Shown: positions 1-64,000 of the stretch, piece after piece
Layout: each line of letters begins with the position of its first letter
Position numbering within the stretch: position 1 is the first letter of the stretch
DNA from: Leptospirales bacterium
Lineage (GTDB): Bacteria > Spirochaetota > Leptospiria > Turneriellales > JAOUFE01
Assembly: GCA_040326155.1 (NCBI GenBank)
Contig: JBEQLE010000010.1
Coordinates: 1 to 64,000, forward strand
DNA: 64,000 bases
Direction: 5' to 3'
Translations under genes and position numbers: made by a program
The notes under the pieces: model-generated
Databases searched by the model: none
What the model was told of the DNA's origin: nothing
The model's input: only the letters and a program-made list of their open reading frames with translations

Positions 1-87
1 AGCGAAGAAAAAGCCAAAGATTACGACGAGATGAATGAACTCTTCAAAGCCATTATCCTTCCGACTGTGGTAAACCACAAAAATTGA
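1..87 (+). CDS. 3' end of a gene running in from the left edge; short paralog of the coiled-coil region of ORF 276..1337
   Basis: Frame 1 reads SEEKAKDYDEMNELFKAIILPTVVNHKN*, matching SEEKAKAYNKINELYKAIMN in the next ORF (nt ~564-620). Confidence 0.6.
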   Translation, partial: SEEKAKDYDEMNELFKAIILPTVVNHKN

Positions 88-275
88 TAGTCACCCTTTA
101 TTCTAATAAAAAATGATAGACATCATGTCTGGATATCATACAATTTTACTTTAGGTTTTATAATATCTGGAGAATTGATTAATTATTAATAAATAAAAAG
201 TCTTTAATGCACTTTTATAAATGACGGTCATGTTCATTATTGTATTGGCCGAAATGAATTTAACAAAGAATAAAA

Positions 276-1337
276 ATGAAACGTAAAGAAACTAATCCGT
301 CCCTCGAGAATATTGAGTCTGGCTCAGAAAGCACCGAACTGCCCTCTTCTAAAGAGGCAGTGAAGCATGATGAACCTGTTTTTTTTAAGCGCGAAGAGAA
401 AATGATCACTCAATCGCTTGAAATAACCGCCAATTCTGAATACAAAGATAATCCCATCATTGAACAATTTCAAAATTTGACTTTGGAATACCAGCGCTTG
501 CTTAAACAAGCTAAAAAGCTAGTGAAAATGAGCGATTCCCAGCAACTTAACCTGAGTATACTCAGCGAAGAGAAAGCGAAAGCTTACAACAAAATAAATG
601 AACTCTACAAAGCAATAATGAATGATCTGAATTTTGCCCAAAAAATACAGAACGATATTCTGCCAAAGAATATAGAAAGGTACAAGGGGATTGACATAGG
701 AATAAAATTTTTACCCATGATCAAAGTAGGTGGTGATATATATGATATCGTCAAAATTGGAGATAATACCATCCGAATTTTTCTTGCAGATGCAATAGGT
801 CATGGAGTACAGGCCGCTTTGATTACTATGCTTATAAAAAGTGAATATGATATGGTGAGGAGGAAATCTGTTTCACCGGCTGAATCTTTCGATTTTCTTA
901 ATACAAGATTTATGAAATTATTCGTTAATTTAAATTTGTTTTTTACTGGTATTATTATAGATATTGATTTAGTGAATCGAAAAATATGTTTTGCCAGCGC
1001 TGGACATCCGACACAATACTTATTGCATAAGCAGCAATTGGTAAAAATGGAACATGCCGGCAGCGCCATTGGAATTATATCCAGAAAAAAATACGGTCAA
1101 ACTGAATACTCTTTTGAATCCAACGATAAACTATTTTTATTTACGGACGGTGTCATTGAGCAAGCCAATGCACAAGGAGAAGAGTATGGTGAAGACCGAC
1201 TGGAAGATATAATTCAAAAAAACATAGGACTTCCTGCAACAGAAATTAAGGAGACAATTTTTTCGGACATTGATGGACACTTGAACGGAATAGAACCGGA
1301 TGATGACATAACTTTTCTTGACATTTCCATTGGTTAA
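276..1337 (+). CDS. PP2C/SpoIIE-type Ser/Thr phosphatase with N-terminal SiaD-like coiled-coil stalk
   Basis: VGGDIYD, ADAIGHGVQAAL, FTDGVIE and DDDITF are SpoIIE motifs; N-terminal NPIIEQF..EYQRLLKQAKKLVKMSDSQQ helix. Confidence 0.88.
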   Translation: MKRKETNPSLENIESGSESTELPSSKEAVKHDEPVFFKREEKMITQSLEITANSEYKDNPIIEQFQNLTLEYQRLLKQAKKLVKMSDSQQLNLSILSEEKAKAYNKINELYKAIMNDLNFAQKIQNDILPKNIERYKGIDIGIKFLPMIKVGGDIYDIVKIGDNTIRIFLADAIGHGVQAALITMLIKSEYDMVRRKSVSPAESFDFLNTRFMKLFVNLNLFFTGIIIDIDLVNRKICFASAGHPTQYLLHKQQLVKMEHAGSAIGIISRKKYGQTEYSFESNDKLFLFTDGVIEQANAQGEEYGEDRLEDIIQKNIGLPATEIKETIFSDIDGHLNGIEPDDDITFLDISIG

Positions 1338-1521
1338 ACAAAATTTCCCAGTTAGCATCAATGATTATTTTTTAGAAAAGAGGTGACCGAGGCCACGACA
1401 ATTATGATAATTTTTTTTTATTAAACAGCTTATTTCTTTTATTTATTGACAATTAGTACTTATAATATCTAATTGTATTATCAGGAAATAACTGACACTG
1501 ATTATGAAACAGGATTAAGAA

Positions 1522-2079
1522 ATGATTGATAATTTATTTCAATTTAAAGAACAACTTAATACAGATAATATTATATTCTGCATCAATGGTCCATTCACTC
1601 AAGAACTTACTTCAGGAATTGCCGAAAGCTTAAAACAAAAAATGGACTTAGAAGAAGTCAGTGTATCAACAACAATGAAACTTTTTTCTGTTCTCGTAGA
1701 AAAAGCACAAAATATCATCCATTATTCGGTTGAACGAGCCGCAAAATCCATCCATGAAGATGAACCAACCGGTACTCTGGCTTTTGGAATTATTATTGTC
1801 GGCTATGAGAATGATCATTATTATATCCTCGGTGGAAATAAAGTAAAAAACATCCATGTAAAAGCCTTGACAGAGAAACTCTCACTTGTACAAAAAATGA
1901 ACAAAGATGAATTAAAGAAATATTACAATGAGCAGAGAAAAAAAGAACGAAAAGAGAACCATAAAGGCGCTGGTTTGGGATTTATAGAAATTTCAAGAAA
2001 AGCCAGCTCACCAATTGAGTTTAATTTTCAAAAAATCGATGATACGTACTCTTTTTTTAATATAACAACAATAATTTGA
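1522..2079 (+). CDS. siaB: SiaB-family protein kinase (DUF6272-like)
   Basis: GPFTQEL, KLFSVLVEKAQNIIHYS and GAGLGFIEISRKASSPIEFNF are SiaB-type motifs; directly upstream of a SiaC-like gene. Confidence 0.8.
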   Translation: MIDNLFQFKEQLNTDNIIFCINGPFTQELTSGIAESLKQKMDLEEVSVSTTMKLFSVLVEKAQNIIHYSVERAAKSIHEDEPTGTLAFGIIIVGYENDHYYILGGNKVKNIHVKALTEKLSLVQKMNKDELKKYYNEQRKKERKENHKGAGLGFIEISRKASSPIEFNFQKIDDTYSFFNITTII

Positions 2080-2090
2080 AAGGACAACAA

Positions 2091-2477
2091 GTGGATAATC
2101 TGGTACTAAACGCAACAAAGTATACCCCCGAAATATTTTTTGACTACGAAAAAAACCTGCTTAAAATTAGCGGGAAATCTTATCCTGAAGATACATCTCA
2201 ATTCTATACACCGATTATCGACGCCCTGGAAAAATATATCGATGAAATTCAAGACCAAAATGTAAATTTAGTCTTCGATATTATCTATTTTAACAGTAGT
2301 ACCTCCAAAGTATTCATGGATATTTTTGACTTGCTAGACGGAGCGGTTAAAGAAGGGAAGAATATAGTCGTAAATTGGGAATACAATAAAGAAAATGACA
2401 GCCTTCTGGAATACGGTACCGAGTTTAAAGAAGACCTGAAATATCTTCCGTTTAATCTTCAGCCTAAAGACGACTGA
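2091..2477 (+). CDS. siaC: SiaC-family regulatory phosphoprotein (DUF1987)
   Basis: TPEIFFD, ISGKSYPED, YFNSSTSK and VNWEY...YGTEFKED motifs; GTG start at 2091 preceded by AAGGA (ORF track starts at TTG 2076). Confidence 0.85.
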   Translation: MDNLVLNATKYTPEIFFDYEKNLLKISGKSYPEDTSQFYTPIIDALEKYIDEIQDQNVNLVFDIIYFNSSTSKVFMDIFDLLDGAVKEGKNIVVNWEYNKENDSLLEYGTEFKEDLKYLPFNLQPKDD

Positions 2478-2499
2478 CACAACAGACAATCGACTAGAT

Positions 2500-2796
2500 T
2501 CATTTAACATGGATTATAATTTCTTTAACAGGAATATCGTGAAAATTTTTATTCCAGGGCTGAGTTTCATAGAACAATATTTTAACTGTTCCTTTTTTTT
2601 GGGTTTGAATTCGGAATCCGACTTGTATGGCGTCGCCAGGCTTTAAATTTTTGTTTTGTGCGGTTTTAAGCCTGGATATGGAAACAATTCCTTCCATGTC
2701 AACTTCGTACATTAAAGCTAAACCTGCGGAAATTCTGTTTTTCAAAACGAGGTCGCAGTGTTCCCCTTGTTTTTTATGAATGGTTTCTATATGCAT
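2500..2796 (-). CDS. Divergent chagasin-like (I42) cysteine protease inhibitor
   Basis: 98 aa from ATG 2796 (AGGA upstream). KNRISAGL, KPGD..VGFRI and GTVKILFYETQPW correspond in position to the chagasin loops NPTTGY, VGAGG..F and Y.RPW. Lies directly downstream of a C1A protease. Confidence 0.6.
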   Translation of the reverse strand: MHIETIHKKQGEHCDLVLKNRISAGLALMYEVDMEGIVSISRLKTAQNKNLKPGDAIQVGFRIQTQKKGTVKILFYETQPWNKNFHDIPVKEIIIHVK

Positions 2797-2901
2797 TACA
2801 GATATCCTGCGTAAAGTCTCTACGCTACTATTTGAACCCCGATTAACATGCAAGTTTAACCGAGATTCAATACGCCGACCTTACACAAAAGCGCTCTTTA
2901 A

Positions 2902-4290
2902 TTAAGAACTGGTAAATCCATTTTTCTCCCAGTGCGTCCCGGAGTAGGACGAATCGGTGTTTGGCGCAAGGCCCACAGTACCATCTTTTGTATGGCCGTC
3001 CAGGTAAACGAAATCGGAATTGCCAGTTGTATTCAGGCATTTAAATGCAGTACTACCATCAGACAATTGTTCTTTCTGCCAATGCGTTCCAGAATTATCC
3101 GAATCGGTGTTGGCAGCAAGACCTACGCTGCCATCTTGTGTATTACCATCTAAGTAAACAAAATCTGATTTCTCAGTTGTACCCATGCATTTTAACGCAA
3201 CACTGCCATCAGACAGTTGCTGCTCTTCCCAATAAGTGCCTGGGTTAGAATATGCATTTGTATCAGCACAGAGATTGACCGAACCATTTTTCGCAATCCC
3301 GTCTAAATATAAATACTTTGCATTAACATCCGTACCAAGACATTTATAATAATTAAGAATTATTTTTGGAAGTGTAATTCCCTTAACGCCCACTTTTTCA
3401 TTTTCATCAATATTACATTCGCCATAAGCAATGTTAAAATAACCATCCATCCCCCAATGCTCAGACCATGAATTTTTACAAATATAATAGCCACCGTCAG
3501 CGTCATTGTAACCGACAATACAGATCACATGATTACCGGAGCTTTCTCCATGCACATGCGTATAAATGCCTGATTGGTACTCCAAAATGTCATCATAAAG
3601 CTTCATAACAGCGGATATGGGACCGATCTTTGCCAGGTATTCTTTTGTAGCATCCAAATCGGTGATCGTTATAATCTCCGAATATTTAAATGCATTGTCG
3701 TCTCTCATCGGGCTAATTATGCATTTTGGGGCAATTTTAGTTGCTTCTATCATATTTTTCGGGTTGCTCAAATCTTCTGGAAATTCCTCCGACAAATCGG
3801 CAACCGAATAAGCTGACGGATACGGAAATAGTATTTCCTGGCAAATCCCTCTCTCTTTATTTTCTTGCAATAGGTTGAGTGGCCAGGAGGCTTCAGTACA
3901 ATTTGGGCCATGCGCAGAACAAAAGAATTCATCCGCCTCTGAAAGTTCCACTAATTGTTGATGTTCTATTGCTATTCTTGCTTCCATAACCGCAGATGTT
4001 CCAAATGCCGAGCATATCGGACACAATCCTTGAAATTTTACCGGTGTAACAAAATCTCCATTATTATCTCGCCAATCGATTTTAGATGGTAATGTCGAAG
4101 TATCTACTGCTTTTTTAGTAACACGAGCAGGTGTCTGATAGCCAGCTGGTTTAACTGCGCCTGCCAGCCGCTTTCTCGCCTGTTTGTCCAATCGGTGAAT
4201 CGGGTTCGAGTCCGGATCAAAATTTGCCTCCCATTTTGCCCCCGCTTTTTTAATTTTATCTTTAAGATCATTTATATCTAATAAATCCAT
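2902..4290 (-). CDS. Papain-family (C1A) cysteine protease with three C-terminal ~50-aa repeats (beta-trefoil-like)
   Basis: LPSKIDWR, QGLCPICSAF (catalytic Cys), GNHVICIVGY (His), CKNSWS (Asn), WGMDGYF. Three repeats of KC.GT...YLDG...GSV.L..NT....GT.W. No signal peptide. GGAGG RBS. Confidence 0.92.
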   Translation of the reverse strand: MDLLDINDLKDKIKKAGAKWEANFDPDSNPIHRLDKQARKRLAGAVKPAGYQTPARVTKKAVDTSTLPSKIDWRDNNGDFVTPVKFQGLCPICSAFGTSAVMEARIAIEHQQLVELSEADEFFCSAHGPNCTEASWPLNLLQENKERGICQEILFPYPSAYSVADLSEEFPEDLSNPKNMIEATKIAPKCIISPMRDDNAFKYSEIITITDLDATKEYLAKIGPISAVMKLYDDILEYQSGIYTHVHGESSGNHVICIVGYNDADGGYYICKNSWSEHWGMDGYFNIAYGECNIDENEKVGVKGITLPKIILNYYKCLGTDVNAKYLYLDGIAKNGSVNLCADTNAYSNPGTYWEEQQLSDGSVALKCMGTTEKSDFVYLDGNTQDGSVGLAANTDSDNSGTHWQKEQLSDGSTAFKCLNTTGNSDFVYLDGHTKDGTVGLAPNTDSSYSGTHWEKNGFTSS

Positions 4291-4567
4291 TTTGTATCCT
4301 CCCTCTTTTAATAATTTGATTTAAAATGCACTGCCGAAAATCGGTTACATTTCGAGTCAAACAATACACTCAAGACATAAAAACCGATAAAACCATATCC
4401 GTCAATTAAAAATTTCATATTATTCATTTATATTTATTAAATTGCTTAGAGACAATGTACACATCTCTAATAATTTACCAGATAATTACAGGTTAAAAAG
4501 ATTGGCGAAAGATTTTTACTCGAAGAGGTATAATATATTAAAATATTATTATATCAATAAATTTTCA

Positions 4568-7500
4568 TTACAAAGTAAAACCGAATACAGCGAGATCGTC
4601 TAACCTGTCCTCACCTTTCATATGATCATCAAAAGCGCTTAATAATAGTGTTTCTTGATCTTTTATTGGCTTTTCATTGTTTTTAAGAATCAAATTTTTT
4701 AGTCTCTGTTTTCCAAATGGGATATTGTCCTTTCCGCCAATTTGGTTGTAAAGGCCATCCGTGGACATAAAAAAGGATGTCCCTTTTTCAATCGGAATAG
4801 TGTGATTCGTGAATTTAAAGTTTAAGTCTGATCTTTTATATCCAATACTATGTCGATCTCCGTTAATTATTATAGCTTCGCCTTTCGAAAAGTATAGAAC
4901 CGGCACTCTGGCGCCGGAATATATAACAACGTTGTCTTTCATATTAATGTTACAAATAGCGGCGTCCAACCCGTCATCCGACAGGGCAAACTCCGTTTCC
5001 TGTTGCAGAGTGGTTTTAACTATAAAGTTTAGTCTGCTTAAAATTTCATTTGGAACATAACAATTTTCTTCGGATATAATTCTTTTTAGTGCAGTCGACG
5101 CTATCATCGTCATAAAAGCTCCCGGAACTCCATGCCCGGTACAGTCGATTACGGCAACTATAAAGTTTGTTTCAGAGAAAAATGTATAGATTATATCACC
5201 ACCGACAATATCTCTCGGCTTCCATATAAAAAAACTATTCGGAAGGTATTTTTGCACAGTTTGTTTATTTGGTAATAAAGAAGTCTGAATCATTTGCGCA
5301 TATTGAATACTATCCATGATTTTTGTATTGGCTTCTTCAAGATCTTGATTTTGGTGTTCCAGTTGTTCCAGAGCATTTTTCAATTTATTTGTACGCTCCT
5401 TTACTTTATCTTCCAGAGTAGCATACAAACCGGCGTTATCTATTGAAATGGCAGCCTGAGAAGATAACAGGTTGAGTACTTCTAAACGCTCTTCTGGAAA
5501 AGCATTTGTTGTTAAATTATTTTCAAGATAAATAATACCGACAACCTGCCCTTGTTTAATCAGGGGCATACAAAGTACCGATTTAGGTTTATACTTTTTT
5601 ATATACGGATCATTATTAAACTTAGTATCATTTTCGGCATCGTTTAATACGATACTATTTTGGGTTCTTTCCACATAGTTTACGATGGCAATGGAAACAA
5701 GCGGCGTACTATTTGGCGACTCGATTGGAGTAGATTGCATCACCTGTACATCAGCGTCATCGAGCTTGTTAGCCGCTTCGATATGCCACATCCCTTGTTT
5801 TTGTGATAAAAAATAACCTTTTTCAGCCCCGGCATTTTCAATTGTTATGCGCATCATCTTCTTTAAAAGTTCGTCCAGTCTAATTTCCTGAGAAATTGCC
5901 TGGGAATTTTTTAAAATGGAAGCCAGGTCCAGAGAGGATGAGGGTAGAATCGATGAACGGGTGGATACTTCGCTCATGTTATTACCGGCGGTTGTATCTT
6001 CAAAACCCAGAGCTTCCATAGAAATAAGTTGGGGGTATTCTTGTTTTAAAGCTTCCATCTTGGGTTGACATCCCCACTTCATATAGCTATAATAAGCATT
6101 CGTCATATAAATTCTTGCAATTTCAACAAGATTGTTTGAAAGATAATATTTAGCCATTAATTCATTGGCAATGGCCACTTCATGTGTTATTTGCTGGTCA
6201 TTACTAAGTTTAATGGCCTCCAGGTATAGTTTGGTCGTTTCTCCCATCGGTTTGTTTTCTGCCCGGCTGAGTTCAGCTTGAAGCAATATGTATTTATTTA
6301 TATAATTCTCGGGGCAGGCATCACTCCACATCTTAAATTTCTTTATAATTTTCTTTAGTTTCGATAAATGCTTTCTCTTGTTCCTCGAATTTTTTGAAAT
6401 TAAAGAGGATAGCAAAAGCCCGTAAAATAAGTAGAAGAGCATCGTGGTTTGTAAACTCAAAAAGATATCAACATTTTTCTCCACTTGCCTGGCTATTTCC
6501 AAAGTTTCCGGTTTACTACCGAATATATAGTGAAGTATTAATGTGAATAACCTGTAATTGCCATAGGTGGAAATATCCTTTTTTTCTTCCCATAAAGCGA
6601 TGTTTTCTTCCGCGTTAAACTTTTCCCCATTTATAGCATATTTATCTTCGGAATTACCAATTAAATTTTCCACAGCCTGGTAAACCAGATTATAACCGCT
6701 TTCTGTTTGCGGTTGTTTCAATGGAATAATTTTTTTTTGAATTTTTTCCATCTGATTACTAAGATTATTTAAATTTTCTCCCATGCTGAACAAGGATTGG
6801 CCGTAGTCCCACAGCGCATACCCGTAATATTCAAAATTTCCATCTTCAAGGCATATATTTACCGCTTTCTTATAAGCATCACTTCGATCTCGGAATGCAA
6901 TTTTTAAATGCAACTGCCCGACATAATTAGTGTAAAAAGTCGCTGCCCTGCCAACGTTGTTTTGATACTTGTTTGACAGATTGACAGCAAGTTCGCCAAA
7001 TTCGGTTCCTTTTTTAATATTTCCCATGGAACTCGAAAGAATGAGTCCGTAAATTGCTATTGCAAAAGGGGACATCGGCGCTATTCCGTGTACCAAAGAC
7101 AGGTTAAAAACCTTTAATATGATCATAGGTACGTAGTCAGGAGCGACGGTCAAAGCAGGCGTTGTACATAGACCCATAATTTCTATGGCCGCTATTATTC
7201 GTTCATCTTTCATTTCCGGTAAATCAATAATAGACTTACTTTTTTTTCTACGCAATAAAATTTGTGATTTTACAATTTCCTTTAAAATATATATTTTACC
7301 AGGTTTGCCGGGAAGAGGAATACCCAGTTGTTTCAAAGTTGCCTTTCCGATATCCAACGCCTGTTTGGCTTTCATTTGCGTAATATAATGCCTCATCATA
7401 ATCGCATATATTTGTTGTTTCTCTAATATAGTTTTTGCATGATGTAATATATCTTTAAATAAATTTTCAGCTTTATCAAAATTTCTTGCTAGATACTCTG

Positions 7501-9850
7501 CTTCAGACCAAGCCTTGTGAAATTGAAAAGCAAAGCTGTAGTCACTTTCCCAGACTGTTTCAGGCATTAATTCAGCGCCTTTTGTAAAAAATATCGCGGA
7601 GTCGTGATAGGCTGCCGATTCTTTCGCTTTGAGCCCCGCTTTATAATTTATATCAACAAGCTGACCTTTCTCTTCCTTGCTTAAATGGTCTATTGCCCTG
7701 TTCCATTGACTGGCGATGTTAAAAAGATTCTCTCCGGAACCCTTTTCTTTATGTAAAAGCAAGGACTCTTTTCCGATTCGATAATGAATATCCGTTTTTT
7801 CATCTAATAGAGAATACGTAGCGTCCATTACACGGCCATGAATAAAACTAATAGATGTTGTTTCTTTTACTAACAAACCTTCGTTTATAGCTTCTTTAAG
7901 GTCGCTTAGAACATGGGCCGGAGATTTAGACAATACTCTGGCAACGATATCAAGGTCAAAACGCACTCCAAAGCAACAGGCGACTTTCATTGCCTCTATA
8001 GTTTTTGGTGAAAGATTTTTAATGTTATCTACCATCAATGTGACAACATTATCCGTTATATTTTCATCTTGTATTCGTTTAATATCCCATTGCCAACCTA
8101 TATCTTCCGTCGACTTTGAAGCGTTATTATAATGGATTAAGTTTGCTTTATGCAGGGTTTTTAAGAACTCCCTGACAAAAAATGGATTTCCTTTGGTTTT
8201 GCTATGAACAAGGTCCGTAAGTTGCTTCGTATCTTTTGACTGTTTCCCAAAAGCCGCAGAGATCATTTGCAAAATCTGATCTTTGTCGAGAGGTTCAATC
8301 GCATTATTAGTCCAGGGGATTTTTTCCCTTTTCAATTTTTCGAGCATGAGTAAAAACGGGTGTTCATCATTAACTTCGTTTTTTCGATATGTTCCAATAA
8401 ACAAAATACATCTTAAATCAGGCTCACCCATAAGAAAAGAAATCAACTCAAAACTTGCCTGGTCCGCCCAATGGATGTCATCCAGAAAGAAAACGAGCGG
8501 ATGGGTCACCGATGCAAAAACTTCGACAAAATTTCGAAAGGTTAAATTAAAACGGTTTTGTGACTCAACCGGCGGTATAGTTGCGACTTGCGTTTGTTTT
8601 CCAATAATCTGTTCCACAATAGGTATAATTTCCGTTATGACTTGCCCATTATGTCCCAGAGCAGTCCGAATCTGGTTGCGCCAGACATCAAGCTCTTCTT
8701 CACTAAGAGTTAATATCCTTTTCAGCATTTCATTGAACGCCTGAATAATTGCGGAATAAGGAGTGTTTTTATCCTGGTGATCGTATTTACCTCTAATGAA
8801 AAATCCTTTTTGGTCAATAACCGTTTTCTGAATTTCATTTACAATCGCTGTCTTGCCTACTCCTGAAGAGCCGGAATAAAACATAATTTGTTTACTTCCC
8901 CGACTACATTTATAATAATTTTCCAACAATTCAGTAACATACTTTTCTCTACCAAAAAGCATATCGGGAAATTGTAATCTATTCGAAACATCATGGCTGG
9001 CTATCTCAAAATCGGTAATTTTGTTATTCTTTAAAGCCGTTGCACATTTTTCAAGATCATATTTTAACCCGTGAATGCTTTGGTACCTGTCTTCTGCATT
9101 TTTTGAAATTAATTTCATTATTATCTCAGAAATGACTTTCGGAATTTTATTATTTATTTCATGGGGAAGCGGCGGTACTTTTGCAATGTGACAGTGTACC
9201 AACTCAGAGGGGTCCTCACTATCGAAAGGCAGTACATTTGTCGCCATTTTATACAAAGTGATACCCAGTGAATAATAATCGGTTCTATAATCGATAGCCC
9301 GATTCATTCTACCGGTTTGCTCGGGTGAAATATAGGCTAAATTGCCTTCGAGCTGGCTTGCATTTAATACCGGTAGACTTTCCTTCGCCAAATCTGATGC
9401 CAGCGAAAAGTCTATAATTTTACATCGACTGTTTTTTGTATCCCATACAATATTATGAATATTAATATCTTTATGGATTATCTTTTTTTCATGTATGCTT
9501 TCTATTCCGTCGGTTATTGATATTGCCAGTGATAAAAACTTTTTAATGGATAGGTCTTCTTTCGCTAATAAATTCCCTAGAGAGTCTCCGCCAACTGACT
9601 CCATTACGATGACAGGTTTACCATCGTATTCAATCAATTTAATTGGTTTAATTACGTTTGGCGCATCAATAGTATCCAGAATTTTAAATTCTGTTTTAAT
9701 ATTCGCAATTTGATCTGGTGACGGATATTCACCGGCCAGACTTTTTAGAATGATTTCTACATTATCAGATTCTCGTCGACCACTGTAGATAATCGTTCTT
9801 TTATTCTGGTGCAGTATTCCATCTAAATTGTACCCTGATACTTTAATCAT
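4568..9850 (-). CDS. Multidomain sensor: Ser/Thr kinase + AAA/STAND ATPase + helical region + GAF + PP2C (SpoIIE) phosphatase
   Basis: HKDINIHN, IIDFS, YISPEQTGRMNR (kinase); GSSGVGKT and FLDDIHWAD (ATPase); SVLCMPL..YLENN (GAF); PRDIVGGD, DCTGHGVPGAFMT, STDG, DD (PP2C). Confidence 0.93.
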   Translation of the reverse strand: MIKVSGYNLDGILHQNKRTIIYSGRRESDNVEIILKSLAGEYPSPDQIANIKTEFKILDTIDAPNVIKPIKLIEYDGKPVIVMESVGGDSLGNLLAKEDLSIKKFLSLAISITDGIESIHEKKIIHKDINIHNIVWDTKNSRCKIIDFSLASDLAKESLPVLNASQLEGNLAYISPEQTGRMNRAIDYRTDYYSLGITLYKMATNVLPFDSEDPSELVHCHIAKVPPLPHEINNKIPKVISEIIMKLISKNAEDRYQSIHGLKYDLEKCATALKNNKITDFEIASHDVSNRLQFPDMLFGREKYVTELLENYYKCSRGSKQIMFYSGSSGVGKTAIVNEIQKTVIDQKGFFIRGKYDHQDKNTPYSAIIQAFNEMLKRILTLSEEELDVWRNQIRTALGHNGQVITEIIPIVEQIIGKQTQVATIPPVESQNRFNLTFRNFVEVFASVTHPLVFFLDDIHWADQASFELISFLMGEPDLRCILFIGTYRKNEVNDEHPFLLMLEKLKREKIPWTNNAIEPLDKDQILQMISAAFGKQSKDTKQLTDLVHSKTKGNPFFVREFLKTLHKANLIHYNNASKSTEDIGWQWDIKRIQDENITDNVVTLMVDNIKNLSPKTIEAMKVACCFGVRFDLDIVARVLSKSPAHVLSDLKEAINEGLLVKETTSISFIHGRVMDATYSLLDEKTDIHYRIGKESLLLHKEKGSGENLFNIASQWNRAIDHLSKEEKGQLVDINYKAGLKAKESAAYHDSAIFFTKGAELMPETVWESDYSFAFQFHKAWSEAEYLARNFDKAENLFKDILHHAKTILEKQQIYAIMMRHYITQMKAKQALDIGKATLKQLGIPLPGKPGKIYILKEIVKSQILLRRKKSKSIIDLPEMKDERIIAAIEIMGLCTTPALTVAPDYVPMIILKVFNLSLVHGIAPMSPFAIAIYGLILSSSMGNIKKGTEFGELAVNLSNKYQNNVGRAATFYTNYVGQLHLKIAFRDRSDAYKKAVNICLEDGNFEYYGYALWDYGQSLFSMGENLNNLSNQMEKIQKKIIPLKQPQTESGYNLVYQAVENLIGNSEDKYAINGEKFNAEENIALWEEKKDISTYGNYRLFTLILHYIFGSKPETLEIARQVEKNVDIFLSLQTTMLFYLFYGLLLSSLISKNSRNKRKHLSKLKKIIKKFKMWSDACPENYINKYILLQAELSRAENKPMGETTKLYLEAIKLSNDQQITHEVAIANELMAKYYLSNNLVEIARIYMTNAYYSYMKWGCQPKMEALKQEYPQLISMEALGFEDTTAGNNMSEVSTRSSILPSSSLDLASILKNSQAISQEIRLDELLKKMMRITIENAGAEKGYFLSQKQGMWHIEAANKLDDADVQVMQSTPIESPNSTPLVSIAIVNYVERTQNSIVLNDAENDTKFNNDPYIKKYKPKSVLCMPLIKQGQVVGIIYLENNLTTNAFPEERLEVLNLLSSQAAISIDNAGLYATLEDKVKERTNKLKNALEQLEHQNQDLEEANTKIMDSIQYAQMIQTSLLPNKQTVQKYLPNSFFIWKPRDIVGGDIIYTFFSETNFIVAVIDCTGHGVPGAFMTMIASTALKRIISEENCYVPNEILSRLNFIVKTTLQQETEFALSDDGLDAAICNINMKDNVVIYSGARVPVLYFSKGEAIIINGDRHSIGYKRSDLNFKFTNHTIPIEKGTSFFMSTDGLYNQIGGKDNIPFGKQRLKNLILKNNEKPIKDQETLLLSAFDDHMKGEDRLDDLAVFGFTL

Positions 9851-9976
9851 AATTTCCTTTGTAGATTATTATACAATTAAACTACAATTCCCTATATGAT
9901 GTTCGATAAGTCAATAATTTAAAACATTCTATAGTCATGCGATAATTTTTAAATAAGTTTTTTTGTAATAAAAATC

Positions 9977-10004
9977 TTGACTCGTACTTTCAGTGTTATA
10001 GGGT
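9977..10004 (+). promoter_or_regulatory. Putative sigma70-type promoter of precursor 1
   Basis: TTGACT-N16-TAGGGT; the same arrangement recurs before precursor 2; GGAGG RBS follows. Confidence 0.5.
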
Positions 10005-10036
10005 AGCATTACTCAAGTATGAGATGGAGGTAAATT

Positions 10037-10306
10037 ATGGATTTACAACATGAGAAAAATAGAGTTTTAACTCATTTAATTCTGGACAAGGGATTTCGGG
10101 ACAGCTTGAAAAACAGTACGAGTGACGGCGTAAAAGACGTTATAAATGGCGCCAATGTCGATCCCCCTTTGAAGGCCAGTGACCTTGATGACGGCTTTTT
10201 AACAAAATTGAAAACAGCCGTAGATACCAAGGATTTGGGAAGCCAACCAATTGATAGTATCGAATCTTTAAAAGGTGGAGTAGAACCTGCTCCTGCTTCC
10301 TGGTAA
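10037..10306 (+). CDS. Putative RiPP precursor 1 (NHLP/Nif11-like leader, C-terminal GG-VEPAPASW)
   Basis: 89 aa, GGAGG RBS, paralog of 10700..10987. RVLTHLILDKGFRDSL resembles the 'D..F...L' leader helix of NHLP-clan precursors. Upstream of three rSAM genes. Confidence 0.75.
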   Translation: MDLQHEKNRVLTHLILDKGFRDSLKNSTSDGVKDVINGANVDPPLKASDLDDGFLTKLKTAVDTKDLGSQPIDSIESLKGGVEPAPASW

Positions 10307-10340
10307 TTTCACCAGAATTTTAAAGACTTTTGATGGTTAT

Positions 10341-10362
10341 CGACCTGGCTTAGTCCAGGTCG
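10341..10362 (+). terminator. Stem-loop after precursor 1 (terminator or mRNA stabiliser)
   Basis: CGACCTGG-cttagt-CCAGGTCG; a related hairpin follows precursor 2; no strong U-tract. Confidence 0.5.
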
Positions 10363-10381
10363 CTATATTAGATGTCGGCGA

Positions 10382-10522
10382 GAATTCTATGATTTTATAG
10401 GGTTAATTGCCTTTGGTCATCAATAGTACCCAGAATTTCAAATTCTCTTCTTCCGCTGTAAACAGCGTTCATTTATTTTGTTGCAAAATTCCAGTTAAAC
10501 TGCACCCTGATACATTAACCAT
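10382..10522 (-). pseudogene. Decayed duplicate of the 5' end of the kinase gene 4568..9850
   Basis: Minus strand from ATG 10522 reads MVNVSGCSLTGILQQNK*T, then after frameshifts YSGRRE-FEILGTID and PKAINPIK..IEF. The intact kinase reads MIKVSGYNLDGILHQNKRT..YSGRRE...EFKILDTIDAPNVIKPIKLIEY. Confidence 0.85.
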
Positions 10523-10637
10523 AATTACACTTGCAGATTTACTCTACTACTAAACTACAATTGTCCCATGATGTTTAATGGGTTAATTATTAAACATCCG
10601 ATATATTGATTTTAAAATGATTTTTTTAATAAAAATG

Positions 10638-10665
10638 TTGACCACCACTGTAGGTGATATACGGT
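10638..10665 (+). promoter_or_regulatory. Putative sigma70-type promoter of precursor 2 and the rSAM genes
   Basis: TTGACC-N16-TACGGT, homologous to 9977..10004; GGAGG RBS follows. Confidence 0.5.
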
Positions 10666-10699
10666 AGTATTAATAAAATTAAAAGATTGGAGGGAAATA

Positions 10700-10987
10700 A
10701 TGGAAACAAATGATCTACAAGGTTCACAAAACAGAATTTTAACTCACATGGTGCTAGATAAGGCTTTCTATGAAAGTTTGAAAGGCAAGACGATTGTGGA
10801 AATGAGAAACGTTGTAAATGACGCTCAGATCGATCCCAATTTACAGGCCGCCCAACTTGGTGACGATTTCTTTACAAGATTAGGTACAGCCGTCAATGAT
10901 AATGGGGATTTGGAAACTAAACCAATTCAGGACATCTTAATCTTAAAAACTGAGGTGATGGGGCAGCCTGCACCAGCTTCCTGGTAA
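10700..10987 (+). CDS. Putative RiPP precursor 2 (C-terminal VMG-QPAPASW)
   Basis: 95 aa, GGAGG RBS, aligns over its full length with precursor 1; identical PAPASW terminus. Confidence 0.75.
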   Translation: METNDLQGSQNRILTHMVLDKAFYESLKGKTIVEMRNVVNDAQIDPNLQAAQLGDDFFTRLGTAVNDNGDLETKPIQDILILKTEVMGQPAPASW

Positions 10988-11112
10988 TTTCACTAGAATT
11001 TTAAAGACTTTTGAAATTAGTCCTGGTTAAGTCCAGGTCATAAAATCCGAGAACAAAGCAATTATATGCTTCATGCATTATTTTGGCTTTGTCTGGACAA
11101 ATCACAAGATAT

Positions 11113-11142
11113 AGGGCATCATCATAGCGGGTGATGCCTTTT
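11113..11142 (+). terminator. Terminator-like hairpin between precursor 2 and the first rSAM gene
   Basis: AGGGCATCATC-atagcg-GGTGATGCCTT running into a short T tract, ~18 nt before the ATG at 11160. Confidence 0.55.
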
Positions 11143-11159
11143 CAACAGGGTAGTAGAAT

Positions 11160-13022
11160 ATGAAAACTGTACTTATAGCAACTCACCAGGTTTCTTTTGA
11201 TCTTCCGGTATCGTTATATTGTAGCATGGGTGTTCTGACCCTGGCTACTGCTCTAAAAAAGCGTAACCTGCCATGCGAAGTTCTTGATTTATTTGAACAT
11301 AATGATTTACATGAAAGCAATTATGATGAAGCTATAGATGCAGTTGTTGAAAAAATTCTTTTATCGAAACCGGACGTTATAGGCTTTTCAACGATGAGCG
11401 ATAATTTAATCATCGCTCTGGAGCTGGCAAAACGGATAAAGCAAGCTCGTCCCGCAGTTCATACTATTTTGGGCGGCCCGGGAAGCGCCTTTTGCGCACA
11501 AGACATCCTTTTAAACTTTCCCCATACCGACCTGGTCATCCGAGGAGAGGCGGACGATGTTTTCCCCGAATATATCGAGTCTCTGAATCAAGGGCAGACC
11601 AATAACGATTTACGCGGATTGGTATTTCGCAACGAACAAAAAATAATCGATAACGGATGGCCGGACCCGATAAAAGATATGGACTCTCTTCCGATATCGG
11701 ATTATAATTTAATTAATGGATTAGGTATAAAACCTGGTGATCACAGGTATGGCGGTTTCGGTGTTGTTACGATCGAAATTGGCCGCGGTTGCCCCTATTC
11801 CTGTTCTTTTTGTTCTACTTCCACCTATTTTAATCGGGAATTCAGGGTAAAATCTACGGACCGCATAATCGAAGAGATGTTATTGATTGAAAAAAAACTG
11901 GGGCCAGTCCGGATACTATTCAATCATGATACTTTTACAGTAGATCGAGAGTATGTATTAGAACTATGCGATAAAATTATAAAAAATATCCCCAACCCGG
12001 ACTGGTTATGCTTTTCCAGACTGGATACGCTTGATAAAGAGATGTATACAAAAATGGGAGAAGCCGGTTGTACCGATATCTTTGTAGGACTTGAAAGCGC
12101 TACAAAGAAAATGCAAAAGACGCTCAATAAAAAACTGGATGTCAATGAATTTGATATGTTACTGGACATTGCCAAGAATACGAAAATTGGAATTGTCCTT
12201 GCATTTATTGTCGGTTTTCCCGAAGAAGAAAAACAAGACATTAAAGAAATGCTCTCGTTTTTACTCAAAGTAAAATATTTAACTCGGGACCAATCCACCA
12301 TTATCTTTGCCGCATTAACCCCTATGATCGGGACTCCTATATATAAAACATGGAAAAACAAATTAGCGTATGATAAGTATGGTAGCAGAGGCACCACGGA
12401 TATACCCTTTAAATGGACTTCCTTTAGAGAGACGATTCAGGCATATCCTGAAATTTTTTCTGTATTTTTTCATTTGGACACCGGTGGCGCTAAAAGATTG
12501 AATGATGTAAAATATCAGTCCATAGTCGCAACACTGGATATAATATTAAATGCATCAATTTTAATAGCTTATGAATGGTTAGAGAAAGGTGTTGCCGAGG
12601 CTTTGGTTCAACATATCGATGAAATTAATTTTCCTGAACCGACACGGGCGGGATTCTTCGACTCTCCGGCTTTGGCGGAATCGATTCGAAAGGTAATTTA
12701 CACAGCTATGCAGAATGAACCGTTAGCGCAGGCAATGTTTGACGCTGTGGCTAAATATGAGATAGCCAAATACGAAGTGCAGTTAATAAAAAACAGCAGC
12801 CATTCTATAGTTATTGAGGTTATTGTCGATCCGATTCCTTTGGCCGAGCAAATTGAAAATCGCATGGGAATGAAAAAAATTGCTGAAAATTTAACTGTGA
12901 ACAATCAACCAATGCATTATATGGTAATTCGTGATGAAGAGAATCAAAAGATTAAAGCTACGAAAGTTTCTTCTGACATGGTCAAAATTCTTGACTCAGA
13001 TGCAAAGGCAGTGGAGACTTAA
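11160..13022 (+). CDS. Cobalamin-binding radical SAM enzyme 1 (class B methyltransferase-like)
   Basis: N-terminal B12-binding Rossmann domain (PDVIGFS..ILGGPG..VIRGEAD); GRGCPYSCSFC CxxxCxxC motif; ~200-aa C-terminal extension. Confidence 0.92.
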   Translation: MKTVLIATHQVSFDLPVSLYCSMGVLTLATALKKRNLPCEVLDLFEHNDLHESNYDEAIDAVVEKILLSKPDVIGFSTMSDNLIIALELAKRIKQARPAVHTILGGPGSAFCAQDILLNFPHTDLVIRGEADDVFPEYIESLNQGQTNNDLRGLVFRNEQKIIDNGWPDPIKDMDSLPISDYNLINGLGIKPGDHRYGGFGVVTIEIGRGCPYSCSFCSTSTYFNREFRVKSTDRIIEEMLLIEKKLGPVRILFNHDTFTVDREYVLELCDKIIKNIPNPDWLCFSRLDTLDKEMYTKMGEAGCTDIFVGLESATKKMQKTLNKKLDVNEFDMLLDIAKNTKIGIVLAFIVGFPEEEKQDIKEMLSFLLKVKYLTRDQSTIIFAALTPMIGTPIYKTWKNKLAYDKYGSRGTTDIPFKWTSFRETIQAYPEIFSVFFHLDTGGAKRLNDVKYQSIVATLDIILNASILIAYEWLEKGVAEALVQHIDEINFPEPTRAGFFDSPALAESIRKVIYTAMQNEPLAQAMFDAVAKYEIAKYEVQLIKNSSHSIVIEVIVDPIPLAEQIENRMGMKKIAENLTVNNQPMHYMVIRDEENQKIKATKVSSDMVKILDSDAKAVET

Positions 13023-13040
13023 AAGTCTCGGTCTCTAAAT

Positions 13041-14882
13041 ATGAAAGTTACCCTGGTTGCGACGCATCAGATAACGAAAACGCATCCAACTCCGCTCTAT
13101 AGCGCATTGGGAGTGCTTGCACTCGCTGCGGCAGTAAAACAGCGGCAATATGAATGTGAAGTTATTGATCTGGTTCGCTATAATAAGGTGGCGGAACATT
13201 TGTTTGAACCGATGGCAGATGAAATTGCTGAAAAACTTTTAGAAACAAAACCCGATATTATTGGGTTTTCCACCATTACGGATAATTTAATTATTGCTCT
13301 TGAACTTGCTAAAAGAGTAAAAAAAATGTCACCGGGTATATGCATCATAATGGGTGGGCCGGGAGTTTCCTATTGTTCTCAAGATGTATTAGAGAACTTT
13401 CCCGCTGTGAACTATATAATACGCGGGGAAGCGGATTATGCCTTTCCGGATTTTCTTTCAGCCTATGAAGCTAAGGACGAGAATCCCCAGATTAAAGGTC
13501 TCGTTTACCACAATGGCGATACCATGGTCGATTTGGGATGGCCAGACCCGGTTGAAGATCTGGATCAACTGCCTATTCCGGCATATGAATTTTGCACAGA
13601 CATCGAATTTGAAACTTCATGGTATGACCATCGATATGGCTTTCTTATTGAAGCCGGTAGAGGCTGTCCGTACAATTGCAGTTTTTGTTCCTCTTCGTTT
13701 TATTTTAAACGGAAGTACAGAGTAAAATCGATTGAAAGATTAGTTAAGGAAATTCATTATTTAAGAGGAAAGATTAAAAATAAAAGAGCTCGGTTCATTC
13801 ATGATTTACTGACATTTAAACAAGATTATATGGAGAAGTTGTGCGAAGCTCTGACTTTGGAGTTTCCAGATCTCAAATGGGGCTGCGATTCTCGCCTTGA
13901 TACGATTGACCCTCCGTTAATAGAAAAAATGGTTAAATCGGGGTGTGACTTTATATTTCTTGGCATTGAAGCTGCAACACCCAGAATGCAAAAAAACATC
14001 GGAAAAAGGCTCGATTTGAGTCGTATTGATACTGTATTGGAAAGTTTTAAAAAATGGAAGATTAAATTTATTTTTTCATTCGTAGTGGGGTTGCCTGAAG
14101 AGGATGAGTCGGATATCAGGGCGATCTTTAAGTTGGCATTTAAAACAAGAGCTGCATGTGGAAATAATTGTACCGTACAACTGCATCCTTTAATACCCGA
14201 ACTGGGCTCCAGTCTGTTTCCTGAAGATTTAAATGATATCGTATACGATGTAAATCATAGAATGGTGGAAAATGCGCTGCCATTTCACTGGACCGAACTT
14301 CGAAAAATCGTACAAAAACACCCAGGTATATTTCCGAGTTTTTACAGACTTAAAAAAACGTTAGGTAATTATTCCTCACCTGAAACTGACCCGTCAAAAT
14401 TTGCCCACTTTACGCTGATTCTTCAAGAAGGAATGATAAATTCTCTGCTTTTTGCTTATCGCGTGCTGGGGGACGAACAACTGGCAAAAGTAATTTTTGA
14501 GTGTATGGATGAATTCACTTTTGCAGATATGGATACAAGAGAAGAAGCGGAATTTAACGACATATTTACTTTGATACGAACAAGAACCGCCAATTTGATT
14601 GGAGAAAATGAGGAAAACAAAAGACTCGTCGAAGTATTTAAATCTCTGGCAACATTTGAAATGGCAGTTTATAAAATCAGGCAAAAAGAATCCTCCGAAT
14701 ATATTGAACAAATTGATGTTTCCTATTCCGAAGAGGAAATGCTGTTTTTAGCCTCAAATCCAGATGCTCATGAAGATGTATCTCCCAGACAGAGGCGCTT
14801 AATGATACTTTGGGACAAAGGTGAAAGTAACATTAAGTGTGTGGAAGTGTCTCTAGACATGCAAAATTTAGCAAACATTTAA
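13041..14882 (+). CDS. Cobalamin-binding radical SAM enzyme 2
   Basis: PDIIGFS..IMGGPG..IIRGEAD; GRGCPYNCSFC; FIHDLLT; FLGIE. Confidence 0.92.
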   Translation: MKVTLVATHQITKTHPTPLYSALGVLALAAAVKQRQYECEVIDLVRYNKVAEHLFEPMADEIAEKLLETKPDIIGFSTITDNLIIALELAKRVKKMSPGICIIMGGPGVSYCSQDVLENFPAVNYIIRGEADYAFPDFLSAYEAKDENPQIKGLVYHNGDTMVDLGWPDPVEDLDQLPIPAYEFCTDIEFETSWYDHRYGFLIEAGRGCPYNCSFCSSSFYFKRKYRVKSIERLVKEIHYLRGKIKNKRARFIHDLLTFKQDYMEKLCEALTLEFPDLKWGCDSRLDTIDPPLIEKMVKSGCDFIFLGIEAATPRMQKNIGKRLDLSRIDTVLESFKKWKIKFIFSFVVGLPEEDESDIRAIFKLAFKTRAACGNNCTVQLHPLIPELGSSLFPEDLNDIVYDVNHRMVENALPFHWTELRKIVQKHPGIFPSFYRLKKTLGNYSSPETDPSKFAHFTLILQEGMINSLLFAYRVLGDEQLAKVIFECMDEFTFADMDTREEAEFNDIFTLIRTRTANLIGENEENKRLVEVFKSLATFEMAVYKIRQKESSEYIEQIDVSYSEEEMLFLASNPDAHEDVSPRQRRLMILWDKGESNIKCVEVSLDMQNLANI

Positions 14883-14886
14883 CAAA

Positions 14887-16728
14887 ATGAAAACCCTGCT
14901 TATTGCCACTCACCAGATCTCTTTTTCGCAGCCGCAATCTTTATACAATTGTCTTGGTGTGTTAACTCTGGCCGCTTGCTTGAAAAAGCGCAACCTGAAT
15001 TGTGAAGTTTTAGACCTGTTTGAATATAACGACCTTTATAATCGAGATTGCAGTGAAGTATTGGATTCCATTGCTCAAAAAATTATAGCCGCAAAGCCCG
15101 ACATTCTTGGTTTTTCGGCGATGATCAATAATCTACCCATTGCCCTGGAGTTGGCCGCTCGTGTTAAGAAAATTCGACCCGATGTGTTTACTGTTTTTGG
15201 AGGACCGGGCGCAGCTTTTTGTGCCAAAGAAGTTCTGTTAAATTTTAAACAAGTGGATGTCATTTTTCGAGGCGAGGCCGATGTGGTCTTTCCCGGTTAT
15301 ATTGAAAATTTAGCAAATAATAATAACAGCAACAACTCGGTTCCAGGGTTGATTTTTCGAAACGGAGCAGAAATCGTAGATAACGGCTGGCCCGAACCGA
15401 TTGCAAATCTGGATGAGCTTCCCGTTCCAGATTATCATTTTGACAGTGAATCTTATAAGAGTCAGACAACAAAGCAATTTGGCGATTACAATGGTGTCTC
15501 CATAGAAGTCGGCCGCGGTTGTCCATATACGTGTACGTTTTGTTCCACTTCCGAGTATTTTAAACGAAAGTATCGGTTAAAGACCGTTGATCGAATTATT
15601 GAAGAAATATTATTAATACATAGAAGACTTGGTCGGGCCAGAATTATTTTTAACCACGATCTTCTCACTTTAAAGCGAAAGTTTGTTTTCGAATTATGCG
15701 AACAAATTGAAGCGCGCGTTCCAGGGTTAATCTGGAAGTGCCACGCCAGGTTGGATACTCTGGACTCAGAAATGCTTACCAAAATGAACGAAGCCGGCTG
15801 TAATGAAATTTTTCTGGGTCTTGAAAATGCCACAGAGAAAATGCAAAAAATTGTGAAAAAGAAGCTGGACCTGGATAAATTTGACGTGCCGCTGGAGAGC
15901 GCCGCCTCCTTAGATATGAAGTTCAGTCTCTCTTTTATTGTAGGTTTCCCGGAAGAAGAGGAGGAAGACATTCGCGCTATCTTTGCCTACTCTTTAAAAG
16001 CAAAACAGATGTGCCGCGAAAAAGTCCAAATTAAAATTCATACACTGGCTCCGCTGGTTGGCTCGGCTTTGTATGAACAATGGAAAGATAGACTGGTGTA
16101 CGACGCCTATGGAAGTATTTCGACTACCGATATTCCGCATTCCTGGAGCTCTTTAAGAAACACCATTCAAGGTCACCCCGAGATATTTTCCATATATTTT
16201 CATTTAGACATTGGACAATCGCGAAGAATAAATTCGTCCAAATATGGCTATTTAGGTTTAATTATTGAGAAATTGATGATTTATAGTATGTCGTTGGCCC
16301 ATGAATGGCTCGGCGATAGCATTGCCGAAATTTTTGTAAATAATATTGATGAAATTATTTTACCGCAAGCCGCATCGGCAAAAGACTCAGAATATCATGC
16401 TCTGGCGCAGTCTGTCAGAAAACTACTCACAAAGGCTTTGCAATACGATTCGGTAGCACAGAGCATGTACGATGCTGTGGCCCAATATGAAATTGCCGTT
16501 CTCGATATAATGAGCAATAGAACGAATGGCTACATGAAAGTTATTGAAGTCTATTATGACCCGGAGGAATTAATAGAACGAATCCATAAATGGCAGACTA
16601 TGAAACAAGTTGCTGAAAATCTAAACAAAAGAGATGAACCGCTTTGCTTAATGATTTTATGGGACGATAAGGAAAATAAACTGAAACGAACGGAAATTTC
16701 ACCGGATTTCGCTCACCTAGTCAGTTAA
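14887..16728 (+). CDS. Cobalamin-binding radical SAM enzyme 3 (close paralog of enzyme 1)
   Basis: PDILGFS..FGGPG..FRGEAD; GRGCPYTCTFC; C-terminal YDAYGS..TTDIP..PEIFS..FHLD shared with enzyme 1. Confidence 0.92.
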   Translation: MKTLLIATHQISFSQPQSLYNCLGVLTLAACLKKRNLNCEVLDLFEYNDLYNRDCSEVLDSIAQKIIAAKPDILGFSAMINNLPIALELAARVKKIRPDVFTVFGGPGAAFCAKEVLLNFKQVDVIFRGEADVVFPGYIENLANNNNSNNSVPGLIFRNGAEIVDNGWPEPIANLDELPVPDYHFDSESYKSQTTKQFGDYNGVSIEVGRGCPYTCTFCSTSEYFKRKYRLKTVDRIIEEILLIHRRLGRARIIFNHDLLTLKRKFVFELCEQIEARVPGLIWKCHARLDTLDSEMLTKMNEAGCNEIFLGLENATEKMQKIVKKKLDLDKFDVPLESAASLDMKFSLSFIVGFPEEEEEDIRAIFAYSLKAKQMCREKVQIKIHTLAPLVGSALYEQWKDRLVYDAYGSISTTDIPHSWSSLRNTIQGHPEIFSIYFHLDIGQSRRINSSKYGYLGLIIEKLMIYSMSLAHEWLGDSIAEIFVNNIDEIILPQAASAKDSEYHALAQSVRKLLTKALQYDSVAQSMYDAVAQYEIAVLDIMSNRTNGYMKVIEVYYDPEELIERIHKWQTMKQVAENLNKRDEPLCLMILWDDKENKLKRTEISPDFAHLVS

Positions 16729-16779
16729 TACACTTTCTGCCTGAAAGGATTGTTTACGGTATGTTCTAAGATTTAAGTA

Positions 16780-17703
16780 TTGCCTGTGAAGCAGTATCAA
16801 TTATTTAAAGATAAAGCCATATTGGCTGTAAAAGGTTTTATGATGGGTACCGCCGACGTTGTACCCGGAGTTTCCGGTGGAACCATCGCTTTAATTAGTG
16901 GAATTTATGAACACCTCATTACCGCCCTTAGTTCCGTAAAAATTTCCCATGCAAAAGATCTATTTTTCCTGATTTTTACACGGCCCGGTTCCGAGAAAAG
17001 AGTCGCCGCAATTCATTCCTTAACAAGAATACCCTGGAATTTTCTACTTCCACTTATGTTCGGTATCCTATCGGGCGCCATGGTCTTTTTCCGTATTATG
17101 CCCTACCTGTTAGAAACTCATCCTTTGTATACTTACTCCTTTTTCTTCGGCCTCATTTTATTTTCACTTACGATACCGTATAAACATATGCATAAACATC
17201 TTTATGATTTTGCAATTTTAATCTTTTTTGCCTTTGTCACATTTATGGTAACCGTTTTTATTGGCGAGCAGGAAGGCACTACAAATCTATTTTACATATT
17301 TTTTTCCGGCGCTCTGGCCATTTGCGCCATGATTCTGCCCGGTATTTCCGGCGCTTACATACTTTTAATATTAGGGGAATACCATATTATAACAGACTCC
17401 CTTGAATTCCCGTTTGATCTGCCCATTGTACTTACTTTTATTGCCGGCATGGTGATCGGTTTGCTCTCTTTTGTTCGTTTGTTAAAGTCTCTATTGTATC
17501 ATCATCACTCTCGAACTATGGCCGCCTTGACCGGAGCGATGGTCGGTAGCATGTATAAACTTCTACCTTTTCCTCATATAAAAGGTTCGATAGGTACCTC
17601 CGATTACGCTATATTTGCTGCTATGGCCCTGTTGGGAATGTTATTTATTTTTGCCATGGAGCGGGCTGCTCTCGCAGTGAAAGATCCGGAACCGCCGATT
17701 TAA
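16780..17703 (+). CDS. DUF368 membrane protein (undecaprenyl-phosphate translocase family)
   Basis: GFMMGTADVVPGVSGGTIALISGIY and AICAMILPGISGAYILLILG repeats; multiple TM segments. Exact start uncertain. Confidence 0.88.
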   Translation: MPVKQYQLFKDKAILAVKGFMMGTADVVPGVSGGTIALISGIYEHLITALSSVKISHAKDLFFLIFTRPGSEKRVAAIHSLTRIPWNFLLPLMFGILSGAMVFFRIMPYLLETHPLYTYSFFFGLILFSLTIPYKHMHKHLYDFAILIFFAFVTFMVTVFIGEQEGTTNLFYIFFSGALAICAMILPGISGAYILLILGEYHIITDSLEFPFDLPIVLTFIAGMVIGLLSFVRLLKSLLYHHHSRTMAALTGAMVGSMYKLLPFPHIKGSIGTSDYAIFAAMALLGMLFIFAMERAALAVKDPEPPI

Positions 17704-17749
17704 TCCCAATTTTGGTTGTCGTCCGATAACCAAAACAGACTTTTGTTCC

Positions 17750-19309
17750 ATGTCTTTTGATCTTTCATCTTATCAAGAAAAATACTCTGAACTGTTGCGT
17801 GACTACGATCATATTCAAGTGAACCTTGTCGATTATCCAAAAACTCCTTATAATTTGGCGATTGCCACTGCGAGAACCTGCTATAGTTCGAAGGGTTTAA
17901 TTTATCCTGACGACCTTGAAAAAAATGATAAATCAAGAGAGCTTCGCGACCGAATTGCGCGTTCTACTCTCGAAGCCGGCCATGTTACAACTCGCCAGCA
18001 CGCCCATTTTGTTTTCGCTATTTCCGGGGTTTCCCGAAACGTCATCTGGCAGTTTTTACACTCTCATCCCTATTATAATTCGGAACAGGTTTCGCAAAGG
18101 TATGTTCCCATAAAAGGCGGTGACTGGTTTTCTCTTCCCCCGTCTCTAAGAACTGCCGAGGGAAACGCCCACATGGACTTTTGCATAAAGAGTTACCGCG
18201 AGCTTATTGAGGCTCTAACCGGCCCCGTCTCTGAGGTCTATTTTGATATATTTCGCAGCCGTAAGGTTAACCCTGAAAAGTACGCTAAAGATATCGAGAA
18301 AAAGTCGATGGAAGTGGCCCGGTATATTATGCCGCTTTCCACGACCGCTTATTTATACCACACCATAAGCGCGCTTACATTTTACCGCTACGCGAAAATG
18401 TTGGAGCGAAACCTGTTACCCGAAGCTACGGTACTGATTTTAAAAATGGCCGCAGAGCTTGAAAAGGTTGATCCTCTTTTGGTTTCTGAAATTCCGGAAT
18501 CTCTGGAAAAAATTTCGAAAGAGTATGATCCTGCCATTGCCTCACGAAAAAACCGTGAATTCGATGAACGTCTGAACAAAGAAAACCTTCGCTCGATGTT
18601 AATTTCTCACACCGGTGATATTGCAAACAAAATTCCCGAGATAGCAAATCTTATGCGTGGTGGTTTTTCAGGCAATGCGGTCACATTACCCGAACTTCTG
18701 GACGCAGAAAAAAACAGTTATCTGTCGGATCCTCTATACCCGGTAACGCTCGATGAAGATTCCCGTGTGTTGAATCATATGCATTTTACATTCATGAAAA
18801 AACTTTCCCACACCGCCGACTCCCAGGAACAACGCCACCGTACCCTTCCCGGTTCTCGTCCGGACCTTGCGGCCCAGGTCTCTCTTGAGAACGATTATAT
18901 TATACCCGAAATTATAAAAGGCAACCCTGTTTTGTTATCTTTATACAATAATATTATAGAAAAAAGTTTCGATGTTATTCGAGCAACTCACAAAAAAGGC
19001 ATTCCACTTCACGATGTAACAAGCCTGCTGCCAAATGCTTTTCCCGTTCGTTTTTACGAGTCCGGTGACTACCTGAACTTTTTTCACAAGTGGAAGTCGA
19101 GACTCTGTTACAACGCCCAGGAAGAGATTTTTTATTCGACGCTCGATGAACTGAACCAGGTCGAAGCCGCCGTACCCGAACTTCGAGGTTTTATCGGCCC
19201 GCCTTGCGCCCTGCGTAAAACCACCAAACCGCGCTGCCCCGAAGGCGACCGCTACTGCGGCGTCAAAGTCTGGAAACTTTCCCCGTCTGAATATAGCCGG
19301 GTTATATAG
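17750..19309 (+). CDS. thyX: FAD-dependent thymidylate synthase, tandem two-domain form
   Basis: Domain 1: GH.TTRQHAHFVFAISGVSR..EQVSQRYV and ARYIMP. Domain 2: SQEQRHR, LLPNA, RLCYNAQEEI. Confidence 0.75.
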   Translation: MSFDLSSYQEKYSELLRDYDHIQVNLVDYPKTPYNLAIATARTCYSSKGLIYPDDLEKNDKSRELRDRIARSTLEAGHVTTRQHAHFVFAISGVSRNVIWQFLHSHPYYNSEQVSQRYVPIKGGDWFSLPPSLRTAEGNAHMDFCIKSYRELIEALTGPVSEVYFDIFRSRKVNPEKYAKDIEKKSMEVARYIMPLSTTAYLYHTISALTFYRYAKMLERNLLPEATVLILKMAAELEKVDPLLVSEIPESLEKISKEYDPAIASRKNREFDERLNKENLRSMLISHTGDIANKIPEIANLMRGGFSGNAVTLPELLDAEKNSYLSDPLYPVTLDEDSRVLNHMHFTFMKKLSHTADSQEQRHRTLPGSRPDLAAQVSLENDYIIPEIIKGNPVLLSLYNNIIEKSFDVIRATHKKGIPLHDVTSLLPNAFPVRFYESGDYLNFFHKWKSRLCYNAQEEIFYSTLDELNQVEAAVPELRGFIGPPCALRKTTKPRCPEGDRYCGVKVWKLSPSEYSRVI

Positions 19310-19339
19310 TCAACAAGGTAACCATTGGTTTGTCAGTGT

Positions 19340-20428
19340 TTATTTTCTAAGAATCTTTTTCAAGGTTTCAATCAAGACACTGTTTTCGTCAGTTGAGCCG
19401 ATGGAAATTCGCAGCATATTGTCGAGTTTTGAATTTGCAAAATGGCGAACCAGAATTTTCTCTTGTTTTAAAGCTTCCAGAAGGTTTACCGCAGTGGTTT
19501 TTTTCGGGGCTTCAGCCAATACAAAATTTGCCTGGGATGGCAATACGGTAAAACCGAGATTTTCCAGGGAAGCCTGCATTTTTTTTCTCTCGGAAATTAC
19601 CGCTTTCGTTGTTTTATGGAGCCAGGTTTCATCGCTTAGAGCGACCATGCCAATTTCAAGAGCAACAAAATCTTCATTGTAAGAGTCTTTACCCGCCCGT
19701 ATTCCACTCATAATGTAGGGGTTAGCCGACAGAAGGTATCCGGTTCTTAAAGCTGCCAGCGCGTGACTTTTCGAGAAAGTGCGGGTGACCACGCAGTTAT
19801 CGTATTTGCTTAGTTTATGAATGAAGCTGTTTTTGTGTCCATCCGGGCTTTGTTCGACAAAGTCATTATAAGCCTCGTCAATGACCCAGAGCGCTTTCGA
19901 ATTTTCAATAGCTCGTTCCAGTTTTTCAACCGAAGTAAATTCCCCTGTCGGGGCGTTCGGGTTCGGGAAAAAAATCATTTTAGCGTCGGTTTGCGCCAGA
20001 GCTTCGAGATCGACCATGTGACCATTTTTGGCTGGAATATATTCGAGCACGCCATTTGCCGCCGAAACCAGGGTGTCATAAAGGCTATAGGTAAACTCGG
20101 GGGTAGCCACTCGATCGCCTGCGTCGAGAATAATTCGGCACAGCAGCGCCAGAGCTTCGTCGGAACCATTTGTAACTACGACTTGTTCCGGTTCTACATT
20201 ATAATGGAGGGCCAGGGCGCTGCGCAACGGTTCTCCCATCGCATTGGGATATTTTCGAAAAGCCTCCGTGCACATTGCCAGCTCTTTCAGTTTTTGTTCG
20301 ACTTTCGGTGACGGACTAAACGGATTTTCGTTCGTGTTTAGTTTTATCCAGTCGTCGCTTTCGGGTTGTTCCCCCGGAATGTATTCTTTAAATTTTTTAA
20401 AAATATGATTTCGATAGTCTGTTGCCAT
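19340..20428 (-). CDS. hisC: Histidinol-phosphate aminotransferase
   Basis: IKLNTNENPF, NGSDE, NPNAPTG, IDEAY, RTFSKSHALAALRTGY. Confidence 0.92.
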   Translation of the reverse strand: MATDYRNHIFKKFKEYIPGEQPESDDWIKLNTNENPFSPSPKVEQKLKELAMCTEAFRKYPNAMGEPLRSALALHYNVEPEQVVVTNGSDEALALLCRIILDAGDRVATPEFTYSLYDTLVSAANGVLEYIPAKNGHMVDLEALAQTDAKMIFFPNPNAPTGEFTSVEKLERAIENSKALWVIDEAYNDFVEQSPDGHKNSFIHKLSKYDNCVVTRTFSKSHALAALRTGYLLSANPYIMSGIRAGKDSYNEDFVALEIGMVALSDETWLHKTTKAVISERKKMQASLENLGFTVLPSQANFVLAEAPKKTTAVNLLEALKQEKILVRHFANSKLDNMLRISIGSTDENSVLIETLKKILRK

Positions 20429-20447
20429 AGCATCCCCGAATAAGTTT

Positions 20448-20918
20448 TTATGTATTCATGGAATTGTAATCATAATGCCAAGTCATTTTTGCGACCATTT
20501 TGATAAGTTTTTCATTCCACATGTAGCCCTGGTCTGTTTTTTCCAGTTTCTCGCCGAGGTCCATTTTAGCCTGTCGCGTAATTCTTGCCCAGCTCTTTAA
20601 TCTTTTTAAACCAAGGTATATGCGTTCTTGTTCGTCGCATGTTAAAAATGCACTGTCCGTGGTAATTTTTTCACCGGTTTCCAGAATAAAATTTTCTCGG
20701 TTTATATGTAGCACATTGACCAATGGTCCCTCAACCTGAACATAAACCTTTTCTGTCATTTCTTTAAACTCGTTTTCAATAAAAACCCCTTTGTGGTCGT
20801 ATTGTAAATGCTGTTTAAAAAAAAGGAGTATTTGTTGATTTTCAATTTTCTGAGTATTGTTGAACCATTCACCGGATGAGTCTATACGTATTTTGCTATT
20901 AACCTCCCGAGGAGGCAT
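20448..20918 (-). CDS. Hypothetical protein, DUF1285-like
   Basis: IRIDSSGEWF and EKVYVQVEG motifs; its start overlaps the MCP stop codon. Confidence 0.55.
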   Translation of the reverse strand: MPPREVNSKIRIDSSGEWFNNTQKIENQQILLFFKQHLQYDHKGVFIENEFKEMTEKVYVQVEGPLVNVLHINRENFILETGEKITTDSAFLTCDEQERIYLGLKRLKSWARITRQAKMDLGEKLEKTDQGYMWNEKLIKMVAKMTWHYDYNSMNT

Positions 20919-22474
20919 TAGACCCTTTCCATAATGGTATTCAATTCCAAAGCGCTTCGACGAATTTCACGCGACAGAGTTTCGAGCCTTTCAGAGTTGT
21001 GCTCAATGACCTGAGCCTTCTTATTCATATCTTTCATCTCAATAAGTATATTATCTTTTGTCTCAATTTGCTTGTCGGTTAAATCACTAATACTACTCGC
21101 CATACCCTTAAGGTCAGTAATGAGGTCTTTGCCATTGGTGGCTTTTTCACTACTTTCTTTGGCAAGCGTACTGATTTCATGCAAGAAGTCTTCCACTTCT
21201 GACATATTATCTGCAATTTGTAGAAAAGAGTGAGCAAGTCTGTTCACTAGATCACTACTGATGTCCACTTTTTCGATCTCTTCAGCGACGAGTTCAGAAA
21301 TGGTAGAGGCTGAGTCTGTGGTTCGCTCGGCCAGTTTACTAATTTCTTCAGCAACAACGGCAAAACCACGACCATATTGCCCGGCGCGCGCTGCCTCAAT
21401 AGAGGCATTCAAGGAGAGCATATTCACTTTCTCAGCAATTTGCTGAATGGTAATGTTCATATTCTCAATTTTATCCGTGCTGGACTTTACTTCTGATACG
21501 GCAAAAAGTGTTTCCCGAACAGTGGTAACCCCGAAGTTTGCTTCTTTGGAAGTTTCTTGAACTTTTGATTCATACCGAATCGATTTATCGGTCAGTTTTG
21601 CCAAAGAGTCGTTGACCTCATTTAAACTATTCGCAGCTTTTCCCACCATTTCTTTCTGGGTCTTTGCCGAAAGTGCTATATCTTCCGTATGAACACCTGC
21701 TGAAGTAAGCGAGTTCATACCTTTGTTAATGGTTTTAACGGTTCCTGTGGCATTATACCTCAGGTCAACACTCATCTGGTGTAGAAACTCGGATGATTTC
21801 GATAAGGAATCGGTAAGCTGAGTCGACTGAATAATACGTTGCATTTTTTCAACCTGAACTCTACGTTTTTCAGCTTCTTTACCAGATATCTCAAGTGAAG
21901 TATCCATAATTGATCTTAAAATAGACAGAACGATGGAGGAGAGTAAAATTGAAAATGTTATAATGGCCATACCGGCTTTTGCAGCTTGAAGAGGTTGCTC
22001 TGTTAATACGGGGATGGCTCGGTAATAGTAAAATATTAAGGCGCCAAGAAATAACGCGGCAATTGTAAAAATAAACCTTTTCCAGGCAAACAGAGCGGCA
22101 AAGATCAATACGGAGATCATTAAATAAGGATATGTTGTAAAACCGACAATTTCTTCGCTACCCAGTTTTGTAATCAGCCCTACAATGACTACCGCTGTAA
22201 GAACAAACAATAAAATATGGGATCCCAGGTAAAAATAACCCATAACCAGAAGGACTAAAGCTACAATGGCGGCCGTACCGACAGCAAAAATTGCTGGAGC
22301 TGCAATCTCCAATCGTTCTGGTATTTCAACTGCATACCAAAGATATAAAAACAACTGGGCCAGAGACAGAACTATCGTAAAAATCAGAAATACACGGGCT
22401 TTACGTATGGAAACATAATCCCGGCCTTCATACTTATATAATATTTTATCGCGGAATGCGGCTAGTACTTCCAT
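20918..22474 (-). CDS. Methyl-accepting chemotaxis protein with multi-TM N-terminus
   Basis: [37 protein letters not shown]; about six hydrophobic segments. Confidence 0.93.
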
Positions 22475-22619
22475 ACTTTTCCATTATCGGTTCTTTTGCT
22501 TAGATACTTCATTGAATCTTGTCCTTGTCTACCTATTTATTGCAAATAAACTAACTACTATGTAAACACATTTTTTGAATAATCATTGCCATCAGGTCGT
22601 AAGAGGTAGAAACGGGGGG

Positions 22620-23537
22620 ATGCTGCGGACCATCATGGTACGTCTTTTTTCACTGGTTTTTTTGTTTGTGTTTTTAACCTTTATCGGACTGGCGATGCAA
22701 AAAAGCCGGGCAGGTTCGGCAGCTCTGGTTTTGTCGGGCCAGAGAGCGGACGGAGCCGAAATTGAAAAGCTTCGTCAAGATCTCGGTGAAAACGACAGTT
22801 TTGGACGAACATTCTTATACTCTTTAAAAAAAGTAGCTACTTTCAACTTTGGCAACACCATCCGAGACCAACCGGTTATGCCAATGGTTTGGCAGGGTTT
22901 TCGGCATACTTTTGTGCTGGCCTTCTGGGCGGCTATTTTTGCCCTGTTTTACGGACTTTTCATGGGAATTTCAGGAAGAATTTACCTGAAGTTGAAAGCC
23001 AGGGCGATGAAATTAAATTATTTCTTGCTATCGGTCCCCATTTTTATTGTATCTTTATTATTACTCTGGGTGTTTTCATTGACTTTTTCTGTTTTTCCAC
23101 CAGGAGGAACGGCAGGTCATTTTTGGTTTGTTTTGCCGGCGCTTGCTCTGGGTATTAAATCTGGCGCACGCCTTGCCCTGTTTACCGATGAATTTATCGA
23201 TCGAGAAGCAAAAAAGCCGTATGTATTGACGGCAAGGGCTTCGGGCATACCATCCTGGAAAATATACTCATTTTTTGTGGTAAAAAATATGCTATTACCG
23301 CTTTTATCTTTCTGGTTGCTTGAATTCGGCTCTTACCTGGCCGGAGCCGCCATTGTGGAAACTATTTTCAGCGTTCCGGGAATCGGGAGTTTATTGCTTC
23401 GCGCCCTGATGCAATACGACTTGAACTTGATTTTAGGGGCTCTGGTGTTTATTGCGGTTTTAATTTTTACAATTACTATTATTCAGGAAATTCTTGATAA
23501 AATTTATGCAAAATATACCTCTGAACAAGCGATATAA
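22620..23537 (+). CDS. ABC transporter permease, OppB/DppB-like
   Basis: KPYVLTARASG EAA loop; GAAIVETIFSVPGIG. ATG 22620 chosen; start uncertain. Confidence 0.85.
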   Translation: MLRTIMVRLFSLVFLFVFLTFIGLAMQKSRAGSAALVLSGQRADGAEIEKLRQDLGENDSFGRTFLYSLKKVATFNFGNTIRDQPVMPMVWQGFRHTFVLAFWAAIFALFYGLFMGISGRIYLKLKARAMKLNYFLLSVPIFIVSLLLLWVFSLTFSVFPPGGTAGHFWFVLPALALGIKSGARLALFTDEFIDREAKKPYVLTARASGIPSWKIYSFFVVKNMLLPLLSFWLLEFGSYLAGAAIVETIFSVPGIGSLLLRALMQYDLNLILGALVFIAVLIFTITIIQEILDKIYAKYTSEQAI

Positions 23538-24303
23538 AAAACAGGTCTGGGCGATATCCTTTTTTGGATTTTTTGCCATAGCATCTGTTTTTATAAGCTC
23601 ACCCGATGTGAACGCCTCTTTAGCGTATGTTTCGCCTTATTTTAAAGGCCTGGGAGATTTCTCAGTTTTCGGGTTCTCCCCGCTGGGCGAGTCCGTTGCC
23701 TCTTTACTTGTATGGGGTTTCTGGCAAACTATTTTTATCGCCTTTTCTGGACGGTTTCTAGCTATTGTACTGGTATTTGTGGGGTCTGCGGCAGCTTCGG
23801 TAGGCGGTAAAAGCGCTCATTTCGTTATAACCAGAATTTGTGAAGCTTTTATGACACTTCCTTCTTTGTTAATCGCTCTGTCGTTGGGCTTTATATTGGG
23901 TGAGGGAGCCTATGTAATGATTCTTGTTATTGGAATTTCCGAATGGGCTTTTAACCAGAAATGGATGCTGGGCAGGTTGCATGAATATGAGCGACACGAT
24001 TATATTATGGCCAGCCGTCTCCTGGGAGCAGGGCCATTGCATCTTTTTTTCAGACAGCATTTTCCTTTAATGCGGGCTGACCTCGGGGTTTTGTTTTTTT
24101 TATATTTACCAGGCAGTCTGTTAACCGTCGCAGCTCTCGAATTTCTAGGTCTATCGACAGGCGCTGGTATTCCCGGTCTGGGTTATCAGGTTGCTTTAAA
24201 TAAAGACGTGGTGTTTTTATATCCCCACACAATATTGCCCTCGGGTGTTTTAATTGTGCTTACCGTATTTGTGACAAACCACATGAGGAACAAGAGTGCT
24301 TGA
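23494..24303 (+). CDS. ABC transporter permease, OppC/DppC-like
   Basis: DYIMASRLLGA EAA loop; ALEFLGLS; TM segments. Confidence 0.82.
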   Translation: MIKFMQNIPLNKRYKKQVWAISFFGFFAIASVFISSPDVNASLAYVSPYFKGLGDFSVFGFSPLGESVASLLVWGFWQTIFIAFSGRFLAIVLVFVGSAAASVGGKSAHFVITRICEAFMTLPSLLIALSLGFILGEGAYVMILVIGISEWAFNQKWMLGRLHEYERHDYIMASRLLGAGPLHLFFRQHFPLMRADLGVLFFLYLPGSLLTVAALEFLGLSTGAGIPGLGYQVALNKDVVFLYPHTILPSGVLIVLTVFVTNHMRNKSA

Positions 24304-25123
24304 AAGAGTAAGTGAACGAATAGGCATCGTTACAGGTTCAGGAAAGTTGCCGGGTATTGCAGTCTCCGAAGCGTTATTGGGCAGTGTTCCTTTTAAAGTG
24401 TATACAACAGACGATTCTGTGAAATTACCGAGCGTAACCTATGACATCGAATCGGTAAAAATAGAAAAATTCGGACGCCTGTTAAAACTTTTAAAAAAAG
24501 ATAAAATTACACAACTGGTTATTCTCGGAAAAATGTATAAAGATGTTTTACTAAGAGACATCGGATTCGATCTAAAAGCTCTCTCGGTAATTCGTAAAAT
24601 GAAAAACAAATCGGACCATACCCTTTACACCGCAATCGCAACAGAAATAGAAAAAGCGGGCATTGAAATTTTGCCGCAAACATCGTTGTTAAAAACTCTG
24701 GTAGCACAAGAAAAGTTTTATACAAAAGGAAAACTGTCAAAAGAGCAACAGTCCGACATCGACTTTGGCCTCGTCCAGGCTGTAAAGCTTAGTGAACTCG
24801 ACATTGGCCAGACGGTTGTAGTCTCCAGAGGTATAGTACTCGCAGTTGAAGCCCTGGAGGGAACCGACGCAACAATTCGCAGAGGCGGGAGCCTTGCAAA
24901 ACAGGGTTCGGCAGTGGTATGCAAAGCGACTCGCACAACCCAGGACATCCGTTTCGATATACCAACCATAGGCCTTACAACACTGAAAACCATGCAAAAA
25001 TATAATTGCACCGTACTAGCCGTCGAGGCGGGCCGAACTCTACTGGTCGACCAACAAAAAATGGTTGAGACCGCTGAAAAATCTGGAATAATCATTGTCG
25101 CTAAATCAATTCTACGAAGGTAA
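24296..25123 (+). CDS. lpxI: UDP-2,3-diacylglucosamine pyrophosphatase (DUF1009)
   Basis: GIVTGSGKLP, LDIGQTVVV, AVEALEGTDATIRRGG, QDIRFDIPTIG. Confidence 0.92.
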   Translation: MLERVSERIGIVTGSGKLPGIAVSEALLGSVPFKVYTTDDSVKLPSVTYDIESVKIEKFGRLLKLLKKDKITQLVILGKMYKDVLLRDIGFDLKALSVIRKMKNKSDHTLYTAIATEIEKAGIEILPQTSLLKTLVAQEKFYTKGKLSKEQQSDIDFGLVQAVKLSELDIGQTVVVSRGIVLAVEALEGTDATIRRGGSLAKQGSAVVCKATRTTQDIRFDIPTIGLTTLKTMQKYNCTVLAVEAGRTLLVDQQKMVETAEKSGIIIVAKSILRR

Positions 25124-25211
25124 ACTGCTTGGGGGGGAGGTAGCGTAATAACGTCGATTCTCTGTTGTATTACGACGAACTTCAAAATAAAAACCATTTC
25201 CAGTAAAATAC

Positions 25212-25233
25212 GCGGGGGGAAACTTTCCCCCGC
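25212..25233. terminator. GC-rich hairpin downstream of lpxI
   Basis: GCGGGGGGAA-ac-TTTCCCCCGC. Confidence 0.5.
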
Positions 25234-25309
25234 CTGCTATTTCTTAAAATGTAAAAAAAGACCAACAAATTGTTAAATAATCGTTTACAGGCACGTCCTA
25301 GTTATCAGC

Positions 25310-25609
25310 ATGTTTGAAGAACTTACAAAAGAAGGTTCCCTTATGGAAGAAACCAGCATTCGTCCTGCTTATGTAGAAGCATACCAGTATACATTATCAA
25401 ATAAAAAACTGTTATCCACAGATTCTCTGTGTGGGTGTTACCATTGTTTAAAGGTTTTTAACCCTTCGGCGATAACACAATGGATATCAGACGCGGTAGA
25501 TGGCACAGCGGTTTGCCCTCATTGTGGAATTGACTCCGTTTTAGGAAAAAATTCAGGATTTCCCATTGAATCGGAATTTTTGCAAAAAATGCACAACCAC
25601 TGGCTATAA
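25310..25609 (+). CDS. Small Cys-rich (zinc-ribbon-like) conserved hypothetical protein
   Basis: CGCYHC...TAVCPHCGIDSVLG...FLQKMHNHW. Confidence 0.7.
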   Translation: MFEELTKEGSLMEETSIRPAYVEAYQYTLSNKKLLSTDSLCGCYHCLKVFNPSAITQWISDAVDGTAVCPHCGIDSVLGKNSGFPIESEFLQKMHNHWL

Positions 25610-25754
25610 CTCGACTTAGAATAATTCTTACTCCAATTTCTCTGTTGAACTTTCCCGAATAAAAACTACTATCTGGTACATGGGTTTGAAAAAACTCTTG
25701 ATGCGATGTCTTTAAAATAGACTTCATCGGCTTCGTGTAAAGGGAGTAAGTTTT

Positions 25755-26657
25755 ATGAGTACTGATGGCGGAACAAAAGCAATTATTTATGCATTCTCAG
25801 CAAATCTTGGTATCGGAATTACCAAAACCATAGCAGCCGTTATAACGGGCTCAGGTTCGATGATCGCAGAGGCTATTCACTCCTATGCCGATTGCACCAA
25901 CCAGCTGTTGCTGTTTTTAGGTCTGAGGCAGGCTGATCGTCCTGCTACGGCAAAAAATCCATTGGGTCATGGTAAAGCAATTTACTTCTGGTCGTTTATT
26001 GTCGCCATTTTGCTTTTTAGTATGGGTGGGATGTTTTCACTATATCAAGGCATCCAAAAATTATTTCATCCCCACGAGATGAGCAGCCCCTTCATAGCCC
26101 TGGGTGTTCTTGCCGTTTCCATAGTTCTCGAAGGCCTTGCACTTCGCGGTGTCATGAAGGCCATCGAACCAGACCGTAAGGAAAGATCTTACTGGAGATG
26201 GTTTAAAGAGTCCCGGCAAAGCCAGTTTATTGTAATTTTTGCAGAGGACTTCGCCGCTCTGCTTGGTCTGATTTTTGCTTTTTTTGCAGTTCTGGCGGCC
26301 TACCTGACAGGCAACCCGATGTATGACAGCATTGGAACCATCGCCATCGGAACTCTGTTAATTCTAGTCGCTGCTCTGGTTGGAGTCGAGGTAAAAAGCC
26401 TTCTAATCGGTGAATCGGCCTCAAAAGAAGAAGAAAAAGCGATTACCAAATTAATCAATGCAGACTCCGCAGTAAAAAAAGTTCTGCATCTAATTACCAT
26501 TGAACACGGCCCCAGTATGGTCGTTGCCATTAAAGTCCACATGGAACCATCGACTTCTAAAAAAATGATCGATAATATTAACCGCCTGGAAAAAGAGTTA
26601 AAGAAGTTAAACCCCCGTATACGTCAGACATTTTTTGAGCCAGATTTTAAAAAATAA
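25755..26657 (+). CDS. Cation diffusion facilitator family transporter
   Basis: GSGSMIAEAIHSYAD, PLGHGKAIYFWSF, EDFAAL, DSIGTIAIG. Confidence 0.9.
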   Translation: MSTDGGTKAIIYAFSANLGIGITKTIAAVITGSGSMIAEAIHSYADCTNQLLLFLGLRQADRPATAKNPLGHGKAIYFWSFIVAILLFSMGGMFSLYQGIQKLFHPHEMSSPFIALGVLAVSIVLEGLALRGVMKAIEPDRKERSYWRWFKESRQSQFIVIFAEDFAALLGLIFAFFAVLAAYLTGNPMYDSIGTIAIGTLLILVAALVGVEVKSLLIGESASKEEEKAITKLINADSAVKKVLHLITIEHGPSMVVAIKVHMEPSTSKKMIDNINRLEKELKKLNPRIRQTFFEPDFKK

Positions 26658-26780
26658 TATTAACCCAGATTTTGCGGGCCCGGTTCTACGCTCCCATTTT
26701 TATATTATTGTGGGAATCGCGATACAAGCGCGTAGGCATGAGCAGGAAAAGATTTGTTGAGTGCAGAAATCTAGGCAATG

Positions 26781-28259
26781 TTATAGATTTATCGATTTAT
26801 TCCATTCTGCCATTGCAACCGTGATCGTACTTTCTAACCAATCGTGAAAACGTTTCAATGTATTATCCTGTGTTTCTGCATAATTAAACTGGAATAAGTC
26901 AGGTGAACCAGGCTGTACATTGACCAGTTCGGTTGCAGTGGGTTCGTCCTTTGGAATACGCTGAGATGTGAAGGAAGTAGCCGCCATAATACCATTATTA
27001 CTTTGGCCATAGCCATGAAAACTAATGATAAATTCAAACCTTTTCTCTGTTTGAATTATTAGTCTGATATAAGATTTATAATTGTCAAAATTGGCAAAGT
27101 AATCAAATTTATTTGCTATTTGAATAATTTCATAATGATAATAGTGGCTTTTCAAATCATCGTTTAAAGCTGAGAATGTGTTTGCAAAGAATTTTTTTCC
27201 TGGTAATGATATATCCTGTAATTGTTTATCGATCACATTACCTATCTTATCCAGTTCACCAACCGCATTGTTGTGTAACGCCTTTGCTATAATATAAACA
27301 TCATTTAATTTGTCACGTTGTGCTTTATATTTATTTTTTAAAGCTGTAATAGCAGTACTGATAATTTGCTCAGAATGTTTTGATTGTTCTACTTGTTTTT
27401 GAATTTCCATAGCAGAAAGAATAGCATCTCTTTGCCTTTTTACAAAAAGTTTTATCAGGAATTCTAATTTACCTTCGTCTGCGGACTCAAGAGCCTCAAT
27501 ATACTCCCGTCTTTCCTGGTCCCGAATGACCAATGGGAAAAGACCCTTTCTTAAAAATACTAGAGTTGCTAATGCACGAGCTACACGACCGTTCCCATCT
27601 TGAAATGGATGAATTTGTGTGAAGCGGTGGTGCAACCATGCTGATAGAATTTCTGGAGGCACTTCATCTTCAAGCTCTGCATACCATTTTACCAAATTTT
27701 CCATTTCATCACGAACCAATTCGGGTGGGCAATAAAAATGCATTTCTCCATCTGGTCTTCTAGGATTATTTTCTTGTTTTTTATACTCACCTTTTAATAA
27801 TTTAACCGGAACTTTTTTTCCGTCACTAGTTAGAGCAATTGTTGTCTCCTGATTTTTAGTAAATTCTGCATGAATAGATCGTATAAAATGTTCATTTAAT
27901 GGCTGTTCTCCTTTAACGTATGAGAAGAGTCCCTCAACAATATTATATTGATCATCAATTAGAATTTTAACATTTTCAGCCTCATCTTTGAGCAAACCTC
28001 CTTTATGGGAAATTAGTGATGAATCAATACCTTGCTCTATTAATAATTCAGTAACTCCTCGATCCCAGGTATATAAGCGTTCAATGATGCCGGTTTCAAT
28101 GGCCCATTCTCGTTGTAATTTTTTAATAAATTCCTGATATTCGTTTGATTGCTCAAGTTCACCTTTCTTTTCATTCCAGATATCACATAGAGCTTGAAGT
28201 TCAGTAGACTTTAAATTAAATACATTTTTAGCTAATTTACTTACATTGTTATATTTCAT
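26781..28259 (-). CDS. Fic-domain protein with C-terminal extension
   Basis: HPFQDGNGRVAR catalytic motif; TGIIER resembles the inhibitory (S/T)xxxE helix; ATG 28259 preferred. Confidence 0.9.
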   Translation of the reverse strand: MKYNNVSKLAKNVFNLKSTELQALCDIWNEKKGELEQSNEYQEFIKKLQREWAIETGIIERLYTWDRGVTELLIEQGIDSSLISHKGGLLKDEAENVKILIDDQYNIVEGLFSYVKGEQPLNEHFIRSIHAEFTKNQETTIALTSDGKKVPVKLLKGEYKKQENNPRRPDGEMHFYCPPELVRDEMENLVKWYAELEDEVPPEILSAWLHHRFTQIHPFQDGNGRVARALATLVFLRKGLFPLVIRDQERREYIEALESADEGKLEFLIKLFVKRQRDAILSAMEIQKQVEQSKHSEQIISTAITALKNKYKAQRDKLNDVYIIAKALHNNAVGELDKIGNVIDKQLQDISLPGKKFFANTFSALNDDLKSHYYHYEIIQIANKFDYFANFDNYKSYIRLIIQTEKRFEFIISFHGYGQSNNGIMAATSFTSQRIPKDEPTATELVNVQPGSPDLFQFNYAETQDNTLKRFHDWLESTITVAMAEWNKSINL

Positions 28260-28658
28260 AAAGTACAACTACATTGGGTTAGGTTAACCTATATACATAT
28301 AATTCGCCGAACAGTAAATTTTTACCTTATCGCACTTAACTCTGCCTCCACCCAACAATCGCAAAAAATAATTGAATTTTCTTGTGAACTAAAACCGATA
28401 TCAAACTACTTTCCGATGGGGTTGCCCCTTCTTATAAACCAAAAATCACCAAACTTTATGGTGAGGGTTAACTTAGAAAACATTTTCATTCGGGACGTTT
28501 GCAGATGGTATTTTTAATAGAAAATTATCATGAGATGATAACCAATTAGATCCATATTCAATTGTATAATTATGCCAGGGGGTTTATCTGTGTTGGAAGT
28601 TAGTTGACACTTGGTTGTAACATTACTTACTAGTCAAAATCAACAATATGGAGTGACT

Positions 28659-29243
28659 ATGAAAAAAATTATAATTGGTATTGTGTTTTCGTTTTTAATT
28701 TTTAACTTATATTCAATACCGCCAAGAGATAACAAAACCGGGAGTGTAATTGGAATTCAAGTGTCAGTAAGTGGACTATTTGCTCCTCAAGTTTTCAATG
28801 GAATTGTCTTTGTAAAATTAAAAAATGGCAACGATTTTACCAGCGGTGAAAAAGTCGTATTATCAAAATCTAGAAGTGGTTTTAATATCTATCTCTATAA
28901 CGTAGAACCTGGAACTTATGTTGCCGTTGGAGGTTCGTACACAAGCGGGGGCGGGCACGATAGTGTTGTATTTTTCTCAACAGAAATGGTTGCAAAAACA
29001 AAAATTGTAGTAAAGAGCAACTCTATAACATACATGGGAAAATATACAGTCTCAACTGGAAAACATGTAAAAGACAAAGGCGATAAAGTACAGCGGCATT
29101 ACGGAACCAACGTGGATTCAGCCTACCCACCTTATGTAGGTAAAATAAAAAGAAGCAGTAACACAGAAAAAGATAAAGAGGCTTTTATGAAATCAACCAT
29201 TCGCCTGTTGAAAAAGAGCGAGTGGAGTGATCTTGTAGGTTAA
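28659..29243 (+). CDS. Secreted hypothetical protein
   Basis: GGAG RBS before ATG 28659; MKKIIIGIVFSFLIFNLYS signal peptide; beta-rich NVEPGTYVAV segment. Confidence 0.7.
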   Translation: MKKIIIGIVFSFLIFNLYSIPPRDNKTGSVIGIQVSVSGLFAPQVFNGIVFVKLKNGNDFTSGEKVVLSKSRSGFNIYLYNVEPGTYVAVGGSYTSGGGHDSVVFFSTEMVAKTKIVVKSNSITYMGKYTVSTGKHVKDKGDKVQRHYGTNVDSAYPPYVGKIKRSSNTEKDKEAFMKSTIRLLKKSEWSDLVG

Positions 29244-29356
29244 TAATAATTTACTAGATGAATTGATCTATCGGGTCATGATATACAACCTGGTAGATCA
29301 AGCTTTAACAGTATATATCCCATTTTACTTTAATTAGAACAAATAACTCTGTAATA

Positions 29357-30703
29357 TTAATTTCCAATAATTTCGCCAACGCAGATTTTGACGTCTGAGA
29401 AAAACTTTTCGTCTTTTGCGGGTTGAAGTTCGAGGTTTTGCGGTTCGCCGGCCCAGATTTGTTGGTTGACTTTTAATGCTGAAAGAGCTTTTCTTCGTTC
29501 GCGAAAATGGGTGGGTAGGCGCATTTTTCCTGTCAGGGAGAGTTCACCTGCGGCGGCCCATTTTTTAGGTATTTCTTTGTTGCGATAACTTGAAGCCATG
29601 GCCAGAAGCAGGGCCAGGTCGCCCGCTGAATCTTTTAAAAAAGTTCCGCCGTGAATGCGGACGAAAATATCGCTTTGTGACATCTTGTAACCTAGAAATT
29701 TTTCGAGTATGGCGGCGATCATGTGAATGCGGCTGATATCGATATTTTCGCCTATGCGTCTGCCGTTGGAAAAACTGGCGGGAGTTGCCAACACCTGAAC
29801 TTCGACGGGCATAATTCTGGTGCCGTCCACCTGGGGAAATAAGATGCTGCCGACGCCCCCGGTATCTTCGAGGTGAATGAGGCTTTTTTCTCGGGGTACT
29901 TCAAGCAAGCCCTCTCTGGTCATTTCGAAGACGGCGATTTCACCGGTGGAGCCGTAGCGGTTTTTTACGGAGCGAATAAATCGGTATTGGCCGAAATTTT
30001 GATTTTCAAAATAGAGAACCACATCGACGGCGTGTTCTAAAACTTTGGGGCCGGCAATTTGACCGTCTTTTGTAATGTGTCCGGTCAGCACAACGGGAAT
30101 ATTATTGGACCTGGCGAGTTCGACAAAGGCTGCGGCGGAAGTTCGTATCTGGGTTACCGAACCGTTAATATATTTTTCGTTTTCAGAGGTTACCGTTTGA
30201 ATGGAATCTACCAGTAAAATTTCAGGTTTCACCTGGTGGATGGCCGAAAGAATGCGTTCGATTTTTGTTTCTTGCAGCAGGGTAACGTTTTCGTATAGAG
30301 CCCCGGTTCGGTTGGCTCTGTCCATAATCTGCCCGGCGCCTTCTTCCCCCGAGACGTATAATACTTTTTTATTGCTTTTTCCGAAAGCCAGAAGCAGGGT
30401 GGATTTTCCTATGCCGGGTTCTCCGCCAAGTAAAACTACAGAACCGCGAACGAGACCTCCACCAAGAACATTGTCCATTTCGCGAATTCCAGTTGGTATG
30501 CGAATTAACTCGTCTTTAAAACTTTTGGTTATGGAGTAAAAATTTAAATTTTCCCGGTGGGCTGTTTTTTCGACTTCACCTTGCGTGGTTTCATCAAAAG
30601 TATTCCAGGCTTTGCAGGAGGGGCATTGTCCCATCCAGGCAATAAAGGTTTCTTCGCATTTGGAACAACGGTATACTGTTTTTTTATCTTTTGCTTTAGC
30701 CAT
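29357..30703 (-). CDS. radA: DNA repair protein RadA/Sms
   Basis: CxxC-CxxC zinc finger, GEPGIGKST, KNRYG, Lon-like C-terminus. Confidence 0.95.
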   Translation of the reverse strand: MAKAKDKKTVYRCSKCEETFIAWMGQCPSCKAWNTFDETTQGEVEKTAHRENLNFYSITKSFKDELIRIPTGIREMDNVLGGGLVRGSVVLLGGEPGIGKSTLLLAFGKSNKKVLYVSGEEGAGQIMDRANRTGALYENVTLLQETKIERILSAIHQVKPEILLVDSIQTVTSENEKYINGSVTQIRTSAAAFVELARSNNIPVVLTGHITKDGQIAGPKVLEHAVDVVLYFENQNFGQYRFIRSVKNRYGSTGEIAVFEMTREGLLEVPREKSLIHLEDTGGVGSILFPQVDGTRIMPVEVQVLATPASFSNGRRIGENIDISRIHMIAAILEKFLGYKMSQSDIFVRIHGGTFLKDSAGDLALLLAMASSYRNKEIPKKWAAAGELSLTGKMRLPTHFRERRKALSALKVNQQIWAGEPQNLELQPAKDEKFFSDVKICVGEIIGN

Positions 30704-30717
30704 ACAATAACCTGTTT

Positions 30718-33519
30718 TTACATTTCTGAATCCATATTTAAAAAGACGACATGTTTTATATAGAGATCGATGCGCAGTTTTAACTGGCTCTCCAGTTTAT
30801 GTAATTTATCTTTAACTCGATTATTTTCACTTTTTTTCTTATTTATTGTTCTTTGTATGGCGCCTGACATTCTCTCTTCCCCGTACCAGTGCGCTTTTCC
30901 CTGTTGAATTTCAAGTTTTTCTTTCAGCTCACTTTCAGAGTTTTTATGTGAGTTTCGAATATTTTGCTTCCAGAAATTTATACCGTATTTAGTTTTCGAT
31001 AAAAGTTTTTCAATGTCATGTTCAATTTCGGAATGAACTCCCTGAATTGCTTTTTCCAGATTTTTTACACCTTCTTTGAAGGTAGTCGAAGCAGGCTCAC
31101 AGGAAATAATGGAATTTGCATAATTGGGAACCTCGCCCGGTTGGTCGTTTTGGTCGTCGATAAATATATTATAGCGCCGATTATAAACCCGATCAAGATG
31201 AATTTTTACTTCAAAATAATAAGCTATTCCCTTCTCTTTCGCCTGCAAAGTTTCTGCGTTATAATACACGGATGGTTCCACTTTTTCAACTAGTTGTTTT
31301 AACGCTCGGTCAACAAAAGGGTGGCCAATGGTTAAATAGTCGAGATGACCTTTTTTATTCGATGTTTCCAGATAGAATGTGCCGGTACGAAATTCCCCAT
31401 CCTGGGCAAAAGTAATATCACCGCCTCGGTTTTTTAGTTTTTCGTTTGTAAGTTCATTCACACCTAGAGAAATCTCTTCAATAATTTCTTCAGTTTCAAA
31501 CCCAGACTCTTTAGTTTCGAGCACGGCCTGGAAAGCCTGCATGTTAAAATCCAGCACTTCGGTTGAAATCAGGTTTTCAATTTTATGCAGATTATCGCGA
31601 GCCGCTTGCAGAGAAGTTTTCAGTTCAGCGTCATTCTCTTTTTTCGATTTTCTGCCGTCTAATAGATTTTGCAACGATTTTTCAATGGAGCTGTCATCTT
31701 CGGTCATGCCCAGGAGTATATCGGAGCTTCCAAAAGCATTCTCGAAAAGTTGTATCTTCTTTTCCAGAATTTCAAGAATTTTTTCGGCTATGGTATCTTT
31801 GGTTGCAAAGTTAATAATATACACATCATTTTTTTGTCCAAACCTGTGAATACGTCCTATTCGTTGTTCGACTTTTAGAGGACTCCAGGGCAAATCGTAA
31901 TTGATGAGCGCCGAAGCAACTTGCAGGTTGCGTCCTTCACCGCCTGCTTCTGTACAAATAAGTATATCGGTTTTCGTAAAGAAATCTTCTATCATTTGTT
32001 CTTTGTCGAGCGCAGTCAGCCCCCCGTGAAACAGGGTGACTTGAAAATAGTCTCGAATATACTCGTGTATATATTCCATCGTTCGTCGAAACTGGGTGAA
32101 AATAATTACTTTTTCGTGACCCTCTTTTTTAAGTTTAATTAGAATATCGCGCAGGGAGGCAAGTTTATAATCGGTTTCAATTTTTTCGCCCAGAGAAATA
32201 AGCCGGGTAATGGACATAATTTCTTCCCGAATTTCAGCCGGGTCAAATATCGATTCAAGGTCGAAATCACCTTCCTCTTCTTCATCGAGTTCATCATCTT
32301 CGTCCGGGATTTCAAATAATCTGCTTTTCGTTTGTTTATCTTTCGGAAGTCGATAGTACATTTTTTCTAAACGAACTTTTCTTTTTTTTAGAGCATGTAA
32401 TAAAGCATGGCTGGATGAGTCTAAGAGCTTTTGGAAAACTATGGCCACAAAAGCCCGCACATGTTGGTGAGAATCCATGGCCCGGTTATACTCTTTTTTT
32501 ACATATTCGGTTACCTGGTCGTAAAAAGCTCTCTCAAGCGGGGGCAGGGTGAGTTTAATGGTTTTTGCAAACCGTTTTGTAAACCCCCCAATATCAACTT
32601 TACGGCGACGAATAACCACCGGTGATAGTTTTTTACGTAAGGCGTTCGTGTTGTCATCGGTATAGGATGATAAAAAAGTATGCATAGGTCCAAGAATATC
32701 GGGGTCTATCAGTTGAATTAAATAGTATATTTCTTCGAGCTTTCCACGAAAAGGGGTCGCCGAGAGTAAAATAAGGGCGCGAGCAGTGGGGGATATTTGT
32801 TCAGCAAACTGGTAAGCTTTCGTTGCTTTCGTCTGGTCTTTTCGCAGTCGGTGGGCCTCATCAAATACGATAATATCGAAGTTTTTTTCGAGAAAAGGTC
32901 CCCATCTGTCTTTGTCGCGCAACAGATCAATGGAAACTATAATTCGTTTTTCATTTTCGACAATATTGGGATTCTTTCTTAAAACTGGTCCATTTACAAT
33001 TACAAAGTTTTCGTTAAACTTATGCTTCATCTCGCTTTGCCATTGGTAAACCAGGGGCGCAGGTACGGCAATTAATACCGTTTCGCAATTTTGTTTTAGA
33101 ATCAACTCTTTAATAATTAACCCGGCCTCGACGGTTTTACCCAGGCCGACTTCGTCTGCAATTAACACTCTTGGTTGAACTGACTCCACGACATGCAACG
33201 CCGCTTGTACCTGGTGAGGTAAAAGCATTGTTTTCGATGCAACCAGAGAACTCAGGGGGTTGGCAAAGTGCTTTTCAAGTATACCCCAGAGTTTGGCATA
33301 AAAGGATAGATAGTTTGTAAATTCTGGTTCGTTTTCGGACGGGGTCTTTGGTATTGTAGAAATTTCAGGTGGGTGTACGTGTATAGCCCGGTTGATATTC
33401 CGGTTTCCAGTTTTTACAAGTTTTCCATTTGCGAAAAACCATCGTGGTTCCGGCGGGACACTGGTTTGAGCCGCACTGCTTCGTTTAAAGTTCAGGTAAC
33501 CCTGGGCTGTACTCTCCAT
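30718..33519 (-). CDS. SNF2-family (RapA/HepA-like) helicase
   Basis: LLPHQ, IADEVGLGKT, DEAH, LSATP, EGRNLQ, EQRIGRIHRFGQ. Confidence 0.9.
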   Translation of the reverse strand: MESTAQGYLNFKRSSAAQTSVPPEPRWFFANGKLVKTGNRNINRAIHVHPPEISTIPKTPSENEPEFTNYLSFYAKLWGILEKHFANPLSSLVASKTMLLPHQVQAALHVVESVQPRVLIADEVGLGKTVEAGLIIKELILKQNCETVLIAVPAPLVYQWQSEMKHKFNENFVIVNGPVLRKNPNIVENEKRIIVSIDLLRDKDRWGPFLEKNFDIIVFDEAHRLRKDQTKATKAYQFAEQISPTARALILLSATPFRGKLEEIYYLIQLIDPDILGPMHTFLSSYTDDNTNALRKKLSPVVIRRRKVDIGGFTKRFAKTIKLTLPPLERAFYDQVTEYVKKEYNRAMDSHQHVRAFVAIVFQKLLDSSSHALLHALKKRKVRLEKMYYRLPKDKQTKSRLFEIPDEDDELDEEEEGDFDLESIFDPAEIREEIMSITRLISLGEKIETDYKLASLRDILIKLKKEGHEKVIIFTQFRRTMEYIHEYIRDYFQVTLFHGGLTALDKEQMIEDFFTKTDILICTEAGGEGRNLQVASALINYDLPWSPLKVEQRIGRIHRFGQKNDVYIINFATKDTIAEKILEILEKKIQLFENAFGSSDILLGMTEDDSSIEKSLQNLLDGRKSKKENDAELKTSLQAARDNLHKIENLISTEVLDFNMQAFQAVLETKESGFETEEIIEEISLGVNELTNEKLKNRGGDITFAQDGEFRTGTFYLETSNKKGHLDYLTIGHPFVDRALKQLVEKVEPSVYYNAETLQAKEKGIAYYFEVKIHLDRVYNRRYNIFIDDQNDQPGEVPNYANSIISCEPASTTFKEGVKNLEKAIQGVHSEIEHDIEKLLSKTKYGINFWKQNIRNSHKNSESELKEKLEIQQGKAHWYGEERMSGAIQRTINKKKSENNRVKDKLHKLESQLKLRIDLYIKHVVFLNMDSEM

Positions 33520-33563
33520 TGTTGAAGAGACATAATGAAATAGATTTATGCGTTGTAAATTAT

Positions 33564-35423
33564 TTAGCTGTGAGAGGCGAGAAATTGTTCTACTTTTGTT
33601 TTTTCCCCTAAAAGTGTGGCCACCTCTTCGGCCAAGCTGTCGACTTTGTCGGGGTCTTGCTTTTCTGCATTCGAAAGTTCGTCAGTTTTTTGCTTAATTG
33701 CTTTGTTGATTCTTTCTCTTTTTTGCAGCATTATCAGTCTACTTAGTTTTTTTGAGTACTCTTTATCGATATAAGCCGCATCGTCACTCTCTTCGAGTTC
33801 TTCGAATACGGTTTCCATTGAAAACAGGATATCGGATAACAGGCGGACCATCCCCTCGTCCGATAACAGGGTCATTACTTTATTCAGGTCTTCCCACTTC
33901 CAGAATTCTCCACTTCGTAACCTGTCACGAAAAAATACATACAGCAAGTAAGACTCTTTTCCACTCCATTCGACTTCATCAAGCAGTACTTTATTGTTCC
34001 AGCAGGCTGAGTGGCGAAGTAACAAGCTTAAAATCTCTTTTTCAAGGCTGCCGACGGGATAGTCTTGTTCAATTTCTTCTTCATCGAACTCTACGCGTTT
34101 ACGTTTCAATTTAATATGAGCAGATCCATTTTTGCTAAAATCGTTTCGAATTAAATCGATAGAAATCGCCAGTTTGACCGAAGCTTCTTTCAGGTATTCA
34201 TCTTTTTCCCACTCCGCAGATAAATTGCCCACATATTCAAAAAATGCATCGATGGCTTCCCTTTTTTGATCCAGCTGTGAAATATTATATTTATGGGTGA
34301 AAAAATACCAGAGTACAAAGGAAACTTCGGTTCGGGATGCGTCTAGCAGCGAAAGGATTTCCGTAAGATCTAGTTTTTGACTAATATCAAACGGGTCGAG
34401 GCTCTGGTTTGCGCCGCTTAATATTACAATGCGGGGATTCAATTTTTTATCCCGAGCAATTACGAGCGACCGGTATGCTGCTTCGATTCCGGCAGGGTCT
34501 CCGTCGAAAAATATAATCAGGTTATCTGTATATCTTTTTAATAGTTTTGCCTGTTCCGATGTAAAAGCGGTTCCGAGCGGGGCGACTGCGTTTTTAATTC
34601 CGGATTGGTGTAAACCCATTACATCAAGATAACCTTCCACAAGTATGGCCTGGCCCGATTTTCGGATATCGTCTTTTGCGGTGTAAAAATTATACAAGGT
34701 GGCTTTTTTATGAAACAGTGGGGACTCAGGTGAATTGACATATTTTCCCGCTTCAATTTTACGTATTATGCGACCGCCAAAAGCGATGGTCTCTCCTTTG
34801 TTTCCCAGAATAGGAAAGATCAGGCGTCCGCGAAATCTATTGTAGGTTTCGTCATTACTTGATTTTGCAAGTAGTCCGAGTTCGAAGAGGGCTTTTTCAG
34901 CTTCTTGTTTTTTCTTGCCTTCGTAATTGTTTAAAAGTGAACCTTCTAAAAAACGGTAAGTGGGCGGAGCATACCCAAGCTGAAAATGGGCAGCCGTTGC
35001 GGGTTCTATTTTTCGTAATTTTATATATTCGGAAGCTTCAGAGTCTTTTAGTTGCGATTTATAGACTTCTTTTACTGCGCCCTGGACAGCGATCAGAGTT
35101 TTTTTCCAGTTTTGAATTTTCTCTGCGCCGGGTTTTTGGGCTCCCTGTAGCGGTATGCCAGAATAGTCTGAGAGTATTTTTAGAGATTCTTTGAAGTCGA
35201 CTTTTTCATATTCTTGAACAAAGGTGATGAGGTTTCCACCTTTGCCACACCCGAAGCATTTAAAAATTCCTTTTTCGGGAGAGATGCTAAAGGAGGGAGA
35301 TTTTTCATTGTGAAAAGGACATAGTGCCCAGTAATTGCTTCCTTTCTGCTTAAGCGTAAGATACCGCTGAAGAAACGATTCAATCGGGATAGCCTGGATC
35401 AGACGATCCGCGTCGCTTGCCAT
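33564..35423 (-). CDS. dnaG: DNA primase
   Basis: CPFHNEKSPSF..CFGC zinc-binding domain; KYVNSPE; VEGYLD; FDGDPAG TOPRIM. Confidence 0.96.
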   Translation of the reverse strand: MASDADRLIQAIPIESFLQRYLTLKQKGSNYWALCPFHNEKSPSFSISPEKGIFKCFGCGKGGNLITFVQEYEKVDFKESLKILSDYSGIPLQGAQKPGAEKIQNWKKTLIAVQGAVKEVYKSQLKDSEASEYIKLRKIEPATAAHFQLGYAPPTYRFLEGSLLNNYEGKKKQEAEKALFELGLLAKSSNDETYNRFRGRLIFPILGNKGETIAFGGRIIRKIEAGKYVNSPESPLFHKKATLYNFYTAKDDIRKSGQAILVEGYLDVMGLHQSGIKNAVAPLGTAFTSEQAKLLKRYTDNLIIFFDGDPAGIEAAYRSLVIARDKKLNPRIVILSGANQSLDPFDISQKLDLTEILSLLDASRTEVSFVLWYFFTHKYNISQLDQKREAIDAFFEYVGNLSAEWEKDEYLKEASVKLAISIDLIRNDFSKNGSAHIKLKRKRVEFDEEEIEQDYPVGSLEKEILSLLLRHSACWNNKVLLDEVEWSGKESYLLYVFFRDRLRSGEFWKWEDLNKVMTLLSDEGMVRLLSDILFSMETVFEELEESDDAAYIDKEYSKKLSRLIMLQKRERINKAIKQKTDELSNAEKQDPDKVDSLAEEVATLLGEKTKVEQFLASHS

Positions 35424-35463
35424 ATTCTTAGAAGCAAGCTTTGATTTGTGGGGTCAAATGTTA

Positions 35464-35694
35464 TTAATCTCCGTAGAGCATTTTTTTGCGCTGGCGCTTT
35501 CTAATAGCGGCTTCTTGCGCTCTTTTTTTAGTCACGGAAGGTTTTTCATAGAACTCTCGTTTTTTTAGTTCCGTTAAAATACCTGCATTAGTCACTTCTC
35601 TCTTGAAACGTTTTAATGCAATTTCCACCGGCTCTTCGTCTTTTACACGAGTTCCGTTGTTAAAATAATCGTATGCTGTAAATTCTCTTTCCAT
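35464..35694 (-). CDS. rpsU: 30S ribosomal protein S21
   Basis: ALKRFKR..GILTELKKREFYEKPS; upstream of dnaG; ATG 35694 preferred. Confidence 0.92.
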   Translation of the reverse strand: MEREFTAYDYFNNGTRVKDEEPVEIALKRFKREVTNAGILTELKKREFYEKPSVTKKRAQEAAIRKRQRKKMLYGD

Positions 35695-35759
35695 AATATA
35701 TAAAACCCTTTGATTAAGGAACAATTTACAACCGAATACTCGCTGTCAACTTTTTTATA

Positions 35760-36542
35760 GTGTTTCTACTCTGGCGCGAAAATTCTTTATTCTTTACAAA
35801 AAGGCAAATCGTAGTTAACTGGATTGTGAAATATTTTTTAACCGCAGGGGTACTAGCCGTTTTCATTTTGTTCGGCGGGTACTATCTGTTCAACAATGGA
35901 TTATTGTGGTTTGTTTACCCCGATAAAGAAATTTACCCGATTATGGGCGTCGACGTTTCTCACCATCAAGGGAAAATCGATTGGGAAGAACTCGCCCGCC
36001 AGGGAGTACGATTCGCATTTATAAAGTCCACGGAAGGCGGCGACTTTAAAGATTCAAGATTTAAAGAAAACATACGAAATGCAAAAAAAGCAAACATACC
36101 AGTTGGAGCCTACCACTTTTTTACCTTTTGTCGACCCGGTTTAGAACAGGCGAAAAATTTTATTGAAACGGTTCCAAAAGATACAATTGACCTGGCCCCG
36201 GTAATTGACCTGGAATTTGGCGGAAATTGCTCGGCCACTCCTTCGCAGAGTGAACTGAATAAGCAATTAAGTTTATATGTGGACGCCATCGTCCGGCATT
36301 ATAATCGCAACCCCATTTTTTACATCACCACAGAATTTCTGGAGGCCTACCCTCTGAAAAAATTTCAAAATATAGATTTGTGGATGCGCAATATTTACCG
36401 ACCTCCTGAATCACACAATAAACGTGGTTGCACATTTTGGCAGTACCACAGCCGAGGCAGGCTTAAAGGAGTCAGCGAATTCATAGACCTCAACGTATAT
36501 TGCGGCGATCAAGTATCTTTTGAAAAATTCCTCGACCAATAA
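35760..36542 (+). CDS. GH25 lysozyme/muramidase with N-terminal membrane anchor
   Basis: GVDVSHHQGKIDW, FIKSTEG, GAYHFF, PVIDLEF, FWQY, DLN. True start probably further downstream. Confidence 0.9.
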   Translation: MFLLWRENSLFFTKRQIVVNWIVKYFLTAGVLAVFILFGGYYLFNNGLLWFVYPDKEIYPIMGVDVSHHQGKIDWEELARQGVRFAFIKSTEGGDFKDSRFKENIRNAKKANIPVGAYHFFTFCRPGLEQAKNFIETVPKDTIDLAPVIDLEFGGNCSATPSQSELNKQLSLYVDAIVRHYNRNPIFYITTEFLEAYPLKKFQNIDLWMRNIYRPPESHNKRGCTFWQYHSRGRLKGVSEFIDLNVYCGDQVSFEKFLDQ

Positions 36543-36548
36543 TATAAA

Positions 36549-37085
36549 TTACTCGGCCAGTTCTGGGTGCATTTTGTCGAGAATAAAGTCCTTGAATTCA
36601 GCTATTTTTTCTTTCGTTTCAAAAAGTTCTTTTTTAACCAAAATGGCCTGTAACGCGCTTGTGTAGAGAAAAAAGTAATCTTCGTTTTCGCGAAATTTTT
36701 CAATTAAAGAGTATTTGAACTCCGTCGAGCTGTACTCATTTTTATCCGTTATTGATTCAGCCGTAAATGTCAAACTTTGTTTCCCGATCATGCTCTTGTT
36801 TTTTCCTTCCGCCAGCATCTTTCGAACTGCTCTTTTGGATCGCCAATAAACATACTTGTTATAGCGAAAAAATAAAAAGGAACAAACAATGGAATATATG
36901 ATTATAATTGTAATGTCAGATTTCACAATTCCACTTCTAATAAAGAAAAGCACAACCAATGAATACATAGCAACTAATGCTATTCTCTGTTTAAAAATGG
37001 AAGATTTCATTACTTCGGAATTTTCCAGTTGGAATTGGTTAAAATTGATAATATCTTCTACTGTTTGCTCGAATTCGAATTTCAT
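36549..37085 (-). CDS. YcxB-like membrane protein
   Basis: Two TM helices followed by a YcxB-like domain ([23 protein letters not shown]). Confidence 0.7.
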
Positions 37086-37267
37086 TTACTTTCCTTATTC
37101 AAAATCATTTGGGTCCATATTCTGCTTTTTCGTATCCATTCGTAAAGAAGTATTTTCGGCACCCGCTAAAGCAGTTCAGGCAGTCTGGAACTAAAGTTGA
37201 GTTTTTTTACAAAAACCGGGAATTGAAAAAAACTTTTCGTCTCAAAGCTAATATGAACAGTGATTCA

Positions 37268-37852
37268 ATGTCTGAAGTAAATAAGTTTAATTTTGAAAAA
37301 ATTGAAAAAGCGGCCGGTGAATTTATTAATGGAATTGGCGAAAATGATGCCCGGGAGGGGTTGCAAAAAACTCCTGAAAGAATAGCTCGTTCCATGGAGT
37401 ATCTAACATCGGGTTATCACGATAGCATCGAAGATATTGTGAATGGAGCAATTTACCATGACCCGAATAACGGTATGGTTATTGTTCAGGATATTGAACT
37501 TTACAGTCTTTGTGAGCACCACATGTTACCATTTTTCGGCAAGGCATTTATTGCCTATTTGCCTAATGAAAAGATTATTGGCATCAGTAAAATACCAAGA
37601 ATAGTCGACATGTTTTCCCGTCGCCTGCAGGTCCAGGAGCGATTAACCGATCAAATCGCCGAAGCGATTGAAAGTATTTTACAACCCAAAGGGGTTGCCG
37701 TCGTTATTCAGGCCCAGCATTTTTGTATGATGATGCGTGGCGTTGAAAAACAAAACTCTTTTTTAACAACAAGCAGCATGCTCGGTGCATTTCAGACATC
37801 CCAGCCTACCCGTATGGAATTTTTAAGTTTAATACAGAAAAAAATGAATTGA
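37268..37852 (+). CDS. folE: GTP cyclohydrolase I
   Basis: [43 protein letters not shown]; start at 37253 or 37268. Confidence 0.96.
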
Positions 37853-37889
37853 GGCTCTAAAAGAACTTTTACTCGATTTATTTGATATT

Positions 37890-38612
37890 TTATAACGATT
37901 CTTTAAAAGAAGCTTGAATAATTTTTGTCCAGAGTTCATACCCTTTTTGATTCAAGTGTAATCCATCGGGCAAGAACAACTCTTTACGAAAAGTACCATC
38001 TTTATTCAGCATTGATGACGCCGTGTCGATGTAGAATACATTCTCTGTTTTACTCACCCACTCTTCTATAAGAGCATTTGCTTTTTTCATCTTTTCCCAT
38101 GAAATTTTACGCGCGGGCGATGGCTTCACCGAGATAAAAAATATTTTTATGGATGAACCAGGGGGAGTGAATTCCCTGATCTTTTTTACCAGAACTGTAA
38201 AATTGTTGAGTGTATCCTTCGCTGATAAATTTAAGCGCGCAGAATACAGATCATTATCTCCCGCATAAACTACGATTGCCATGGGTTTTATTTTTCCCAG
38301 AAGCCGGGGGACAAAATAAGTGAGATCAGGTAATATGGAACCGCCAAAGCCTGCGTTAAATACCGGCAGAGGTTTAAAATCTTTTTTTAAATTCGACCAC
38401 TTTCGAATTGAAGAGCTGCCATAAAAAAAGATACCATTTTTCGGAAATTCGCGTAATCGATCTTCAATTGATTTAATTTGAAATTCCCAATGTTTGGGAT
38501 TATGCTTTCGAAGGGAATTCGAAAATAAAGTTACAATAACAGTAAGGGCCGCTACGAAACTTAATAAAAATTTTCGATTGATGTATTTTTTCATGAACGT
38601 TATTTTCGGCAA
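37890..38612 (-). CDS. SGNH/GDSL hydrolase family protein
   Basis: FYGSSSIRKW, NAGFGGS, YAGDND, DGLHLN. Confidence 0.9.
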   Translation of the reverse strand: MPKITFMKKYINRKFLLSFVAALTVIVTLFSNSLRKHNPKHWEFQIKSIEDRLREFPKNGIFFYGSSSIRKWSNLKKDFKPLPVFNAGFGGSILPDLTYFVPRLLGKIKPMAIVVYAGDNDLYSARLNLSAKDTLNNFTVLVKKIREFTPPGSSIKIFFISVKPSPARKISWEKMKKANALIEEWVSKTENVFYIDTASSMLNKDGTFRKELFLPDGLHLNQKGYELWTKIIQASFKESL

Positions 38613-38624
38613 TCCGGCTATAAT

Positions 38625-41087
38625 CTATCTTAACGTAAAACCAGCTGAATTCAATGAAGAGATTAGACTCTCCTGGAGAGTTTTAATTTCATCATGCTCA
38701 AGTGTTCTGGTTCTGTTTCGCCAGGTCATGCGAATGGACACCGCTTTTTTGCCATCGGGAATGGAATCCCCTTCATAAGTATTTAAGTAATCAATCGATT
38801 CCATATAGGTTTTATCGTCATTCGAAATTACCGGTTCCGAAGTTACGGCCAGTATGTCCGCAAACGGTTGACGCTTATCCATAAGAACGGTGAGTTCGAA
38901 ATCTGAATGGGGGTATTTAACGACGGGCTTGTACCCTGAGTCTGTAGTATTTCGAATTTCATTCAGATCTTCGATGAACATTTCAAAATAAAATACGGGT
39001 TTCTCGATAGAGTACTTTTTAGTATAAGCCGGGTGAATTTGTCCCCACTTGCAAATTGTATTACCTTTATTTTTATTTAGAATCTGGCCAGATCGTCCGG
39101 GGTGAAAAGAGTCTTCTGAGAGTTTTTCCCGCGATTGCTCGTAGTACGTGAGACCAACTTTTACTAAAAGATCAGCCAGCATAGAAGACAGGGAGGTCAT
39201 GACGACGTTTGGCTCTTCGGTCGATGTAATAGCCCCCGAAATAAATGATCTTTCGTTCGGCAAAGCCTCTTCTTCTTTACTGCCTTCGTTGGGAATAAAA
39301 ATGCGCTCGATTTCATAGAAGCGAAGGTCCGGTCTCTCTTTATAGTTTTGTGCTATATTATGTAAAAGGCCCGGCATTGGCGAAATTCTCATGTACTCCA
39401 GATCTTTATTGACGGAGTTTTGTAGTCGAATTGCCTTTTTCGCGTATCTTTTATCCAGATCAACATCGGATTGCGAATGAAAAGCATAGTTATATACTTC
39501 GGTAAAATGGTAGGCCCCGGACATTAACTCACGCAGGTCATGCTCAAGCGTACGTACCAGGTTTTTAGATTTTGGAACTTCACAGCTTACGTATATGGGC
39601 TGCGGGTTCACATTTCGGTAACCCATCACGCGACCAATCTCTTCAATAAGATCTTCGGCCAGGGTAATATCAAAATAAGAGCGATAGACGGGAACTGTAA
39701 TTGTAATATCGTCCTTGTCTGTTTTGCACTGCATGCCAAGCGAGTTTAAAATTTTAGTTATTTTTTCGGTGTTGGCGTCAATGTCGCCAAGGCGCTCTCG
39801 AATATAGGAGATTTTAGTTTCAATTACATTTTGTTTTGGTTTTTCTGTTTCAACAAGATCAACGCTGCCAAGTTTTAAGTCGGGGCAGGTTTCTTTCAAA
39901 AGCTCGGCAAACCGATAAATAGACTTTACGGCATTTTCCGGGTCTTGTCCTTTTTCAAACCTTTGTGAGGCTTCGGTACGAACAGAAGTCTTAGAGATGG
40001 TCGCTCGAATGTCACTTCGGTGAAACGTCGCAGATTCTAGAAATACATTTTTAGTTTTCTCGTTTACTTCGGTATGTTCTCCGCCCATAACACCGGCAAG
40101 GGCGACTGGTTTTTCCCCATCACGTATAAGAACAATGCCTTCGGGCAGAATTAACTCTTTAGAATCGAGTAAGGTAAGTTTTTCTGAAGCTTTCGAGTAA
40201 GAGACTTCAATATGGTCTTGAATAAACTCACGATCAAAAGCATGGTTGGGTTGAGCCGTTTCCAGCATCACAAAGTTCGAGACATCGACCACGTTGTTTA
40301 TGGGACGCATTCCTGCGGCAAGCAGACGAGCCTGCATTTTCAAAGACGAAGGAGCAATGCAAACCCCTGAGAGCAAAGCCGATGAATACGCTATCGCTGA
40401 ATTGTCTTTAATTTCGACAGAGGGTTTTTTTAAAGCCTTGTCAATTGACGGGTCTTCTGGAAAAGTTTCTTTAGAGGCTTTCAAAGGGTTGGCCTTTAAA
40501 GGTTTATCTAAAAGAGCGGCAAGTTCCCGGGCGATTCCAAAGTGGCCCCAAAGGTCGGGACGATGAGTAACCGATTTATTATCGATTTCAATAATATAAT
40601 CGTCCAAATGAAGTAGTTGGCGAAGGTTTTTCCCAAGTGGAAAATCGTCGGGAAGCGTAAGCAAACCCGCATCTGGGTCTTCACCGGGCGCAATGACCAT
40701 ATCGTTTAATAATAATTCCGTAGAAGAGCAAAGCATTCCAGAGCTGTCAACTCCGCGAAGTTTAGCTTCTTTAATAACCATTCCGCCAGGTAATGTTGCA
40801 CCGATTTTTGCAACTGGGTATTTTTTACCTGCTATAACATTGGGTGCTCCACAGACAATCTGGTAACTGTTTTTACCGTCACTGACTTTACAGACTTTAA
40901 GTTTGTCGGCGTCGGGGTGTGGTTGAACGTCTTCGACGAGTCCCACGACAATGTTTTCCAGATGGGGGCGAAAAGGTTCATACCCTTCCACCTCGCAGGT
41001 TTTCATTGTAAGTATATCGGAAAGTTCCTTAATCGGGATGTCCGTAAGGTCGATATAATCGTTTATCCAATTATATGAGATATTCAT
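38625..41087 (-). CDS. pheT: Phenylalanine-tRNA ligase beta subunit
   Basis: HPDADKL, IVCGAPN, HRPDLWGHFGIARE, DLIEEIGR, C-terminal FDX-ACB domain. Confidence 0.96.
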   Translation of the reverse strand: MNISYNWINDYIDLTDIPIKELSDILTMKTCEVEGYEPFRPHLENIVVGLVEDVQPHPDADKLKVCKVSDGKNSYQIVCGAPNVIAGKKYPVAKIGATLPGGMVIKEAKLRGVDSSGMLCSSTELLLNDMVIAPGEDPDAGLLTLPDDFPLGKNLRQLLHLDDYIIEIDNKSVTHRPDLWGHFGIARELAALLDKPLKANPLKASKETFPEDPSIDKALKKPSVEIKDNSAIAYSSALLSGVCIAPSSLKMQARLLAAGMRPINNVVDVSNFVMLETAQPNHAFDREFIQDHIEVSYSKASEKLTLLDSKELILPEGIVLIRDGEKPVALAGVMGGEHTEVNEKTKNVFLESATFHRSDIRATISKTSVRTEASQRFEKGQDPENAVKSIYRFAELLKETCPDLKLGSVDLVETEKPKQNVIETKISYIRERLGDIDANTEKITKILNSLGMQCKTDKDDITITVPVYRSYFDITLAEDLIEEIGRVMGYRNVNPQPIYVSCEVPKSKNLVRTLEHDLRELMSGAYHFTEVYNYAFHSQSDVDLDKRYAKKAIRLQNSVNKDLEYMRISPMPGLLHNIAQNYKERPDLRFYEIERIFIPNEGSKEEEALPNERSFISGAITSTEEPNVVMTSLSSMLADLLVKVGLTYYEQSREKLSEDSFHPGRSGQILNKNKGNTICKWGQIHPAYTKKYSIEKPVFYFEMFIEDLNEIRNTTDSGYKPVVKYPHSDFELTVLMDKRQPFADILAVTSEPVISNDDKTYMESIDYLNTYEGDSIPDGKKAVSIRMTWRNRTRTLEHDEIKTLQESLISSLNSAGFTLR

Positions 41088-41097
41088 GAAAACTCCG

Positions 41098-42177
41098 TTA
41101 ATATTTTTTAAATTGGCTTAAGAACGCCGGAAAGGCTCCCTGAAATAGACGAATATCCTCAATTCCATGGTGCATCATAACTAAACGATTCAACCCTAAC
41201 CCAAAAGCGGCGCCTTGCCATTTTTCGGGGTCAAGACCGCCGAATTTCAGTACATTCGGGTGAACAAGTCCGCATGGCAACACTTCGGACCAACCCGAGT
41301 TTTTACAAACAGGGCATCCTTTCCCGGAACAGATAAGGCATTTCATGTCGAGCTCGAAAGCCGGTTCGACAAATGGAAAATAGCCCGGACGCAACCGTAC
41401 TTCCACTTTACGTTCAAAAATTTCTTCCAGAAGGGTGTTCATCAGGTGCAGAAGGTTTGATATGCTGACAGTTTTATCGATCACCATGCCTTCCATCTGG
41501 TAAAAAGTGTGTTCGTGAGAAGCGTCAAGTTCTTCGTAACGAAAAACCCTTCCCGGCACAATAATACGCATGGGAGGGGATAGTTTTGCCATGCCCCGAA
41601 TCTGGACTGTAGAAGTATGAGTTCGTAACAGGTGGTCTTGTTCCGTGTAAATAGTATCCTGCATTTCACGCGCAGGATGGTCTTCGGTAAAATTCAGAGC
41701 AACAAAATTATTGTAATCGGTTTCTACCTGGGGACCATCAATAATGCTAAAACCCATGGAGGTAAAAATACCTTCCAGGCGCTTTTGCATAGAAGAAATG
41801 GGGTGAATATATCCTCTCTGATCTCCCGGATTTCCAGGAAAAAACCCATTCGGAAAACGGGGTGGCAGCGAAGTTGTGTCAAACCACTCTTCTTCTTCCA
41901 GACTTTTGTAATATTCCTGTTCGAGCCTTTCAGTGTGTTCGGTAAAATAGTTTTCAAATTTAGTCTTTAACTCGTTGGCATGTTTCCCAATTTCAGCCCG
42001 TTCGGTATTTGAAACTTTCCCGAGTTGTTTTAATATTTGGGTGAGTTTACCTTTTTTCCCAGAAAACTCAATACGAGCATCTTCCAGATCTTTTTGTGCT
42101 TTTGCTTCATTTAGACGAGCAACAAGCAGTTCGTCTAATTCCGTAAGTTCTTTTATAATGGCATCTGCCGCAGACAT
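41098..42177 (-). CDS. pheS: Phenylalanine-tRNA ligase alpha subunit
   Basis: HPAREMQDT, LRTHTS, YFPFVEP, GAAFGLGLNRL. Confidence 0.96.
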   Translation of the reverse strand: MSAADAIIKELTELDELLVARLNEAKAQKDLEDARIEFSGKKGKLTQILKQLGKVSNTERAEIGKHANELKTKFENYFTEHTERLEQEYYKSLEEEEWFDTTSLPPRFPNGFFPGNPGDQRGYIHPISSMQKRLEGIFTSMGFSIIDGPQVETDYNNFVALNFTEDHPAREMQDTIYTEQDHLLRTHTSTVQIRGMAKLSPPMRIIVPGRVFRYEELDASHEHTFYQMEGMVIDKTVSISNLLHLMNTLLEEIFERKVEVRLRPGYFPFVEPAFELDMKCLICSGKGCPVCKNSGWSEVLPCGLVHPNVLKFGGLDPEKWQGAAFGLGLNRLVMMHHGIEDIRLFQGAFPAFLSQFKKY

Positions 42178-42261
42178 ACGGCAAAAACGTTTTCAAAAAC
42201 TCATTGTCAAACGAAATCGAGGTAGATCGACCTCCGAGTTTAAGGAATACAATTAAAGATC

Positions 42262-45200
42262 TTAATATTTTTTCATGTCGTGTATTTGGATTTTATATTG
42301 TAGAGAATCGGGATCATTTAACCGTCGCAGGTTTATGCCGGTCGGGGTCCGGTCGCAGGCGTTTTGGTATTCGCAGTAGCGGCATGGCCCGAGCCACGTA
42401 TTTGACTGAGCGGACGATTTCATTGGAGCCGAAAAAAAATACCCTTTTTGTAACAGCCCGTTCAGGGCGTCCGTCGCGCCTTGAAATTCATCGACCAGAG
42501 AGCCATTTACAGCCTCAGCGCTTGAGTACGATTTTTCCAGAAAAAGCATCTCCAGACCGGGCGGTTTATCTACGACAAATGCATAAGCCCCCCCGATGGA
42601 AAAGTCTTCCTTCGGTTTTACCTTTTCTTTCAGTAAAGAGTCGCAACCGGCAAGGGCTTTTATATACACCGGCAGTTGGGCGTAAATAAGCGACTGAATA
42701 TTTCCCGCATCGGTAAGAGACTTTTTGAATCGACCGGTTTTATAATCAATAACAACCAGAGTATTTGTTTGCGGCGAATAGTCGACACGATCAATTCTAC
42801 CAGACAGTACAAAAGGGCCGAAATCCAGCTCTTTAAAGGGTAGCTCCGTAGCAACAGGGCCAAATTCACTTAAAGGATGTTTTTCCATTTGACAGGTTTT
42901 AAAGAAATTTTCAAAGTATGTAATAAAAATGGATCGAAGATTGAATTTTTGCGCTTCGAACAAAAGTCTTGTATGTCTGCGCTGCCCGGTGGACAACGAT
43001 TTCATAGCTTCCGAAAAGCACTCTTCCAGTACATTATCCAGTTCCGGTTTTTGAATACCTGTTGAAATTTCTCTATAGGTCGCACGGGGAAAACGCTCTT
43101 GCATTTTATCGATAAAGATTTTTGCCGCAATATGAAAAGCATTACCCCTCTCTCTGGAGTCTAGCGGTTGGTCCGTCTCAGAATTATCAATATCTTCGAC
43201 TGACAATATTTTTTGAAACCAGAACCGTTGAGGGCAGGAGGAGAGAATTTCCAGTGCTCCCGCTGAACCCACAATTTGAGAATTTTGCGTTTCACCGGTT
43301 TTACCAAAATTCGTTTCATATTCGGGACCGGGCGTCAGCCTCATTTTAATATTCAGAAATTCCTGAAACTCTGAATTAAAATCATCCAGAAAAATTTCAG
43401 ACCCGGCTGTGTAATCGGAAATCATTTCGGATACTTCATCATTCGCCGTTTTAGATTCAAAACACGATTGTAAAATTTCAATACATACCGGGGAGGGAGT
43501 CGCATCGGTTTCACCGGAATACGAGAGCATAACGCCGAGCGAAGTCATTTTTAAAGATTCAAATAACAGCTCTTTTTGCTGCATATAGTTTCGTTGCAAA
43601 ATATATTTTCGCGCTACGGCAACATCGGTAACCAGCCCTGAATTTCTATAATGAAGCGGAAAAGACGAAGCGTTCAAGCCGGTAATAAAAAGATAAGATA
43701 CGGGAGAGTGAAGTCCCTCCTGAATATCGCGCGCAGAGATGGCCCCCTCTTTTTGGTCAATTTTAACATCCGAAACATTTTCAAGAGGTTTTGAAATTTG
43801 AACCATCTCCTCTTCAAGTACTTTAAAAAATGAACCGGAACTGATTCCCTCCGGAAACAGACCGTCCAGACTTACAAAATTGTTTAATAATTTACCAAGT
43901 TTTTCGAGGCTTATTTCTCCATCGGTATATGTGCTGCTTTTAATGTATTTCAAGGCAAGATCGGATAGTCGTTCTGCATATTCCGAAGGCAGAAGTTTAG
44001 ATGGAAGATTCACTTTATCTTCGTTTATTTTTCCGAGAGCTTTAATCGCATACTGAAGCAGGGGTTTTTCATCTTCTTTCGTTTTAACATTTTGCAGCTC
44101 TTTTTTAAATTCAGTAAAACTAAGTTCTTTGCCGGGCTCCACAGTTGTTTTTACGATAAAATCCATAAAGCGTACCATCGGCTCGTCAATATGAGAAGCC
44201 ATAATATTTTCTTTATTAAATACAGGGTTATTTAATATATCCGTAAAATCTTCCGGTAAAACTTTTCGACGATCAGGTTTTAACATTTTCAGCAGAGAAA
44301 AAAACAGCGAAAACACAGGGTCACTTAGAGCTAAAACACCTTCGGGGCAATCGAGTTTCAGACCGAAACGGGAAAGACAAAACTGCAACGCCATCGCTTG
44401 TTCGGGCCTGGCGTATAAAATCAAGATCTCGGAGGCTGGAATTCCTTTAGAACGAAGATCGTTAATCGACCGTGCAACCATTTCAGCCTCATTGGTTACC
44501 GTATCTGTTTTTCGAGCCTTTAGCTGTTTCTCATTTTCAGAGCTGGCGAAAAAGATACTCTCCTTGTTGGAAGTTTCTGAAAACACCATTTTTCCATGGA
44601 CAGACTTGTCAGGTATTGTTTTAATTCTACGGATGGATGTGGCATTCGGCTGAATTGAGTTTTGCAGAAATTCATCCAGGTCCGCCTCGGCGTTCGATTC
44701 AGGGTGTGTAAAAACCGTCCATTCCGCATGGTGTACTTTCGACAATAGTTCCAGCATCAGTTTTTCCACCACAGATATGTGGGTCGGGTAGAGGTAAATT
44801 ATATTCAGGTCGGTTTTTTGTACGGACGAACTCTCTTTTTCAAAATCACGGATGAACTGTTGTAAACTAATAAAACCCCTGGATTGAATAACCCGATCGA
44901 GTTCGTTAAAAATGAAAGAGATATCTTCGTATGGTTCATGAATAGAATCACTTTGCGCATCAGGACTGGAAGGCAGGTCATCTGTTTTCCAGTCAGGACT
45001 GGAAAGCAGCTCATCTGTTTTTTCAAACCAGTGGAAGGTGTGCCAGAGGTTGAGTAGCTCTTTAGCAAAACCCGCAAGGGGAACAATCTCGCGCAGGCTC
45101 TTCAGACGCTTTAAAATATTTTCGTTCGAGAGCAGTTCAAAAAGTATCGCTTTATATGCAGATTCTTTTAATAGAACTTTTTCACTCCCGGGAATTTCGT

Positions 45201-45411
45201 AGAATACTTTTCTGAACCATAGTCGAGGCGTAAAAAGCGATGTATGAAAAATGGTCTTTCGCGACTCAGAAATGGCCTCATGAATTAAGATTCTATAACG
45301 CATCATATCGATCGTGTTCGGACAAAGCACTATAGTCTCTTTGTGGGCCCCGAGCAAGTCGCCGATTTGTTCCGGAAACGAGGGATTACTTGTTTTGGTC
45401 TTCTTCGGCAT
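42262..45411 (-). CDS. AddB/RexB-like protein with C-terminal PD-(D/E)xK nuclease
   Basis: CPQRFWF, RGNAFH, LSGRIDRVD..IDYKTG, QLPVY, CRYCEYQNAC (Fe-S staple cysteines); degenerate helicase-like N-terminus. Confidence 0.8.
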   Translation of the reverse strand: MPKKTKTSNPSFPEQIGDLLGAHKETIVLCPNTIDMMRYRILIHEAISESRKTIFHTSLFTPRLWFRKVFYEIPGSEKVLLKESAYKAILFELLSNENILKRLKSLREIVPLAGFAKELLNLWHTFHWFEKTDELLSSPDWKTDDLPSSPDAQSDSIHEPYEDISFIFNELDRVIQSRGFISLQQFIRDFEKESSSVQKTDLNIIYLYPTHISVVEKLMLELLSKVHHAEWTVFTHPESNAEADLDEFLQNSIQPNATSIRRIKTIPDKSVHGKMVFSETSNKESIFFASSENEKQLKARKTDTVTNEAEMVARSINDLRSKGIPASEILILYARPEQAMALQFCLSRFGLKLDCPEGVLALSDPVFSLFFSLLKMLKPDRRKVLPEDFTDILNNPVFNKENIMASHIDEPMVRFMDFIVKTTVEPGKELSFTEFKKELQNVKTKEDEKPLLQYAIKALGKINEDKVNLPSKLLPSEYAERLSDLALKYIKSSTYTDGEISLEKLGKLLNNFVSLDGLFPEGISSGSFFKVLEEEMVQISKPLENVSDVKIDQKEGAISARDIQEGLHSPVSYLFITGLNASSFPLHYRNSGLVTDVAVARKYILQRNYMQQKELLFESLKMTSLGVMLSYSGETDATPSPVCIEILQSCFESKTANDEVSEMISDYTAGSEIFLDDFNSEFQEFLNIKMRLTPGPEYETNFGKTGETQNSQIVGSAGALEILSSCPQRFWFQKILSVEDIDNSETDQPLDSRERGNAFHIAAKIFIDKMQERFPRATYREISTGIQKPELDNVLEECFSEAMKSLSTGQRRHTRLLFEAQKFNLRSIFITYFENFFKTCQMEKHPLSEFGPVATELPFKELDFGPFVLSGRIDRVDYSPQTNTLVVIDYKTGRFKKSLTDAGNIQSLIYAQLPVYIKALAGCDSLLKEKVKPKEDFSIGGAYAFVVDKPPGLEMLFLEKSYSSAEAVNGSLVDEFQGATDALNGLLQKGYFFSAPMKSSAQSNTWLGPCRYCEYQNACDRTPTGINLRRLNDPDSLQYKIQIHDMKKY

Positions 45412-46201
45412 TGTTAATAAATTTCGATGGACTTCCGGGAAACAGGCGGGGACGGGAATATTGGTACAAAACCGGAAACTCAGCTCGCCATTTGAGAATT
45501 TCGGCGAGGTGAACCTGGTAGTCTTTGCCGGTCTGGGCGCTGCCCAGGTTGAGTAAAATGTCTCCTTTGGGGTGAATGACCATTGAGTTTCCTGCCATAA
45601 TTGTCTTCCCGCTTTTACCGATTGTGTTTACCAGGATAATATAACATTGATTTTCAATTGCTCTTGCTTTGGCAAGCGCTATCATATGATCTTTTCTCTC
45701 TTGAGGCCATTGGGCCATTATAATAATGGCATCCACTTCTTTTTTGGCATACTTTCGAAAGAGTTCGGGAAAACGTAGGTCGTAACAAATTGCCAGTCCA
45801 ATATAGAGCTCTTTATACTTAATAATAGAAGTTTTTTTACCTGCATGTAAGAATTCATTCTCCCGAAACGTCGGTATAAGGTGAACTTTATCATACATGG
45901 ATATAATATCGCCCTGGTCGTCGATAAAAAAAGCGCGATTTGTATATTTCTTTTTTTCTTTCCAGAATAAAGAGCCACAAAACGCTGTGCTGTGTTTGCG
46001 ACACTGATTAGAAATTGTATGTATAAAATCTTTATTTTTTTTCGAGATAGAAGACAGTTCTTTATATTGAAAACCACTCGTAAAAACTTCCGGTGATACA
46101 ATTAAGTCGTACAACGAACTTTTTTCAAAGACTTCCAGAACTTGCTGAAAATTGTTTTCAATATCATCGTGTAGGTTGAACTGGTTTAAATACAGGCGCA
46201 T
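45386..46201 (-). CDS. Nitrilase-family carbon-nitrogen hydrolase
   Basis: PEVFTSG, YDKVHL, ICYDLRFPE, ARAIENQ. Confidence 0.92.
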   Translation of the reverse strand: MRLYLNQFNLHDDIENNFQQVLEVFEKSSLYDLIVSPEVFTSGFQYKELSSISKKNKDFIHTISNQCRKHSTAFCGSLFWKEKKKYTNRAFFIDDQGDIISMYDKVHLIPTFRENEFLHAGKKTSIIKYKELYIGLAICYDLRFPELFRKYAKKEVDAIIIMAQWPQERKDHMIALAKARAIENQCYIILVNTIGKSGKTIMAGNSMVIHPKGDILLNLGSAQTGKDYQVHLAEILKWRAEFPVLYQYSRPRLFPGSPSKFINNAEEDQNK

Positions 46202-46241
46202 GGTAGGTATAAAGTACTAATAAATAGAAAAACGGTGTCAA

Positions 46242-46730
46242 CTAATTACCTTTAATCTTTTGCATTAAAATGGAAGCCTGAGCGGCGATTCCCTCCGCCC
46301 TTCCTGTAAAACCCAGTTTTTCGGTGGTGGTTGCTTTAATACTGATAGCGCTTTGTGCCACCTGGAACCAATCGGAGATTTTTTGAATTATCTCATCGCG
46401 GTGGGGGGCTATTTTCGGGGCTTCGCAAAGAATAACAGCGTCAAGGTTTCCCAGCTCATATCCCTTGCGGGCGGCTTCTTCAATGGCAAAAAGTAGAAAT
46501 TCAGAGCTGTCCCTGTTTTTGTTTTCTGGCAGAGTATCGGGAAAGTGAACACCTATGTCGCCTGAAGCGACAGACCCTAAAACAGCGTCGGTAATGGCGT
46601 GTAATAACACATCAGCGTCAGAGTGACCCGCCAGAGAAAAAGGGGCCGAAATTTTCACTCCTCCGAGTATTACGAAATCTCCCGGGATGGTCGCATGCAC
46701 GTCGAAGCCGGAACCTATACGAAAATTCAT
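46242..46730 (-). CDS. ispF: 2-C-methyl-D-erythritol 2,4-cyclodiphosphate synthase
   Basis: RIGSGFDVH, GHSDADVLLHA, GDIGVHFP, KATTTEKLGF. Confidence 0.96.
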   Translation of the reverse strand: MNFRIGSGFDVHATIPGDFVILGGVKISAPFSLAGHSDADVLLHAITDAVLGSVASGDIGVHFPDTLPENKNRDSSEFLLFAIEEAARKGYELGNLDAVILCEAPKIAPHRDEIIQKISDWFQVAQSAISIKATTTEKLGFTGRAEGIAAQASILMQKIKGN

Positions 46731-47446
46731 TGAATATCCTCCGGGTATGTTATTTTAATATTCTCGGAGTCGCCCGTAAAAGTAAAAACATTATATCCCA
46801 TTGCTTTCATGAACGAACCCTCGTCAGTAAAGTCTACAAAATTTTCCTTCGATGTTGACTTTTGACGCAGTGCGGTAGCTAAAGAAGGCCCATATAATAA
46901 CTGTGGCGTTTGGATACGAAATAGTTCAGACCGGTCCACATAATTTTCTAATCTGTTTTCTGTGGCTCGGCATATAGAATCATTTACCGGTATAACGGGT
47001 AAAAAAACGGGTTTTTCAGGCGATAGTTGCAATAACGACTTTTGAATACCTGTTAAAAAGTCAGGGCTTACATATGGACGATTCGCATCGTGAACCAGAA
47101 TATGAATGTTTTGATCGAACTTTTCTATTGCGTACTGTGCTCCCAAAACAAAACTTTCATGGCGGGAATTTCCACCTGAAACCACCGAGCATTCACTTTC
47201 GGGGAATTTTGTTTGAAGCAGGTTGAGTGAGTTATGAAGAAGGGGCAGGTCTAAATATTGGGGATTGACCACCAGAACGACTTTTTCCAGCGAAAATTCA
47301 CTCAGAAATTTTTCGAGCGTGACATGAAATACAGGAAGATTGGCACCCGGTAAAGGGTGAAACTGCTTTGGAACCGAACCCCCGAAACGGGAGCCGGTTC
47401 CACTCATCAGCAGTAGTAATACGTTTTTATTAACTTTTTGTGGCAA
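46727..47446 (-). CDS. ispD: MEP cytidylyltransferase
   Basis: [35 protein letters not shown]. Confidence 0.93.
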
Positions 47447-48410
47447 CTTTGGTAAAAATCATTTTGCCGGCGTTCGTCTGAATAACGCTGGTAACATCGA
47501 CTCTTAATTTCTTGCCGAGAAGTTTTCGGGCATTTTCAATGACAACCATAGTTCCATCTTCAAGGTATCCGATACCCTGGTTGTCATCTTTACCTTCTTT
47601 AACAACTTGAACTTCCATCTCTTCGCCCGGCAATACTACCGGTTTCAAGGCGTTTGCTAGATTATTAATATTTAGAACATCGACTTCTTGCAATTCAGCA
47701 ACCTTGTTCAGGTTAAAGTCGTTTGTAATGAGTTTTCCACCCATTTCCCGAGCCAGTTTTACCAGCTTGGCATCCACTTCGCGCGTGTCAGTATAATCGA
47801 CATAAGAGATGCGGACTTCAAGGTCGTCTCTTTTTTGAAGTGCGTTTAGCATTTCTAATCCCCGACGACCTCTGTTTCGTTTAATGGCATCGGCTGAATC
47901 TGAAATCAGCTGAATTTCCCGTAAAACAAAGTTAGGAACAATCAAAGGCCCTTCAATAAAGCCAGTGGAAGCCAGGTCGATAATTCTACCATCAATTACG
48001 ATACTTGTATCGAGAATTTTAACGGTAAGATCACCTGCGTGAGTTTCAGAGACCTCAGGTTTGCCTGAAATGCCTACTCCTGTTAATCCACCGTCTCTCT
48101 GGAATCGGTAAAAGGTGTAACTAACCAGTGTGAGCATTGTACCAAGCACAATGTTGCTGACATAAATTGGATATTTCGCTAAAAACGGGGTTAATAACCC
48201 AAATCCAACTATGGCAACAATAAGCCCTACAACAACAGATGTAACGCTCCCTCGGTTTGATTTGTTTTTAATTAAATCAATTATAAACGGTGTAACGACG
48301 ATTATTACTATAGCTATTCCAGCTGCAATAAAACCAATCGGCGCTTCCGTAGTTAATGCTGTTAGCGCAGCGATGCCTGCTGCGATAAGGTATACATACA
48401 ATTTGGACAT
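47430..48410 (-). CDS. PIN/TRAM domain membrane protein (YacL-like)
   Basis: [35 protein letters not shown]; lies between carD and ispD. Confidence 0.92.
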
Positions 48411-48464
48411 AATCTTCCTCCTATTAATAAGTTTTGACAGACTTATTTCAGGAAGATTTATCGT

Positions 48465-48944
48465 TTATCCCGATAACACTTCGGAGATTTGGTTGCTTGC
48501 CTCTTCAACTTCTACATTTTGTGCCAAGGCAACTTCGTTAATGATAAGGCTATAAGCCGATTCATAAAGTTTTCTCTCCATAATCGAGAGTTCCTTGTCT
48601 CTAGCCCGCTTGTATAAATTTCTACAAACTTCAGAAACCGAAAGAACAGAGCCTGACTTTACTTTCAGCAGGTTATTTTGATACCGGATTTTCCAGTCCT
48701 CTTCCGTTTCTTCATACTCTTCCCTGAGTAGTTTCAGGATTTTAGCTACTTCTTTCTTTTTAATAATATGGCGCAAGCCGATTTCGACCGCCGTTGGCGT
48801 CGGAATCATTACCTTCATTTTGGTGTTGATCAGTTCTACTACGTAGTATTCCTTTTTTTCATTCAGCACGGTTTTCTTGGTAATCTCAACAATAGTACCA
48901 ACTCCGTGCATAGGATAAACGACATAATCTCCTTTTTTAAACAT
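48465..48944 (-). CDS. carD: CarD-family transcriptional regulator
   Basis: [15 protein letters not shown], conserved W in [15 protein letters not shown]. Confidence 0.93.
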
Positions 48945-49241
48945 AATCTGCCAGTATAATTTCGCTCTGCTGTCTTTTCGGGTTAGATTTTCTTTTAGAA
49001 CCGAAAAGTAATAAAAAAACAGAGATAGATTTGTATTTCACTTGCAATAGACATAGTGTCAAAGGTTTTTTTACGAGTAACCACCATAGAGTGTATCTGA
49101 TGTAAATATACAAAAAAAACACATTTTGATCTAATTACTTGTTGTTTTACCGGTAAAGCAAACGTCAAATAGTAAGACGATAACATGGGACATTCACTAT
49201 TTGTTTTTGAATATCCTGTGAAATAGCCTCCTACATTACAA

Positions 49242-49267
49242 GGCCGCTCTTAGCGGCCCTTTTTTTT
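49242..49267 (+). terminator. Rho-independent terminator-like hairpin, T-tract on the + strand
   Basis: GGCCGCT-ctt-AGCGGCC-c-T8. Confidence 0.7.
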
Positions 49268-49281
49268 CTATATTCCAAACA

Positions 49282-52200
49282 TTATAAAGCGCCAGGGGTT
49301 GCAGGTGCGGCTTTCCAGCCGGTTAAACTCTTGTTTAAAGAAAAACCGTTCGGGACATCTGATATATTTATTCCCAGTTTTTGTATTTCAGCATCATTAA
49401 AGCCGGAAATAGGATTTAACGAGTTCCATGACATAAATTGATGCGCCCCAACATTGGCGTAAAGCCTGAGCATCCCCCCTTTCATCAACGAACTGGTAAT
49501 ATGCCCATCTTTATTTGTATAATAAACGATCTCCCTCCATTGGTCTTTCGTTTTAAGAAGTAAAATTCCATCGCTCCATGTAAGAGGGGAAAATCTCGAA
49601 ACAAAAGAGGTTGATCCATAATATAAATTTGAGTAAACTGATAATTCAGCAGCCGATTCCGGGTCCATATAGATTAAAAGGATTTGCCCGGCAACAACTG
49701 CAACATCGGGAAATACAAAAATCGTATATGCACCATATCCCTGCATATATTGAATAGAAATTCCATTCAGTGTACCATCTTGACTGACTGTAATTTCAAG
49801 CCATTGCGGACCCGAGGTGGGTTTTAACATGATCTCGTTAAATTCTACTTTAGCGGTTTCTATAGAAGAAAACCCGTTAAATGTAACGCCCCCGGTCGGC
49901 AGGGGGAAAGCAGAACCGTTGCAAAGTCGCTCCGTATGCGAAAACGTTAAACCCGCGTCAGATGAAACAAAAAGTCCCGCCGAAGAGGCTATCCATAAAG
50001 AGTTTAATCGAGCAAAAAGCTTTTCGGGGAAAACTTTTTTTCCGTTATAAACACCATTATAAATAGGCAGGGGAACCTCAGTAGCCAACCCGGCTTCTAT
50101 AATTGCAATATTGTCTTGTGAGGCGACATATACCCGAGCAGGGGTCGTAGCAATTCTAAACCTGGCCTGGTCCGGGTTGGAAACCCCTGAAAATTTGTAA
50201 AAATCTGCTCCGTTATTGTCTGAAAAAAATAGTCCTGCCCCGGTAGCGGCAATAACCTTTGTGTCCGTAATTGCGACATCCCACACGGGTCCAGTCACGC
50301 CGGCAGCAACGTTAAAAGAAACTCCATCATCGTTCGAGTAGTACATGGACTGGCCCGTTCCGGCGATAACCGTGTTGTTTTTGGCAGCCAGAGAAAACAT
50401 AGGTTCGGAAATTACTTTTACAAACCCCGAACCGGAGTTGCGGTACAATCCAAAGTTCCCGCTGGTATATCGACTGGTCGTTGTAAAAGCGAGGTGGCGA
50501 ACTTTGAAAGGTGAGGCTACTTCTTTTACAAAATTTCCAGGCGAGGTCGAAGTGTAAATTCCATCGGAAGTTGCCAGGTAGACGCTCCCCGCATGGAATG
50601 AAATATCGTGTACACGAATCGGCCAGGGGGCGAGCGTTACGCGCGTAAAGTTGGCTCCGGAGTCGCTGGAGTAATATAAAGCTGCATCGCCTGCCATGTA
50701 AATTTCATTTAATAAAGATGTTATGGCAAAAGTGCGACCTTGTTTCGCGGTATTTGCAGAAATGGAATACAAGTTCTGGGAATTATTTGCTCCTGAAAGC
50801 TGAAAAACAAGTTCATTGGAAAAGTCACCGGAATAAACCTGGTCTATTGCGGGCGTTCCAGAACCCGAAACAGTGTAATCACTTTTATCGACACAAGCAG
50901 AAACATCGGCAGAAAACTGAACCGTAATATTTCCACTCTGTTTTTTCGTCACCGTGCCAAATTCAAGCGGTGTGGCAAAAAGCTCGTCCATACCTGGCGT
51001 CGCATAAATAGGTAAAAGGGAACTGCATAAAGCTGCGCAAGGAGTAGTCGAAGCTCGCCAGTGTCCGTTTTTTCCCATTTTCACCTGTGATCGTATTGCC
51101 GCACCGTTTGTTTCCAGGGAGTAATAAACGGGGGCCATTTTGCCGGTCGAATCGATGAGTTTCATGGTGGGGTCATACAAAGAGAGTCGTGGGTCGCCAG
51201 GAAACGGCGTAAAATCTTTAGACGAGGGAATTTTAGCGCTTTGTACAAAAGAGCGCCCCGGTCCAAAAGTTTCATTCAGAATATCGGCGTCGCGAGTATA
51301 AATTATAAAAAGCTCGCCCGGGGCCAGGTTAAACGGTCCTCCATAACTCGAAGTGTAGAGGTCGGGTATTGTGTAAGTATTTCGAAACCCCTGTGACCTC
51401 CAGGCGATGGTCCAGTTTGTAACATCGATATTTTTGCCAGAAAGGTTTTTAAGCTCTATAAATTTCTGGCCAGAATCGTTACTGCCGTTGACCTCACCAT
51501 ACCATCCAACCTCGGTAATTTGCACGTCGCCAGATTTAGCGGCAGAGCCGAATGTTGTCGAAAAAACATATTTCATCGTCGTGGATTTTTGCCATGCCAG
51601 TTTCCATTGATTCAATAAACTTCGTGAGACATTCGAGTTGTGTATAAGTAACAGATTTTCATCATTATTATGAACGGCATTTTGTGACCAGTTGAAAGAG
51701 CCGGTAATGGCAACCCCCGAATCGGTATCGGCGTCAATGAGCATTGTTTTGCAATGCATTTTCGAACCAGAGCGAAATGAATTACTTGAGACGACATTCG
51801 TACCCGAATCGGGAACATAGTTTTCGTTTCCATCAATTCGTATTCTCATATAACGTGGCATCAGAACCGAAGCTCGGTAAAGTCGAGAGGCCTCCTGGGA
51901 AATTCCCGAAACAAAATTAGAGTCGTGTATTCCATAAACTTTTACACCCCGGCGGGAGGCTTCTATTAAAGCCGACGAAATTTCATCATGTGAAAAAGCG
52001 AATACCATATAGCGGATAGAATTTTCAGCTTTGCCAATAGCCTCGACTACTTTTTGCACAGTTTGCGCAGAATCGGTTGGCGAAAAATAGAGCGAAACTT
52101 TCGACCCCGAAACCATCGTCGTTTTATCTATAAAAGGGGACGATTTCAGGCGTGCAAAAAACCCGGCCCGCATTCGAAAAAACTCTTCTTCATACCAGCT

Positions 52201-52689
52201 CGCCAGGGCCGTACTCTTTATGATAATAAAATTATTGTCGTTATAATAAAAGCCCGACTGCGTAAAATTTCCAGTGCCGGTCAAAACCGTTTTAGAATCG
52301 ATCACAATAAATTTGTTGTGTTGGATGCCGGTAGTGTTTCCGACGACCAGATCAACATCGTCCAGCAACAAAGCCTGGTAACCATTCGAGTCGCTTTCGT
52401 CCAGATCGCCCACCAGTTTAACTTCAACACCAGATTGCCTCGCCCTGAGCAAAGCCTCACGAACCCTCTCCGAGTCAAAATTATACATTGTCATAAAAAT
52501 CGTTTTCTCGGCCTTCCCGATAAAAAGGACAATACGATCTTCAGCGTCACTTTGTTCCCCAGGGCGCGAATAAAAAACATCGAAAGAACCGGGCTGCGCA
52601 GGCGCTTGAACCTGGCACGAGAGGAAAACAGGGAACGTCAGGAACAACAAAAACACCAGACACAAACCAAATAATATATTTTTAACCAT
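49282..52689 (-). CDS. Predicted lipoprotein: two PLD (HKD) domains + lamin-tail-like domains + Asp-box beta-propeller
   Basis: VFLSC lipobox-like; HNKFIVID and HCKTMLID..TGSFNWS; VQITEV..FIELKN and FNEIM..WLEI; four SxDxGxxF-like Asp-boxes. Confidence 0.82.
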   Translation of the reverse strand: MVKNILFGLCLVFLLFLTFPVFLSCQVQAPAQPGSFDVFYSRPGEQSDAEDRIVLFIGKAEKTIFMTMYNFDSERVREALLRARQSGVEVKLVGDLDESDSNGYQALLLDDVDLVVGNTTGIQHNKFIVIDSKTVLTGTGNFTQSGFYYNDNNFIIIKSTALASWYEEEFFRMRAGFFARLKSSPFIDKTTMVSGSKVSLYFSPTDSAQTVQKVVEAIGKAENSIRYMVFAFSHDEISSALIEASRRGVKVYGIHDSNFVSGISQEASRLYRASVLMPRYMRIRIDGNENYVPDSGTNVVSSNSFRSGSKMHCKTMLIDADTDSGVAITGSFNWSQNAVHNNDENLLLIHNSNVSRSLLNQWKLAWQKSTTMKYVFSTTFGSAAKSGDVQITEVGWYGEVNGSNDSGQKFIELKNLSGKNIDVTNWTIAWRSQGFRNTYTIPDLYTSSYGGPFNLAPGELFIIYTRDADILNETFGPGRSFVQSAKIPSSKDFTPFPGDPRLSLYDPTMKLIDSTGKMAPVYYSLETNGAAIRSQVKMGKNGHWRASTTPCAALCSSLLPIYATPGMDELFATPLEFGTVTKKQSGNITVQFSADVSACVDKSDYTVSGSGTPAIDQVYSGDFSNELVFQLSGANNSQNLYSISANTAKQGRTFAITSLLNEIYMAGDAALYYSSDSGANFTRVTLAPWPIRVHDISFHAGSVYLATSDGIYTSTSPGNFVKEVASPFKVRHLAFTTTSRYTSGNFGLYRNSGSGFVKVISEPMFSLAAKNNTVIAGTGQSMYYSNDDGVSFNVAAGVTGPVWDVAITDTKVIAATGAGLFFSDNNGADFYKFSGVSNPDQARFRIATTPARVYVASQDNIAIIEAGLATEVPLPIYNGVYNGKKVFPEKLFARLNSLWIASSAGLFVSSDAGLTFSHTERLCNGSAFPLPTGGVTFNGFSSIETAKVEFNEIMLKPTSGPQWLEITVSQDGTLNGISIQYMQGYGAYTIFVFPDVAVVAGQILLIYMDPESAAELSVYSNLYYGSTSFVSRFSPLTWSDGILLLKTKDQWREIVYYTNKDGHITSSLMKGGMLRLYANVGAHQFMSWNSLNPISGFNDAEIQKLGINISDVPNGFSLNKSLTGWKAAPATPGAL

Positions 52690-52812
52690 AGTCCGAACCA
52701 GTTAAAAGACGAAAGGAAGTCAAATAAAAAGTACCCCTTTTTTAACCCTGGAAAATATTATGTCACATTAATTTTTCTTTAAAGGGGAGAAGTCTCTCCC
52801 CTCGTTTTGGCA

Positions 52813-52850
52813 ATTACATAAGGTCACAACATGTTGTGACCTTATGTAAT
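52813..52850. repeat. 38-bp perfect palindrome (REP-like)
   Basis: ATTACATAAGGTCACAACA|TGTTGTGACCTTATGTAAT with no spacer. Confidence 0.9.
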
Positions 52851-52898
52851 GCCGCCACTACCCCACACATATTAACGAGAGTCGTGGATGAGGATTTG

Positions 52899-53256
52899 TT
52901 AATCTGCACCTTTCATACGAACTTTGTTGTTGTCAACAATCCATAAATGCTTTTCAATCCTTTCCGATGACATCAGAGGGATGACCTTTTTTAACAATAA
53001 TGATATCGATTTGATATCTTGGTTATTTGGGCGCAAAACAATAATTCCATTGTATTTGTCAGGGGGATAATGTGTAATATTCGAAAAATCTAAATCCAGT
53101 GTAATTAAGATTCTATTTTCTTTGGTAGCTAATTCTTAGACTGTCGTCATCAATACCCTGGATATTTTCATCAAAAACAGAATGTGCATCAAAGCCAGCT
53201 TGTAATAAATCTTGTTGTACTTGAATCGGTAAATTTTCATCGAGCTTTAACTTCAT
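52899..53256 (-). pseudogene. Frameshifted DUF5615/VapC45-like PIN toxin
   Basis: MKLKLDENLP..GFDAHSV..GIDDDSL, then frameshift near 53135 to ELATKENRILITLDLDFSNITHYPP..GIIVLR..KVRMKGAD*. Length 358 nt is not a multiple of 3. ATGA overlap with the DUF433 gene. Confidence 0.85.
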
Positions 53257-53477
53257 GAAAATGCAACTACTCGTTCGTTGGCCAAATCTGCCGCATATTT
53301 CATCACTGCATTAATATCTTGCTCTGTAACGGAAGGGTAGTTTTTAATAATTTCGGGTTTTTCAATGCCCTCGGCTAAATTATCCAAAATGGTCGTTACC
53401 ATTACTCTAGTCCCGGAAACGCATGGTTTTCCATGACAAATGTCCGGGTCTACTTTGATGTGGTTGTGCCAGTCCAT
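53253..53477 (-). CDS. DUF433 antitoxin (VapB45-like)
   Basis: IKVDPDICHGKPCVSGTRVMVTTILDNLAEG..IIKNYP..DINAVMKYAA; ATG 53477. Confidence 0.92.
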   Translation of the reverse strand: MDWHNHIKVDPDICHGKPCVSGTRVMVTTILDNLAEGIEKPEIIKNYPSVTEQDINAVMKYAADLANERVVAFS

Positions 53478-53478
53478 A

Positions 53479-53513
53479 CATGTTAAATTATAACATGATT
53501 TATGAGTTGTCAA
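53479..53513 (-). promoter_or_regulatory. TA promoter with overlapping inverted-repeat operator
   Basis: Minus strand TTGACA-N15-TATAAT with TGn extension; CATGTTA-aatta-TAACATG (53479-53497) spans the -10; ATG is ~10 nt downstream with no RBS. Confidence 0.65.
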
Positions 53514-53705
53514 TTAAAATAATCAATCAAATGGGTCTGAACGCGCAGCCAGAAATCTCCCGGCGGTCAGCCGGGCAAAAAATATAAATATTGTATTAAT
53601 AAAAACTTCAAATATGAAGACATATAATAATGCAAAACGTCGGGGGTAGCCCGAGACCTTGGCTTGGGCGAGGGGGTAGGCTTACCCCCATTAAAATCGA
53701 TTAAT

Positions 53706-54446
53706 TTATTCGCCGCAAACGTATTCAACACGCATGGTGTCTGAGTCGTTGAGTTTTTGACTGATGGGGTAGCCATCTTCGCTATATTGGTAAACGATCT
53801 CTTGCGTGTCGACTTCACCTTTTTTCCATTTTTTTCCGTTCACTTCATACTTTAGATTTTGTTGATAGGTTTCAACAATTTTAATTACATTATTTTTAGC
53901 ATGCGCAACGGCAAAGCCATGCAACAGTTGAAGCGGGTTACCGGCGTAGACTTGAATCATGAAGTTCGGTTTGTCGTCGTAAACATATTCATTTACACTG
54001 TATAAATTGCCATTGTAGTCATAAATAGTGGCTTTTACCGGTAGGTCATTTTCGTACTCATAGGTTCTTTTACCCATGGGACTTGATTCTGTAACGATGC
54101 GCCCTTTTTTATCTAATTCAAATTGAATTGTACCTAATTTGGTTTCAATGGAGGTTAATTGATAGGTATTGTTGTGTTCAAACTTCATTGTACCTAAGTA
54201 AGTATTCGATACCTTATCTAATTTGCCATATTCTCTGTAGGCATAATGGGAATAACCAAAGTCTTTGCTGCCGTCTTTCATGCTTATGTGAGAAGAGATC
54301 AGTTTTCCATTCTTATATGCAAAGTCGGTGACTCTTATAGCGTCGCCGATAGAATATTCGAGTTTTGCAGGCTTGCACTTTTTTGTTTTGCAGGCGCCAA
54401 CTGAGAGCGCTAGTAAGGGAAGAAAAATCCATAAGGTTTTTTTCAT
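53706..54446 (-). CDS. Hypothetical lipoprotein with YD/RHS-like beta-strand repeats
   Basis: AGGAG RBS; MKKTLWIFLPLLALSVGAC lipobox; repeated Y.Y..D/G strands. Confidence 0.72.
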   Translation of the reverse strand: MKKTLWIFLPLLALSVGACKTKKCKPAKLEYSIGDAIRVTDFAYKNGKLISSHISMKDGSKDFGYSHYAYREYGKLDKVSNTYLGTMKFEHNNTYQLTSIETKLGTIQFELDKKGRIVTESSPMGKRTYEYENDLPVKATIYDYNGNLYSVNEYVYDDKPNFMIQVYAGNPLQLLHGFAVAHAKNNVIKIVETYQQNLKYEVNGKKWKKGEVDTQEIVYQYSEDGYPISQKLNDSDTMRVEYVCGE

Positions 54447-54664
54447 TTGTTTCTCCTGGAGGTTGTAATTATTAAACTTAGAATTGAATGCAAAAGGAGT
54501 ACTATGAGAGGTGTTGTCAAATAAAGTTTGTTTTCTCTTTTGCCCGAAAAAAACTTCAAACGAGAATCGAACGTAGCGGCACAAAAAAACCGAAGGGGGA
54601 AGGCTTTCACCCTCCAAATAAAAAATTGACTTACAGGTTGTGTCGCTTATTATTTTTATCTGAC

Positions 54665-55573
54665 ATGGGTGCATCCAAAAAAAATAAATACCTGAGACGT
54701 GATCGAGTGTTGAGGGCGATCACCGAAGATGGGCAATTTCGAGCCGTAATTATTAAGGCCACCGATCTGGCGAACACTGCATGTAAAAAACATGAATTGA
54801 ACCCGTTGGCTTCGCTTGTCTTGAGTGAACTTTTTGTTGCTTCTCTTTTAGCGACTGTATCTTTAAAAGGTGAAGAGCGCATTAGTTTGCGAATTGATGT
54901 GGACGGCCCGGTTAAGTATGGCGTCGTCGAGGCAAATGCGGCTGGTGAAGTTCGAGGGTATCTCGGAAATAATGAGTTGGTACCTGAATCGGATGACCCG
55001 ATTATTATGAAAAAAATAGCCATAGGTAAAGGCAAATTAAGTGTTTCGAAAACACTGCATTCCAATTACCAACCGGTAACCAGCGTCGTGGAGTTGACCG
55101 AATCGGTTATTGCGAAAGATCTCGCCCGCTATTTTGCCCTTTCGGAGCAAGTTCCAACTGCGGTTAAAATCGGGGTCCGGCTGAACGAAAATTTTACAAT
55201 TCAATCGGCGTTTGGCCTTTTGCTTCAAGCCCTGCCCGATGCCGACGAAGAGACTATACTTGAACTTGAAAATGATATAGTCGATCATCCCGATCTCGGT
55301 GCTTTGTTTGAAGAAGAAGAAAACCTCGATCTGGTTTTGAATCATTTTTTGAAAAATCAAAAATGGGTGGAACTGGCTAAAACGCCTGTAGACTTTTTCT
55401 GCCGGTGCGGCAAAGATCGTTTTTTACGCGGCCTTCAACTTCTCTCGATGAAAGACCTTATAGAACTCGCAAGCAAAGAGCAAGAGCTTGTTTGTCAATA
55501 TTGCAATGAAAAATACATCGTCTCTATAAAAGAGATTCAAGATCTGATTGAAAACAAAAATAAGTCATTATAG
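54665..55573 (+). CDS. hslO: Hsp33 redox-regulated chaperone
   Basis: GEVRGY, YFALSEQVPT, GLLLQALP, CRC...CQYC zinc centre; ATG 54665 preferred. Confidence 0.93.
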   Translation: MGASKKNKYLRRDRVLRAITEDGQFRAVIIKATDLANTACKKHELNPLASLVLSELFVASLLATVSLKGEERISLRIDVDGPVKYGVVEANAAGEVRGYLGNNELVPESDDPIIMKKIAIGKGKLSVSKTLHSNYQPVTSVVELTESVIAKDLARYFALSEQVPTAVKIGVRLNENFTIQSAFGLLLQALPDADEETILELENDIVDHPDLGALFEEEENLDLVLNHFLKNQKWVELAKTPVDFFCRCGKDRFLRGLQLLSMKDLIELASKEQELVCQYCNEKYIVSIKEIQDLIENKNKSL

Positions 55574-55837
55574 ATCGCTTTTAAAGTCGGAATTTACAAG
55601 TTGAACCAGAGCCTGTACGGCCTCTTTCTCTTTTTCACCTTCGGCTGAAATTTTCAATACTGCCCCTTTTACCGGGGCAAGCATCAATAGACCCATAATG
55701 CTTTTTCCATTTACTTGTTCGCCGTCTTTTTCAACTTGAATTTCGCAGGGGTATTTTGCAGCTGTCTGCACAAAAACGGAGGCAGGTCTGGCATGCATTC
55801 CAGTATCTACATTTACGGTTACAGTTTCAATTGTCAT
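55568..55837 (-). CDS. ptsH: Phosphocarrier protein HPr
   Basis: GMHARPA, NGKSIMGLLML. Confidence 0.95.
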   Translation of the reverse strand: MTIETVTVNVDTGMHARPASVFVQTAAKYPCEIQVEKDGEQVNGKSIMGLLMLAPVKGAVLKISAEGEKEKEAVQALVQLVNSDFKSDL

Positions 55838-56792
55838 TGTCTGCCTCTTTGGCTTTACCTGGTTCGGACGGTTTCATTTTTTCCATTAACATCCGGTTGA
55901 ACTCTCGGGCGGGATGATACCCCATGCCTTTTAAGCGGAAATTTTTTGCTGCAGTTTCAATTAAAAGAGGTATATTTCGACCCGGTTTTACCGGTATCAA
56001 TAGACAGGGTATTTCCACACCTAGAATTTCACTCGTTTTTTCATCGAGTCCGGTTCGATCGTATTCGTGTTGGTCTTTCCACTCTTCCAGAGCAACGATC
56101 AATTCAATTCGAATATCTTTTCTTACACTACCTGCTCCATAAAGATCTTTTATATTAATAATTCCCAGCCCGCGAATTTCCATATAGTATGCAATATTTT
56201 CTGAAACGCTTCCATGAAGATGGAACTCCCCTCGTTTATAAAGGTGAACCGCATCGTCAGCAATTAACCGGTGACCAAGTTCAATAAGTTCAAGCGCTGT
56301 TTCACTTTTACCTACCCCGGTTTTTCCGGTAATTAAAACCCCTATTCCAAAAACCTCAAGCAGGACTCCATGTGAAACGGTTCTAGGCGAAGTTCGTAAA
56401 TCGATTACATCGTTTAAAATTGCGCTTAAACGCATGGTAGAGTAAGGCGCAAAAAAAACAGGAATTTTTTTATCTATCGCCACCTGTAAAAATAAGTCAG
56501 GAGGATTCAATTTATGACTGAAAATAATGCAGGGAATATCGTAAGAGAAAAACTTTTCAGCGCATTCTTTGCAGTCTGTTTCAGAAAGAGATTCAAGAAA
56601 CGAGGTTTCACCACGCCCGAAAATCTGAACGCGATCTGCTGCAAAGTTTTCAAAGAAACCTGTCAACGCTAACCCGGGCCGGTTTATGCCGACCCCGGTT
56701 ATTATACGGTGGTAATCGGCCCCTTCATACAAAGGACCGAGTTCAAGTTGGTAAGATTCGTCAAGTAGTTCAATTACCTGAAGAGTCGGCAT
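55827..56792 (-). CDS. hprK: HPr kinase/phosphorylase
   Basis: NRPGLAL, GKTGVGKSETALEL, LIADD, MEIRGLGII, PGRN. Confidence 0.96.
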   Translation of the reverse strand: MPTLQVIELLDESYQLELGPLYEGADYHRIITGVGINRPGLALTGFFENFAADRVQIFGRGETSFLESLSETDCKECAEKFFSYDIPCIIFSHKLNPPDLFLQVAIDKKIPVFFAPYSTMRLSAILNDVIDLRTSPRTVSHGVLLEVFGIGVLITGKTGVGKSETALELIELGHRLIADDAVHLYKRGEFHLHGSVSENIAYYMEIRGLGIINIKDLYGAGSVRKDIRIELIVALEEWKDQHEYDRTGLDEKTSEILGVEIPCLLIPVKPGRNIPLLIETAAKNFRLKGMGYHPAREFNRMLMEKMKPSEPGKAKEADNDN

Positions 56793-56795
56793 TCT

Positions 56796-57542
56796 TTATA
56801 CCGGTTTTTTCAAGGCCAAATCACCAGTTTTTTCATAAAAAAGAATATTCATTCTGCGAGACTCTTCGTTAACAAACGCAAAATACTCCAGATTATTTTC
56901 TCTCAATAAGTCTATTGCTTCGGGAATGGTCAAAATTGATAAAGGGTACAATGAAAATGAGATTTCATTGATGTTGGCCTCTCGAAAAGAGACTACTTTT
57001 TCATTATATTGACCCAACTCTTTGGTGGGAGAAATAAGAGAGTAATTACCATCAGGTCGTGGCAAAACAAGTGAATATCGTTTTTCTTCAATATGATGAA
57101 ACATATGGAATCGAAACTTTTCATTTTGCAACTGTAAGATCGCTTCCGTATCCGTCATTGGTTTTGGCGGAGCTTCATAAACATGAATGGTTACTTGCTC
57201 TTCCGGAGCAACTGGAGTAAAAGATGGAATAACATCTGCCGCACTTCGCGAAGAAGTTCGACCATCCATTTTTTTATGATATTTATCAACCTGTGTATTT
57301 AGAGTTTCTGTCGCAAGGTCGATAGAGGCATACAAATCCTTATCTTGTTTTGCAACATGAAATACAGTTGAATCGGCATGCACCGTAAGCTCGCATACCT
57401 GGTGTTGTCGAACCAGGTTAAAGCGCACATCCACGGCTTCAATATGATGAAACCGGTCTTGTAATTTGGTTAATTTTTCGGAACAATACTGTTTAATTGC
57501 TTCAGTTGGTTCCAGGTTTTTAAAGTAATAAGCTATATCCAT
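56796..57542 (-). CDS. hpf: Ribosome hibernation factor (HPF/RaiA) with two C-terminal S30AE domains
   Basis: KNLEPTEAIKQY..KL, DLYASIDLA..L; CTD1 PKPMTDTEAILQL..RPDGNYSLI; CTD2 LTIPEAIDLL..FVNEESRRMNILF; downstream of rpoN. Confidence 0.82.
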   Translation of the reverse strand: MDIAYYFKNLEPTEAIKQYCSEKLTKLQDRFHHIEAVDVRFNLVRQHQVCELTVHADSTVFHVAKQDKDLYASIDLATETLNTQVDKYHKKMDGRTSSRSAADVIPSFTPVAPEEQVTIHVYEAPPKPMTDTEAILQLQNEKFRFHMFHHIEEKRYSLVLPRPDGNYSLISPTKELGQYNEKVVSFREANINEISFSLYPLSILTIPEAIDLLRENNLEYFAFVNEESRRMNILFYEKTGDLALKKPV

Positions 57543-57573
57543 ATTATCCTTCTTGTTCAAATATTAGTACGAT

Positions 57574-58944
57574 TTATATGATAGTTGAATCATTAGAAAA
57601 GGTCGTAACATTTGCCTTTCTTTCAATTTGACTCGGGATGTGTAGTAATTTTCTATATTTTGCCACAGTCCTTCTCTTAATATTAAATCCTTCTGATTCC
57701 AAGATAATAGAAATTTTCATATCTGACAAAGGAAAGTTACGATTTTCCGAATCAATAATTTGAATAATGGCTTTTTTTAAGTCGGCCACGCCAAGAAGTA
57801 TGCCTTCTTTTGATTTCATTTTTCGTGGAAAAAATATTTTTAATTGGAATATACCAAATTTTGTCTGACAATATTTTTTTCGTACAATTCTCGAAATTGT
57901 TGAAATATGCAGCTCGACCATCGAGGCAATATCTTCGAGGCTCATAGGAACAATGGAATCTGGTCCTTTTTTGAAAAATTCTTGTTGCTTTTCGAGTATG
58001 GCAGTTCCGACTTTTAAAAGGGAATTATTTCTAAAATCGAGGCTTTTAATAATATTCTGGGCGTTCTCGTACATTTTAGTCCACTCTTCGGTCCACTCTT
58101 TTTCAGGAATTTGTTCAAAAAGCTCCCGATTCACGAGTAGTTCAGGAATATCCTTATTGTTCACCTGAATTTCAACCTGCTTGCCACGCTCCGTATATAT
58201 TAAATCAGGTAGAACTATAATGCTTTTGTCGTCATAGTTGGCAGCCGGGTACAAATTCAGCGTAGCAATTTTCTTTAGCTTATCTTTCATCACCTCTACG
58301 CTTATAGCCAGCCCTTCGGCGATTGCATCTATTGTTTTTTTATCCAGACCTTCTATGCTCTCAGCGTTGTTTTGTATAATGGCAATAAGATCAAGCAGAG
58401 TTAAATCGCCAGGATAAACATTTTTTGCTTGCCACTCCAGACTTTGCCAGATATTTTCAGCGCCTACCCCGGTTGGTTCCAGGCTTTCTATTATTTTTAG
58501 CGCACTTTTTAATTCCATTATAGAGTAACTGCCCGAAACAGCAATTTTATCATGTGGTCGGGCGGTAAAACCCCTCTCATCAATTTCGGACAAGATGCTT
58601 TCTATTAAGGATGATATTCGCGGGGCAATTTGCAAAACAGCTATTTGTCGTTGCAGTAATATACTTAAACCGGGTTTGTCTGAAATAAAATTTTCAATGG
58701 AAAACTCAGAGTCAGAACTTATATCTGAACTACCTGGCAAATATTCTGGTGTATAATCTTGATAACGTATGTCTTCATCGCCGGCGCCTTCTTTTTCTTC
58801 CAGAAATGGATTCTCTTTCAACTCTTTTTGTAGCTGTATATCCAGTTCTGTCCGATTCAAAGCCAGAATCTCAATCGATTTTCTTAATTTAAGTGAAATA
58901 CCACGACGGGTACCGGTCTTAGGTCCAAGACGAATTTTACTCAT
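57574..58944 (-). CDS. rpoN: RNA polymerase sigma-54 factor
   Basis: ENPFLE, EPTGVGA, LHISTISR, PLSD, RRTVAKYR RpoN box. Confidence 0.95.
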   Translation of the reverse strand: MSKIRLGPKTGTRRGISLKLRKSIEILALNRTELDIQLQKELKENPFLEEKEGAGDEDIRYQDYTPEYLPGSSDISSDSEFSIENFISDKPGLSILLQRQIAVLQIAPRISSLIESILSEIDERGFTARPHDKIAVSGSYSIMELKSALKIIESLEPTGVGAENIWQSLEWQAKNVYPGDLTLLDLIAIIQNNAESIEGLDKKTIDAIAEGLAISVEVMKDKLKKIATLNLYPAANYDDKSIIVLPDLIYTERGKQVEIQVNNKDIPELLVNRELFEQIPEKEWTEEWTKMYENAQNIIKSLDFRNNSLLKVGTAILEKQQEFFKKGPDSIVPMSLEDIASMVELHISTISRIVRKKYCQTKFGIFQLKIFFPRKMKSKEGILLGVADLKKAIIQIIDSENRNFPLSDMKISIILESEGFNIKRRTVAKYRKLLHIPSQIERKANVTTFSNDSTII

Positions 58945-59762
58945 TAGAGCTTAAAATCTTCCCCCAGATAAATTTCCTTGGCTTTTTTATCTCGAATCAG
59001 TTTATCAGCAGTTCCTTCAATCAACACTTCCCCGTCAAACATGATGTAAGCGCGGTCGGTAATAGACAAAGTTTCACGTACATTATGGTCGGTAATTAAA
59101 ATACCAAGATTTTTTTCTTTTAAGTGCGTAATAATTCTTTGAATTTCTCTTACTGCAATCGGGTCAACTCCCGCAAACGGCTCATCCAGTAGTATAAACT
59201 TCGGATCGGAAGCAAGAGTCCGGGCTATTTCAGCTCTTCTGCGCTCTCCGCCCGATAAAGTCATACCAAATTGCCCTTGAACATGGGTTATGTCGAACTC
59301 TTTCAATAGATGATCAGTACGTGTTTTGATTTCGGTTTTATCTAGTTTTCGCAGTTCAAAAATAGATTCAATATTTTGACGAACGGTTAATTTACGAAAT
59401 ATGGATGGTTCTTGCGCCAGATAACCAATACCCTCTCGGGCTCTTTTATACATTGGCAATTCGGTAATTTCATGCGCTCCCAGAAAAATTTTTCCCTCGG
59501 TTTGTTTCACCAGACCCATCGTCATATAAAATGATGTAGTTTTACCAGCCCCATTTGGACCAAGTAAACCGACAACCTCACCCTGGGCAATTTGAAAAGA
59601 GACGCCTTTTACAACCATTCGTTTACCGTATCTTTTTTTTAAACCTTCCACCCGAAGAATTAAATTCGACTCAAAGGCATATCCATCTGCTTTTGTTTTC
59701 TTCGCCGTAGATTTTCGAGTCACATTCTTTAGCTTCTTCGCTATTGTGGTTTTTATAGCCAT
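58944..59762 (-). CDS. lptB: LPS export ABC ATPase
   Basis: GPNGAGKTTSFY, YLAQEPSIFRKL, LSGGERRR, DEPFAGVDP, ITDHNVRETL; upstream of rpoN. Confidence 0.95.
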   Translation of the reverse strand: MAIKTTIAKKLKNVTRKSTAKKTKADGYAFESNLILRVEGLKKRYGKRMVVKGVSFQIAQGEVVGLLGPNGAGKTTSFYMTMGLVKQTEGKIFLGAHEITELPMYKRAREGIGYLAQEPSIFRKLTVRQNIESIFELRKLDKTEIKTRTDHLLKEFDITHVQGQFGMTLSGGERRRAEIARTLASDPKFILLDEPFAGVDPIAVREIQRIITHLKEKNLGILITDHNVRETLSITDRAYIMFDGEVLIEGTADKLIRDKKAKEIYLGEDFKL

Positions 59763-59917
59763 AAATAAATACTTTTAACCGGCAATCAACTTGTCAAGGC
59801 GTTCTATAAAGGAAAAAGTTTCTATGATGCGCTTCTTATAAGTTAAGTTTTGGGTGATTTCCCTTTCAAAAAGGTTGACACCTCCATTGAGTCCAAATAT
59901 CAAGTGTCAAATTCAAT

Positions 59918-60892
59918 ATGAACAAACCGACTTTAAAATACCGTTCCCAAAAATATATCGGAAAAATCGATAACGAAATTCAGAATATCCTGGGAGATGA
60001 GATTTTTTTAATTACCAAATTGAAAGAATATATCGTCGAAAGTGGGGGAAAAAGGGTCCGGTCTATTTTGGCGTGCCTTCTAGCCGAGCTTTATGGTGAA
60101 CTTGAAGACGACATTTTTGCCCTGGCCGGAGTTGTAGAAATAATACACGCGGCGAGTTTGCTACACGACGATGTATTAGACAACTCGTCGACACGACGTG
60201 GTAAGCCCAGCGGTAAAGAGATTTTTGGTCCTAAAGAAGTTATTCTAGGCGGCGACTATATGCTTGCCTGCGCTATACGTAAGTTAAACTATTATGAAAA
60301 CCCGGCTTTAATGGATGTATTTACCAGAGTAATTCGTGACTTGTCGATTTCTGAGTTAATACAAATGGAGTATGCAAATAATCCCGACATTACCTTAGAT
60401 CTGTATTATAAAATTATTTACGGGAAAACAGCCTCTCTATTTCAAACAGCCTGTGAAGCAGTCGCTATTTACACACAAAAATCTGAAGACGAGAAACATA
60501 CGATTGGTGAATTTGGAAAAAACCTGGGTTTGCTTTTTCAGATTCGTGATGATTACCTCGACTACTTTAACAATACGTTATTAAACAAACCGGCCTTTCA
60601 GGATTTTGAAAATGGATATTATACCTACCCGGTTTTAGTCGTTCGAGAACAAGGGGGGGCAGAAGTTTCAAAACGTATCGATAATTTATTTAATTCGAAA
60701 ATTTCCAATAGAAAAGATAAAACCGTCCAAAAGGAAATTTTACAAGTTCTAAATGAACATCATGCTCAGGAACTTTCACGCAAGAAAATAAATGAACTTT
60801 TCGATTTAATACAGAAACAACTAAGCGGTTATCCTGAATCTGATTACAAAGATAAAATTACAAGTCAGATCGAAAACCTGATGGATTTTTAA
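59918..60892 (+). CDS. Polyprenyl diphosphate synthase
   Basis: GGKRVR, HAASLLHDDVLD..RRG, GKTA, FQIRDDYLD. Confidence 0.93.
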   Translation: MNKPTLKYRSQKYIGKIDNEIQNILGDEIFLITKLKEYIVESGGKRVRSILACLLAELYGELEDDIFALAGVVEIIHAASLLHDDVLDNSSTRRGKPSGKEIFGPKEVILGGDYMLACAIRKLNYYENPALMDVFTRVIRDLSISELIQMEYANNPDITLDLYYKIIYGKTASLFQTACEAVAIYTQKSEDEKHTIGEFGKNLGLLFQIRDDYLDYFNNTLLNKPAFQDFENGYYTYPVLVVREQGGAEVSKRIDNLFNSKISNRKDKTVQKEILQVLNEHHAQELSRKKINELFDLIQKQLSGYPESDYKDKITSQIENLMDF

Positions 60893-63048
60893 TCCGTTAT
60901 CTCTTCGTGGGCGCGAATCAGTCTCATGTATATTCCGGGGTTCTCCTGGATAAACTCAGTCAAATCGGTTCTTTCGATTAAATAGAGTTCCGAAGCCGTG
61001 TGTACCTTTACTGAAAATGCAGCCGGAGAATTTCTTTGTAAACTGACAATATCGCCGATAAGCTCACCTTTCTCATAACTGTGAACAACATTGTCGGCAA
61101 TAGAAGCTTCCACTTTTCCACTTACTAAAATATAAGCTGAATCCATGGTTTTACCTTGTTCTTGCAGTGTTGTGTTTGGCTCCAGCTGAACCATATTCAT
61201 CACGCCCTCAATTCGAGTTTTCTGGTGTGAGGTCATAGAACCAAATATACGAGATTTCGACAGAACATCCCATGAGTTCGATTTTCGAGCTTCAATTAAT
61301 TTGCGCAGTTCTACTTCTAGTGTTGTTCCGGTAATAAAATTCAAAAAGGCATTTCGTTCGATGGTAAGAGCATACACATCCGTTTCTGCTTCAACATCCG
61401 CTGAGCGCATTTCTCCTGTAATAACCGAAGCCTCACCGAAATATTCATAATTTCCGTAGGTTTTTTTAATATCAGACTCAATTCCCTTGACTGTAACATT
61501 ACCTGAAACAATAATAAAAAACTTATCACCGGGGGTGTCTTTTTCAATAATAAGGTCACCGCGTTTGAATTTCTCTTCTTGAATAATATTCAGAAATTCC
61601 CGGGCTTTGGTAATATTGAAATCTCGGAACAAGTCAACATGGTTTAACACATCTAGAACCTGTGTCGCAATTGCGAACTTCGGTGGAGTTATTTCCGGAT
61701 ATAAAGTGTTTTCAATTCCAAAAGTAGCCAGAGTTAAATTTGTATCTTCTGGAAAATCTTTCTGTGAAATATGGTATACCGTTATTTTCTTTTGAACCTC
61801 TTCAGGCAAAGTAGAAAGGTAAGACACGGGTGTATGCAATGGCGGTATTCCCGCTTCATGATAAATTATTTTATAATCCCAGGGAAAATTCATTAAAAAA
61901 TCATAGCGACTTTCCGGGAATATGTTTTTATCATTCATTATATTGATATTTGTGGGGTCGTTCAAGTGGTCAGAGGTGTATAAAAACGACTGGTTCTGGT
62001 AGTGCATGCGAAACCCGATTGTGGGAATCGAGTGCAGTGTATAATGATAAATAAATTTTGCCCCTTCAATAAACATTGGTTTTCCAATGGTGACAGGTTC
62101 AAAATTAAAAAGTCCATACAACTGTTTTCTCGAAAGTTTGGTCATCGCGGTATATTTTCGAATAAAACTGTCCATAATTGTAACTGTGGTATGAATCGTT
62201 ACCGGAAACTCTTCCAGAATTTTCTGGAATGTGCCAGCATCATGGTCAGCGTGAGTGTGAGTTAAAATAATATGGTCAATGAGTTTTGTATTTACATTCG
62301 ATTTACCTAACCACTCCGTTGAATTCACGGGTGGGTCGATCATAATTCCACGTCCGTTAATCCAGATTATAAAACCGGATGTATTTTGCGTTGGATCAAA
62401 ACCATGCGATGGGCCAAGACAGGTAATTCCAAACTCAGGCGGTTCAAAAGGTTCGGGTAGTCTTTCCCCGATATCGTAAATGGTATTATACCCAATTGTC
62501 AGTGGAACCTCTGCCAAAAGAACATCGTTTTCATACAGATGAAAACCTTTTTTTTCGTCCCGTACTATACGAATACTATCTAAAACAATTTCATTATCTT
62601 CAAATACACGAAACTCTACCAGGTCTTCGATGACCCGGTTGCCACGAAAAAAGTTCATCTCAGCTATCATATCAGGATAACCAGGAGTTTCTTTTCCGTG
62701 AATAAATTCATTCGTTAAATCGACATCTTCGGGTCCGAAAACTGACTCTTGCAAGACAACCATCAACTGCTCTTTTTGTTCGGCGGTACCCAGAATAATT
62801 GTCTTATCTTGTCGTAAAAAGTGATTAAAATATATAGGGAACTCCAGTTCAGCGACGGCAATTCCTTTTTCAATATTAAACATCTCTTCAGGTATTACAA
62901 AAATTTTAGGGACATTGCAAGGCATTGTCATTGTATCTTTAATCGTTTCAGGAGGGGCTCCAAATTGAATAACTCCCTGAGAGGTCTCTATCAGGTAACC
63001 TCCGCGTGGTAAATTATGAATGCCTGATTTCATTGTTGTTTCTTCCAT
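60889..63048 (-). CDS. Metallo-beta-lactamase-fold hydrolase (probable cyclic-nucleotide phosphodiesterase) with two cNMP-binding domains
   Basis: THTHADHD, HSIP, TSDH; YFGEAS..RSADV (cNMP domain 1); GELIGD (degenerate cNMP domain 2). Confidence 0.82.
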   Translation of the reverse strand: MEETTMKSGIHNLPRGGYLIETSQGVIQFGAPPETIKDTMTMPCNVPKIFVIPEEMFNIEKGIAVAELEFPIYFNHFLRQDKTIILGTAEQKEQLMVVLQESVFGPEDVDLTNEFIHGKETPGYPDMIAEMNFFRGNRVIEDLVEFRVFEDNEIVLDSIRIVRDEKKGFHLYENDVLLAEVPLTIGYNTIYDIGERLPEPFEPPEFGITCLGPSHGFDPTQNTSGFIIWINGRGIMIDPPVNSTEWLGKSNVNTKLIDHIILTHTHADHDAGTFQKILEEFPVTIHTTVTIMDSFIRKYTAMTKLSRKQLYGLFNFEPVTIGKPMFIEGAKFIYHYTLHSIPTIGFRMHYQNQSFLYTSDHLNDPTNINIMNDKNIFPESRYDFLMNFPWDYKIIYHEAGIPPLHTPVSYLSTLPEEVQKKITVYHISQKDFPEDTNLTLATFGIENTLYPEITPPKFAIATQVLDVLNHVDLFRDFNITKAREFLNIIQEEKFKRGDLIIEKDTPGDKFFIIVSGNVTVKGIESDIKKTYGNYEYFGEASVITGEMRSADVEAETDVYALTIERNAFLNFITGTTLEVELRKLIEARKSNSWDVLSKSRIFGSMTSHQKTRIEGVMNMVQLEPNTTLQEQGKTMDSAYILVSGKVEASIADNVVHSYEKGELIGDIVSLQRNSPAAFSVKVHTASELYLIERTDLTEFIQENPGIYMRLIRAHEEITD

Positions 63049-63066
63049 ATTATTTCCTTCACATCG

Positions 63067-63477
63067 TTAACAAAATTCTAGTTTACTTTGATTAATTTTT
63101 CTATAATAGCAACTCAACCTGAAGTGTCCATTTTTTTCTTTTGTATGGCAGGCTCCGCTCGATCGTAATCGAACAATATATAATATTGAGTTTTGTTCAC
63201 AATTCACTCTGGTTTCTACTAAATCGAGATATTCCCCGGAAGTTTTTCCTTTTACCCAGAGTTCATTTCGAGAGGTACTCCAAAACGTAGCGACTTTGTT
63301 TTCCAGCGCATAATCCAGTGACTCACGATTAACATAACCTAACATTAATATTTCTTTCGTTTTTTCCTCTTGCGCGACAGCAGGAATTATATCACCAGAA
63401 TTTTCTATAGCCTTTTTCAGCTTTGAAAAATCCAAATGTATATCGGTACCTTCTTCTATAAGACTTCCCGCGCTCAC
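63067..63477 (-). CDS. hisI: Phosphoribosyl-AMP cyclohydrolase
   Basis: IPAVAQ, LMLGY, WSTSRNELWVKGKTSG, NCEQNS, ACHT, SCYY. Confidence 0.9.
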   Translation of the reverse strand: MSAGSLIEEGTDIHLDFSKLKKAIENSGDIIPAVAQEEKTKEILMLGYVNRESLDYALENKVATFWSTSRNELWVKGKTSGEYLDLVETRVNCEQNSILYIVRLRSSGACHTKEKNGHFRLSCYYRKINQSKLEFC

Positions 63478-63956
63478 AAAGTTATCTCCACAGCAATTTC
63501 ACTACAATCGTCCAAATGGGGACACATTCGACATGCGTCAAATATCTTTTGTGGAAAATTATTTTTTTCGACTATGCGCATTCCAAGTTTTTGAAAAAAA
63601 ACTGGTGAGTACGTCAGTGCGAAAACTGTAAATTTACCCCTTTTGAGTTTTTTAATTTCCTTAAATATATAATCGACAATTTGAGCCCCAAAACCTTGAT
63701 TTTGCGCCGTTTCTCTTACGGCCAGAGCTCTAATCTCATACATCTTATTTTCGTATGGAACCAAAGTCGCTGTGGCAACAACTTTTCTCTCTTTCTCGAT
63801 AATCCAGGTTGTAACAATATCGGATGAAATTTCTTGTCTGGTACGCGGTAAAAGAATTTGCTTTACTGCAAATGGTTGAATAATTTGATAAATTGCATCA
63901 ACATCAGATTCCAGGGCTTTTCGTATGACAGCCTCATGCTTTGAGGTTTCTGACAT
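63474..63956 (-). CDS. GNAT acetyltransferase, short ArgA-like (N-acetylglutamate synthase)
   Basis: IRKA..DV..I, LLPR, EIRALAV, VFALTY..FF, PQKIFDACRMCP..CSEIA. Confidence 0.8.
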   Translation of the reverse strand: MSETSKHEAVIRKALESDVDAIYQIIQPFAVKQILLPRTRQEISSDIVTTWIIEKERKVVATATLVPYENKMYEIRALAVRETAQNQGFGAQIVDYIFKEIKKLKRGKFTVFALTYSPVFFQKLGMRIVEKNNFPQKIFDACRMCPHLDDCSEIAVEITL

Positions 63957-64000
63957 AGTTTATTTTTTGTACATTATTGCGCCTTGAAACTCAGAAAAGC

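Follow-up and report, generated by a model that had tools for sequence, protein, structure and literature searches.

Gene content and tandem duplication

The window, i.e. the whole stretch of 64,000 nucleotides that was analysed from a Leptospirales contig, contains the following genes and features at the locus.

2500..2853, minus strand: gene with a weak chagasin-like (I42) match (Pfam, 20.2 bits), located 48 nt past the end of the protease gene
2902..4290, minus strand: papain-family (C1A) protease (Peptidase_C1, 137 bits) with three C-terminal repeats of about 45 aa
4568..9850, minus strand: giant kinase, a Ser/Thr kinase + AAA_16 (STAND) + TPR + GAF + SpoIIE/PP2C protein of 1760 aa (Pfam)
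9851..10036, no strand: divergent intergenic and promoter region between the kinase gene and precursor 1
10037..10306, plus strand: precursor 1, 89 aa, with an NHLP-clan-like leader and the tail ...GGVEPAPASW
10418..10539, no strand: relic of the 5' end of the kinase gene, carried by a tandem duplication of about 670 bp
10700..10987, plus strand: precursor 2, 95 aa, a paralogue of precursor 1 with the tail ...MGQPAPASW
11160..13022, plus strand: class B (B12-binding) radical SAM enzyme 1, 620 aa, in one orthogroup with P0010 and P0013
13041..14882, plus strand: class B radical SAM enzyme 2, 613 aa, in one orthogroup with L089:5090-6943 and P0034
14887..16728, plus strand: class B radical SAM enzyme 3, 613 aa, in one orthogroup with P0009, P0011 and P0012

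An earlier note on this DNA had described two small genes ending in PAPASW that are followed by three paralogous B12-radical SAM genes, and this observation is confirmed. The precursors are 53% identical to each other, and ribosome-binding sites of the GGAGG type can be read 5-8 nt 5' of each ATG. The three radical SAM genes are co-directional, with intergenic gaps of 18 and 4 nt.

The two precursor copies originate from the tandem duplication. Besides the precursor, the repeat unit contains the promoter region, the kinase relic and the 3' flank, and the repeat families across the duplication have a spacing of 661-681 nt and an identity of 75-94%. The relic matches positions 9664-9867, which cover the first part of the kinase gene and the adjoining upstream nucleotides (family D5 at 91%, D3 and D1 at 80%). 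The second copy of the promoter region is found at about 10540-10699, before precursor 2. The two promoter copies are 72% identical (families D1, D2 and D6, spacing about 661-673 nt) and a conserved TTGAC box can be read in them; a promoter scan of the divergent region gave consensus-level matches only. The identity between the copies is 0.67 in the leader, 0.90 in the core plus stop codon and 0.80 in the 3' flank. The precursor profile has only two matches in the whole genome, i.e. precursors 1 and 2. A sequence search with the precursor returned one candidate, the query itself, and the four matches of a further search were both precursors and two unrelated repeat proteins.

The large gene upstream of the precursors had been taken for a sensor kinase that is merely interposed, and both points have to be revised. 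The domains of the protein are not those of a histidine kinase. It is also the most constant partner of the cluster and is divergently transcribed: full-length orthologues adjoin a precursor in three other lineages, L089, L091 and L092 (55%, 41% and 38% identity, respectively). Its seven paralogues in the same genome are only 31-38% identical, and they have no such small gene beside them, since the precursor profile has no genomic match besides precursors 1 and 2.

The C1A protease, described in the earlier note as lacking a signal peptide, reads as hydrophilic and cytoplasmic-looking at its N-terminus. The Gln, Cys, His and Asn residues of cathepsin H all have aligned counterparts in it. In a sample of 400 further genomes of the phylum, the best homologue is 36% identical over the catalytic domain, and none was found in the same class or order. 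The protease gene is separated by 277 nt from the kinase gene and by 48 nt from the chagasin-like gene, all on one strand. The chagasin-like assignment is weak, as the I42 match (E 7e-4) lies under the Pfam cut-off of 27.2 bits; the gene has no match in NCBIfam or among solved structures. Judged by this similarity, it is possible that the product inhibits the C1A protease. The remaining upstream flank is a SiaABC-like partner-switch module without a link to peptides.

In agreement with the earlier note, no epimerase, YcaO, LanM or exporter was found among the scanned window ORFs of at least 110 aa; a radical SAM epimerase, an N-methyltransferase, a dehydratase and a PEARL-type (LanB-like) gene were also not found in the ORFs scanned. 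Three FlaA matches, as compared to 0 of 14 control genomes with a match, agree with the spirochaete host proposed there. A cobalamin riboswitch is present in the genome.

Precursors in the syntenic relatives

The layout of the window, i.e. a giant kinase on the minus strand followed on the plus strand by an ORF of about 80 aa and by one, two or three radical SAM genes that all belong to one rare subfamily, is shared by the three other metagenome lineages L089, L091 and L092. A precursor (P0134) and an enzyme (P0015) that lie on the same longest contig (86292 bp) probably constitute a fifth locus. In L090 the 216 nt that precede the enzyme gene contain no precursor, and the downstream ORF is not precursor-like. 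In L091 the precursor is separated from the radical SAM gene by a gene for an S53 protease. In L091 and L092 a TIGR03975 RiPP C-methyltransferase (457 bits, cut-off 281.85) is found just downstream of the kinase, i.e. at the position held by the protease in the window. This position is visible in both lineages, and the pair of protease and chagasin-like gene is not seen there.

It is conspicuous that Trp is the last residue of all six precursors, which represent five loci and four lineages. The tails are PAPASW (twice), FVQCW, VDNPW and LDPQW (twice), and the last residue alone is common to all, so PAPASW itself is not the conserved core. In this genome 311 of 18948 ORFs of at least 60 aa and 49 of 3319 ORFs of at least 150 aa end in Trp, a background of about 1.5%, and the invariance of the terminal Trp in the precursors is more than chance. 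As read from the sequences, a Gly is located 5-9 residues before the C terminus in five of the six precursors. Gly-Gly-type cleavage sites are typical of NHLP/Nif11 leaders.

The leaders were compared with NF038399, the NHLP-clan leader model with a cut-off of 40 bits. The precursors of L089, L091 and L092 all match the model. The L089 homologue scores 40.7 bits and two others score 28 and 23.6 bits; in all, four of five aligned precursors match and one reaches the cut-off. Precursor 1 (P0001) has a match of 12.3 bits (E 0.14), below the cut-off, and precursor 2 (P0002) has none. PF14407 matches two precursors, both under its cut-off, and no curated family of Pfam or NCBIfam was reached at cut-off by the window precursors. 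Profile-profile alignment with hhalign links the window pair to the syntenic precursors with 90% probability (E 1.6e-6). These similarities support the assignment of the leaders to the NHLP clan, as the earlier note had proposed.

Radical SAM enzymes

Each of the three enzymes matches the Pfam domains B12-binding (62-67 bits, cut-off 32.1) and Radical_SAM (63-70 bits, cut-off 29.5), and the CxxxCxxC cysteines are invariant in 32 sequences. The best NCBIfam model for all three is ApyD (NF050148) with 272-288 bits against a cut-off of 750; it scores 277 bits on enzyme 1, and on enzyme 3 the match covers residues 21-592, including the C-terminal domain. The TIGR03975 model gives 123-140 bits, under its cut-off, so the enzymes are not of the PoyB/PoyC type expected in the earlier note. 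According to a quick version of the enzyme tree, the three enzymes belong to three orthogroups that are common to L089, despite the differing tails. The radical SAM genes have no close relative in the sample of 400 further phylum genomes.

The AF2 model of enzyme 3 (pLDDT 91.3) resembles the class B methylases TokK and CysS, which are its top Foldseek matches (7kdx, E 5e-20 and 9n1d, E 7e-20, respectively), followed by MgmA, AprD4, OxsB and TsrM (6wte, E 3e-16). The last ~170 residues of the enzymes are subfamily-specific. For this domain of enzyme 3, VIA-align gives a 268-aa TglHI chain (Z 10.6, 156 residues aligned), the DUF2063 protein 3dee (Z 9.8) and MbnC (Z 5.5 and 5.0), with the next unrelated match at Z 5.0, and Z values under about 13 can reflect a common arrangement in helical domains. 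Foldseek finds nothing for the domain at E ≤ 0.001, the top match being again TglHI (E 0.09, probability 0.80). In other words, the modelled C-terminal domain resembles peptide-binding partner proteins, namely TglI, DUF2063 and MbnC.

The predicted complex of enzyme 3 and precursor 2 hints that the two proteins bind to each other. Its score is 0.48, as compared to 0.00 for the best of three controls, at least 61% of the contacts agree between runs, and the pLDDT of the partner is at least 70. Of 157 solved complexes, 116 attain the mark used for such predictions, as do two of 215 mismatched pairs; with scores of up to 0.60, however, only 18 of the 157 do so, together with both of the mismatched pairs that pass.

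Interpretation and known systems

We suggest that the region is a rare RiPP-type cluster that targets a C-terminal Trp tail, most likely by C-methylation (probability about 0.6), and that its product is most likely a small modified peptide or amino acid. The two precursors would consist of a helical NHLP-clan leader of about 80 aa and a short C-terminal tail in which the final Trp is the sole fixed residue. Each of the three class B (cobalamin + [4Fe-4S]) enzymes would hold the leader via its own C-terminal peptide-binding domain and modify the tail, most likely by methylating unactivated carbons at the C-terminal Trp or adjacent to it, and the three enzymes would perform three distinct steps. 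A protease may then trim the product, i.e. the C1A enzyme in the window, restrained by the chagasin-like protein, and the S53 enzyme in L091. The giant kinase/STAND/GAF/PP2C protein, inherited with the cluster, may control it or sense the product. The RiPP-type pathway of the earlier note is thus retained, as leader-bearing small genes lie beside dedicated B12 radical SAM enzymes and this pairing is kept in three lineages, and so is its NHLP leader; the PoyB/C enzyme type, the PAPASW core and the proteusin pair are not. The last of these, the protease plus chagasin-like gene, was its main argument for a proteusin-like system (PoyH and PoyG form such a papain-like protease/chagasin-like pair), and among the loci where its position is visible (the window, L091 and L092) it is seen in the window only.

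The C1A protease is a candidate leader or tail protease, and it is almost an even question whether it belongs to the cluster or forms with the chagasin-like gene an ordinary protease/inhibitor pair whose location downstream of the kinase is fortuitous. The absence of the pair from both relatives with a visible position, where a radical SAM gene is found instead, the sub-threshold chagasin match and the character of the remaining flank all speak for unrelated neighbours. On the other hand, the pair lies next to the kinase on its strand, at precisely the site that holds a RiPP tailoring enzyme in the relatives, L091 has a protease of its own within the cluster, and the C1A protease resembles the radical SAM genes in having no close relative in the sampled phylum genomes. 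It is very improbable that the pathway is not concerned with peptides at all, i.e. that the small proteins are regulatory partners of the kinase and the enzymes act on a lipid, a cofactor or another small molecule. The constancy of the kinase, the lack of a curated family for the window precursors and the frequent use of non-peptide substrates by class B radical SAM enzymes would fit such a role, but several findings oppose it. The NHLP-clan cut-off is exceeded by one precursor homologue, the tails vary except for their constant terminal Trp, and the family that the enzymes match best is that of a RiPP enzyme which possesses a peptide-recognition domain. In addition, the relatives hold a TIGR03975 methylase and a protease, and the seven kinase paralogues have no such small gene beside them.

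Two further alternatives accept a peptide substrate, and we consider both of them unlikely. The peptide could be a carrier, i.e. a scaffold of about 80 aa on which the encoded C-terminal Trp alone is built up by one to three enzymes until a peptidase clips off a free Trp-derived metabolite, a pearlin-like logic without the tRNA-dependent ligase. This would explain why only the last residue is conserved in four lineages and why orthologous enzyme triplets serve both PAPASW and FVQCW. The fused domain resembles TglI, which acts on the C-terminal residue of a carrier peptide, and a B12 radical SAM enzyme, TmoD, is described as co-purifying with and binding its carrier peptide and trimethylating the last residue, after which a protease releases the product (PMC9303977). 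The proteases of unrelated families in the clusters (C1 and S53) and the absence of an exporter from the ORFs scanned point in the same direction. Against a carrier, the PAPASW tail is identical in both window paralogues although the leader has drifted, and no PEARL-type gene was seen in the ORFs scanned. Moreover, cleavage at the Gly, whose placement resembles the Gly-Gly-type sites of NHLP/Nif11 leaders, would release a peptide of 5-8 residues. Alternatively, and with a similarly low likelihood, the enzymes of the same RiPP frame do not methylate but form a C-C or C-X cross-link or a ring via the indole of the terminal Trp, or catalyse another radical rearrangement. Class B radical SAM enzymes are described to perform ring contraction, cyclisation and cross-linking as well (PMC10635010), PbsB being an example that forms a biaryl C-C link in a RiPP (PMC12257519), and the non-methylases AprD4 and OxsB are among the fold matches. 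Nevertheless, methylases rank first both by fold (TokK, CysS, MgmA) and by sequence family (ApyD), and the residues before the Trp offer no second conserved cross-link partner.

C-methylation of the Trp tail, the preferred reading, can be compared with four known systems. The sequential methylases TokK and CysS and the Trp methylase TsrM are among the top full-length fold matches of enzyme 3, but the sequence identity is just 13-15%, they act on small molecules or free Trp and not on a leader-bearing peptide, and they lack a TglI-like domain. The proteusins, with polytheonamide (PoyA, PoyB/PoyC) as the example, share the NHLP-clan leader; their B12 radical SAM C-methyltransferases act on unactivated carbons (PMC11285071), a true TIGR03975 enzyme occurs in the relatives L091 and L092, and the papain-family protease with its possible chagasin-like partner recalls the polytheonamide cluster. 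However, the window differs in its enzymes, which fail the TIGR03975 cut-off, in a tail of 5-8 instead of about 50 residues, in a protease pair that is not conserved among the relatives, and in having no radical SAM epimerase, N-methyltransferase or dehydratase in the ORFs scanned.

In the pearlin pathways (TglA/TglHI for 3-thiaglutamate, TmoA/TmoD/TmoG for 3-thiahomoleucine) the chemistry likewise concentrates on the final residue of a peptide scaffold, and the TglHI chain and its relatives DUF2063 and MbnC are what the fused domain resembles. Unlike the pearlins, the window cluster has no PEARL ligase because the Trp is gene-encoded, it has no MNIO enzyme, its leader belongs to a different family and its radical SAM enzymes carry the peptide-binding domain as a fused part. 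The fourth system is ApyD of the aminopyruvatide pathway (ApyA, Burkholderia thailandensis), the best-scoring curated family and a RiPP class B radical SAM enzyme that is described as having a built-in peptide-recognition domain and as acting next to the precursor C terminus, where it forms beta-methyl-Tyr at the penultimate residue (PMC10635010). The window enzymes score far below the ApyD cut-off, the MNIO, P450 and SAM methyltransferase of that pathway have no counterpart in the window, and the NHLP-clan, Trp-ending precursor is unrelated to ApyA. In contrast to aminopyruvatide, the cluster type of the window has one to three paralogous enzymes and a giant kinase as a fixed partner.

Precursor genes and radical SAM enzymes

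Two small open reading frames ending in PAPASW and three B12-binding radical SAM genes had been described in the earlier note, and they are present in the window where it placed them:

10037-10306 (+): precursor 1, 89 aa, tail PAPASW, GGAGG-type ribosome-binding site
10700-10987 (+): precursor 2, 95 aa, tail PAPASW, GGAGG-type ribosome-binding site
11160-13022 (+): enzyme 1, B12-binding and radical SAM domains above the Pfam cut-offs
13041-14882 (+): enzyme 2, both domains above the Pfam cut-offs
14887-16728 (+): enzyme 3, both domains above the Pfam cut-offs

The precursors are 53% identical. They are copies from a ~670-bp tandem duplication whose repeat unit also includes the promoter region, a relic of the 5' end of a neighbouring giant kinase gene, and the 3' flank. 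The DNA identity between the copies is 67% in the leader-coding part, 80% in the 3' flank and 90% in the six core codons plus stop. The hairpins found 3' of the two genes (-21.2 and -13.9 kcal/mol, z -2.4 and -2.0) are not called terminators, since they have no U-tract. Within the genome the precursor profile matches these two genes only. A word-indexed search returned the query itself as the sole match, and an exhaustive profile search of 1.84 billion representatives returned the window precursors and two long repeat proteins, nothing else; the latter were judged spurious after reading their sequences.

The suggestion that the leader is of the NHLP type appears to hold at the level of the clan, i.e. 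through homologues, and not for the window precursors taken alone, for which no curated family was matched above its cut-off. The NF038399 model (Os1348 family NHLP clan protein, cut-off 40 bits) gives 12.3 bits on the window precursor P0001 and no match on P0002. On the homologous precursors of syntenic metagenome loci it gives 40.7 (P0131), 28 (P0130) and 23.6 bits (P0129), and the window pair is linked to these homologues by hhalign with 90% probability (E 1.6e-6). The Pfam model PF14407 (Frankia-type ribosomal peptide) scores 29.9 and 22.8 bits on the homologues, both below its cut-off of 48. An Atlas structure neighbour, a Nif11 cluster (TM 0.50), is a mere lead, and the Atlas feature search gave no usable match.

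All three enzymes are class B (cobalamin-dependent) radical SAM proteins, having an N-terminal B12-binding domain (PF02310, 62-67 bits, cut-off 32.1) followed by a radical SAM domain (PF04055, 63-70 bits, cut-off 29.5) with the CxxxCxxC motif, the cysteines of which (C212, C216, C219) are invariant across 32 sequences. The best-scoring NCBIfam model is NF050148 (ApyD), with 277.3, 272.1 and 288.3 bits for enzymes 1-3 against a cut-off of 750; ApyD is thus the best family, and the window enzymes are not its equivalogs. The enzymes are not of the PoyB/PoyC type, as the TIGR03975 scores (139.6, 123.4 and 132.7 bits) lie below the cut-off of 281.85. The AlphaFold model of enzyme 3 has a pLDDT of 91.3, and in Foldseek it falls closest to the cobalamin-dependent methylases TokK and CysS, then to MgmA, AprD4, OxsB and TsrM.

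Among 5.8 billion proteins the enzymes fall into a clearly delimited subfamily, with about 30 relatives of full length (38-68% identity, E < 1e-130), some of which carry Thorarchaeota source labels. Beyond this group the scores drop and relatives align over the first ~440 residues only, so the last ~170 residues are specific to the subfamily. It occurs at three places in the genome, all in the window, and is absent from 400 other sampled genomes of the same phylum. A scan of genome contigs with the full enzyme alignment gave, among the matches listed, members of the broad family alone (35% identity or less), and none of the 80 listed loci of that family has a precursor-profile match (E <= 1).

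The subfamily-specific C-terminal domain, which was modelled separately from nine sequences (pLDDT 87.9), is likely a peptide-binding domain of the TglI/DUF2063/MbnC type. VIA-align placed it against a 268-residue chain of TglHI with Z 10.6 (156 of 172 residues), followed by the DUF2063 protein 3dee (Z 9.8) and two chains of MbnC (Z 5.5 and 5.0); from Z 5.0 on, the matches are to unrelated folds. The 268-residue chain is presumably TglI, to judge from its ranking together with DUF2063 and MbnC. Foldseek again put the TglHI entry first, at E 0.09, and gave no match at E <= 0.001. Proteins of this type are peptide-binding partners of MNIO enzymes. The assignment agrees with the alignment of the ApyD model, which extends through residue 592 of enzyme 3, and with ApyD being described as containing a peptide-recognition element (PMC10635010).

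Related loci and the terminal tryptophan

A scan of metagenomes for the subfamily-specific region, using a single pattern, reached five loci, four of them usable (L089-L092); the archaeal-type branch and the contigs carrying the homologous enzymes P0009/P0010 (25 kb) and P0015 (86 kb) lay outside it. Since GC content (42-47.5% at the loci vs 39.6% in the genome of the window) and sequence differ, the loci come from different organisms. L089, L091 and L092 repeat the layout of the window, i.e. a giant kinase on the minus strand, a divergent ORF of about 80 aa and then one or more radical SAM genes; the stretch covered at L089 ends at its kinase, and the region beyond is outside the comparison. 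L090 extends no more than 216 nt upstream of the enzyme gene, and no precursor is seen there.

The small ORFs of the L089/L091/L092 set end in LTFVQCW, MGVDNPW and VGLDPQW. A further precursor with the tail VGLDPQW lies on an 86-kb contig, and enzyme P0015 is likewise recorded on an 86-kb contig. Trp is the final residue in all six precursor sequences, which represent four lineages; of the ORFs in the window's own genome about 1.5% end in Trp. Of the PAPASW tail only the terminal Trp is shared with the relatives, the other tail residues being different.

In a tree built with the quick version of a maximum-likelihood search the window enzymes fall into three orthogroups, each with a counterpart in L089 or on the P0009/P0010 contig, and L090, L091 and L092, with one enzyme each, group in a further clade. 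Orthologous enzyme triplets would therefore serve PAPASW and FVQCW alike, which suggests that the enzymes target the invariant Trp, or else positions defined by their distance from the C terminus.

Giant kinase, protease and surroundings

The genes on the other side of the precursors, and the partner-switch set next to them, are as follows:

276-2477 (+): SiaABC-like partner-switch set, beside the chagasin-like gene
2500-2853 (-): chagasin-like ORF, 117 aa, weak PF09394 (I42) match
2902-4290 (-): papain-family protease, Peptidase C1 (PF00112), 137.4 bits, cut-off 20.7
4568-9850 (-): giant kinase, 1760 aa, Ser/Thr protein kinase + AAA_16 STAND ATPase + TPR + GAF + SpoIIE/PP2C

The protein previously called a sensor kinase has, by its domains, a Ser/Thr kinase and not a histidine kinase. 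Full-length orthologues occur at L089 (55% identity to the window copy), L091 (41%) and L092 (38%). The genome also has seven further paralogues of 1700-2100 aa (Ser/Thr kinase/STAND/GAF), 31-38% identical to the cluster copy, a marked expansion for a genome of 4.26 Mb:

C149:986-5539: kinase paralogue
C149:55457-59914: kinase paralogue
C66:49173-53702: kinase paralogue
C84:12063-17186: kinase paralogue
C110:24832-29439: kinase paralogue
C127:33088-37647: kinase paralogue
C5:5691-10334: kinase paralogue

None of the seven adjoins a precursor-profile match in the genome. The cluster kinase is closer to the L089 and L091 copies, which suggests that kinase and peptide genes were inherited together.

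A LanL-type role for the kinase, i.e. phosphorylation of core Ser/Thr, was considered and rejected, given that two of the four tail types (VDNPW and LDPQW) are without Ser/Thr. The SiaABC-like set consists of a SpoIIE/PP2C phosphatase (353 aa), a DUF6272 protein (185 aa) and a SiaC-family phosphoprotein (133 aa); we note that the giant kinase, too, has a terminal PP2C domain. At L089 a second STAND-type signalling protein (11279-15469, minus strand; 1396 aa; adenylate/guanylate cyclase + AAA_16 STAND + TPR) directly follows the three radical SAM genes.

A protease paired with a chagasin-like inhibitor had been taken as a proteusin-like sign. The protease half of this claim stands: the protein belongs to peptidase family C1 by its score and by the catalytic Gln, Cys, His and Asn, which align with those of cathepsin H (QGLCPIC/QGSCGSC, NH/NH, KNSW/KNSW). 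The chagasin-like half is weak: PF09394 gives 20.2 bits against a cut-off of 27.2 (E 7e-4, profile positions 4-80 of 91), and nothing was matched among solved structures. The pair is also absent from L091 and L092, where its place just downstream of the kinase is taken by a TIGR03975 RiPP C-methyltransferase, so it is not a hallmark of the family. These additional B12 radical SAM enzymes (L092:466-2454, minus strand; L091:2-1081, minus strand) are distantly related to the others, and the one at L092 scores 457.2 bits with TIGR03975, above the cut-off of 281.85. In the relatives the kinase operon nonetheless carries tailoring genes, and proteases of differing families appear to be recruited.

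No close relative of the window protease turned up among the genomes sampled from the phylum. Towards its C terminus, at residues ~310-462, the protease has three ~45-aa repeats (YLDG...G.V.L...SGTHW) that match no Pfam family and look like a beta-trefoil or lectin-type module. At L091 the Trp-ending precursor is separated from the radical SAM gene by an S53 (kumamolisin-type) protease (7136-8812, plus strand), which has a pro-kumamolisin activation domain and a subtilase fold and no NCBIfam match.

The flanks show no link to the peptide genes: upstream is the SiaABC-like module, downstream a DUF368 gene, ThyX and an aminotransferase, and the remainder of the window is housekeeping. Among the window ORFs scanned there is no further peptide-modifying enzyme or peptide exporter, in line with the earlier note, which had seen no epimerase, YcaO, LanM, N-methyltransferase or exporter. 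In four genomes of the same order the flanking DUF368 gene is found in three and SiaC in none, and synteny is uninformative. The composition gives no sign of recent transfer (37.8% GC in the cluster vs 39.6% in the genome). A cobalamin riboswitch in the genome fits the use of B12. The flagellar sheath protein FlaA is typical of spirochaetes, and the supposed spirochaete host fits the three FlaA matches in the genome vs none in 14 control genomes. Three other proteins of the window may be mentioned: a 519-aa ThyX protein (17750-19309, plus strand) with two Thy1 stretches and about twice the usual length, which may be a tandem-domain thymidylate synthase, and two with no tie to the cluster, namely a 1135-aa protein with PLD-like, SACK1-like and lamin-tail domains (49282-52689, minus strand) and a 495-aa protein with a Fic domain (26781-28268, minus strand).

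Proposed pathway and comparison with known systems

Judged from its sequences, the cluster appears to be a real, rare variant of an NHLP-leader RiPP-like pathway with class B radical SAM tailoring. On the observed gene content, synteny and family and fold assignments a mechanism may be drawn in which the leader would dock onto the fused C-terminal domain of each enzyme and the tail would enter the active site. Methylcobalamin-dependent radical chemistry would then methylate the terminal Trp or positions close to it, in as many as three separate steps. The protease would trim the product, and the kinase/STAND/GAF/PP2C protein would regulate the cluster or sense the product. Complex prediction for enzyme 3 with precursor 2 falls in the class 'weak support' (score 0.48, best control 0.00), with runs agreeing in at least 61% of the contacts and a partner pLDDT of at least 70; the mark used is reached by 116 of 157 solved complexes and 2 of 215 mismatches, and the range of scores up to 0.60 holds 18 of the 157 solved complexes and both passing mismatches.

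As the last residue is the sole fixed position, the small protein may instead be a mere carrier, the product being a free metabolite derived from Trp, by analogy with the pearlin pathways. In these the B12 radical SAM enzyme TmoD binds a carrier peptide and alkylates its last residue, which a protease then frees (PMC9303977). Against this, PAPASW is intact in both paralogues, and in five of the six precursors a Gly stands 5-9 residues from the end, hinting at a leader cleavage site. The chemistry itself could be a cross-link instead of methylation, for which PbsB offers a precedent (PMC12257519). The protease and the chagasin-like gene may be neighbours without a role in the pathway, and it is unlikely that the set as a whole has a function unrelated to peptides.

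A bolder combination, to which we give rather long odds as a whole, would make the cluster a self-contained signalling device, i.e. a 'pearlin' pathway that lacks a PEARL and is linked to a sensor of its own. An encoded Trp on an NHLP-type carrier would be alkylated by up to three B12 radical SAM enzymes, a protease would set free either a very short peptide or a small molecule derived from Trp, the kinase would be the receptor of this product, and peptide genes and kinase would have moved between bacterial phyla as a pair.

Some of the most difficult reactions in peptide natural-product chemistry are catalysed by B12-dependent radical SAM enzymes, few of which have an assigned reaction. For the RiPP-like pathway favoured here, the subfamily offers a simple substrate rule, a tail ending in Trp, and each chemical step is separately testable because the enzymes come as orthologous sets of one to three. 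It is unusual to find a modified-peptide cluster in a fixed pairing with a giant kinase/STAND/GAF/phosphatase protein; should the product act as a signal for this kinase, RiPP chemistry would be tied to a widespread and poorly understood group of bacterial signalling proteins. Open-access papers and bioRxiv yielded no description of an NHLP-clan precursor with a terminal Trp that is modified by a B12 radical SAM enzyme, and no mention of 'Franean1_4349' or of 'B12-rSAM' with 'NHLP' and 'precursor'.

Compared with known systems, the window enzymes score below the cut-offs of both ApyD and TIGR03975 (PoyB/PoyC). A hallmark of proteusins is a radical SAM epimerase that introduces D-residues, whereas the window ORFs scanned contain only the three B12-type radical SAM genes, so the cluster differs from proteusins in the strict sense. 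In pearlins a PEARL, i.e. a LanB-like, tRNA-dependent ligase, adds the residue; here the Trp codon lies in the precursor gene, and the scanned window ORFs contain no lantibiotic-dehydratase-type domain. What appears to be new is that the precursors end in Trp as a rule, that the enzymes, with their fused TglI-like domain, come in orthologous sets of one to three, and that a giant kinase is their constant partner.
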